In this document: positions 1 to 32,000 of the stretch, piece by piece | Position numbering within the stretch: position 1 is the stretch's first letter | How the letters are laid out: every line of letters begins with the position of its first letter | The notes under the pieces: generated by a model | The model's input: the letters and a program-made list of their open reading frames with translations, nothing else | Told to the model about the DNA's origin: nothing | Database searches by the model: none | Program-made: the position numbers and the translations under genes | From: Candidatus Saccharimonadota bacterium | Lineage (GTDB): Archaea > Micrarchaeota > Micrarchaeia > Micrarchaeales > Micrarchaeaceae | Assembly: GCA_963698035.1 (NCBI GenBank) | Contig: OY969114.1 | Span: 510,001-542,000 of the forward strand | Length of the DNA stretch: 32,000 nt | Direction: 5' to 3'

Positions 1-843
1 AACGATTCGCTGAATCGCCTCTGTGCTACTCCTGAGTTCGAGGACTTTACATACACGCTGGGTTTCTTTGACATCCCAGAAGCAGAGTTAAATGACATCG
101 AGGGACGGAAACAAAATCTTCAGGAAGTCAGAGGTATGTTTAGCAAGCATCACACAATCGAGGAGATAAAATCCGAGATTATCAAATGTTATACCGACCC
201 TAATAACAAGGGAAGCCACAATCAAGCAATATGGACAAGCCTGCCTCTCGATAGCGTAGAAAAGCGCTCGATAGGGGACACTACAACCTACAAGATAAAG
301 ATTGCAGGACGGGAGATGGCGCTTACCAGCATGAAGCTCCTCGATTCAAAGAGTTTCAGGGCAAAGTTTCAAGACTTGTTCGGTGTCCAGCTCCCGTTTT
401 GCAGAACTGAATTATGGTCGATGTTTACCCTTTACATAAATTCGTTAATATGTACCGAAGTAGTCAGAGACACAACAAGCGAGCGGGATATGATCAGAGA
501 GAATGTAAAGAACCACATCGAAGGGAGTATCGCTGTCCCGACCTATGACGAAGCTATGAATTCATGGAACAGCATAAGGATAGGCGAAGGCGACAACCTC
601 TACATCTTTCCTAAGCATCTTTTAGAGGGCATTAAAAATCAGGTGGGACGGGAGATAAACGTGAACAACGTTGTCGATGCTATTGCAGATTGGTACATCA
701 CGTCAACTCCACGCAAGTTAAAGGATAATAAAAAGCAGGTGAGGTTCTGGCGATTAAGGAAGAGCGCCTTTGACCTTTCAGGCATCGCACAGGAAGAGGA
801 TGACCGACAAGGCGCTTTAATCGAGAGTGGCGAGCATGAATAA
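1..843 (+). CDS. Hypothetical element protein, 5'-truncated by window edge
   Basis: Frame 1 is open from nt 1, with no stop before the ATG at 136, so the 235-aa track ORF is probably the C-terminal part of a longer protein. Its stop (841-843) overlaps the helicase ATG at 836 (ATGAATAA coupling). No recognisable motif. Confidence 0.5.
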   Translation, partial: NDSLNRLCATPEFEDFTYTLGFFDIPEAELNDIEGRKQNLQEVRGMFSKHHTIEEIKSEIIKCYTDPNNKGSHNQAIWTSLPLDSVEKRSIGDTTTYKIKIAGREMALTSMKLLDSKSFRAKFQDLFGVQLPFCRTELWSMFTLYINSLICTEVVRDTTSERDMIRENVKNHIEGSIAVPTYDEAMNSWNSIRIGEGDNLYIFPKHLLEGIKNQVGREINVNNVVDAIADWYITSTPRKLKDNKKQVRFWRLRKSAFDLSGIAQEEDDRQGALIESGEHE

Positions 844-2428
844 GACAATAATCTATGGTATTGCTGGGTCGGGTAAGACTGCAAAGATAATAGAGCTTAT
901 CCGTACACGACATCCTGACAGGCTAGGCGAGTGCTGTGTAATCAGCTTCTCAAGGTCGGCTGTACGCAACCTTAGGGAGCGAATAGGGGTAAACAACGCC
1001 AAGGAAGAGTACGACCGCAAGGATTTAGAGGGGTTTAGGACGATTCATAGTATTTGCTCAAGGTTAATGGAGTTGAGCAAAGAAATATTTTTGACAGAGG
1101 GAGACATCGAGAAGTTTATGGAGCAAAAACACATAGATTTCAAACAAGAGGACGAGCTGTACGACGAGCAGAGCGATGGCCAGCGCCTTCTTTCATTAAT
1201 CGACTACATAAGACACACGCAAGTAAAAAGCATAGATAACTTGAGCGCCAGAGACCTGCATCTTCAGATAGGGTACTATCTGGCGCAGTATGGCCACTTC
1301 GACAAAATCATAGCGGACGTTCAGATAATTCGAGACTTGATACAAGCATACGAGGACTATAAGAAAGAAATCGGTAAGCTCGACTATACTGACATCCTGT
1401 TATTGTACCTAAGCAATCCCGTACAAACAGGGTATAAAGTTCTTGTAGTAGACGAGTTTCAAGACATGAGTCCGCTTATCTACAAGATCATAAAAACATT
1501 CGAGCAGGGAGCGGACTACGTTTACTACGCTGGCGACCCGAATCAAGCAATCTATACATGGATGGGAGCTGACCCCCACTTCCTAATAGACGAGATAAAG
1601 GATGCTGACGAAGAGATACTGCTCAATAAGTCGCATAGAGTAGCGGATAAGGTCTATGTTGTCGCAAAGGATACCATAAACAGCAACTCGAGGGACAAGA
1701 TAGATTTTGAAATAGAGTGTGTAAACAAAGGGGATGTAAAAAGGATTTCTGAAGACGATGTGGTCAGCATAGCGAAGACGACAGGCGCTTCAGGGACGAC
1801 CTACATACTGGCTCGTACCAACTGGATGAAGAGACGCATACTAAAGGCGCTTATGCAAGAGGGGGTCGAATTTTCAGAGATAAGCGGAAATAAGGTATGG
1901 ACAATTAAGTTAATCAACATAACCAACGCTCTCTTATCGATAAAGAACGGGACAGCGCTCAAAATCGACTGGCTGAAGGCCTTTATCGATGTAGTACCAT
2001 CAAAACCATACCTGAAGCATGGGGTAAAGAAAAACCTGAAAGAGCAGTTTAAGGATAAGCAGGAAGTCGAAATAAAGGAGCTGTATGGCGCTGTGTTTGA
2101 TGTAAAGCACAACCCTGCGGAGTTCTTGAGCGGACTTGAGACCCTGAAGGTCGATAAAGATAGGGTAAACATTATCCGCAATAAAATCGCCAGAAGCCCG
2201 TCCCTAATCCCAGAGAAGCCACCTATAAGTGTAGGTACAATCCACTCCGCAAAGGGACTGGAAGCGGATAACGTAATTCTGAATCTCAACCTTAGCGCAA
2301 AGATACAGCGAGGGTTAACAAACAAGACCATCAGGGAAGCAGAAGCCAGAATCTTTTACGTTGCGTTTACCCGTTCAAAATCTGATGTATGGGTATATGG
2401 TCATAATCAAATACTCAAAGGTGTTTAG
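836..2428 (+). CDS. Superfamily 1 (UvrD/Rep/PcrA-like) helicase
   Basis: Walker A GIAGSGKT, motif II VVDEFQD, motif III YAGDPNQAIY, motif V ILARTN, and motif VI TIHSAKGLEADNV with FYVAFTRSK. ATG 836 is preferred over the track's GTG 827. Confidence 0.8.
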   Translation: MNKTIIYGIAGSGKTAKIIELIRTRHPDRLGECCVISFSRSAVRNLRERIGVNNAKEEYDRKDLEGFRTIHSICSRLMELSKEIFLTEGDIEKFMEQKHIDFKQEDELYDEQSDGQRLLSLIDYIRHTQVKSIDNLSARDLHLQIGYYLAQYGHFDKIIADVQIIRDLIQAYEDYKKEIGKLDYTDILLLYLSNPVQTGYKVLVVDEFQDMSPLIYKIIKTFEQGADYVYYAGDPNQAIYTWMGADPHFLIDEIKDADEEILLNKSHRVADKVYVVAKDTINSNSRDKIDFEIECVNKGDVKRISEDDVVSIAKTTGASGTTYILARTNWMKRRILKALMQEGVEFSEISGNKVWTIKLINITNALLSIKNGTALKIDWLKAFIDVVPSKPYLKHGVKKNLKEQFKDKQEVEIKELYGAVFDVKHNPAEFLSGLETLKVDKDRVNIIRNKIARSPSLIPEKPPISVGTIHSAKGLEADNVILNLNLSAKIQRGLTNKTIREAEARIFYVAFTRSKSDVWVYGHNQILKGV

Positions 2429-2496
2429 AATATCAATAATCCCTTATATATGGAGAAAATCATACAATCATACTAAAAATAACCATAAGTTCGGTA

Positions 2497-2646
2497 TAAT
2501 ACTACGCCTTACTACATCTCTACTACGCCTTACTTATAGAGGAATAACCTCTATAACTACGCTTACTACATCTACTACTCCCGAAAATCGAGACATGCCT
2601 CAACTTTCCCCATATATAGCGTATTTTGGTGTAGTACGTAGTAGAG
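2497..2646. repeat. Iteron-like direct repeats plus inverted repeats in the element's main intergenic region
   Basis: ACTACGCCTTACTAC occurs at 2501-2515, ACTACGCCTTACTTA at 2522-2536, and ACTACGCTTACTAC at 2556-2569. A perfect 8-bp inverted repeat TATAGAGG/CCTCTATA lies at 2535-2542 and 2548-2555. CTCTACTACG (2518-2527) has an inverted copy CGTAGTAGAG at 2637-2646. Confidence 0.65.
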
Positions 2647-2680
2647 TCTATTTTCATAAAAATTATACCGAGCGGATAGT

Positions 2681-2857
2681 ATGAAAACTCAACAATACCA
2701 AACACAACAAAGAGCGCCATACGGCCGTTGCGTATGCAGTGGTGAGTATAAGCGTGCTGAGGACTGCGACCTAAGAGAGCCAGATTACTTCGTGGTCGGA
2801 GACATCATCAAGCCATCAACGATTATCTGTTCGAAATGCTGGAGAGTACGGAGATGA
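2681..2857 (+). CDS. Small Cys-rich (CxC...CxxC) zinc-ribbon-like protein, 58 aa; below the ORF-track cutoff
   Basis: Manual translation gives MKTQQYQTQQRAPYGRCVCSGEYKRAEDCDLREPDYFVVGDIIKPSTIICSKCWRVRR. An A/T-rich box (ATAAAAATTATA, 2657-2668) lies about 15-25 nt upstream. The stop is 4 nt before the next ATG at 2862. Confidence 0.35.
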   Translation: MKTQQYQTQQRAPYGRCVCSGEYKRAEDCDLREPDYFVVGDIIKPSTIICSKCWRVRR

Positions 2858-2861
2858 TACT

Positions 2862-3083
2862 ATGAAATGTAGCGTATGCGGAGAGGTTCTTGGAAAGTGT
2901 GATAGATGTGGCCTGAACTTCAGGCTCAATCAAGTGGTCTATTGCAGGCCGTATACTTTTGGGTATCAATCTGCAAAGCTCCACTACTGCGAAGACCGAA
3001 TCGCAGGTCATCCGCTTGATGCTGAAAGAGGGAAGGCTCTCGGCAAAGACCATGAAAAACTTATGATAAGGGAGATAAAATGA
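2862..3083 (+). CDS. Small zinc-ribbon protein
   Basis: The N-terminus CSVCGEVLGKCDRCG has CxxC...CxxC spacing. The stop overlaps the next start (ATGA at 3080). Confidence 0.45.
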   Translation: MKCSVCGEVLGKCDRCGLNFRLNQVVYCRPYTFGYQSAKLHYCEDRIAGHPLDAERGKALGKDHEKLMIREIK

Positions 3084-3466
3084 CGAAAACAAATCGAGAA
3101 GGGATCATAATCTTCGCATCCAGCCTCAAGGAGCTGGGATACGATTGCGGTAATCTACTTGAGATCGCATACGAACTCAGGAAGCATGACGAAGCTCACC
3201 GGTCTAACTTAACCGGTATGCTCTACGACTGGCTTCATAGGTATTACTGGACAGCGCTCCAGGCTCAAGAACGTGCTGTATCACAAGAGCTTCATGGTAA
3301 GGCTTCTGATGTAGCACGTGCTACACATCCATCGAGAGAAAATGTAGCACAAAACCTTCAGAACGACGAGCCGAAAGATACCTCTTCCTCTAAATACAAT
3401 ATTACAAGTGAATCCGATAATAACGAAAATGTGATACAGGGCAGGCCTGCATCACAAGAGGGATAG
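3080..3466 (+). CDS. Hypothetical protein
   Basis: ORF with start/stop coupling to both neighbours. No motif recognised. Confidence 0.45.
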   Translation: MTKTNREGIIIFASSLKELGYDCGNLLEIAYELRKHDEAHRSNLTGMLYDWLHRYYWTALQAQERAVSQELHGKASDVARATHPSRENVAQNLQNDEPKDTSSSKYNITSESDNNENVIQGRPASQEG

Positions 3467-3467
3467 T

Positions 3468-3701
3468 ATGACGAACCATGCGCACAGATACCTTTACAAT
3501 ATCCATGTAAACATTCAACGGGGCTGGTCTCAATACTCGCTTTACTTTTATGTAAGCGGTATCTCAGCAATCATCGGCGGTTTCTTTAAGCTGGCCGGCA
3601 TCGGAGCTTTCATATTTACGCTGGCCTTCTTTTACCTGGCTGGAAGGATGCATAAGCGAATAAACAACGTGATGGTAAATGAAACAACGCAAGAAGCATA
3701 A
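3468..3701 (+). CDS. Small membrane protein (two hydrophobic segments)
   Basis: Hydrophobic stretches ISAIIGGFFKLAGIGAFIFTLAFFYLAG. The ORF is adjacent to the previous stop. Confidence 0.4.
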   Translation: MTNHAHRYLYNIHVNIQRGWSQYSLYFYVSGISAIIGGFFKLAGIGAFIFTLAFFYLAGRMHKRINNVMVNETTQEA

Positions 3702-3975
3702 GATAGTAGTCCATGAGAGTCGTACACATGGAGAGATAATAGAGCGCAAGTGGTATGCGGAGCTGTACGACATCCTGAAGCAATCCTTTAAAGCAAAGGC
3801 AGAGGTCGAGGTATGGATCGATAGTGATATGGTAAAGGGTAAGGTTAAAGGTTTCGGGAAAGCTTGGGTATCTATGGAGACCGATGACGCTGTGATCTTT
3901 ATACCTCAGGCTGATATTAAGCGTTTGCAAGTCCGTACAGAAGAGAAGCGAACAGGAATGAATTATGTTAGGTAA
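3679..3975 (+). CDS. Hypothetical protein
   Basis: ORF in the operon context, overlapping both neighbours by a few codons. Confidence 0.4.
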   Translation: MKQRKKHKIVVHESRTHGEIIERKWYAELYDILKQSFKAKAEVEVWIDSDMVKGKVKGFGKAWVSMETDDAVIFIPQADIKRLQVRTEEKRTGMNYVR

Positions 3976-4423
3976 TCGTATGGATATACAACAAGAGCAA
4001 GACCAAGAACGCAGGTCGTATATACGTTCAAGAGTATACGGCCTGAGACTTGATGAACCTTTATTTGAGCTTTTGACTGCTTGCAGGCTTAAGGGGATGA
4101 ACGCCAGAGCCTTTAATGATCAGATGAAGCGCTGTATGTGGGGATATCTGAATGACTTTAGGAAGGTTAAACGTTTACGGCAATTACCTTCTCTCGAATC
4201 GCTGATGAGCGATAGTGTTAATACAGATGCGGACAAGGGTGATAGGATACCTTTTGCACTAAAACAGGTATCTTCAGATGATAATAGTAGATTCATTCAA
4301 ATTCAAACCAAAGGATACCTTAATTTACCACAAGGACAGGTAAACACAGCATCGGAAGGACAATCAGAGCCAGATAGCGAGCAGGAAGAGGATACCGGTG
4401 AGCCTGATGAGGCTGAGGGATGA
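3965..4423 (+). CDS. Hypothetical protein with possible RHH-like N-terminal region and acidic tail
   Basis: The strand-helix-helix-like pattern RVYGLRLDEPLFELLTACRLKGMNARAFNDQMKRCMW is only weak support. The C-terminus is acidic (SEPDSEQEEDTGEPDEAEG). The stop overlaps the next start. Confidence 0.4.
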   Translation: MLGNRMDIQQEQDQERRSYIRSRVYGLRLDEPLFELLTACRLKGMNARAFNDQMKRCMWGYLNDFRKVKRLRQLPSLESLMSDSVNTDADKGDRIPFALKQVSSDDNSRFIQIQTKGYLNLPQGQVNTASEGQSEPDSEQEEDTGEPDEAEG

Positions 4424-4758
4424 GTATGCTGGACGAGACGTTTAACTTTACGATTGATTCGAAGCTCAAGAAGAGATATCAGATCCTCAGGGCCAGCTAT
4501 GACATCGCTCCAGGCATCATGGCTAAGAGATTGAGGGAGTGCTTCGAAGCTGTGCTTACCGAATTGGAAGGCTCTGTAAAGAAGCCTAAGGACTCCGCTA
4601 AGCCAGAGATATCATCTGCGATCCCTTCACCAATCGAGATACCTAAAGGGTTGGATGTTAAATCTCTGGAATCATCTATCACTATCAATTATGTTCCTTC
4701 TCCAGAGATCGCTCCTGCGGAAAGTCCGCAAAGTCCAAAGGCGGATAGAGGATGGTGA
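4420..4758 (+). CDS. Hypothetical protein, possible RHH-like DNA-binding fold
   Basis: The pattern FNFTIDSKLKKRYQILRASYDIAPGIMAKRLRECFEAVL resembles beta-alpha-alpha. The ORF overlaps the integrase start. Confidence 0.4.
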   Translation: MSMLDETFNFTIDSKLKKRYQILRASYDIAPGIMAKRLRECFEAVLTELEGSVKKPKDSAKPEISSAIPSPIEIPKGLDVKSLESSITINYVPSPEIAPAESPQSPKADRGW

Positions 4759-5378
4759 TGATGGACAACCTTCCAGCAATAGCAAAGAGCAAAGCAATAC
4801 GGCGCTGGGATAGAGCGAAAGCTCCTAAGTATCTCAGGCCAGATGAGATCAAAGCCATCCTCACCTTTGAATACAACAAGAGAAGGAAGGATGAGAAGCT
4901 CAGCCGTAATCTGAACAAGTATTACGTTCTCTTCTCTCTGCTATGGAATACTGGCGCTCGCATCAGCGAAGCCCTGTCCCTTATCGCTGATGATGTGAAG
5001 CCAGATCACCAGGTCTATTTCAGGACTCTGAAGAGAAGGATGGACGCAAGCAGGTATATACCTATAAGCGACTCGATGTATTCCGACCTTACCAGGTACA
5101 TGAACGAGAGCGCCATGAAAGGATCTGATAGGCTCTTCGATTTGAGCAAGGTCGCTGTCCATAAGGAACTCAAGAACGTATGCCGGCAAGTAGGCCTTCC
5201 TTCCTGGATTCATGTCCATACCTTCAGGCATAGCTTCGCTGTGAACTGCCTATCGAATAACGTTCATATCAATACGCTCAAGGAGATACTGGGACATGGA
5301 AGCGTTGAGAACACTATGATATACCTGAAGGTCTTCCAGCCAGAGATACGAGACCAGCTATCCAAAGTCCCGTTCTAA
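4752..5378 (+). CDS. Tyrosine recombinase / integrase (short, catalytic domain only)
   Basis: Catalytic signature: NTGARISEAL (Arg), HTFRHSFA (His-x-x-Arg), LGHGSVENTMIYLKV (His and Tyr nucleophile). At 208 aa it has no separate N-terminal core-binding domain. Confidence 0.85.
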   Translation: MVMMDNLPAIAKSKAIRRWDRAKAPKYLRPDEIKAILTFEYNKRRKDEKLSRNLNKYYVLFSLLWNTGARISEALSLIADDVKPDHQVYFRTLKRRMDASRYIPISDSMYSDLTRYMNESAMKGSDRLFDLSKVAVHKELKNVCRQVGLPSWIHVHTFRHSFAVNCLSNNVHINTLKEILGHGSVENTMIYLKVFQPEIRDQLSKVPF

Positions 5379-5511
5379 AGCAACGTAATCAAAGGTATGA
5401 ATCATTAACTTCCTGGCCTGTTTGGAAGCCGGTCTTAGAGAGCTGGCCTGTCCAGGCTCAGTAGAAAGAAGTAAATCCTTTCCTAACATAAAAGATTAAC
5501 AAGGTATCTTT

Positions 5512-5823
5512 ATGAGACTGATAAAGAAGATAATGATCCTCACTCCGCAACAGGTCGCATGGCTGGAAGAGTATCGTAAACAAGGATGGTCTATGTCGCT
5601 GAAGATCAGGAAGCTCCTGGATAAAGCCATGAAACAGGAAGGCCACGAACTTGAGAAGCCGGCAAAGATCCAAGAGCCAGCCATGACAAAGGAAGAGAAA
5701 GAGAAGTATGAACAATATGCGGACGCATACGAAGTTCTTAAGGCGCATGAGAGCGAGCTGAAAGAACCTTACCTGTCGGTTGTCCAGGCAATCGACAAGG
5801 AGCTGGCCGAGATAGAGGAGTAG
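5512..5823 (+). CDS. Putative RHH/CopG-like regulator
   Basis: IMILTPQQVAWLEEYRKQGWSMSLKIRKLLDKAM fits a strand-helix-helix pattern. An A/T-rich box (ACATAAAAGATTAA, 5487-5500) lies about 12-25 nt upstream of the ATG. Confidence 0.45.
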   Translation: MRLIKKIMILTPQQVAWLEEYRKQGWSMSLKIRKLLDKAMKQEGHELEKPAKIQEPAMTKEEKEKYEQYADAYEVLKAHESELKEPYLSVVQAIDKELAEIEE

Positions 5824-6085
5824 TCGCTACAAGACAGCGTATAATGTGCGTGTAGTAAGGCGATGTCGATGCGCTCCGATAAAGATACTCGGAAAAGAAT
5901 CTCTTCGCTAAACGCATCCTATCGCACGTAATAAAGAATGTCGTCGAACGGATAAGAGAGGTATGCTAATAGGTTTATTTATAGCTGTGTAGTTTGGGGG
6001 TACAACCTTCCGTAATCCTCTGCTTCGGGCGTTCGCTCCCCAGCAAATATTTAAAATTCTGGAATCATTAATTTTATTTTCCTTG

Positions 6086-6733
6086 CTAGCATTCGCTAAG
6101 CAACTTTATTACTTCAGAATCCTCCAACTGTTCAAAACTTTCATAAAACTGCCCTATCGCATAGAAAAAAGAAGGACAGCCCAAGTAAATTACCTCATTC
6201 ACCTCCGTTTTAAGAATATTAAGGACTTCTGGATGTATAACAGGTGCCGCAATTATTATCTTTCCTGCCTTCTGGCTTTTTAACCACCTTGCAGCAACAA
6301 CCATGCTGGCGCCAGTAGCAACCCCGTCGTCCACTAATATAACGGTTCTATCTTTTATTCTAGGATAAGCCCTTTTTCCTCTATATTCTGTGAAGCGCCT
6401 TAATGATTCAGACCTCTGCCTTTTCTCCTCCTTCTCTATATAACGGCTTGGAATAGAATTCATAGCTATTACCTCTTCGTTTATGAAAATACTGCCGTCA
6501 TGCATTACAGCACCGATGGCCAATTCAGGATTGTAAGGGTCGCGAAGCTTTCTCGGCGTTATTATATCCAATTCTAACTTGAGCTTCTTGGCAATCTCGC
6601 ATCCTAACACCACTCCTCCTCTTGGTATGGCAAGTACAAGAGCACCCTTTAGCTTGAGAGATTTGAGCCTCTCAGCCAGCAGTAATCCCGCCTCTTTTCT
6701 GTCCTTAAAACAAAGTGGTTCCGATTTGGCCAT
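6086..6733 (-). CDS. Predicted phosphoribosyltransferase (type I PRTase fold, COG1926-like)
   Basis: PRPP-binding loop VILVDDGVATGASM and N-terminal LAIPRGGVVLG. The C-terminal motif FYAIGQFYESFEQLEDSEV is typical of this uncharacterised PRTase family. Confidence 0.8.
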   Translation of the reverse strand: MAKSEPLCFKDRKEAGLLLAERLKSLKLKGALVLAIPRGGVVLGCEIAKKLKLELDIITPRKLRDPYNPELAIGAVMHDGSIFINEEVIAMNSIPSRYIEKEEKRQRSESLRRFTEYRGKRAYPRIKDRTVILVDDGVATGASMVVAARWLKSQKAGKIIIAAPVIHPEVLNILKTEVNEVIYLGCPSFFYAIGQFYESFEQLEDSEVIKLLSEC

Positions 6734-6863
6734 GCAGCACCTTAAATATTATAAAGGCGTTTCTAATATATACGCCCTTAAACCAAACCTTAACTATCGC
6801 CTCCATGAAGCCCCATAGCATTATTATAATTTAGCCGCAAGTATGCTTTAATAGGTGTTAAAC

Positions 6864-7130
6864 ATGAAGACACTAAAAACAATAATCGGGGGAGTAATAG
6901 GGGGCGTTGTGATAACGCTCGCAACCGCGGTCTATAATACGACACCGGCCGGTCTTGTAGGCGCAACCTGGTACGGATTCCCGCTCAGCTGGCTGATCAA
7001 GCGCGTAGTCGCACCGCAGTACAATCCATGGGCACTAAGCTATACCGGCCTGGTCATAGACCTTGTTGTCTGGTTTATTGTTATGTTCATAATACTGCTG
7101 CTTGTCGGCATGACCATGAAGAGGAAGTGA
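6864..7130 (+). CDS. Small integral membrane protein
   Basis: Two or three hydrophobic helices (IIGGVIGGVVITLATAV; LVIDLVVWFIVMFIILLLVG). ATG 6864 is preferred over GTG 6855. Confidence 0.5.
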   Translation: MKTLKTIIGGVIGGVVITLATAVYNTTPAGLVGATWYGFPLSWLIKRVVAPQYNPWALSYTGLVIDLVVWFIVMFIILLLVGMTMKRK

Positions 7131-7269
7131 CATTGGAGAAAAAAAACAAAAAGAGGAAAGGACTAATTCCATAATCCGATAAGCTATTTAAGCATTTCCA
7201 CCAATATATGGACACGCAATGCAACTAAGTCTACATATCAACCGCATCGCGAATTCTATAGGTATATCT

Positions 7270-8958
7270 ATGGCAAAGTATGTTCTCGTTTCAGACTCGA
7301 CGCTCGTCTCGCACTATAGGCACTTCCCTCTTCTGACATTCCTGCCTTGCGCCCCGTCCAATCTGATACCAAGTTCTGTTTATTACTTCCTGAAAGGGTC
7401 GCAGGACGCGGCCCTTCCTAACGGCGAGGCTCAGCTCGCCTCCTATTCCATAAGGAAGCTGGAGGCCGCGCTCATAAAGGCAGGCGTAAACCCGTCCGAC
7501 ATAGCGGTGCCACATGGCGACCACCTCCAGGACTTCATCAAGGATGACACAGAGCTTATCGCGGTGTCGACCATGGACCCTCTCGGATTCGGCCCGCTTA
7601 CAATGTCCTTCAATGTGCTCTTCGGATCGAATCACAAGCCATGGGTAAAGGCCGAGTGGGAGAGGCTCATGGCGAAGATAAATGCGCTGAGGCAGGGCAA
7701 GAAGGCCAAGCTCGTCGTAGGAGGCGCGGGGGTCTGGGAGTTCACCATAGAGCCCGAGGCACTTGCAAGGTACAGTATAGATTACGCTGTGCAGGGCGAA
7801 TGCGATGACATAGCCAGGGAGGTTTTCGAAGGGCTCGCCTCGGGGAACATCAACAAGGATCTCTTCTATCAAGGTTACATGACCTATGATGCGCAATTCC
7901 ACAGGAGCTACACAGAGAACGGTCAGTTCCTGTCGAGAAAGCCGGGCCTTGCGAAGGGCGCGCCCATGCTCGACGACCTTCCTGCGATAAGGAGGCCTGC
8001 CATGATGGGCCTCGTTGAGACGATGAGGGGGTGCGGCATAGGATGTGATTTTTGCGAGGTCACGCTCAGGCCTATCAGGTACTACCCGCCGGAAAGGATC
8101 GCTGAGGAGGCGAAGGTCAACCTGCAGGGCGGCGCGACGAACATATGGCTGCAGTCAGACGAGATATTCGCATACAAGCACATCAACGCAAAGTTCGAGC
8201 CGAACCAGGACGCTCTTGTAGAGATGTTCAGCTACCTCATGGCGCTGCCTGGGGTCAAGGTCATGAACCCAACTCACGGCAGGATCTCCATACCTGCTGC
8301 CTATCCGGAACTGATAGAGAAACTCTCGAAGATAGTCAGGGCATCGCCCACCAACTGGGTCGGCGTCCAGGTGGGCGTCGAAACAGGCAGCGACAGGCTT
8401 GCCCACAAGCACATGCCGAACAAGACCCTGCCATTGAAGGTAGGGGTCGACGGCACATGGAAGGAGATAGTCGCAAAAGGGACCAGCAATTTCAACAAGC
8501 AGTATTGGAGGCCCGCATTCACAGTCCAGGTGGGCCAGATGGTAGAGACTCCCGAAGACAATTGGGACACTGTCGCGCTGATAAACTCCATGTCGAACTT
8601 AAATGTTGAGGGCACCAGCAGGCCTCTAGAGTTCACCATAACCCCGATGCAGAACGTCCCGCTCGGCCTGATAAAGAGCAGGGCGTTCTCCAGCATAACG
8701 CTCGACGAGGCGCAGATGGCGGTCTACTACGCAAGCTACAGGCACCTCGCTAAGATGTCGAGGAGGAATGCGATGCGCGACAGCAAGGGCAACGCGCTTG
8801 TAAAGGGGGGTACGGCAAGCATAATCTACGCCGGAGGCTGGGGTATGATGAAGCTCGTGGAGAGAATCGCAAAGAAGCACAAGCTCGACCTGGAGAAGGT
8901 GAAGAGGTGGGGCCTCGATGCGCCAAAGAACAAGCAGACAGTGGTAATGACCAACTGA
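7270..8958 (+). CDS. Radical SAM protein with N-terminal B12-binding-like/Rossmann-like domain (COG1032-like)
   Basis: The CX3CX2C cluster motif is in MRGCGIGCDFCEV. A GVETGSDR motif follows downstream. ATG at 7270 (MAKYVLVSDS) is preferred over the track start at 7219. Confidence 0.75.
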   Translation: MAKYVLVSDSTLVSHYRHFPLLTFLPCAPSNLIPSSVYYFLKGSQDAALPNGEAQLASYSIRKLEAALIKAGVNPSDIAVPHGDHLQDFIKDDTELIAVSTMDPLGFGPLTMSFNVLFGSNHKPWVKAEWERLMAKINALRQGKKAKLVVGGAGVWEFTIEPEALARYSIDYAVQGECDDIAREVFEGLASGNINKDLFYQGYMTYDAQFHRSYTENGQFLSRKPGLAKGAPMLDDLPAIRRPAMMGLVETMRGCGIGCDFCEVTLRPIRYYPPERIAEEAKVNLQGGATNIWLQSDEIFAYKHINAKFEPNQDALVEMFSYLMALPGVKVMNPTHGRISIPAAYPELIEKLSKIVRASPTNWVGVQVGVETGSDRLAHKHMPNKTLPLKVGVDGTWKEIVAKGTSNFNKQYWRPAFTVQVGQMVETPEDNWDTVALINSMSNLNVEGTSRPLEFTITPMQNVPLGLIKSRAFSSITLDEAQMAVYYASYRHLAKMSRRNAMRDSKGNALVKGGTASIIYAGGWGMMKLVERIAKKHKLDLEKVKRWGLDAPKNKQTVVMTN

Positions 8959-9002
8959 TTATTCTAAAGCCTTTAATAGCTTTTAATTCGCTATCTACCG
9001 CA

Positions 9003-9077
9003 GGGTCTGTAACTCAGTTTGGCTAGAGTGGCAGGCTTTTAACCTGTAAGTCGGGGGTTCAAATCCCCCCAGACCCG
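9003..9077 (+). tRNA. tRNA-Lys (anticodon UUU), no intron, CCA not encoded
   Basis: Manual cloverleaf: acceptor GGGTCTG/CAGACCC, D stem ACTC/GAGT, anticodon stem GCAGG/CCTGT with loop CTTTTAA, T arm GGGGG-TTCAAAT-CCCCC, discriminator G. Confidence 0.85.
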
Positions 9078-9171
9078 TTAAAGCTAAAGCCGTAACATCG
9101 CCATGATATAGCCGCTTAGTTAGGCTTTATATTTGTAGATGCACAATTAGGGTGGGGAAGCAGGTCTTATC

Positions 9172-10308
9172 ATGATTCACATAATAGACGCGGTTCTGGG
9201 TGACATCTCGCCAACCGACACGCAACTCACTCTTATAGACGACCCGCACATGCAACGCCTGCACCGCATAAAGCAGCTCGACTTTACATATCTAGTGTAC
9301 CCTGGAGCTAACCACACCAGGTTCGAGCACTCGCTTGGCACAATGGCGATAACTAGAGAGATAGTACTGAATGCAACCGGCTCAAACAACGAAGAGCTCG
9401 AGTGCGCAGGCCTTCTCCACGACATAGGCCACGCTGCGTTCTCACACGCAAGCGATAAAGCGCTTGCAAAATACCTCAAGACAAACCACGAAAAGATAGG
9501 AGAGAAGATAATATCATCGTCATCTGTGAGGGACCGGATTAATGACTCTACACTCTCTTACAAAAAAGTAATAGGTTACTTCAAAGGCGCGAGGGAGGGC
9601 GCATTTGTCACCGGCGCCCTGGGCTCTGACAGGCTGGACTACCTGTCAAGAGATTCCCATTACACCGGAGTGGGGTACGGTGTAGTAGATTACGTGAACC
9701 TCAAGAACAAGATAACGATATTCAAGGGAAAGCCGGCAATATACGAGTCGGCTACAAGTAACGCCGAATACATGCTCCTGGCCAGGTACTTCATGTTCTC
9801 ATCCGTGTACCACCACCATGCAAGGGCCATCGCCTCGGGTATGTACGAAAACGCGCTCTTCGCGGCGATAGACTCAGGCAGTGTCAATCCAGAAGAGCTC
9901 TTTAGCTTGGATGACAACACAATGCTCTCCAGGCTCAATGGCGTCAAGGAATCGAGGATTCTGATTGAGAGGCTCATGGCGAGGAAGCTCTATAAGAGGG
10001 CGTTCTACGATTTGGCGGATGAGGGTGTAGATTCCGAGGAGCTCTCCGAGAGACTGGAGAGGGCGGGGTTCGACAGGAGGGACTTTGTCTGCCAGCTGAT
10101 ACGCTTTAAGGGGGGCGATGACGATATTGTAATAGTGGACGGAGAGGGGCACAGGAAGGGCAGCATAACCGAGGCATCTTCGCTCGTAGGCGCCCTGGCG
10201 AAGGTGCTGAAGGAGAAGAGGCGCCTTATAGTCGCCTGCGATTCCAGAAATGTGCCGAAGATTAGGAAGATCGCACTCTCCTTTGTCGGAGAACCACCTG
10301 CCCGCTGA
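9172..10308 (+). CDS. HD-domain phosphohydrolase (COG1078-type, dNTPase-like)
   Basis: Motifs RFEHSLGT, GLLHDIGHAAFSH and DRLDYLSRDSHYTGV. A TATA-like CTTTATATTT lies at about 9123-9132. Confidence 0.8.
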   Translation: MIHIIDAVLGDISPTDTQLTLIDDPHMQRLHRIKQLDFTYLVYPGANHTRFEHSLGTMAITREIVLNATGSNNEELECAGLLHDIGHAAFSHASDKALAKYLKTNHEKIGEKIISSSSVRDRINDSTLSYKKVIGYFKGAREGAFVTGALGSDRLDYLSRDSHYTGVGYGVVDYVNLKNKITIFKGKPAIYESATSNAEYMLLARYFMFSSVYHHHARAIASGMYENALFAAIDSGSVNPEELFSLDDNTMLSRLNGVKESRILIERLMARKLYKRAFYDLADEGVDSEELSERLERAGFDRRDFVCQLIRFKGGDDDIVIVDGEGHRKGSITEASSLVGALAKVLKEKRRLIVACDSRNVPKIRKIALSFVGEPPAR

Positions 10309-10378
10309 CGAATAGATAACTATTTAAGCTTTAAATCCAGACCCCATAACATCTGAACCGCTTTTTGGAATCACAAGC

Positions 10379-10386
10379 TCTAAATA
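10379..10386 (+). promoter_or_regulatory. TATA-like box upstream of tRNA-Ser
   Basis: TCTAAATA is centred about 29 nt upstream of the tRNA 5' end at 10412. Confidence 0.35.
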
Positions 10387-10411
10387 GCATTCTGGTTCAA
10401 TATAGTAAGAT

Positions 10412-10524
10412 GCCAAGGTGGCGGAAACCGGTAACGCGTGCGCCTGGAAAACCTTCCAGGAAGCGCATGGCCTTCGGGCCTTCTGGGTTCAAATGCTGCA
10501 AAGCTGAATATCCCAGCCTTGGCG
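10412..10524 (+). tRNA. tRNA-Ser (anticodon GGA) with two introns: 12 nt at 37/38 (10450-10461) and 17 nt at 59/60 (10494-10510)
   Basis: Acceptor GCCAAGG/CCTTGGC plus G. D arm GCG-GAAACCGGTAA-CGC. Anticodon stem TGCGC/GCGCA with loop CTGGAA|A after intron removal. Class II variable arm GGCC-TTCG-GGCC. T stem CTGGG/CCCAG. Both insertions fold into 3-nt bulge / 4-bp helix / 3-nt bulge geometry, and the predicted cuts restore a 7-nt anticodon loop and a TTCAAAT T-loop. Mature length is 84 nt. Confidence 0.8.
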
Positions 10525-10539
10525 TCTTGATTTGATTTG

Positions 10540-11190
10540 ATGGCAGACGAAAAGGCAGAAGAGTCGAAGGCGGCGCCGGAGGCGAAGGAGCCGAAGCAGC
10601 AAGCGCAAGGCCAGGCTCCGCCATCGCAGCCCAGGGCGCAGAAGAAGGAGGCGAGGCCCCAGCAACAGCAGAAGGCAACCTCCATAATAAGGATTGGAGG
10701 AAAGGACATAGACGGCGACCTGAACATAGAGAGAGCGCTTGCCGAGATAAAGGGAATAGGGAGCAACCTCTCGCATTCGATATCATTCGTCGTAGAGACG
10801 AAGCTCGGCATACCCAAGAGCACCGCTCTCGGATTGCTATCAGAGGAGCAGATAGAGTCTATAGAGGCGGTGATAAAGGAGCCGTCAAAGTACGGCATAC
10901 CGAGTTACATGCTAAACCACAGAAAGGACATGGAGACCGGCAAGGATGTCCATATAATAGGGAACGACCTCACCTTTGCGATAAGGCAGGATGTCAACAG
11001 GAGCGTTATCATGAGGGCTTGGAAGGGCTACAGGCACCAGCATAGCCAGAAGGTGCGCGGCCAGAGGACAAAGTCGACCGGCAGGACCGGCGCGACGATA
11101 GGTGTCATGAAGAAGGCAGCAAAGCAGCAGATGGCTGCAGCGCAGCAGGAGAGGGGCAAGGAGGCAGCTCCGGCGGCTGCAAAAAAGTGA
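10540..11190 (+). CDS. rps13: 30S ribosomal protein uS13 with K/E/Q/A/P-rich N-terminal extension
   Basis: The core IIRIGGKDIDGDLNIERALAEIKGIG...WKGYRHQHSQKVRGQRTKSTGRTG is typical uS13. ATG 10540 is preferred over TTG 10537. Confidence 0.9.
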   Translation: MADEKAEESKAAPEAKEPKQQAQGQAPPSQPRAQKKEARPQQQQKATSIIRIGGKDIDGDLNIERALAEIKGIGSNLSHSISFVVETKLGIPKSTALGLLSEEQIESIEAVIKEPSKYGIPSYMLNHRKDMETGKDVHIIGNDLTFAIRQDVNRSVIMRAWKGYRHQHSQKVRGQRTKSTGRTGATIGVMKKAAKQQMAAAQQERGKEAAPAAAKK

Positions 11191-11194
11191 TTTA

Positions 11195-11755
11195 ATGGGA
11201 GCTCCAAAAAGGAACCGAAGGAAGTACGAGAAGCCCAAGGAGATATGGAGCACCGAGAGGATCGGAGCCGACAACGCCCTCAAAGATGAGTACGGCCTCA
11301 AGAACATGAAAGAGCTGTGGATCGTCCAGACAAGGGTCAGCAGGGCTAGGAGGAATGCAAGGGAATTTCTCTCGGGAGGCTCTTCAGGCGCTCCCTCCGA
11401 GGAGCAGGCGATGATAACCAGGTTTGCGAAGTATGGGATAACACAGAGCAACGCCACGCTCGACGACCTCCTCGACCTGAACTCAAAGTCGTTCCTTGAG
11501 AGGAGGCTCCAGTCGGTAGTGATGAGAAAAGGGATGGCGAAGAGCATGAAGCAGGCCCGCCAGATAGTAGTTCACGGTTTCATATCGATAAACGGCAAGA
11601 GGGTGAACAGGCCCAGCTACCTTGTAAGCCTTGACGAGGAGAAGGGCATAGGCTACTACAAGCCGATACAGATAATGCAGGTGCAGGCATCGCAGGCCGC
11701 AGCAGCGCCGCAGGAGACAGCTGCGCCCGCAGCGGAAGGCGCACCAAGCGAATGA
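11195..11755 (+). CDS. rps4: 30S ribosomal protein uS4
   Basis: N-terminus GAPKRNRRKYEKPKEIW and an S4 RNA-binding domain (RRLQSVVMRKGMAKSMKQARQIVVHGFISINGKRV). Confidence 0.9.
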   Translation: MGAPKRNRRKYEKPKEIWSTERIGADNALKDEYGLKNMKELWIVQTRVSRARRNAREFLSGGSSGAPSEEQAMITRFAKYGITQSNATLDDLLDLNSKSFLERRLQSVVMRKGMAKSMKQARQIVVHGFISINGKRVNRPSYLVSLDEEKGIGYYKPIQIMQVQASQAAAAPQETAAPAAEGAPSE

Positions 11756-11764
11756 TGATTATTT

Positions 11765-12259
11765 ATGGCGAAGAAAGCTGAGGTAAAGAAGCAGGCTCCA
11801 ACGGCAGAGCAGAAGAAGGAGAAGGACATCTCCTATGAAGCCAAGGCAATGGAGGAGCCAAAGGTAAAGCCGCGCGCTGAGCGTATAGGGGTCGTCCATG
11901 TCTTCTCATCGAAGAACGACACCATAATAACATTGACGGACATGAGCGGCGCGGAGACCGTGGCTGTAGGTAGCGGCGGCATGGTCGTGAGCGCGGACTC
12001 TCAGGAGGGATCGCCGTACGCCGCAATGCAGGCCGCGTATAAGGTGGCTGCGGCCGCGAAAGAGAAGGGCGTAACCAACATAATAATAAAGATAAGGGCG
12101 CCGGGAGGCCACAACTCCAAGACGCCCGGTCCCGGAGCGCAGGCGGTAGTCAGGGTGCTTGCGAGAAGCGGCATGGTGGTGAGCAGGATAGAGGATGTAA
12201 CCCCGATACCGACAGATACCACAAAGAGGCCGGGAGGCAGAAGGGGAAGGAGGGTATAG
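11765..12259 (+). CDS. rps11: 30S ribosomal protein uS11
   Basis: [19 protein letters not shown]...[10 protein letters not shown]...[30 protein letters not shown]...DVTPIPTD...GGRRGRRV. Confidence 0.9.
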
Positions 12260-12283
12260 TGCAGATGGCTCCGGAGAGGCTGT

Positions 12284-12772
12284 CTAACCCAAAGGCTTGA
12301 ACTTATTCTGGCTGTGCTTTGCTATCAGGCCGACGAAAATCTTTTCGTTCTGTATATAGGACTTGCTGCCCTGCTGGTGCGTGTGCACGCCCAGGTTTTC
12401 CAGCAAAAGCCCGTCGTGAGAGTCCATGTTTCTTATGTATATGCCCTTCCTGTCCATCCCACCCACACAGTCGAATAGGCCTGCAAGGTAGCTGCTGGAG
12501 TAGTCGTTCGGGTACTTGAATATCTTTGCGCGCCTCTCGAGCGCCTTGTCGAAGAGCTTCTTCAGCTTCGAGTTGTAGAAGTGAACTCCTTCCTCATCAA
12601 CCATTATCTTGTTCGGTGCGATGCCAAGTTCCTCTATTGCTATCTTTATGAACCTCTCGACAAAACTGCTGTCCTTCGTCCGGATACCTATGGGCTGCAG
12701 CTCCTTCCTGTTAGCATCGTAGATGCCCAGGACATAGCTTATATTGGGCGTGAGCTTGAGCTTTGTTGCCAT
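12284..12772 (-). CDS. LAGLIDADG-family homing-endonuclease-like protein (two motifs, catalytic acids apparently replaced)
   Basis: Motif 1 is YVLGIYDANRK and motif 2 is YLAGLFDCVGG, about 95 aa apart, the spacing of single-chain double-motif enzymes. Start M13 (MATKLKL) sits about 25 nt downstream of a TATA-like TTTATTAA. Confidence 0.7.
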   Translation of the reverse strand: MATKLKLTPNISYVLGIYDANRKELQPIGIRTKDSSFVERFIKIAIEELGIAPNKIMVDEEGVHFYNSKLKKLFDKALERRAKIFKYPNDYSSSYLAGLFDCVGGMDRKGIYIRNMDSHDGLLLENLGVHTHQQGSKSYIQNEKIFVGLIAKHSQNKFKPLG

Positions 12773-12792
12773 AAGACAGGATTGGATTCCAA

Positions 12793-12800
12793 TTAATAAA
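12793..12800 (-). promoter_or_regulatory. TATA-like box upstream of the LAGLIDADG gene (would give a leaderless mRNA)
   Basis: On the minus strand TTTATTAA is centred about 25 nt upstream of the ATG at 12772. Confidence 0.3.
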
Positions 12801-12855
12801 TACTGCACCTATCTGAGCATCTATCGTATGTTTAATGTCCAAAAGAAAATGGTGC

Positions 12856-12886
12856 AGTCTTGAGGTTTAATGGGAGGCTCCAACGC
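12856..12886 (-). other. 3' half of 16S rRNA processing stem
   Basis: AGTCTTGAGG (12856-12865) is the exact reverse complement of CCTCAAGACT (14471-14480). GAGG..CCAACGC (12874-12886) pairs with GCGTTGG..CCTC (14450-14462). Both halves lie about 38-68 nt outside the mature ends. Confidence 0.6.
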
Positions 12887-12923
12887 TTCCTTTTGTGCAC
12901 ATAATTGGAAAACAAAAGTTTTC

Positions 12924-14411
12924 CGAGGTGATCTATCCGCAGGTTCCCCTACGGATACCTTGTTATGCCTTAGCCCTCCTCACAGAACCTTAACTCGAAA
13001 GCATCCGAAAGATGCTGCCTCACTAGGGCCCCACTTGGGTGACTTGGCAGGCGGTGTGTGCAAGGAGCTGGGACATATTCACCGCTCGATAGTGACAAGC
13101 GATTACTAGGGATTCCAGCTTCATGAGGGCGAGTTTCAGCCCTCAATCCGAACTTGGGTTGGTTTTAGGGGATTGGCTTCCCCTTTCGGTGTTGCATCCC
13201 ATTGTGCCAACCTTTGTATGCCGCGTGTAGCCCTGGAGATTCAGAGCATACTGACGTACCGTTGCCCTCTCCTTCCTCCTCTTTAAACAGAGGCGGTCCC
13301 GACAGAGTGCCTGATTCATCGCTGAACCAGTGGCAACTGTCAATGAGGGTCTCGCTCGTTACCGGACTTAACCGGACAGTTCACACCACGAGCTGACGAT
13401 CGCCATGCACTACCTCTCGGCTCGTCAGGTAAGATCTTTAGTCTGGCCTTCACACTGCCGTCGCTCCAGGTAATATTTCCGACGTTGAATTCAATTAAAC
13501 CGCAGCATCCACCCCTTGTGTGCTCCCCCGCCAATTGCTTTAAGTTTCAACCTTGCGGCCGTACTCCCCAGGCGGCAGACTTAACAGTTTCCTACGGTAC
13601 TGCAAACATTCGAGATATTTGCAACACCAGAGTCTGCATAATTTACTGCTAGGGCTACTCGGGTATCTAATCCGATTCGTTCTCCTAGCCTTCGCTCCTC
13701 ACTGTCGGATGCGTTCTGGTCAGGCGCCTTCGCCACCGTTAGTCCTTATAGGATTATAGGATTTTACCCCTTCCCCATAAGTACTCCTGACCTCACCCGC
13801 TCCCTAGCCGATAGGTATCTCATGCACGCATTGATGTTGAGCACCAATATTTCACACAAGACGGTTTCGGCCAGCTACGAGCGCTTTAAGCCCAATAATC
13901 GTGGACACCACTTGTGCTGCCGGTATTACCGTGGCGGCTGCCACCGGTCTTGCCCAGCACTTATTCGCCAAGCTTGCTATACTTGGCAAAAGGTTCACCG
14001 AAGTGAACCACTCAGATTCCCCCCATCACGCTTCCGCGCATTGTGGAGTTTGCGCGCCTGCTGCACGCCGTAGCGCTAGGGCCCTTGTCTCAGTGCCCTT
14101 CTCGGGGCTCTATACTCTCATATCCCCTACGGGTTATAGGTATGGTGGGCCGTTACCCCGCCATCTGCCTGATCCGCCGCAGTCTCATCGTAAAGCGGTA
14201 ATGCTCCAATTCGTCACCTTTTGAGCTACTGACTCCTTCCAGGTGTCCATAGCCTATGGCGTATTAGCCTCAGTTTCCCGAGGGTATCCGCCTCTTTACG
14301 GTAGATTGACCACGTGTTACTGAGCCGTACGCCGCCCAACGAAGTCGTTGAGCTGACTTGCATGGCTGTCGAAATCTGATAGCAGTGTCCTCCAGCAGCA
14401 TCGACTGGAGT
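12924..14411 (-). rRNA. 16S (SSU) rRNA, archaeal, about 1.49 kb, no linked tRNA-Ala or 23S in the window
   Basis: The 3' end reads ...AAGGTATCCGTAGGGGAACCTGCGGATAGATCACCTCGG on the minus strand. The 5' end reads ACTCCAGTCGATGCTGCTGGAGGACACTGCTATCAG. Conserved blocks such as GTGGCAGCCGCCACGGTAATAC (530 loop) are present. End coordinates are accurate to a few nt. Confidence 0.9.
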
Positions 14412-14449
14412 CGATCTGTGGAATTGCCGCTTATTTCTAAAGCAATTGT

Positions 14450-14480
14450 GCGTTGGTTCCTCTTTGCATTCCTCAAGACT
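14450..14480 (-). other. 5' half of 16S rRNA processing stem
   Basis: Complementary to 12856-12886, as described for that feature. Confidence 0.6.
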
Positions 14481-14576
14481 ACATCCAATTCCAAGCAGGA
14501 ATTTTCACCAAAGATGCCCCATAATAGGTTGGGCAAACTGAAAGAAAATAAAGCAGGTATTATTATCCCGGAAACC

Positions 14577-14584
14577 TATTTATA
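14577..14584 (-). promoter_or_regulatory. Candidate 16S rRNA promoter TATA box
   Basis: On the minus strand TATAAATA lies about 165 nt upstream of the mature 5' end and upstream of the leader half of the processing stem. Confidence 0.35.
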
Positions 14585-14680
14585 CCTTGTTGTAATGGCA
14601 TGATGCAGCCTCAAAGGCGCTCAGGAGACACATCGATATCTGATCTCTATCAGTGAGGGTTCATACAAATGCATGTAATG

Positions 14681-14688
14681 TTTAAATA
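14681..14688 (+). promoter_or_regulatory. TATA box of the pilin-like/Hint gene
   Basis: TTTAAATA is centred about 26 nt before 14710, giving a near-leaderless or very short-leader transcript for the 14713 or 14722 start. Confidence 0.45.
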
Positions 14689-14721
14689 TCCATGCTCCGT
14701 TCATTCTAGCAGTTGATTCTG

Positions 14722-16986
14722 ATGGGCCCTAGGCATAGGCGTAGCACTGCCGGGCAGCAGTCAGCAATAGAATTGCTCAGCACATATGCGTGGGCATTCA
14801 TAATAGTGGCACTGCTCGTTGTAGCGATAGGGATTTACTTAGGAATTGCACCCAGTTCGCAGCTTGTATCCTCTCAGTGCAACATACAGCCACTGCTCCC
14901 ATGCCCGCAGACCCTCCTAGCGCACACCGCAGTGGCTACGCAGGCGGTCTACAAGATGCTGATGGTAAATAATCTTGCGCCTTATCTCTACTTCGCACCA
15001 AACACATTTGTCGTTACTGTGACAAATGCAGGCGTAACATCTGGCAACTATACAGGCAGCTGCACACCCTATCTCACGGCGAAGGGCGATGAGGTGATAT
15101 GCCAGGCGAACCTGTCGACATCCAACTTGCCATCTTTGGGCACATCCGCCAACATAAACTTCAAGGTGCAGTACCAGATATGCAGCACTGCAAATGTGAT
15201 GCAGTGCCCAAGCGTGATATACACGACAACGGGATACTCGCTGCAGGCGGTTACACTGTCGCCGCCCAGTCTATACACTCTTACGCTCGCTTCATCCCCG
15301 AATACTACGCTTGTGATAGGGCAGCAGAGATACTCTGCAGGGAGTACGATATACCTACCGCTGGGAAGATACACCCTCTTCGCGATAACGCCCGCAGGCT
15401 ACATCTTCAGTTCCTGGACCTCTAGCGGGGGAGCTTCAGCCCTATCTTCAACAGCACAGAACACCACCCTCACACTTTCATCAAACGGAATGATTAGCGC
15501 AACATTCTATGTGCAGACAATCAGCACCACAATCTCCACTACAATCTCCACCACCCTCGGCTCCTCCATCTCTACCTCAATCTCCACATCCATCTCCTCA
15601 ACATCCATCTCCTCCACTTCCATCTCTTCCACCTCCATCTCCACTTCAATCTCCTCAACATCCATCTCCTCCACTTCCATCTCTTCCACCTCCGTCACTT
15701 CCATCTCTTCCACTTCCATCTCCTCCACCACCCTAAAATCCTCCTCCACCACCCTAAAATCCTCCACTTCAATCTCCACCTCCATCTCCTCAACATCCAT
15801 CTCCTCCACTTCCATCTCTTCCACCTCCATCTCCACTTCAATCTCCTCAACATCCATCTCCTCCACTTCCATCTCTTCCACCTCCGTCACTTCCATCTCT
15901 TCCACTTCCATCTCCTCCACCACCCTAAAATCCTCCTCCACCACCCTAAAATCCTCCACTTCAATCTCCACCTCCATCTCCTCAACATCCATCTCCTCCA
16001 CTTCCATCTCTTCCACCTCCATCTCCACTTCAATCTCCTCAACATCCATCTCCTCCACTTCCATCTCTTCCACCTCCGTCACTTCCATCTCTTCCACTTC
16101 CATCTCCTCCACCACCCTAAAATCCTCCTCCACCACCCTAAAATCCTCCACTTCAATCTCCACCTCCATCTCCTCAACATCCATCTCCTCCACTTCCATC
16201 TCTTCCACCTCCATCTCCACTTCAATCTCCTCAACATCCATCTCCTCCACTTCCATCTCTTCCACCTCCGTCACTTCCATCTCTTCCACTTCCATCTCCT
16301 CCACTACCACCTATCAAACAACCTCAATTTCGAGTATATGTGCCTGCGGCGGTCTGTACCTTCTCTGCAGCGTGGCACAATGCTCTGGCTGCCCCGCCTC
16401 GTGCCCATCCACGGATATTGGAAATCCACAGCCCCAATGTCCCACCCTAGATGAGTGGGGTTGCGTATGCACTGGCGGTGGCTGTAGCTCTGGCTCCACC
16501 ACCGTAACCGTGACAATATTCACCACAATAATAACATACACCGTTACCACCATCAACACCGCCAGCTCATCGTTCCTGGGATCCACACTAGTGCTCATGG
16601 CCGACGGCTCCTATCAGCAAATCGCCACTATAGAACCCGGTGATATTGTGATGTCTTATGACCCGGCAAATCACAAAATGTATCCAAACGTTGTTTTAGC
16701 CGTTCCTGTATTCGAGATAGGCGGCACCTATACAATAAACAACAATGTAACGACGGACGGGTTTGAGGCATTCTATGTCCTGCGCAATGGAACTTACACA
16801 TGGGTGCACACTTCGAACCTGACAGTGGGAGACCAGATATACGACCCATTAACCGGCTCTTCCCTGAGGGTTAACAGCATAAAGATTAAGAATCTCGGTT
16901 GCATATGCGGACGGGTCTATGACATAATCGGGGCATCCGGTAATAATTTCATAGTGAAGGGTGGGTATCTAGCCGATAAATTGTAA
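14722..16986 (+). CDS. Surface protein: class III (archaeal type IV pilin-like) signal peptide + globular domain + S/T/I tandem-repeat stalk + Cys-rich segment + C-terminal Hint domain
   Basis: N-terminus MGPRHRRSTAGQQSAIELLSTYAWAFIIVALLVVAIGIYLGI. One frame stays open through the repeats. The C-terminal 137 aa carry Hint block A (FLGSTLVLMADGSYQQIATIEPGDIVMSYD) and block F/G-like VYDIIGASGNNFIVKGG. ATG 14722 is preferred over the track's TTG 14713. Confidence 0.75.
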   Translation: MGPRHRRSTAGQQSAIELLSTYAWAFIIVALLVVAIGIYLGIAPSSQLVSSQCNIQPLLPCPQTLLAHTAVATQAVYKMLMVNNLAPYLYFAPNTFVVTVTNAGVTSGNYTGSCTPYLTAKGDEVICQANLSTSNLPSLGTSANINFKVQYQICSTANVMQCPSVIYTTTGYSLQAVTLSPPSLYTLTLASSPNTTLVIGQQRYSAGSTIYLPLGRYTLFAITPAGYIFSSWTSSGGASALSSTAQNTTLTLSSNGMISATFYVQTISTTISTTISTTLGSSISTSISTSISSTSISSTSISSTSISTSISSTSISSTSISSTSVTSISSTSISSTTLKSSSTTLKSSTSISTSISSTSISSTSISSTSISTSISSTSISSTSISSTSVTSISSTSISSTTLKSSSTTLKSSTSISTSISSTSISSTSISSTSISTSISSTSISSTSISSTSVTSISSTSISSTTLKSSSTTLKSSTSISTSISSTSISSTSISSTSISTSISSTSISSTSISSTSVTSISSTSISSTTTYQTTSISSICACGGLYLLCSVAQCSGCPASCPSTDIGNPQPQCPTLDEWGCVCTGGGCSSGSTTVTVTIFTTIITYTVTTINTASSSFLGSTLVLMADGSYQQIATIEPGDIVMSYDPANHKMYPNVVLAVPVFEIGGTYTINNNVTTDGFEAFYVLRNGTYTWVHTSNLTVGDQIYDPLTGSSLRVNSIKIKNLGCICGRVYDIIGASGNNFIVKGGYLADKL
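15570..16305 (+). repeat. Tandem repeat, 192-bp unit x about 3.8, near-identical copies, in-frame coding (64-aa S/T/I unit ending TTLKSSSTTLKSS)
   Basis: The marker ACCCTAAAATCC recurs at 15730, 15922 and 16114, exactly 192 nt apart. By eye the flanking sequence matches base for base. The unit is built from a 15-nt S-T-S-I-S sub-repeat. Confidence 0.9.
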
Positions 16987-17009
16987 TAAAAGTTTCAAAA
17001 GGTGTATGA

Positions 17010-17858
17010 ATGGAACAGGGCAATGAAGCAGCAAATGAGAATTACAATACACAAAAGGTCCCGGATACGAAGACATCTCAGGGTCCTGTTGCCCTGCTGG
17101 GCCCCCCCGCAGCCACGAAACCACTAAAGACGTATGCCGCCGCCATAGTCATAGTTGTTGTAATGTTGGCAATCGTATTTACCGCAATATCTCTAAATTT
17201 CATACATTTAACTACATCTACAACCTCTACAACCTCCGCACCACCCCCCGCAAGCACAACCATCTACAGCAACCCAAACTACACCGCGCATATCAACAGA
17301 ATACAAAGTTTCCTTAACACCGCATCGCTTCCGGTAGGCCCAACCTATTATGTTCTCAACCCCTACCTGCAGCCAATCCCAGAATGCAACTTTAGCGGAT
17401 GGGAAAAATGGTACATAGAAAATGGATTCTCGGACAACTCGGCATTGTACCAGAACTACTCAAAACTTAACCAGAGCATCCCATTTGCATGGGAGGTCAT
17501 AATCGGGTTTTCTAATACGACAAAAGCCTACAACGCTACGATAAACGGAAATGGTGGGTACTGCTCAAGCATTATACATAATGTGACCCTCTTATCATCT
17601 TTTACATCTTCTAAACAGAGGTTCTATAACAACGCAACGGGTTACCTTGTCACGTTCACAAACTTCACCAGTGCTGGGTTGAACCTGACAAACAGCTACT
17701 ACATAGGACCAAAGCCTAATCTTGAATGGTCCTTTTCTATGGTAAACTACAATGGCATATGGATACGTGTGGCTGCATGGGGATTCTACAACGAAATAAA
17801 CGAATCGCAGCTCATAAACTGGACAAACATAACTGCAATGCTTTATAGCACCTCATAA
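17010..17858 (+). CDS. Membrane-anchored extracellular protein, Thr-rich linker, dense N-glycosylation sequons
   Basis: A single TM (AAAIVIVVVMLAIVFTAISLNFI) follows a roughly 40-aa cytoplasmic head. A TTSTTSTTSAPPPASTT linker and about 13 N-x-S/T sequons follow. No homolog recognised. Confidence 0.6.
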   Translation: MEQGNEAANENYNTQKVPDTKTSQGPVALLGPPAATKPLKTYAAAIVIVVVMLAIVFTAISLNFIHLTTSTTSTTSAPPPASTTIYSNPNYTAHINRIQSFLNTASLPVGPTYYVLNPYLQPIPECNFSGWEKWYIENGFSDNSALYQNYSKLNQSIPFAWEVIIGFSNTTKAYNATINGNGGYCSSIIHNVTLLSSFTSSKQRFYNNATGYLVTFTNFTSAGLNLTNSYYIGPKPNLEWSFSMVNYNGIWIRVAAWGFYNEINESQLINWTNITAMLYSTS

Positions 17859-17890
17859 AAGTCCAGCATATAAACCAAGGCGCATTAGGT

Positions 17891-18451
17891 ATGAAAAGAA
17901 GACAAATAGCATTCGTCGTATCCTTTGCAGCATTGATTATAGCTACAGTTATCTTCTCACTCGTATATATTGCTGTTAACCTGCCATTTTCAAAGTTGCC
18001 AGATTTGTCTAATTATGGGTTTTTATCGCATAACTATACCACGGTTTCCAACAGCTGCGAGAACATGCATGACTTAAATTTGACCGTCATCTGCGTCGAG
18101 CTCCTCAGCCCTTCCTCCAACAGCATAGCCCTGCCCCCAAAAATTGTATTTTCATATTATCTGTTTGGCAACAAAAACAGTGCTGATGCATATATTATCA
18201 GCGCCACCAAGTATATTGACACGTCCGCTGTAAATAACTCAGGGAGTGGGCATGCATTTTTGTATTCAATACAATCGTTTGTCAACGGCGATAATTCAAC
18301 AACCACATATTCGCAGGATGGCAGTTCGGTATTTGAAGTTAGCGTCCTCCACAACCTCTCACAGTCCCAATCAAATGTGGATAATATAGCATTTAACCTT
18401 ACCGATGCTCTCTGGCAGACCCAACCAACATTTCAACCTTTTTCGAGGTAG
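17891..18451 (+). CDS. Signal-anchored extracellular protein with N-x-S/T sequons
   Basis: N-terminus MKRRQIAFVVSFAALIIATVIFSLVYIAV is a signal anchor. Several sequons are present. The gene is AT-rich and same-strand, 33 nt after the previous gene. Confidence 0.55.
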   Translation: MKRRQIAFVVSFAALIIATVIFSLVYIAVNLPFSKLPDLSNYGFLSHNYTTVSNSCENMHDLNLTVICVELLSPSSNSIALPPKIVFSYYLFGNKNSADAYIISATKYIDTSAVNNSGSGHAFLYSIQSFVNGDNSTTTYSQDGSSVFEVSVLHNLSQSQSNVDNIAFNLTDALWQTQPTFQPFSR

Positions 18452-18597
18452 AATTTGCCTGGAGCATGGCTGAAGGTTTTCCTGTATAAAAACGGCTCTG
18501 CAGCGCGTTATTACAAAAACTCGATTACCTATGCATATCTATTGGCAGAGAGGCTTTCACAGAATCTGATCAATCCAGCAGCTTAGTCTTAGCATAT

Positions 18598-19149
18598 TCA
18601 CATCCTTCCCCTCGACTCTCCCCTGGCAATCCCGCTTGAGACAAGGTGCGATACCCTGATAAGATCGACGCATGCCCTTACGAGCTCTTCGGCGTGGTCG
18701 CCAAGCTCCGCCTCCGCGTAGAAGCCCGCTATCCTCCTTGCCTTTCTCTGCTTTCCGAGCAGGTGCACCTTCTTCTTTAGTGCCTCCTTTCCCCTCTCCT
18801 GCAGCTTCAGTGCCCTCCTTAACAGCCCCGGCCGCGGCCTGCCCCTCGTTATTATTGCAACCTTGACCTTGAGCCCCTTTTCAAGCTTCTCCACATCCAC
18901 CAAATTAAGGCCTGCCAAGGCTATCCCGTTCAGCGCTATAAGTCTCACTTGCTCCCCGAACCTCGACCCCTTCATCATTTTTATTATCTTTTGGGTCGCA
19001 TCCGCCCCATCTACCGTTATATGCTCGGATAGCACACCTTCTATCCCATGGGTTGTCCCGATGACGCATACAAGCAGGCTCTTAGCTGGTCTCCCGGTTC
19101 TCTTTATAGGCCCTGTTGTTATTGCGGCTATCCTTACTCCGCTCTTCAA
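18598..19149 (-). CDS. DUF99/UPF0215 family protein (endonuclease V-like fold)
   Basis: Typical length for the family. It has the conserved archaeal neighbourhood with rpoL and csl4. The family call rests on sequence recollection (VIGTTHGIEGVLS..ITVDGADAT...NGIALAGLNLVD). Confidence 0.6.
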   Translation of the reverse strand: MKSGVRIAAITTGPIKRTGRPAKSLLVCVIGTTHGIEGVLSEHITVDGADATQKIIKMMKGSRFGEQVRLIALNGIALAGLNLVDVEKLEKGLKVKVAIITRGRPRPGLLRRALKLQERGKEALKKKVHLLGKQRKARRIAGFYAEAELGDHAEELVRACVDLIRVSHLVSSGIARGESRGRM

Positions 19150-19156
19150 GAAATCC

Positions 19157-19441
19157 CTACCTCTTCTTCGATATCCCCGCCTTCAGCTCCTTTACATTGT
19201 CCCTTATCCTCTCGACCGCTGCCTCCAGTGCAGTTGATGCGCCCTTCTTCACTGTCTTTATCACGAGTATTGGCTTCCCCACATCGGGGTGCTCCTTCGA
19301 TACCCCCGCGAAGCTCACATCCCCGTCCTGAAGCAGCTCGTGCACTATCAGGTCCGGCAGGGTTATGTCCCCCAAATCGAACTCTATGATAAGCTCCTTT
19401 GTCTCGTTCTTGATTACCTTTATATCCATCAAATCAACCAT
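19157..19441 (-). CDS. rpoL: DNA-directed RNA polymerase subunit L (Rpo11/Rpb11-like)
   Basis: KVIKNETKELIIEFDLGDITLPDLIVHELLQDGDVSFAGVSKEHPDVGKPILVIKT matches the RpoL pattern, and the length (94 aa) fits. Confidence 0.8.
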   Translation of the reverse strand: MVDLMDIKVIKNETKELIIEFDLGDITLPDLIVHELLQDGDVSFAGVSKEHPDVGKPILVIKTVKKGASTALEAAVERIRDNVKELKAGISKKR

Positions 19442-19442
19442 A

Positions 19443-20087
19443 CTACGAAAACAGCTTTTTTATCTCTTGCGGGTTGTTGTAGTAGATGCTGACCTTCTTG
19501 TGCTCTGCCCTCCTGCAGTTGTCGCACAGGAGCACGCCCGGCCTGTCGCCCTTCTTCATCTGCTGCCCGCAGATTTTGCACCAGGAGTAAACCACCCCGG
19601 TCTCAGGCCCTCCAAGCCCCAGCACGTAGATGTCGGTCTCCTCCGCTATCACCCTCGCTATTATAGTATCACCAGTTCCGCAGGGTCTCTCCTCACTCTC
19701 TCCTCCTCTTTCCCTTCCACGGTCCATCCTTCCGCGATCCATCCTGTCGTGCATCATCCTTCCGCCGCCGAACCTGTCATCCCTCGACCTCATTATTATC
19801 TTGCCGTCCTTCGGTGCAAAGTACTCCCTGTTCTTCGATGTTATGTTGTCTATGTTCACGAATACAACCTTCTTCATGTCGTCCGCCACAGTCCCCAGCA
19901 CGAGCATGTCCCTGGCGAACTTCCTTATCTCCTTTATCGGGACTACGCTTATCTTCCCGTCCTTTATGAACTGCATGCCTGTAGCAGACGCAAAGATGCT
20001 CCCATCCTCCACATAGGTGTTGTCAGAGGGGGCGTATTCCTCCTCTGTCGACAGCCTGTCTCCCGGGTTTACGAACCTCTCATCCAT
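19443..20087 (-). CDS. csl4: Exosome complex RNA-binding protein Csl4 (with RG/RM-rich insertion)
   Basis: N-terminus VNPGDRLSTEEEY, an S1-like core and a C-terminal zinc ribbon CKICGQQM...LLCDNCRRAE. It is adjacent to rpoL, as in many archaea. Confidence 0.8.
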   Translation of the reverse strand: MDERFVNPGDRLSTEEEYAPSDNTYVEDGSIFASATGMQFIKDGKISVVPIKEIRKFARDMLVLGTVADDMKKVVFVNIDNITSKNREYFAPKDGKIIMRSRDDRFGGGRMMHDRMDRGRMDRGRERGGESEERPCGTGDTIIARVIAEETDIYVLGLGGPETGVVYSWCKICGQQMKKGDRPGVLLCDNCRRAEHKKVSIYYNNPQEIKKLFS

Positions 20088-20095
20088 ATTATCAA

Positions 20096-20758
20096 CTATC
20101 TATTTTTCTCCTCTATGAGCACCGAGTTCTTCATCGACGCCTCCTTCCTGAGCGCCCTGTAGACCGCTAGCAGCGTGTTGTACTTCGCCCTTGTCCTCCC
20201 CCTCGAGAAGCTCCACAGGTCCTTCACGCCCGCGAGCTCCAGCATCTTCTTTACCGGTTTGCTGGCCACCACGCCCAGCCCTCTCGGCGCCGGCTTGAGT
20301 ATCACCTCCACGCTTGAGCACTTGCCCTTCACAACGATTGGTATGCTGTGCGGCATCCCGCACATGCACTGCCACGAGCCGCATCCGAATATCACGGGTA
20401 TTACCTTCGACTTCGCGTTCTTGATCGCCCGGTCGATTGCCGCCCTAACCTCTACCTCCTTTCCGCTACCGACCCCTATGTGCCCTCTGCCATCCCCGAC
20501 TATCGCCGTGACCCTGAACTTGGCCTTCCTGTTGTTCTTCGTCATCCTCTGCGTGCTGGCGATCTCTATGACCTCGTTCTTGAGGTCTGGTATGAGCGCG
20601 TCTATTATCTCGGTCTCCTCGATGTGCTTCCCCTCATGGAATATCTGCTCTATGGAGGTGACCTCGTGGCTCTTTACGCGCTTGCCGAGCTCGGTCTTCG
20701 GCTCCCACGCGTTTATGTCGAACTTCGGTTCCTCATCTCTCCTTGGTCTATTCTCCAA
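20096..20758 (-). CDS. rps5: 30S ribosomal protein uS5
   Basis: FRVTAIVGDGRGHIGVGSGKEVEVRAAIDRAIKNAK...LKPAPRGLGVVA...LAGVKDLWS. Confidence 0.9.
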   Translation of the reverse strand: MENRPRRDEEPKFDINAWEPKTELGKRVKSHEVTSIEQIFHEGKHIEETEIIDALIPDLKNEVIEIASTQRMTKNNRKAKFRVTAIVGDGRGHIGVGSGKEVEVRAAIDRAIKNAKSKVIPVIFGCGSWQCMCGMPHSIPIVVKGKCSSVEVILKPAPRGLGVVASKPVKKMLELAGVKDLWSFSRGRTRAKYNTLLAVYRALRKEASMKNSVLIEEKNR

Positions 20759-20762
20759 CTAA

Positions 20763-21305
20763 TCACTCCAGTACCTTCCTCTTCACGCTCTCGAAGAGCG
20801 TTCCTATGTTTGAAATATCTATATTGTCCTTCGAATATCTTGAAAACTGCGTTCCCTGCGCCTTCCCCCCTTTTGCGTATTCCGAGATGTGGCCTCCCGA
20901 AAGCCTCTTCTCATCGATCTCTATGCTATTTATCAGCTTTATGCCTCCGTCTGAGACTCCCCTCGCTCCTGCAAACACCACAGACGACCTTACCGGTTTG
21001 TAGAGCCCCACGTCGAGCACAGCCTCGCTCTTTACCGCCTCTTTGCCCTTCTTTGCAAGAAGGAGCCCTGTCAAGTATGCTGTGGGTATGTTCACCCTCG
21101 ATGGCCAGCCCAGCTTCACCAACTCCCCCGACTCTGCCGATGCGAGCACCCTGTCGCCCTTCCTTTCATACGATACCACTTGGATGAGTATCCTCCTATT
21201 GCTCCTCCTCACCACTATCCGTGGCAGGCCGCTCTTCAGCAGAGCCATTCTCCGCTTGTAGTTCGTCTTCGCGCTCCTCTTCCTCGCTTTTATGTGCCTG
21301 TACAT
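20763..21305 (-). CDS. rpl18: 50S ribosomal protein uL18
   Basis: RRMALLKSGLPRIVVRRSNRRILIQVV, plus position between eL19 and uS5. Confidence 0.9.
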   Translation of the reverse strand: MYRHIKARKRSAKTNYKRRMALLKSGLPRIVVRRSNRRILIQVVSYERKGDRVLASAESGELVKLGWPSRVNIPTAYLTGLLLAKKGKEAVKSEAVLDVGLYKPVRSSVVFAGARGVSDGGIKLINSIEIDEKRLSGGHISEYAKGGKAQGTQFSRYSKDNIDISNIGTLFESVKRKVLE

Positions 21306-21312
21306 ATAATCA

Positions 21313-21786
21313 TCAGATATGCCTCAATTTCGCTGCCCTCTCCTCTGTCATGTTGATTCCCTTGCTCCTGATGTGGTTTATCAGGGACCACTTGTTCGCA
21401 AATGTGCCTCCCTTGACAAGGAGGTAGAACCTCTTGAATGTCTGGTTGTCGATTGTCTTGTCGTTCTTTAGTGCCTTGAGGACCCTCCTCTGGCCGCGCA
21501 CCCTCTTCTTGTAATCCACGCTCATCCTCGTCTTCGCCGTGCCCCTCCTGCTTCCGGAGCCCCTGCCCCTCCCCATCATCTTCTTCGCACGCGCTATCTT
21601 AGCCCTCCTACTTACGTTGTGCTTCTTCAGCAGGGCGTAGACCTTGCCCGACTTGACCATCTCCCTCACATCGTCTGTAGTGAGCGCCTTCTGGGCGTCT
21701 GGTACCGCATCTTTCTTTATCCTTACCTTGCTCTCGCCCCTCTGCATTATCCTTGCAGCTGCCCTCCTGGTGAATTTGATGCTCAT
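21313..21786 (-). CDS. rpl19e: 50S ribosomal protein eL19
   Basis: RRAAARIMQRGESKVRI...GSRRGTAKTRM pattern, plus gene order. Confidence 0.9.
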   Translation of the reverse strand: MSIKFTRRAAARIMQRGESKVRIKKDAVPDAQKALTTDDVREMVKSGKVYALLKKHNVSRRAKIARAKKMMGRGRGSGSRRGTAKTRMSVDYKKRVRGQRRVLKALKNDKTIDNQTFKRFYLLVKGGTFANKWSLINHIRSKGINMTEERAAKLRHI

Positions 21787-22160
21787 TATAAACCACTGTT
21801 GGCGTTCACAATCCTTACCTTGCCATCCTTGGCTGCGCCTATCAGCTCGCGCCTCTTCCTGCTCGAGACATCGTGGGCTATCGCGACCTCGTAGCTTTCG
21901 GCGTCGCTGCTTACCTGTATCTTCCTGAGTTCCGATATGTTGTGGACCACTGCGAGCCTCTTTCCCGACGCCCTTATGTGCTTCAGGCTCTCTGGGTTGC
22001 CGTACCCTATCGTCGGCTCCGCGCCCATGAAGTCTTTCTTTATCCTCTTCTTGTTGTCTATCCCTCTCTGCTTCCTCCAGCGCTCCTGCACTCTCTTCCT
22101 GTGCTTTGCGCCGAAGTTCGGGATGCTGAATTTTGGATGTTTTCTCTTTAGCATGATCAT
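21786..22160 (-). CDS. rpl32e: 50S ribosomal protein eL32
   Basis: HPKFSIPNFGAKHRKRVQERWRKQRGIDNKKR...PTIGYG pattern. Confidence 0.9.
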   Translation of the reverse strand: MIMLKRKHPKFSIPNFGAKHRKRVQERWRKQRGIDNKKRIKKDFMGAEPTIGYGNPESLKHIRASGKRLAVVHNISELRKIQVSSDAESYEVAIAHDVSSRKRRELIGAAKDGKVRIVNANSGL

Positions 22161-22693
22161 TCCTCCAATGCGTAGTATATACCGTCCTGGAATACCCTCT
22201 CGTCTTTATTCCTTATCTTGCTCGCCTTCCTTATGTTCGCAGCTGTCTGGGTCACATCGTCGAGCCTGATGCCGTATATGCGTATGTTCTGCCCCTTCAC
22301 CTCCACCTTTGTGCTCCCCACGATCTTCGCAGTCCTTGCGGCCCTCTCGCCTACCATGTTCTTTATTACAAGGACATTGCCTTTCACCTCTGCTGTGAGG
22401 GGGAAGTGAGCGTAGATGCTCTGCATCTTTATCTCAAAGTATTTTCCTACTCCTTCCATGTCATTCCTCAGCTCCTTGCTTAGCGCTCCCATGGCCTTCA
22501 CCGCCTTCCCGTTCAGCACCTTCGATTCTGTAGGTGTTATCGTTATGCTTCCCTGGCCAACAGATACGCCGAGCAGTGCGGAGTTGAATGCCCTCCTGTT
22601 CTCCCCAAGGCCGCCCTTTATCATTATCTCGGCTCCGCTGACTGTGGCGCTTATGCCTTCCTGGAGCTTCAAGGATACCATAATATCATTCAA
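22157..22693 (-). CDS. rpl6: 50S ribosomal protein uL6
   Basis: VGERAARTAKIVGSTKVEVKG...VTQTAANIR...RVFQDGIY pattern, plus gene order. Confidence 0.9.
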   Translation of the reverse strand: MNDIMVSLKLQEGISATVSGAEIMIKGGLGENRRAFNSALLGVSVGQGSITITPTESKVLNGKAVKAMGALSKELRNDMEGVGKYFEIKMQSIYAHFPLTAEVKGNVLVIKNMVGERAARTAKIVGSTKVEVKGQNIRIYGIRLDDVTQTAANIRKASKIRNKDERVFQDGIYYALEE

Positions 22694-23082
22694 TAAACGT
22701 ATGCCAGCAGCCTTCCTCCTATGTTCGCCTGCTTGGCCTGCCTGTTTGTCATCACGCCCTGCGGCGTAGAAAGTATCAGTATGCCGAAATCCCTGCTCGG
22801 TATATACCTAGACTCGTACCTCTGTATGTCGTCCTTGCCAACAGAGTACCTGGGCTTTATAACCCCCATGCTGTTTATCTTGTTGGAGAGCATAACCTTC
22901 AGCATCTTCGCGTGCCTATCGCTGAACTCCTCATAGTCCTTTATGTATAATTCCCTCTTCATGACGTCGAGCACAGCCTTTATCATCTTCGTAGAGTGGA
23001 GCACGCAGGACTCCCTGCCTATGCGCTCGTTCGTCTTTATCGCGTTAACAGCGTCAGAAAATCTATCCATAATATCAGCCAT
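22690..23082 (-). CDS. rps8: 30S ribosomal protein uS8
   Basis: [20 protein letters not shown]...[13 protein letters not shown]...GGRLLAYVY. The internal ATG at 23082 is preferred because the track start would overlap uS14 extensively. Confidence 0.9.
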
Positions 23083-23233
23083 ATTTCTTGAATCCGAGCT
23101 TCGGGGCCACCTCACGGAAGCATCTTCTGCACAGCTGCAGATGGTGCGCCCTTATGAGGCCGCGCGGGCCGCCGCAGAGGCGGCACTTCCTCGTGCCCTT
23201 GCCCCTGAACTTTTCTTCGTTTCTTACCTTCAT
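23075..23233 (-). CDS. rps14: 30S ribosomal protein uS14 (zinc-binding type), 52 aa; missed by the ORF track
   Basis: Manual translation gives [52 protein letters not shown], with the CxxC...CxxC motif. It sits in the canonical slot between uL5 and uS8. Confidence 0.85.
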
Positions 23234-23238
23234 AAATA

Positions 23239-23766
23239 TCACGAAAGTATCTCAAGATTGTAGTTCTTCTTCACGAACTCGCTTATCATGCCCCGGTCTA
23301 CGATTCCATGCCTGTTCGGTATGGCCGCCGCAGAGCGCTTCCTGGTCCTGACACGCCCACCCCTTCGCCCGAACGCCACGTTGACATTCATTCCGAGCAT
23401 GCCTATCGCAGGGTCGTACTTTATGCCGCGTATGTCTATATACTCCTTTATCCCGAAGCTCAACGAGTTCGGCGTTATGGAGGAATCCTTTATGCGGTTG
23501 TCAACCGCGTCGAGCAGCCTCTTGAGCAGCTCGTTGGCACCCTTGCCGCGCAGCGTTACGAATGCGCCGATCCTCTGTCCCTTCGTTATCTTGAATGCCG
23601 GCCTCCTCTTCTTGGATATCTCATCAGCGGGCTTCCTACCGGTTATGAGTTCCAGCAGCCTCCTCGCCGCAGCATTCTGTTTCTCGTCGCTGCCGCTCCC
23701 GATGTTTATCACCAGCTTGCTTATCCTGACTTCCTGCATCGGATTGGGCTCTGCCATTTCACTCAA
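23239..23766 (-). CDS. rpl5: 50S ribosomal protein uL5
   Basis: [11 protein letters not shown]...[15 protein letters not shown]...[12 protein letters not shown] pattern. Confidence 0.9.
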
Positions 23767-24433
23767 CTACCATTATGTTCCTCAGGAGGGTCTCAAACTC
23801 ATTTCCGGAGCCTCCGTCAACGAGGACGGAAGGCGCAACGTTCGCGGTTCCCGGTTTTATCTCATTCACTGTTCCGGATTCGCCCACATGCACCCCCTCT
23901 ATTATTATGCACCTGCTTCCCTTCCCAAGCTTGATTACCTTTGCACCGCCAGCTTCAAGAACGACCGAGTCGTTCGCCATCGCGTCCTTCGGGGCCTTTG
24001 ATATGCTCCCGTCGTGCAGCCTCACCATTATCTGGCCTCCCTTCGTCTTGTACCTCTGCACAATCTTGCAGACCCTCGGAGCCTTCTGGTCTACCTTGTC
24101 TATCGTCACCTGCCCCCTGCTGTTTATGCCTATCTTGTATGACTGCTTCGCAGGAATAAGCTCTATTATGTCGTTGAGGCCGATAGGATACCTCGGCTCT
24201 ACGACAGGCTTTCCGTTGACCAGGAGCTCCCTTCTCTTTATCATCTTTGATCCCTCTGCACCTGTCGTAGCTATCCCTATCTTCCTTGCGAAGGATATGA
24301 GCGTGATGCTCCTCTGCAGGGAGTGCCTGCCCGCTACCGGCTTGGATATATAGACCTGCTCCTTCCTGTGGACCGCGTAATACTTGGGTGAAGCGAGACT
24401 CTTCATGTGCCTGTTGTTTCCCTTGCTTCCCAT
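23759..24433 (-). CDS. rps4e: 30S ribosomal protein eS4
   Basis: GNNRHMKSLASPKYY...VAGRHSLQRSITL pattern and KOW-like C-terminal region. Confidence 0.9.
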   Translation of the reverse strand: MGSKGNNRHMKSLASPKYYAVHRKEQVYISKPVAGRHSLQRSITLISFARKIGIATTGAEGSKMIKRRELLVNGKPVVEPRYPIGLNDIIELIPAKQSYKIGINSRGQVTIDKVDQKAPRVCKIVQRYKTKGGQIMVRLHDGSISKAPKDAMANDSVVLEAGGAKVIKLGKGSRCIIIEGVHVGESGTVNEIKPGTANVAPSVLVDGGSGNEFETLLRNIMVVE

Positions 24434-24933
24434 TATCTCATCTCGCTCTTCATGGGGATCTCCTTCTTCTCCGGCACCGGCGCAACGGCCGCTACGGTCA
24501 CTGCCGCTGCTGCAGGCGCAGCTTTCTGCTCCTGCTTCTGCTGTGGCTGCTCCTTCGCTTTCGTCTCCCTCTTCAACTTCAGCTTGTCCGCCCTCCTCTT
24601 GTCGGTGAGATTGAGATCCGTTATGTAAACGTTACTGCTGCTTATCGGTATCTGGAACTCCTTGCCCTTCGCGTCCTTCTTCTTCAGCGAGTCGATATAG
24701 AGCTTTCCTGTCCTCAAGTTTACCCTAGTGACCTTGCCGCTTGCGCCCCTCTTGGCCCCGCTCATCACCCTGACGGTGTCCCCCCTAGATACCTGGACCG
24801 CCCTGGTCTTCGTCGGCAGCTTCTGTCTGAGCGCCTTGTCCACGTGCACGTGGAGGAACTTCTGCCTCTCATGCATCGGTGCGGTGTACCTGAACAGGCG
24901 CTGCTTCCTCGGTTTGCTGCTGCTTATCATCAT
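24433..24933 (-). CDS. rpl24: 50S ribosomal protein uL24 with K/Q/A-rich C-terminal extension
   Basis: KPRKQRLFRYTAPMHERQKFLHVHV...GDTVRVMSGAKRGASGKV is a KOW motif. Confidence 0.9.
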   Translation of the reverse strand: MMISSSKPRKQRLFRYTAPMHERQKFLHVHVDKALRQKLPTKTRAVQVSRGDTVRVMSGAKRGASGKVTRVNLRTGKLYIDSLKKKDAKGKEFQIPISSSNVYITDLNLTDKRRADKLKLKRETKAKEQPQQKQEQKAAPAAAAVTVAAVAPVPEKKEIPMKSEMR

Positions 24934-25328
24934 ACCACCCTCGAGGCTATACCTGCAAGCTTTATATATCGCTCGACGACCTCTCGCGCCATCGCGCCCT
25001 TCACCTCTGTGCCGACCGGCAGATTCGTATCTGTTACGAGTATGCCCGCATTGTCCTCGAATCGCACCCTCATCCCGTTCGCCCTCCTTATCGGCTGCTT
25101 CTGCCTGATTATGACGACGCGCACCTTCTTCTTCAGGTACTGGGGGCTGCCGCTCTTCACGCTGGCGATGACGATGTCTCCTATCCCCGAAGAGGCAAGC
25201 CTTCCGTGCTTGCCCTGCTTGCCCAGCTTGTTTATTATCATCAGCGTCTTAGCTCCGCTATTGTCTGCGCATGTCAGCACAGAACTCGGTATGAGCGTCT
25301 TCGATATCCTCGCTGCAATGCTCTTCAT
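24930..25328 (-). CDS. rpl14: 50S ribosomal protein uL14
   Basis: LTCADNSGAKTLMII...GDIVIASVK...VRFEDNAGILV pattern. Confidence 0.9.
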   Translation of the reverse strand: MKSIAARISKTLIPSSVLTCADNSGAKTLMIINKLGKQGKHGRLASSGIGDIVIASVKSGSPQYLKKKVRVVIIRQKQPIRRANGMRVRFEDNAGILVTDTNLPVGTEVKGAMAREVVERYIKLAGIASRVV

Positions 25329-25642
25329 TTAGACGCCTTGTTGAGTATCTTTGTCACCACGAACGACTTGGTCTTGCTCAGCCTTCTCGTTCCGGATATT
25401 TCGACCGTGTCCCCGGTCTTCGCGTTTATGCATTCCGGATTGTAGGCAGGGATCCTCGAGGTGTTCCTCAGCGACCTCTCGTACTTCTTCAGGAGCGTGC
25501 TGTACTCCTTCTCGACAATAACAGTCTTGCGCGCCCTGTCGCTAACGACAACGCCCTCTATCCTATAGCCGTGCGTCTTGAGATTGCCGTGCAGCGGACA
25601 CTTTGGGTCTTTGCATTCCAATCGATCATCTCGGATTTTCAA
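25325..25642 (-). CDS. rps17: 30S ribosomal protein uS17
   Basis: CKDPKCPLHGNLKTHGYRIEGVVVSDRARKTVIVE...GDTVEISGTRRLSKTKSF. Confidence 0.9.
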   Translation of the reverse strand: MKIRDDRLECKDPKCPLHGNLKTHGYRIEGVVVSDRARKTVIVEKEYSTLLKKYERSLRNTSRIPAYNPECINAKTGDTVEISGTRRLSKTKSFVVTKILNKASK

Positions 25643-25659
25643 TTCTCAATGTTACTCCT

Positions 25660-25956
25660 TCAAGCGCGTCTTCTCCTGTAGAACCTGAGGCTCTTCTCCA
25701 GGCGCTCGTGCGGCCTGAAATTTATTTCTTCGCCGCTCACTCTAAACCTCTTTTTCCCAAAAAGGAATTTAAAGGTTGACGATAGCTTTGGCACCCTCTT
25801 TCTGCCCTTGTCGGTCTCTATCACAAGGGTGTTTTTGGTCTCGTTGATGACCCTTCCCTTGATACCGATTCGGGAGCGATCAGCGCTTCCCGTCACTTCC
25901 ACATCCAAGCCTATAAGCTCGTGGAGGACGATATTCTTATCATTATAATTGGGCAT
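25660..25956 (-). CDS. rnp1: RNase P protein component 1 (Rpp29/Pop4 homolog)
   Basis: LHELIGLDVEVTGSADRSRIGIKGRVINETKNTLVIETDKGRKRVPK matches the family pattern. It sits in the canonical position upstream of uS17. ATG 25956 is preferred because the TATA-like box at 26001-26008 would place the TSS downstream of GTG 25986. Confidence 0.8.
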   Translation of the reverse strand: MPNYNDKNIVLHELIGLDVEVTGSADRSRIGIKGRVINETKNTLVIETDKGRKRVPKLSSTFKFLFGKKRFRVSGEEINFRPHERLEKSLRFYRRRRA

Positions 25957-26000
25957 ATTTAAACCTTTCTCAGTCTTCGTCTTCACGATAGGTAAATGAA

Positions 26001-26008
26001 TTTTATAT
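26001..26008 (-). promoter_or_regulatory. TATA-like box for the rnp1-to-DUF99 operon
   Basis: The minus strand reads ATATAAAA, about 45 nt upstream of ATG 25956, in the only sizeable intergenic gap flanking the operon. Confidence 0.4.
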
Positions 26009-26062
26009 CACTATGCTTTCTGGTTCCGTTGGGCTCTTCCCCATGGCATAAGCTCCGAAGGG

Positions 26063-26072
26063 AATAAATATA
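26063..26072 (+). promoter_or_regulatory. TATA-like box for aspS
   Basis: AATAAATATA is centred about 27 nt upstream of 26094, just before the GTG 26093 and ATG 26105 starts. Confidence 0.4.
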
Positions 26073-26104
26073 CAAAGCACTCTGTTATTCCTGTGAGTGT
26101 TTGC

Positions 26105-27394
26105 ATGATAAGGACGCACTATGCCTCCCAGCTGGATGCCGAAATGGATGGCGAGGAGGTCACGCTGGCAGGATGGGTCCACGAGGTGAGGGTGACCTCC
26201 AACATAACCTTCCTGGTTTTAAGGGACGGCAGCGGCGTGGTGCAGGTCATAGGCAAGAAGGGCGAGACCTCCGATGAGATAATAGAACAAATGTCGCTCC
26301 CGAAGGAGAGCGTCATATCCGTGACAGGGCGCATAAAGGCTAACAAGGAGGCGAAGAGGGGCTTTGAGATTGTGCCCAAATCGGTCACAAACCTGAACCC
26401 TCTCTCAAGGAACATACCGTTCGACGTGACGGGCAAGGTTCCCGCGGAGATAGACACAAGGCTGAACTATAGGTACATAGACCTGAGGAGGGCCGGCCCC
26501 ACGGCGATATTCCGCATACAATCGACGATAATCAACACCTTCGTATCGTTCTTTGCAAAGAAGGGGTTCATCCAGATAAGGACCCCTTCAATAATTGCCG
26601 AGGCGAGCGAGGGCGGATCGGAGCTCTTCCCAGTCAAATACTTTGATGCAGACGCCTATCTCGCCCAATCGCCGCAGCTCTACAAGCAGCTTGCGATAAT
26701 AGGGGGGCTCGACAGGGTCGCAATGATCGTCCCGGCTTTCAGGGCTGAGAAGTCCAATACGGTCTACCACATAACCGAATGCACCCAGATGGACATAGAG
26801 CTCGGCTTCGCAGATGCTGGGGATGCGATCGGTTTGCTCTCCAAGTGCGTTATAGCGATCATAAAAGCGGTGAGGGAGAAGAACAAGAAGGAGCTCGACA
26901 CACTCGGCATAGAGCTCAAGGTCCCCAAGATAAAGACCATCACATACACAAACGCGATCAAGAAGCTCAAGTCGGATGGCTTCAGCATAGAGTTCGGCCA
27001 TGACTTCTCTAAAGAGCACGAGAAGGGAATAGAAAAAATATTTGGCGAGGCTGTCATAGTGAAGGACTTCCCGGCAGAGATAAGGGCATTCTATTCGATG
27101 CCGAAGGAATCCAATCCGAAGCTGACGGAGAGCTTCGACATGCTTTACAAGGGCTTTGAGATATCGAGCGGCGCGCAGAGGATACACAAACCCGACCTCA
27201 TTATAGAGTCGCTGAAGAAGAAGGGGCTAAACCCAGATAATTTCAGATTCTACATAGACGCATTCAGGTGCGGGGCTCCGCCGCACGCCGGATGGAGCAT
27301 AGGGCTCGAGAGGCTTACGATGTCCATAACCGGCTCGAAGAACATAAGGGAGGCATCCCTCTTTCCGAGGGACAGAAAGAGGCTGACACCGTAA
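26105..27394 (+). CDS. aspS: Aspartyl-tRNA synthetase, archaeal type (class IIb)
   Basis: An N-terminal OB anticodon-binding domain (VTLAGWVHEVR). Motif 2 FRAEKSNTVYHITECTQMDIE. Motif 3 GAPPHAGWSIGLERL. Confidence 0.9.
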   Translation: MIRTHYASQLDAEMDGEEVTLAGWVHEVRVTSNITFLVLRDGSGVVQVIGKKGETSDEIIEQMSLPKESVISVTGRIKANKEAKRGFEIVPKSVTNLNPLSRNIPFDVTGKVPAEIDTRLNYRYIDLRRAGPTAIFRIQSTIINTFVSFFAKKGFIQIRTPSIIAEASEGGSELFPVKYFDADAYLAQSPQLYKQLAIIGGLDRVAMIVPAFRAEKSNTVYHITECTQMDIELGFADAGDAIGLLSKCVIAIIKAVREKNKKELDTLGIELKVPKIKTITYTNAIKKLKSDGFSIEFGHDFSKEHEKGIEKIFGEAVIVKDFPAEIRAFYSMPKESNPKLTESFDMLYKGFEISSGAQRIHKPDLIIESLKKKGLNPDNFRFYIDAFRCGAPPHAGWSIGLERLTMSITGSKNIREASLFPRDRKRLTP

Positions 27395-27409
27395 CTTGCG
27401 CAGCGCGCC

Positions 27410-28642
27410 CTACTTCACGATTATTCTGTCCGTGATACTGGTTATCCTGTCTATGTCGTACCTTATCACGTTCCCATAATCGGTCTTTATCATCATTATG
27501 CCCCTTTTCGGGTCTATCGCGGTGACCTTCCCGACATACGCGCCGATGTCGTTTATCACCTGCTTGTCCTTCATCCTCACCCTCTTTATCGCCCTCTTCC
27601 TCAGCGCGGAGCTGAACCTTGCAATCAGGTAGCCGAAGACTATCGCAACGCCGCAGAAGAGCAGGAACTGCCAGAAGTATATCTGGCCGACGAGCCACGC
27701 GGCTGTGAGGTAGACTATCGCCAGGGTTATTATCCCGTAGCCGAGGTAGGTCCCCTGCGTTATCGCGCGGTAGCGCAAGCGCTTGTTCTCGAAGTCCATC
27801 ACCCTTCCGACCAGGTAGAGCACAAGGCTAATAGGGAAAAGTATAAGGAAGCCCTCCATGGCAGACGCTCCGAGAGTGAGCGGATTGCTCGTCGTAGCAA
27901 GCACGTTTGTGTAAGCTCCGTATCCTATTATCAGGCTTAGTATGAAGAAGATTATGGAGCTTGCATAGAAGACAAAACTGAGGCGCTCTATGCTAAAGCC
28001 AAGCCCTCTGAACGAGTGCACAAGCGAGTCTTCCACTCCGAAGCCCTTCACTATGAGGTATATTCCTATCACCGCAACAGGCAGCTGCCATCCGAAGTTC
28101 AGGTAGTAGCTGACTGCGAAGAGAAGCAGCAATATGGCAGGTATGCCGAAGACTATCCTCGCGTAGTGGGGCTCCTTCAGCTTCTCGAATAGTGTGAAGT
28201 AGGCGCTCTCGAGTGCCTCGGACTGCTTTATCCTTACGATGTCGACGCTATTCACATCTATCCTCGTCTTCAGCATCGGCAGGACTCTCATGTCGCTCGC
28301 GCCGTCGGTCACCAGGACGCAGGCGTCAGCCTTCGACCTGTCGAGTACTATGTCCAGCTGCCTTGCAACGGCCGAGTCCGCTACGTAGCCCTCCTTTTCT
28401 GCGCCCGTTATCGTCGCAATCGAGACCGAGTAACCCTTCTTCCTCAGCTCGTCGTATTTCTTCACCGCCTCGAACATCGTGTTCGCGTCGGAATCCTGGG
28501 GGTCTGCGAGCGCGAGCTTCGCTGCAGCCTTGAGGTTGGCCTCCTTTCCGAGCACAGGCCCGGCTATCTTTGCCTTCCTGTACAGGTCGTTGTCTATGTC
28601 AACTGCAAGAACAATGAGGCGTTCGGCCATTTTTTCATCCAC
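27410..28642 (-). CDS. DUF373-family archaeal integral membrane protein
   Basis: A soluble N-terminal domain (LAVDIDNDLYRKAKIAGPVLGKEANLKAAAKLALADPQDSDAN...VLVTDGASD) is followed by about 6 TM helices. The family call is from memory of the conserved N-terminal pattern. Confidence 0.6.
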   Translation of the reverse strand: MDEKMAERLIVLAVDIDNDLYRKAKIAGPVLGKEANLKAAAKLALADPQDSDANTMFEAVKKYDELRKKGYSVSIATITGAEKEGYVADSAVARQLDIVLDRSKADACVLVTDGASDMRVLPMLKTRIDVNSVDIVRIKQSEALESAYFTLFEKLKEPHYARIVFGIPAILLLLFAVSYYLNFGWQLPVAVIGIYLIVKGFGVEDSLVHSFRGLGFSIERLSFVFYASSIIFFILSLIIGYGAYTNVLATTSNPLTLGASAMEGFLILFPISLVLYLVGRVMDFENKRLRYRAITQGTYLGYGIITLAIVYLTAAWLVGQIYFWQFLLFCGVAIVFGYLIARFSSALRKRAIKRVRMKDKQVINDIGAYVGKVTAIDPKRGIMMIKTDYGNVIRYDIDRITSITDRIIVK

Positions 28643-28778
28643 CGACGAATATCAGCACTAAACTTAAGGTTCGAACAGAATAAAAACCTTTATATTTGTT
28701 ATGGTAATGTTCAATACAAACCTTGACAGCTCTGCGCAACGCATTTATGTGTGCAAATCATATAGAAAAGGTGCAACT

Positions 28779-29012
28779 ATGCCTGGCAACTGCTCTGACA
28801 CGACGATAATGACACCCACCCTCAACGAAGAGGAAAACATAGGGCAGTCCATTACCACGGTTACTAAAAGATATCCTGGCGTAAGCGAGATAACCTGCCC
28901 CAATTTCCCCGAGAGGAGGCATGGAGGGTCGAAGATGAGGGCAAGGCACATCCCCCTCAATCCCGATGTCCGTAATCAAATGATGGTCGCATGCCTTACA
29001 ACAGCAGCATAG
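28779..29012 (+). pseudogene. Probable remnant of a GT2 (Dpm1-like) glycosyltransferase: only the N-terminal ~40 aa are recognisable
   Basis: TTIMTPTLNEEENIGQSITTVTKRYPGVSEI resembles the GT2 N-terminus (IPTYNEEENI...YP..EII). The expected VVDDGS.D continuation is absent in all three forward frames. The ORF runs into the flippase start. Confidence 0.3.
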
Positions 29013-30580
29013 AGTCAAAGATAGACGAGGAGACGAGCGAGCTCGGCGCGCAGACAGCGGGCACCGCCAGCTACGTGCTGATAGGCAAGCTCTCTTCGAT
29101 AATATTCCTCGGTGCCGCCTTCATAATACTCGCAAGGCTCTTGGGTCCTAGCGAGTACGGCGTCTACACACTTGCGCTCGGCGCGGCAGGCTTCTTCGGC
29201 GCGGTAGGGAACCTTGGCGTCAGCACCGCGATGAACAAGTTCATACCTGAGCACGTCTACAAGAAAGACAAGAAGGCGCTCGAGGAGCTTCTCGCCAATG
29301 CGTTCTTTGTAACCATAATCACCGGCGTAGTGCTTTCTCTCCTATCAATAGCATTCAGCAGCTTCATAGCATCATATATATTCCATGACCCTGCCTATAC
29401 GCTGGTCATAGAGATTGCCTCGGTTTCCATACTCTCATCCATGCTCTTCGGTGCAGCGTACTCTGCTCTTCTGGGCTTCAACAAGGGGCAGCACATCGCG
29501 ATGATAAATACGACCCAGGCGGTCATACAATCGGTGCTGTCTGTGACATTCGTGCTGCTCGGCTTCGGCGCAGCAGGCCCGATACTTGGAATGATATTCG
29601 GTTATACCACCGCATTCCTCTACTCGATATACCTGATATACGTCAAGAACGGGCTCAGGATACTTGTGGCGCCATCAGCGAAGGCGATAAGGAAGATATT
29701 CTCCTTCTCACTGCCGATAGCTGCATCCGGTGCGCTTGGGGGCGCTGCCGGAAACCTCTCTGTGATAGTACTGGGGGCATATGCCACCACGGTTGTATTA
29801 GGAAACGTCGGCATTGCATCTAGGGTCAGCGGGCTTATAGACATAATATCCGGGTCGATCAGCGTCTCTCTCCTGTCGATGTACTCCACCACGCTTGCGA
29901 GCAAGAACATAAGCAAGAAGATAAACAAGTTCTACAACTACACCATCTACTACTCCTTCATACTGCTCACGCCGATACTGCTCTTCATAGCCACCCTGGC
30001 GAAGCCATTCTCGTACGTGGCGTTCAGCGGAATCTACTCCATCGCCCCCATCTACATAACCATAATGTGCATGGGGACGATTGTCAGTATAATAGGCGGG
30101 TACGCCAGCACGCTGCTCATAAGCGCTAATAAGGTAAAGGAGGTGCTGAAGTACAACGCGGCGATAGCGCTGGCAGAGATAGTGCTCCTCTTCGTTTTTG
30201 TGCCGCTCTTCAAGGGGATGGGGTTTGTCGCGCTCATCTACGGAATAGTCCCGGTCGCCACCTCGATCCTTTTCGCGAGGGCGTCGGCAAAGCTCTTCAA
30301 GCTGAACTTCAACTTCACCAAGCTCTACAGGATACTGTCAGCGAATGCGGTAGCGATGCTGATTTTTCTGCCGCTGATAGTACTCTGGGGCGCCAACTAC
30401 ATACCATTGCTGATAACCGCCGTGCTCGGCATACTTCTCATCTATCCTGCGCTTCTCGCACTCTTCAAGGGTATAGATAGGCACGACATAGAGGCGATGA
30501 GGACGATGACTGCGAAGATCCCAATAGTGAGTACAGTGCTAGGTCAGCTGCTAGGCTACTCCTCCAGGTTTGTCAGATGA
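28991..30580 (+). CDS. Oligo/polysaccharide flippase (Wzx/MOP superfamily)
   Basis: About 12-14 TM helices. The N-terminal pattern GKLSSIIFLGAAFIILARLLGPSEYGVYTLA is typical of polysaccharide biosynthesis/export proteins. Confidence 0.75.
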   Translation: MPYNSSIESKIDEETSELGAQTAGTASYVLIGKLSSIIFLGAAFIILARLLGPSEYGVYTLALGAAGFFGAVGNLGVSTAMNKFIPEHVYKKDKKALEELLANAFFVTIITGVVLSLLSIAFSSFIASYIFHDPAYTLVIEIASVSILSSMLFGAAYSALLGFNKGQHIAMINTTQAVIQSVLSVTFVLLGFGAAGPILGMIFGYTTAFLYSIYLIYVKNGLRILVAPSAKAIRKIFSFSLPIAASGALGGAAGNLSVIVLGAYATTVVLGNVGIASRVSGLIDIISGSISVSLLSMYSTTLASKNISKKINKFYNYTIYYSFILLTPILLFIATLAKPFSYVAFSGIYSIAPIYITIMCMGTIVSIIGGYASTLLISANKVKEVLKYNAAIALAEIVLLFVFVPLFKGMGFVALIYGIVPVATSILFARASAKLFKLNFNFTKLYRILSANAVAMLIFLPLIVLWGANYIPLLITAVLGILLIYPALLALFKGIDRHDIEAMRTMTAKIPIVSTVLGQLLGYSSRFVR

Positions 30581-32000
30581 TCCTCTCGCAAGCGCGCTAC
30601 TTATAAAGTAGTCGAAGAGCGGCGCCGGCCTCCCAAGCTTGGACTTCAGCTCGGGGTGCGCCTGCGTTGCTACGCCAGGCGTATTCCTCCACTCCACAAA
30701 CTCGACGAGCGAGTTGTCCGGGGTCGTGCCGCTTATCACGAGCCCCTTCGATTCGAGAAGCCTCCTGTACCGGTTGTTCACCTCGTACCTGTGCCTGTGC
30801 CTCTCGCTTATCATGGTGCTTCCGTATGCAGCGTATGTCTGGGTTCCCTTCTTCAATCTTGCTGTCCACGCACCAAGGCGCATGGTTCCCCCCTTTCTCT
30901 TTATGTCCCTCTGCGATTCCATTATGTCTATTACCTTATGCGGGGATTTACTGTTGAATTCAGAGGAGTTCGCTTTCGAGAGGCCGCAGACATTCCTTGC
31001 GTATTCTATGACCATGAGCTGCATGCCAAAGCATATGCCCAGGTACGGCATCGAATTCTCCCTCGCATATCTTATCGCGTTGATCATACCCTCGGTGCCC
31101 CGCACGCCGAATCCTCCAGGCACGAGAATCCCATCCACGCCCGATAGTGGGGAGAGGTCGCCATTCTCGAGTTCGGTCGACTCGATCCACTTGAGCGAGA
31201 CCCCCGCGCCATTCTTCGCGCCCGCATGCACTAGAGCCTCCTTCACGCTGACGTAAGAGTCCTTGAGGTCTGTGTACTTACCGACTATGCCAATTCTCAC
31301 GCCCTTCTTGGGAGCGGATATACTTCTCGTAAGCCTCTCCCAGTCGTCGTGCCTCTTCCTGTTTATCTTCCTTGCCGGAAGGCCGAGGTCCTTTATCAGC
31401 ATTCTTCCCAGACCCTGCTTCTCCAGGTACAAGGGCAGATTATATATGCTGCCGTTGTCAGAGTCGTCGAGCACCCTCTCCCTGCTTATGCTGCTATAGA
31501 GCGCGATCTTGTCCTTCGCCTTCTCCTCAAGGGGACTGCTGCCCCTGCATATTATGTAATCGGGCTTTATCCCGAGCTGCATCAGCGACCTCACGCCTAT
31601 CTGCGTCGGCTTGGTCTTCTGCTCCCCCACAACATCTATCTTCGGCACATATGTAAGATTGACGAAGGCTACCCTGCTCTTGAGCGCAAGCTGCCTCATC
31701 GCCTCTACAAAGTAGCTGTTCTCTATGTCACCTACTGTGCCGCCCACCTCTATAACGAGTGCGTCCGCTTTCTGGGCCTTTGATATGCTCTCTATGCGGT
31801 TCAGTATCTCGTTTGTCAGGTGGGGTATTATCTGGACATCATTGCCAAGGTACTCACCCCTCCGCTCTTTCTCTATAACTGTGCTGAAAAGCTTGCCGCC
31901 GGTTATCGAGAGGCTGCCGTCTAGGGTGGTGTTCATGAACCTCTCGTACATGCCGAAGTCCATGTCGACCTCGCTTTTGTCATCAAGAACAAAAACCTCG
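30551..32000 (-). CDS. pyrG: CTP synthase, N-terminus beyond window edge
   Basis: GGTVGDIE, the glutamine amidotransferase site YLGICFGMQ, and RHRHRYEVN. The frame stays open upstream of the track's ATG 31963 to nt 32000 (EVFVLDDKSEVDMDFGMYERF). Confidence 0.9.
   Translation of the reverse strand, partial: EVFVLDDKSEVDMDFGMYERFMNTTLDGSLSITGGKLFSTVIEKERRGEYLGNDVQIIPHLTNEILNRIESISKAQKADALVIEVGGTVGDIENSYFVEAMRQLALKSRVAFVNLTYVPKIDVVGEQKTKPTQIGVRSLMQLGIKPDYIICRGSSPLEEKAKDKIALYSSISRERVLDDSDNGSIYNLPLYLEKQGLGRMLIKDLGLPARKINRKRHDDWERLTRSISAPKKGVRIGIVGKYTDLKDSYVSVKEALVHAGAKNGAGVSLKWIESTELENGDLSPLSGVDGILVPGGFGVRGTEGMINAIRYARENSMPYLGICFGMQLMVIEYARNVCGLSKANSSEFNSKSPHKVIDIMESQRDIKRKGGTMRLGAWTARLKKGTQTYAAYGSTMISERHRHRYEVNNRYRRLLESKGLVISGTTPDNSLVEFVEWRNTPGVATQAHPELKSKLGRPAPLFDYFISSALARGSSDKPGGVA

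Follow-up and report, generated by a model that had tools for sequence, protein, structure and literature searches.

A 113-nt sequence at positions 10412-10524 (plus strand) of the window, the term used here for the whole stretch of 32,000 nt of DNA that was analysed, raises the question of whether a tRNA-like sequence with two interruptions, which standard tRNA finders do not call, is a working gene and, if it is, how these interruptions would be removed and what keeps one of them in the T-loop. Comparison with related sequences indicates that a Candidatus Micrarchaeota archaeon very probably has here a functional gene for class II tRNA-Ser(GGA), possessing two protein-spliced introns. The closest relatives of the neighbouring ribosomal protein S13 in the GTDB representative genomes were found in metagenome-assembled genomes (MAGs) of Candidatus Micrarchaeota with 59-79% identity, and the host can on this evidence be assigned to this DPANN phylum, to which ARMAN-2 also belongs, in keeping with the ARMAN-type lineage proposed in the original prediction. 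Two further RNA genes of the window are that for an archaeal 16S rRNA, on the minus strand at 12923-14411, and an uninterrupted tRNA-Lys(UUU) gene of the ordinary kind at 9003-9077.

In silico removal of positions 10450-10461 and 10494-10510 from the 113-nt pre-tRNA results in an 84-nt sequence, which ARAGORN identifies as tRNA-Ser(gga) and for which the cloverleaf is the minimum free energy (MFE) structure at -38.8 kcal/mol. The fold of the pre-tRNA is more stable than those of its shuffled versions (z = -3.4). The spliced product has an anticodon loop and a T-loop of 7 nt each, these being CUGGAAA and UUCAAAU. The original prediction had given the gene this identity, with a 12-nt intron at the canonical 37/38 site and a 17-nt intron at 59/60 whose removal would restore both loops exactly; its coordinates match the sequence, and intron-less orthologues possess the same loops.

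The gene can be divided into three exons on the plus strand. The 5′ exon (10412-10449) carries the 5′ strand of the acceptor stem, the D arm with a 3-bp stem, the 5′ strand of the anticodon stem and tRNA positions 32-37 (CUGGAA), and within it lies the anticodon GGA (10446-10448). The middle exon (10462-10493) consists of position 38, the 3′ strand of the anticodon stem, a long variable region of 15 nt (10468-10482), the 5′ strand of the T stem and positions 54-59 (UUCAAA), while the 3′ exon (10511-10524) supplies U60, the 3′ strands of the T and acceptor stems and the discriminator G73 (10524). The stems formed by these exons are the 7-bp acceptor stem (GCCAAGG 10412-10418 with CCTTGGC 10517-10523), the 5-bp anticodon stem (TGCGC 10439-10443 with GCGCA 10463-10467), the variable arm GGCC-TTCG-GGCC (10469-10480), whose 4-bp stem is capped by UUCG, and the 5-bp T stem (CTGGG 10483-10487 with CCCAG 10512-10516). 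CCA is not encoded by the gene, the 3′ exon being followed by TCT. A long variable arm and G73 are identity features of class II tRNA-Ser, and the locus has both, the arm with its own stem, together with the serine anticodon GGA.

Other types of interrupted tRNA gene were considered. A split or permuted gene, in which the tRNA halves are encoded apart or in inverted order, was ruled out, as all three exons follow one another in order along one uninterrupted stretch of 113 nt. In self-splicing group I introns, conserved helices make up a catalytic core of some 100 nt or more; no such core was found in the two introns of 12 and 17 nt, and no Rfam intron matches were obtained in the region.

The original prediction had warned that standard finders often miss genes of this kind, and this proved to be so here. 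The unspliced gene was not called by ARAGORN, with or without its intron mode, and was also missed by Rfam model RF00005 at the gathering threshold, while a permissive Rfam scan (E <= 10) gave just a partial tRNA match of 13 bits. Automated annotation of DPANN genomes with such tools can thus lose an essential tRNA, and the missing gene would falsely imply the absence of a decoder for the serine codons UCC and UCU. Recovery of the gene by a SPLITS-like search with ARAGORN had been suggested at the outset, and the scan did return the spliced tRNA-Ser. Across the whole window 7718 bulge-helix-bulge (BHB) candidates were spliced and each product given to ARAGORN, and this locus alone yielded a new tRNA spanning a splice junction. 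The only other junction-spanning match was the ordinary tRNA-Lys at 9003-9077, obtained with a candidate overlapping its 5′ end. The scan detected no further intron-containing tRNAs in the window and no tRNA in four shuffled windows.

Intron 1 (10450-10461, sequence AACCTTCCAGGA) occupies the canonical 37/38 site. Readable BHB geometry had been predicted for both introns, and for this one the prediction holds in part: the central helix (CTGG 10444-10447 with CCAG 10456-10459) is perfect and the 3′ bulge GAA (10460-10462) is present, but the AAA at 10448-10450 is not a closed bulge, there being no inner helix to close it. Thermodynamic folding instead pairs A36 and A37 with U residues of the intron (P = 0.98 and 0.74), extending the helix to 6 bp with an AACC loop, and the 5′ splice site accordingly lies either in or beside an 8-nt loop or, in the MFE fold, within the 6-bp helix. 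The intron thus possesses an outer helix, a 3′ bulge and a 4-bp helix and falls short of the strict hBHBh′ motif. Because its 5′ bulge has no closing inner helix, the modelled structure is classed as the relaxed hBH/BHL motif, a published class (PMC3239211). Among the orthologues described below, 84 of the 86 distinct sequences have a 37/38 intron, mostly of 11-18 nt (range 11-156 nt). The central helix is perfect in just 22 of these 84, while 60 show one mismatch (3 of 4 pairs), usually at U33, a frequency which again marks intron 1 as a relaxed substrate. With such relaxed geometry, its cleavage would depend on a broad-specificity enzyme, of the type expected for this organism.

Intron 2 (10494-10510, sequence TGCTGCAAAGCTGAATA) interrupts the T-loop at the non-canonical 59/60 site and has a strict hBHBh′ motif, with two 3-nt bulges on opposite strands, a 4-bp helix between them and flanking helices. 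Every element predicted for it is present, namely the central helix TTCA 10488-10491 with TGAA 10505-10508, the bulges AAT (10492-10494) on the 5′ side and TAT (10509-10511) on the 3′ side, and a 3-bp inner helix of GCT 10495-10497 with AGC 10502-10504 closed by a GCAA tetraloop. A thermodynamic check, which had likewise been proposed, placed this strict fold at -10.2 kcal/mol compared with -10.5 kcal/mol for the MFE structure of the T arm, a difference of 0.3 kcal/mol.

A 59/60 intron is present in 69 of the 86 distinct orthologues, mostly of 13-39 nt (range 13-193 nt), and in 64 of these 69 a UGAA-type 3′ strand pairs with UUCA to form the 4-bp central helix. The inner helices have a mean of 3.77 contiguous bp, compared with 0.63 for shuffled introns (maximum 1.10 in 1000 shuffles), and are formed by many unrelated sequences (GCU/AGC, GCA/UGC, CAGC/GCUG, UAAGCUU/AAGCUUA, AAACUCCUGA/UCAGGAGUUU and others). 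As judged from these comparisons, intron 2 has a conserved central helix and an inner helix which covaries. The remaining 17 of the 86 have an intact UUCAAAU T-loop, and the tRNA-Ser of a Candidatus Micrarchaeum sp. genome (L013) possesses just a 37/38 intron, of 45 nt. The 59/60 intron is therefore polymorphic within Micrarchaeota, and the gene, suggested in the original prediction as a useful lineage marker, is not a clean one.

The orthologues were drawn from 14 loci in Micrarchaeota genomes, at which the gene mostly lies directly upstream of that for S13, and from 104 metagenome stretches, the latter scanned with a degenerate pattern covering only positions 6-36 of the 5′ exon. From 119 matches, 113 could be parsed, their anticodon and T stems being paired throughout and their acceptor stems having no more than one mismatch, and these yielded 86 distinct pre-tRNA sequences; since paired stems were a condition of the parser, the figures for the stems are in part selected. 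The 3′ partners, which lay outside the search pattern, nevertheless pair with the 5′ strands. Both partners had changed at pairs 4, 5 and 7 of the acceptor stem, at pairs 1 and 2 of the anticodon stem and at pairs 1 and 2 of the T stem. The 5′ exon is of constant length in all orthologues, and neither G73 nor the GGA anticodon varies among 66 distinct mature sequences, while the intron sequences drift freely and retain BHB splice geometry. Intron-less orthologues are uninterrupted at the exact junctions, 17 in the T-loop and two in the anticodon loop (CUGGAAA in L103 and CUGGAGA in L123), and both junctions are fixed by these uninterrupted sites. A chance origin of the locus is excluded, since the SPLITS-like scan was specific to it and its architecture is kept in 86 distinct orthologues.

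Upstream of the gene lies a TATA-like box, TCTAAATAG (10379-10387, plus strand; -33 to -25 relative to the start of the tRNA), which is preceded by an A-rich stretch and followed by a second A/T box at -13 to -9. Over 83 orthologous loci, the interval from -32 to -25 retains an A/T-rich box; a TATA-like motif occurs between -40 and -22 in 69 of the 83, compared with 23 in a control interval at -60 to -42. The pattern is that of an archaeal promoter with BRE, TATA and proximal elements, which makes this a putative promoter. Downstream are rps13-rps4-rps11 (10540-12259, plus strand), identified by Pfam matches to S13, S4 and S11, with just 15 nt separating the end of tRNA-Ser from the ATG of rps13 at 10540. 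A Shine-Dalgarno-like GGTG motif, matching the 16S rRNA 3′ end ...GAUCACCUCGG, is situated 6-9 nt before the ATG at tight-gap and long-gap loci alike. As GGTG accompanies the ATG in all arrangements it must lie within the mRNA, and at tight-gap loci this points to co-transcription with the tRNA, the 5′ end of the mRNA arising from tRNA 3′ processing. The three ribosomal protein genes are thus probably co-transcribed with tRNA-Ser.

A TATA box for rps13 inside intron 2 was also considered. The candidate, CTGAATAT, resembles the upstream CTCTAAATAG and lies approximately 30 nt before the ATG. Such an internal promoter is unlikely, as GGTG must be transcribed and long-gap loci have a clear TATA box approximately 100 nt upstream; furthermore, the TATA box would have to fall on the 5′ half of the 17-nt intron, which is not A/T-rich. 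Attachment-site repeats that would connect the integrase region with the tRNAs were looked for and not found.

The T-loop intron was found to be absent only at loci where rps13 does not tightly abut the tRNA. Counting raw loci, with kinship not corrected for, 45 of the 53 intron-2-bearing loci with S13 downstream have a gap of <=35 nt and eight a longer one, while all eight intron-2-less loci with S13 downstream (L013 included) have gaps of >=90 nt. On a neighbour-joining (NJ) tree of S13, which is built from approximately 150 amino acids and poorly resolved, the intron-2-less loci occupy four or more separate positions, of which two adjoin intron-bearing relatives with a tight gap.

These observations bear on an alternative to intron 2 being a neutral passenger, namely that it is kept by selection for a further function tied to the rps13 operon next to the tRNA, such as gating tRNA end-processing and release of the co-transcribed mRNA until it has been spliced, or acting as some other cis signal. 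The spacing counts and the scattered positions of intron-2-less loci beside tight-gap relatives speak for it, but the poor resolution of the S13 tree means that the association may be phylogenetic, and at 21 loci intron 2 persists with a long gap or with no S13 downstream, and hence without the linkage; a version based on an internal promoter is further disfavoured by the position of GGTG within the mRNA. We therefore regard selective retention as improbable, and slightly more so the particular explanation in which the rps13-rps4-rps11 transcript has the tRNA-Ser gene for its 5′ leader. If the latter were true, the intron would disrupt the T-loop and tRNA elbow until spliced, thereby imposing an order on splicing, processing by RNase Z and RNase P and release of the ribosomal protein mRNA, and its loss would be possible only where rps13 had gained an upstream region of its own.

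A second alternative to a functional, spliced tRNA-Ser(GGA) gene is that the sequence represents a pseudogene in decay or a tRNA-like remnant, from which the insertions are not removed. The failure of standard finders to call it would fit such a remnant, but the exons are conserved in 86 distinct sequences, in which both partners of stem pairs have changed, the introns diverge while keeping their splice geometry, and conservation extends to the promoter box and to the location ahead of rps13. In addition, no second tRNA-Ser(GGA) is present within the 32-kb window. Decay of the gene is accordingly very unlikely.

Least probable of all, to the point of being almost negligible, is a tRNA-Pro(GGG) with a 12-nt intron two nucleotides further 5′ (10448-10459), which ARAGORN -i reports on the sequence lacking intron 2 as 'tRNA-Pro (ggg) i(37,12)' or 'i(38,12)' and which was rejected as a misplaced canonical intron, given that the long variable arm and G73 are those of class II tRNA-Ser, that the shifted splice gives varying anticodons among orthologues (GGU in L001) where the 37/38 rule gives GGA in 84 of 84, that both orthologues without intron 1 have the serine-type loop uninterrupted and that the 3-nt bulge geometry sets the cut at GA|A.

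For the tRNA-Ser(GGA) reading a splicing pathway can be proposed from what is known of the enzyme families. Transcription would begin from the BRE/TATA promoter approximately 30 nt upstream and would probably read on into rps13-rps4-rps11. In the predicted precursor fold every exon-intron boundary lies in a BHB-type motif, strict at 59/60 and relaxed at 37/38, where a splicing endonuclease (EndA/VSEN) would cleave every 3-nt bulge behind its second nucleotide. Cleavage by this enzyme family leaves 2′,3′-cyclic phosphate and 5′-OH ends, which are then ligated by RtcB. An RtcB-type ligase would accordingly join the three exons, RNase P and RNase Z would trim the ends, and CCA would be added. The expected product is a tRNA of 84 nt (87 nt with CCA), in which both loops are restored and the long variable arm and G73 are retained. 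By analogy with ARMAN-2 from the same phylum, the endonuclease is expected to be of the broad-specificity three-unit ε2 type (PMC3239211, PMC12397907). No tRNA_int_endo domain was found by Pfam in the 40 ORFs of the window, and a tblastn search of 874 kb of orthologous loci with an approximate Methanocaldococcus EndA query returned only noise.

The closest parallels exist in ARMAN-2 (Candidatus Micrarchaeum acidiphilum), in which 56% of the tRNA genes are disrupted (PMC3239211). Introns at 59/60 are known there from pre-tRNA-Cys(GCA), where the intron is 13 nt long, and from pre-tRNA-Pro(GGG), which is interrupted at both 53/54 and 59/60 (Fujishima 2011, PMC3239211). The ARMAN-2 ε2 endonuclease cleaves in vitro both the relaxed 13-nt hBH intron at 59/60 of pre-tRNA-Cys and a strict 37/38 intron of pre-tRNA-Ile (PMC3239211), and a 1.8-Å crystal structure of the enzyme with BHB RNA attributes its tolerance of BHL motifs to an ARMAN-specific loop (PMC12397907). 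The present gene shares with ARMAN-2 its phylum, the 59/60 T-loop site, very short introns (13-17 nt), BHB or relaxed hBH motifs and the presence of multiple introns. It differs from the ARMAN-2 cases in being a class II tRNA, Ser(GGA), and in combining introns at 37/38 and 59/60. The motifs are also reversed relative to the tested ARMAN-2 substrates, the strict hBHBh′ motif lying here at 59/60 and the relaxed one at 37/38.

Like the substrates of the euryarchaeal α4 and α′2 endonucleases, intron 1 is located at 37/38 and would be cut after the second bulge nucleotide; unlike euryarchaeal introns, it lacks an inner helix, and intron 2 lies in the T-loop. The α4 and α′2 enzymes, being of strict specificity, require the complete hBHBh′ motif at 37/38, and going by two reports (PMC3239211, PMC12397907) introns 1 and 2 would both be poor substrates or non-substrates for them. 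The tRNAs of Thermoproteales possess up to three BHB/BHL introns, also at non-canonical positions, which need a broad-specificity endonuclease and for which there is evidence of intron transposition (PMC4033280, reviewing Sugahara 2008; Fujishima 2010). Several introns per tRNA, with non-canonical positions among them, are common to both groups. The lineages differ, with Thermoproteota in one case and DPANN Micrarchaeota in the other, as do the enzymes, which are (αβ)2 with a Crenarchaea-specific loop in Thermoproteales and ε2 with an ARMAN-specific loop in ARMAN.

As 59/60 introns, and the cleavage of one of them by the ε2 enzyme, are already published for ARMAN-2, the tRNA-Ser(GGA) gene is a well-supported and fairly ordinary case, and it does not overturn current understanding. 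What is new is modest, consisting of the combination of 37/38 and 59/60 introns in Ser(GGA), its breadth over Micrarchaeota lineages and the polymorphism in intron presence. Since the Candidatus Micrarchaeum sp. genome has only the 37/38 intron, the double-intron form may be undescribed. The orthologues widen the picture of disrupted tRNAs known from ARMAN-2 to a broad Micrarchaeota radiation, which judged by contig and MAG names presumably comes mostly from peat or wetland samples. They also provide 86 natural variants with strict and relaxed motifs and introns of 11-193 nt, which could serve as a substrate series for endonuclease specificity. Lastly, a related locus (L051) has near-identical cores in both of its introns, a duplicated intron core which parallels the transposition evidence from Thermoproteales and which, together with the presence/absence polymorphism, bears on the gain and loss of archaeal tRNA introns.

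The presence of an intron in the T-loop of tRNA-Ser(GGA) (59/60 site) correlates with the distance between the tRNA and the downstream S13 gene, rps13, the first gene of rps13-rps4-rps11. Of the orthologous loci in which the tRNA is followed by S13, 53 have this second intron and eight do not, the latter including the locus of a Candidatus Micrarchaeum sp. genome. In raw counts which ignore kinship, the 59/60 intron is present at all 45 loci where the gap between tRNA and rps13 is 35 nt or less, and is missing only where this gap is at least 90 nt, as found for 8/8 of the intron-less loci. These intron-less loci are spread over at least four separate positions in the S13 tree. The corresponding region of the window is 10494-10540.

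In the window, rps13 starts 15 nt past the tRNA-Ser discriminator base (region 10525-10542). Many relatives possess a GGTG Shine-Dalgarno-like motif with its onset 1-5 nt beyond the end of the tRNA, whereas the window itself has just a weak UGAU repeat at this place. The position of the motif in these relatives implies a tRNA-mRNA co-transcript, with the 5′ end of the mRNA predicted to be produced via tRNA 3′ processing. The S13 protein of the window possesses an N-terminal extension of approximately 50 aa (10540-10690; MADEKAEESKAAPEAKEPKQQAQ...) preceding its Pfam S13 domain. This K/E/A/P/Q-rich extension is also found in close Micrarchaeota relatives.

The introns of related loci vary in length and can share sequence with one another. 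The tRNA-Ser(GGA) of metagenome contig Ga0136652_1002225 (L051, of which L094 is an identical copy) has introns of 47 nt at 37/38 and 52 nt at 59/60, which have in common a near-identical core of 39/41 nt, AAC(C)TTTCTTCGGGTTGCCAAGAAAG(G)TTT..., suggesting intron duplication or transposition between the two sites. Far longer introns occur in one clade with the acceptor stem GCCGGGG (metagenome loci L041, L050, and L088), where the 37/38 site holds 68-156 nt and the 59/60 site 128-193 nt; the first introns of L041 and L050 have a 54-nt segment in common which is 98% identical. A doubly interrupted tRNA-Ser of the Micrarchaeota type was also identified on DATJLP010000011.1 (L001), a contig labelled as Candidatus Acidoferrum sp. 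(Acidobacteriota MAG). The S13 of this locus is 73% identical to that of the window and the contig is probably mis-binned.

With regard to the remainder of the window, a UvrD-like helicase (827-2428) and several small ORFs without a Pfam match (3965-4758) precede a gene for a tyrosine recombinase of the phage integrase family (4752-5378). The region 827-5378 may be an integrated element; a search for attachment-site repeats joining it to tRNA-Lys (9003-9077) or tRNA-Ser found none. The 16S rRNA gene (12923-14411, minus strand) has no 23S adjoining it within the window. Its flanks (12793-12917 and 14414-14566, minus strand) show extensive complementarity, with a computed duplex energy of -79.6 kcal/mol, and look like a processing stem.

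Five sizeable ORFs lie in a run at 14713-20762, coding for proteins of 757 aa (14713-16986), 282 aa (17010-17858), 186 aa (17891-18451), 265 aa (19365-20162), and 195 aa (20175-20762), all with zero Pfam matches at E ≤ 0.001. This run is adjoined by a gene of the Endonuclease dU family (PF01949; 18598-19149). A ribosomal-protein cluster is encoded on the minus strand at 20763-25986 (L18, L19e, L32e, L6, S8, L5, S4e, L24, L14, and S17), and at its 5′ head is the gene for Rpp29 (25660-25986, minus strand), the p29 protein subunit of RNase P. Rpp29, a component of tRNA 5′ processing, is encoded within the same window as tRNA-Ser.

Follow-up and report, generated by a model that had tools for sequence, protein, structure and literature searches.

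A Micrarchaeota pilin-like surface protein with a terminal, chemically unusual Hint domain

In a 32-kb stretch of DNA (32,000 nucleotides; hereafter, the window), we found a gene for a pilin-like surface protein that ends in a Hint (Hedgehog/intein) domain, a domain of the self-cleaving type. The domain is genuine, though chemically atypical, and with it the cell might be able to sever the tip of a surface stalk or to fix it covalently. A pilin-like N-terminus joined to a terminal Hint domain is apparently undescribed so far: our literature search found no paper tying Hint domains to class III signal peptides, type IV pilins or DPANN, in keeping with the initial annotation of this DNA, which knew of no described archaeal pilin-like protein of this kind. 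The source organism is a tiny symbiotic archaeon, a member of Candidatus Micrarchaeota (DPANN), as all the closest relatives come from Candidatus Micrarchaeota MAGs; this agrees with the host-dependent archaeon that the annotation had supposed.

Organization of the gene

The gene is a single uninterrupted ORF of 754 codons, with an ATG start at 14722, an alternative TTG at 14713 and a stop codon at 16984-16986; the 95% identical fragment P0004 shares the ATG start. All the described parts lie in frame in this one ORF, as first annotated, in the order basic leader with QSAIE motif and hydrophobic helix, globular domain, stalk, Cys-rich segment and C-terminal Hint domain (Table 1).

Table 1. Features of the gene and its surroundings (positions in the window)
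Feature	Position	Strand	Basis or remark
Whole gene, 754-aa modular surface protein plus stop	14722..16986	+	Homologs known for both ends (N-domain, Hint)
Basic leader MGPRHRRSTAGQ, residues 1-12	14722..14757	+	Alignment A5: conserved Q-[SA]-A-x-E begins at Q13 in all homologs
QSAIE motif (Glu17 = +5) and ~25-aa hydrophobic helix, residues 13-42	14758..14847	+	Resembles type IV pilin/archaellin N-terminal helix
Globular pilin-like head, 220 aa (residues 43-263), 6 conserved Cys	14848..15510	+	Stand-alone Micrarchaeota homologs
Ser/Thr/Ile-rich 'mucin-like' stalk, residues 264-537	15511..16332	+	Composition and tandem repeat
Cys-rich knot, residues 538-588, 51 aa, exactly 10 Cys	16333..16485	+	Direct count
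Thr-rich linker, residues 589-616, ending ...TASS-S616	16486..16569	+	Direct reading
Hint domain, BIL-like, 'Asp..Glu' clade, 138 aa, residues 617-754	16570..16983	+	Profile, AF2 model, Foldseek, residue conservation
Candidate catalytic Ser617	16570-16572	+	Position 1 of Hint
Candidate catalytic Asp679	16756-16758	+	Block-B Thr position
Candidate catalytic Glu682	16765-16767	+	Block-B His position
Candidate catalytic Asp734	16921-16923	+	Block-F Asp
Candidate catalytic Asp752-Lys753	16975-16980	+	Block G end
Partner 1, 282 aa, N-terminal TM helix, short S/T linker, sequon-rich ectodomain	17010..17858	+	Conserved synteny
Partner 2, 186 aa, N-terminal TM helix	17891..18451	+	Syntenic in L001, L089, L146
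Spurious antisense ORF, 267 aa, 'EEMEVEE...', by-product of repeat	15507..16310	-	Listed among ORFs; misleads gene callers

An InlB-type B-repeat makes up the last third of the head (residues 185-262, nt 15274-15507), matching Pfam Flg_new_2 with 29.8 bits against a cut-off of 23.6. Stand-alone homologs of the N-domain in Micrarchaeota have 257-266 aa and start with KG/QAALEF or similar sequences (here and below, a slash marks the cleavage position). The Micrarchaeota N-domain is also joined to many different C-terminal modules, e.g., beta-propeller-like repeats and Gly-rich modules. The Hint domain was absent from all 80 genome loci retrieved via the N-domain; thus, the fusion of the two is rare though the N-domain is common.

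The stalk, initially put at about 250 aa of S/T/I repeats, has that makeup but a greater length, with S 139, T 68 and I 45 among its 274 aa. At the DNA level, it is dominated by a 192-bp unit (15570-16308; 3.8 copies as assembled, 99% matches, TRF score 1450). Since this unit equals 64 codons, the reading frame is kept at any copy number, and the short-read contigs L001-L004, which stop within the repeat, remain in frame. The earlier count of 10 Cys in about 50 aa was accurate for the knot that follows; modules of this type (CxCGG..C..QC.GCP.SCP) also occur in L004, L007, P0005, P0009, P0014 and P0022. The linker ends in S616, the residue ahead of the predicted scissile bond, a position that is varied but mostly small in the family.

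Relatives, gene neighborhood and annotation

A survey of related genomes, which the initial annotation had proposed, returned the same architecture in one ORF on two further contigs. In L146, head, stalk, knot and Hint form a protein of 849 aa that was called intact, and in L089 they share a frame that runs over 903 codons from stop to stop and whose leader starts near codon 27. Both genes have the syntenic position of the window gene, flanked by rpS13/S4/S11 and the Endo_dU/RpoL/rpS5 cluster, with the two partner genes next in line. Further complete proteins combine the leader and helix with Hint but have different middles (P0015, P0018, P0021, P0022, P0029 and P0031), with P0029 joining signal, head and Hint without any repeat.

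A homolog of partner 1 lies directly 3' of the Hint gene in L001, L003, L004, L089 and L146; this protein has no match in Pfam, and a homolog search gave six proteins, all unannotated. The partner 2 homolog in L089 is 28% identical (E=3e-14), and L003 holds a homologous fragment of 86 aa.

A repeat that is 99% identical across 739 bp, that breaks short-read contigs and that comes with fragmentary public gene calls could betray an assembly or frame artefact, i.e., a chimera through a collapsed or expanded repeat. Against this, the repeat unit is a whole number of codons, contigs that break off within the repeat encode S/T in the Hint frame, the independent contigs L146 and L089 carry all four parts in one frame, and P0029 bypasses the repeat altogether. 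We regard an artefact as very improbable and reject a chimera. The antisense ORF over the stalk was likewise rejected as a real gene, being a product of the repeat.

Public calls of the Hint gene are cut to 111 aa (P0001) or 504 aa (P0009/P0158), antisense ORFs are called over the stalk, and the database names that we encountered read "hypothetical protein". The fusion architecture is invisible in public protein sets because gene callers split these genes at the Ser/Thr repeats. A word-indexed protein search returned only three Hint relatives, all truncated, and an exhaustive HMMER search was needed; a scan of genome contigs with the single protein gave no match, and a scan of metagenomes contributed no more than two further close relatives, located on short contigs.

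Identity and fold of the C-terminal domain

At the level of profile and predicted fold, the C-terminal domain is proven to be a genuine Hint domain. The profile of its clade recovered from the PDB the Tetrahymena BIL2 (E=2.3e-13) and the C. thermocellum BIL 2LWY (E=2.2e-9), followed by 8W20 (5e-7) and true inteins (1.7e-6 and 6.5e-6), while Hedgehog was a marginal match (E ~0.2). The AF2 model built from a 35-sequence alignment reached a pLDDT of 92.6 and a pTM of 0.86; a model from 3 sequences was unusable (pLDDT 60). Foldseek searches of the PDB with the former placed BIL2 (TM 0.81-0.84, E ~3e-9) and 2LWY (TM 0.82/0.85, rmsd 2.2 A) on top, then inteins and then Hedgehog (1AT0/6TYY, TM ~0.7). 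There were 66 matches at E<=1e-3, and the best 50 of these 66 are all BILs, inteins, Hedgehog or Vint. The check by family HMM and structure suggested at the outset thus came out in favor of Hint, well beyond what chance would give, with a profile E of 2.3e-13 and TM up to 0.84-0.85, although in Pfam the window sequence alone is below threshold (PT-HINT, 15.5-20.6 bits against a cut-off of 27.7; best E=6e-4). The domain had been correctly located, as the last 137 aa (nt 16573-16983), but the Hint convention makes Ser617 its first residue. Its length is therefore 138 aa, and the cleavage junction, first set between Ser and Phe, moves to Ser616/Ser617.

PT-HINT (PF07591) is the best single-sequence Pfam match of the window domain (20.6 bits) and is matched at E<=0.01 by 15 of 30 clade members, with others matching Hint, Intein_splicing, Hom_end_hint or Vint; one of the PDB matches, 8W20, is a 1368-aa protein described as 'intein C-terminal splicing domain-containing'. 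These observations could suggest a PT-HINT of the polymorphic-toxin type that releases a C-terminal toxin. In PT-HINT, however, a toxin domain comes next, whereas here nothing does; further, the scores are under the Pfam cut-off and no immunity-like gene is adjacent. Such a role is very improbable, and in the window gene the stop codon at 16984 rules it out. A true (mini-)intein or an intein remnant would account for the fold, the block A and F similarity and the inteins among the fold matches, but the protein has no C-extein, +1 Cys/Ser/Thr, His-Asn or endonuclease, and the domain does not interrupt any conserved host protein, being kept instead as a C-terminal module across divergent proteins. 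This reading has next to no probability and is ruled out by the sequence.

A conserved putative active site with replaced block-B residues

We counted clade conservation over 35 aligned members. Position 1, for which a Ser had been noted in the window domain and is indeed found (Ser617), is Ser in 24, Cys in 4 and Thr in 1 member, i.e., a nucleophile in 29 of 29 and never Ala or Gly, whereas 10 different residues occur at -1. The block-B His, initially taken as missing, is absent but not simply lost: the clade has a conserved Glu in its place and an Asp at the block-B Thr position (each in 34/35 members), so that the block-B Thr-x-x-His is not present, and the alignment with 2LWY confirms the replacements of T by D and H by E. 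The block-F Asp is retained in 34/35, and the block-F His position is Asn or Asp, as it also is in about half of the canonical relatives. At the C-terminus (...YLADKL, then stop), Asp752 aligns to the penultimate His or terminal Asn of block G; the terminal His-Asn is missing and nothing follows the domain, both as annotated, there being just K753-L754 after D752, with no C-extein and no +1 nucleophile. Splicing is impossible because Lys-Leu alone follows, and in every clade member the Hint domain ends 0-11 residues short of the stop codon.

Bacterial intein-like (BIL) domains, those of type B above all, were reportedly described by Amitai et al. 2003, and the C. thermocellum BIL (PDB 2LWY) is an example. 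Like these, the window domain is a mini Hint (~138 aa) that belongs to a secreted, variable protein and starts with a nucleophile, while both a +1 nucleophile and an intein-like block G are missing. Unlike them, it has Asp..Glu where BILs have the block-B Thr..His (TFDH in 2LWY), is archaeal, and always sits at the very C-terminus on a carrier with a putative class III signal. In type B BILs, block G similarity is missing and cleavage takes place with no splicing (PMC4031507).

The residue conservation favors an active Hint over a degenerate docking module. The latter would be a catalytically dead 'pseudo-Hint', a compact beta-domain for binding or docking (of a host ligand, the partner membrane proteins or Ca2+) in a protein that stays uncleaved, and we consider it possible though on balance unlikely. 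The domain may be inactive because the clade is without the block-B and penultimate His; the terminal Asn is also missing, and a Hint normally cannot do without His-B:10 (PMC4031507). Chelation of a metal by the conserved acidic residues is conceivable, and the Asp/Glu/Asp cluster fits equally well the Ca2+ site of a purely structural domain. Further, two membrane proteins are always encoded beside the gene, and several relatives have the domain in tandem pairs (P0010, P0011, P0013, P0016-18, P0020 and P0024), which are hard to account for by simple self-release. However, a structural role leaves unexplained the limit to Ser/Cys/Thr at position 1 next to a free -1 position. The replacements also fall exactly on the catalytic positions B:7, B:10 and F-Asp, with 97% conservation, and the domain invariably closes the protein, as would be expected of a leaving group.

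The pilin-like N-terminus

Residues 1-42 read MGPRHRRSTAGQ/QSAIELLSTYAWAFIIVALLVVAIGIYLGI, which is the layout of a class III signal, with a short positive leader followed by a hydrophobic helix of ~20 aa that opens with QSAIE17. Invariant in alignment A5 are Q13, A15, E17, T21, Y22, W24 and A25 (Q-x-A-x-E...TY.WA helix). In archaeal class III signals, a Glu at +5 is optional, and the hydrophobic helix of ~20 aa comes straight after the cleavage site. Archaeal prepilin peptidases favor K/R at -2 and G/A at -1 (PMC3387779). At the putative prepilin-peptidase site directly before Q13 (or Q12), the window leader has A-G/Q-Q or G-Q/Q-S, i.e., Ala or Gly instead of a basic residue at -2. In its relatives, a basic residue does precede the Gln, as in KRG/Q (L146, KRG/QSAVE), KG/Q (P0006), KA/Q (P0022) and RA/Q (P0018, P0029); K/R-[GA] stands immediately before the motif in most family members, and six further proteins ending in Hint begin K/R-[GA]/QSA[IML]E. 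The pattern Q[SA]A[VIL]E[FL].. matched 121 relatives in archaeal genomes, and this family of N-termini is widespread, occurring in DPANN and in MAGs labelled Methanosarcinales.

The pilin-type signal named in the initial annotation is thus upheld by the motif and the family N-termini, but neither by the Class_IIIsignal model nor by a K/R at -2 in the window. The window protein matched neither Pfam PF04021 (Class_IIIsignal) nor the NCBIfam archaellin and pilin N-terminal models (best E in the family, 7.1), and the N-domain profile found no pilin among its PDB matches, i.e., no relative among solved pilins. Within the 32-kb window, genes for a prepilin peptidase, a pilus ATPase or a platform protein are absent. 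These results count against the pilin part of our reading and, together with the -2 residue (rule: PMC3387779), would suit an uncleaved signal-anchor or ordinary Sec signal on a membrane-anchored adhesin unrelated to type IV pili. Such an N-terminus does not explain the invariant Q..A.E (Glu at +5) with which the hydrophobic helix opens, the K/R-[GA] before it in most of the family, the spread of the signature in DPANN, or the Peptidase_A24 gene found, in a relative, two genes from a stand-alone N-domain paralog; we hold it to be unlikely. This alternative concerns the N-terminus only and fits either view of the Hint domain.

Modular pilin-type carriers include PilB/PilC of Streptococcus sanguinis and sugar-binding proteins of Sulfolobus (in part, PMC3387779). 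Like such modular type IV pilins and class-III-signal proteins, the window protein bears functional modules grafted onto a pilin-type N-terminal helix. To our knowledge, no described member of either group bears a Hint domain.

Proposed function and comparison with known systems

The likeliest function, to which we assign about an even chance, is that of a type-IV-pilin-like modular adhesin whose Hint domain would cleave itself off at Ser616/Ser617. It is suggested by the unfailing nucleophile at position 1 beside a varied -1, by the constant C-terminal location, which recalls the 'cargo + C-terminal Hint' layout of Hedgehog/Hog, and by the conserved Q-x-A-x-E N-terminus with a Peptidase_A24 gene near a paralog. 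We infer that the protein would undergo prepilin-type processing and, once exported, be held in the membrane or a pilus-like fibre by its N-terminal hydrophobic helix. The head, the ~270-aa Ser/Thr stalk (probably glycosylated) and the disulfide knot would point outwards, with Hint at the far end. Ser617 would then attack the Ser616-Ser617 peptide bond (N-to-O acyl shift), with Glu682 and Asp679 assisting where the block-B His and Thr usually do, and with help from the block-F Asp734. Hydrolysis of the ester so formed could release Hint and mature the stalk tip, or the ester could be handed to an outside nucleophile, as in Hedgehog (cholesterol) and Tetrahymena BIL2 (lysine).

Hedgehog/Hog proteins (1AT0, 6TYY) likewise consist of secreted cargo followed by a C-terminal Hint, which in Hedgehog removes itself. 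The Hedgehog junction is GC/F, with a small residue, a nucleophile and Phe, comparable to SS/SF in the window protein. In contrast to Hedgehog, the block-B Thr and His are replaced, and Hint is not followed by a sterol- or adduct-recognition region, as just two residues remain before the stop.

The BIL2 of Tetrahymena BUBL (6TMM/6Y75), the top match of the window clade by both profile and fold, differs in having Cys1, His69, a terminal His-Asn, zinc regulation and ubiquitin-like flanking domains and in being intracellular in a eukaryote, whereas the window domain is His-less, terminal and extracellular. As the best structural match, it also offers a precedent for transfer chemistry, as it forms a Lys-epsilon isopeptide with the C-terminus of the upstream domain, without ATP (PMC8616854). 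The Asp..Glu clade might be a histidine-free 'serine-carboxyl' Hint (Ser/Glu/Asp) that moves an ester-activated stalk tip onto a lipid, glycan or lysine of the host cell or of the symbiont's own envelope or partner proteins, a speculative reading that we rate as rather improbable. The model for such a site is that of the sedolisin proteases, which work at low pH and in which Glu takes the place of the His of the Ser-His-Asp triad. Many Micrarchaeota live in acidic habitats, and low-pH serine-carboxyl chemistry would suit a domain in such an acidic, extracellular setting.

Implications

If active, the domain would present Hint and intein biochemistry with a natural, conserved Hint active site that dispenses with the 'most conserved' block-B His, and it could possibly be used as an acid-tolerant, thiol-independent self-cleaving tag. 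The gene also exposes an annotation blind spot, the splitting of Ser/Thr-repeat genes by gene callers. For archaeal cell biology, it would mean that type-IV-pilin-like carriers gain self-processing chemistry. For the study of DPANN host attachment, it offers a tangible candidate at the cell surface, kept at one genomic location together with two partner genes. Should the transfer reading be true, a DPANN episymbiont could tether itself covalently without an enzyme, in what would be the prokaryotic equivalent of Hedgehog cholesteroylation or BUBL conjugation.

Gene layout and reality of the fusion

The gene at 14722-16986 (plus strand), with coordinates confirmed for every residue, is one uninterrupted frame of 754 codons, with an alternative TTG start three codons 5' of the ATG at 14722, and the succession of domains described in the initial annotation is retained in full within this single frame. 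In the stalk-coding DNA, a 192-bp unit is present in 3.8 copies of 99% identity; because this unit amounts to 64 codons, errors in repeat copy number cannot shift the frame. An antisense ORF of 267 aa (15507-16310, minus strand) was rejected as a spurious by-product of the stalk repeat.

Features of the Hint protein (residues) and of the surrounding window (nucleotides)
Feature	Location	Strand	Remarks
Leader	residues 1-12		MGPRHRRSTAGQ
QSAIE motif and hydrophobic helix	residues 13-42
Globular region	residues 43-263		six Cys
InlB-type B-repeat, Flg_new_2	residues 185-262		match above threshold
Ser/Thr/Ile stalk	residues 264-537		S 139, T 68, I 45
Cys-rich segment	residues 538-588		exactly 10 Cys
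Thr-rich linker	residues 589-616
C-terminal (Hint) domain	Ser617-Leu754
UvrD-like helicase	827-2428
Phage-integrase-family gene	4752-5378
tRNA-Lys	9003-9077
Archaeal 16S rRNA gene, complete	12923-14411	-	divergent, 300 bp from the Hint gene start codon
Partner genes	17010-17858, 17891-18451	+	small, membrane-anchored, rich in N-glycosylation sequons

Short-read contigs bearing an identical or related Hint domain all end within the stalk, with the Ser/Thr repeats read in the frame of the Hint domain. Public gene calls are truncated because antisense ORFs are placed over these repeats (in the window and in the related contigs L001 and L089): the database protein P0001 is called at 111 aa versus 754 aa, and P0009/P0158 at 504 aa versus roughly 880 aa. 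As a result, protein databases do not show the architecture. Two longer contigs, L146 and L089, settle that the fusion is real. The former has a called 849-aa gene, in which KRG precedes QSAVELLSTYAWAF and the head is the same as that of the window protein; there follow a Ser/Thr linker, a Gly-rich module, a second Ser/Thr linker, a Cys-rich knot and, directly after AAS, a Hint domain reading FVGSTQVLMADG...TDGFEVFY...GGYLADKLPA up to the stop codon. In the latter, the equivalent gene is a 903-codon stop-to-stop frame present in two tandem copies. Both occupy the syntenic site of the window gene and are followed by homologs of the two partner genes. Further, six complete proteins (P0015, P0018, P0021, P0022, P0029 and P0031) combine a start of the form K/R-[GA] followed by QSA[IML]E with a terminal Hint of the window's clade, their middles being unrelated. 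One cluster includes NCBI MDE1873950.1, a "hypothetical protein [Candidatus Micrarchaeota archaeon]".

In L089/L090 (JGI 3300033990 Ga0373184_0002051), the unit of pilin-Hint gene plus 277-aa and 180-aa genes is duplicated in tandem (period about 4.2 kb), and is followed by a 666-aa paralog joining the same pilin-like head to beta-propeller-like "GCSIY.GYIYCVG" repeats. Both the Cys-rich knot (CxCGG..C..QC.GCP.SCP) and the Gly-rich, possibly beta-helix-like module recur as shuffled cassettes in pilin-like proteins of Micrarchaeota, whether or not these carry a Hint domain (L007 737-2749, P0005 and P0009).

The pilin-like carrier

Most homologs of residues 1-263 are complete proteins of 257-266 aa that stand alone, starting with KG, KD or KQ directly before QAALEF, QAAVEF or QSAVEF, respectively. 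Q13, A15, E17, T21, Y22, W24 and A25 are invariant in the alignment of this N-domain, and a Peptidase_A24 (prepilin-peptidase family) gene lies two genes from one of its homologs. A scan of GTDB species genomes recovered 121 relatives, of which all the close ones are from Candidatus Micrarchaeota MAGs and the distant ones from other DPANN (Woesearchaeota, Nanoarchaeota) and MAGs labelled Methanosarcinales. The N-domain occurs alone or with a Ser/Thr linker and very different modules; it acts as a carrier in these genomes. The pilin-type signal proposed in the initial annotation stands in part. It agrees with the motif, with Glu at +5 and with the context of the family; on the other side, no Pfam or NCBIfam class III signal model matches the window protein, its own leader lacks the K/R at -2 that orthologs have and that is the rule for archaeal prepilin peptidases (PMC3387779), no pilus machinery genes were found within the 32-kb window, and the N-domain has no relative among solved pilins. 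On balance, the N-terminal part is likely a pilin-like carrier.

The C-terminal domain as a Hint fold

With the window sequence alone, Pfam gave only sub-threshold matches (PT-HINT at 20.6 bits against a cut-off of 27.7, Hom_end_hint and Hint), and a search of the PDB returned a single weak match. An exhaustive HMMER search over 1.84 billion representative proteins yielded 365 relatives of the domain with E<=1e-3, of which 45 have E<=1e-10. When the 30-35 closest domains were built into a profile, it matched Tetrahymena BUBL BIL2 (E=2.3e-13), the bacterial intein-like domain 2LWY of Clostridium thermocellum (E=2.2e-9), the "intein C-terminal splicing domain" protein 8W20 (E=5e-7) and true inteins (E about 1e-6). 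AlphaFold2 gave a model of pLDDT 92.6 and pTM 0.86 with the closest-domain alignment, and of pLDDT 60 with three sequences. Foldseek superposed the model on BIL2 (TM 0.81-0.84) and 2LWY (TM 0.82/0.85, rmsd 2.2 A), followed by dozens of inteins, Hedgehog 1AT0/6TYY and Vint. On this evidence the assignment is secure, and residues 617-754 almost certainly adopt the Hint fold, as had been claimed for the last segment. A Cys-x-Cys pair (GCICG; residues 727-729, nt 16900-16908), found in none of the relatives, lies in the loop before block F.

Active-site residues and Hint clades

We aligned 80 near-full-length domains from the HMMER matches. The distant relatives are canonical: they have Cys1, T-x-x-H-P-F in block B and V-H-N at the end, and many stand in head-to-tail arrays (VHNK-GGG-CF). 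In the window's clade, for which 35 sequences were compared, position 1 is always a nucleophile (Ser in 24, Cys in 4, Thr in 1), ten residue types occur at -1, and the Hint is the last domain of every protein, ending in G-Y-L-x-D-(K) plus 0-11 residues. The block-B His was said to be absent, and indeed Glu occupies its position, with Asp at that of the Thr (each in 34/35 members); alignment to 2LWY confirms both correspondences. The block-F Asp is retained in 34/35. Asp752 aligns with the penultimate His or, given a one-residue gap, with the terminal Asn. In inteins, the N-terminal scissile bond is flanked in space by Thr-B:7, His-B:10 and Asp-F:4; the Mills/Johnson/Perler review (PMC4031507) names His-B:10 "the most conserved intein residue" and knew just two inteins lacking it, one of them a pseudogene. 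Given this conservation, a clade with Asp and Glu in block B that keeps its nucleophile is unusual.

Smaller histidine-free clades have T..Q, S..Q or D..Q in block B (P0073, P0103, P0115, P0123, P0130, P0152, P0157; P0047, P0049, P0080). These domains are likewise C-terminal, in proteins with ordinary-looking signal peptides, and end in GVLVGDKP or similar; the "VLVGDK" of the T..Q clade aligns gaplessly to "LVHNK". Canonical BIL-like arrays of the VHNK-GGG-CF form (P0028, P0043, P0089, P0097, P0135) have Lys at +1 in place of a nucleophile, and in the histidine-free clades, too, the terminal Asn/Asp is commonly followed by Lys (DK). Eight proteins (P0010, P0011, P0013, P0016, P0017, P0018, P0020, P0024) have two tandem Asp..Glu-clade Hints, the second ending exactly in GYLIT at the stop codon; a class III-type start is found in P0018 as well.

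Genomic neighbourhood

Genes for rpS13/S4/S11 lie upstream of the 16S gene, and no 23S or 5S rRNA gene was detected in the 32-kb window. Downstream of the Hint gene are an Endo_dU gene and a run of minus-strand ORFs, whose counterparts in L001, with an identical Hint gene, are called RpoL, Csl4 and ribosomal proteins S5, L18, L19e, L32e, L6 and S8. The Hint gene is invariably followed by the two partner genes (L001, L003, L004, L089, L146). Their products belong to no assigned family, have just six detectable homologs, and may serve as partners or acceptors. Separately, positions 1-7000, with a GC content of 0.42-0.46 versus about 0.52 elsewhere, the phage-integrase-family gene, the UvrD-like helicase and several family-less ORFs, may be an integrated mobile element.

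Proposed mechanism and relation to known systems

A secreted, membrane- or fibre-anchored carrier bears a long Ser/Thr stalk and a terminal Hint, with a conserved nucleophile and acidic residues conserved at the catalytic positions. Ser617 would attack the Ser616-Ser617 bond in an N-to-O acyl shift, with Glu682 standing in for His-B:10, and the resulting ester would be hydrolysed or transferred. The main rival is a dead Hint, kept as a structural or Ca2+-binding domain. We give active self-cleavage an even chance and regard transfer of the upstream part to an acceptor as unlikely; the tandem double-Hint relatives are accounted for by neither a dead nor an active Hint. Hedgehog transfers to cholesterol, and sedolisins are acid-active. 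As a speculation, the Ser/Glu/Asp arrangement could be sedolisin-like and tied to an acidic habitat. Acidic sites are the habitat of many Micrarchaeota (PMC6627985).

An active window protein would work most like a type B BIL, which cleaves without splicing (PMC4031507), or a Hog-type C-terminal autoprocessing domain. Its closest structural relative, BIL2, moves its upstream domain onto a lysine without ATP (PMC8616854). An intein was ruled out by the lack of a C-extein, of His-Asn and of insertion in a host protein, and a PT-HINT by the lack of a toxin after the domain; in block B the domain departs from all described Hint families. The initial annotation knew of no described archaeal pilin-like protein with a C-terminal Hint, and among 8 million full texts our literature search likewise met no paper that connects Hint domains to class III signals, type IV pilins or DPANN; neither Hint nor inteins are mentioned in the two archaeal type-IV-filament censuses consulted. 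The feature itself is confirmed, and the overall interpretation of the gene is supported: the fold is known and the chemistry probably is, and what is new is the configuration of catalytic residues and the carrier architecture.
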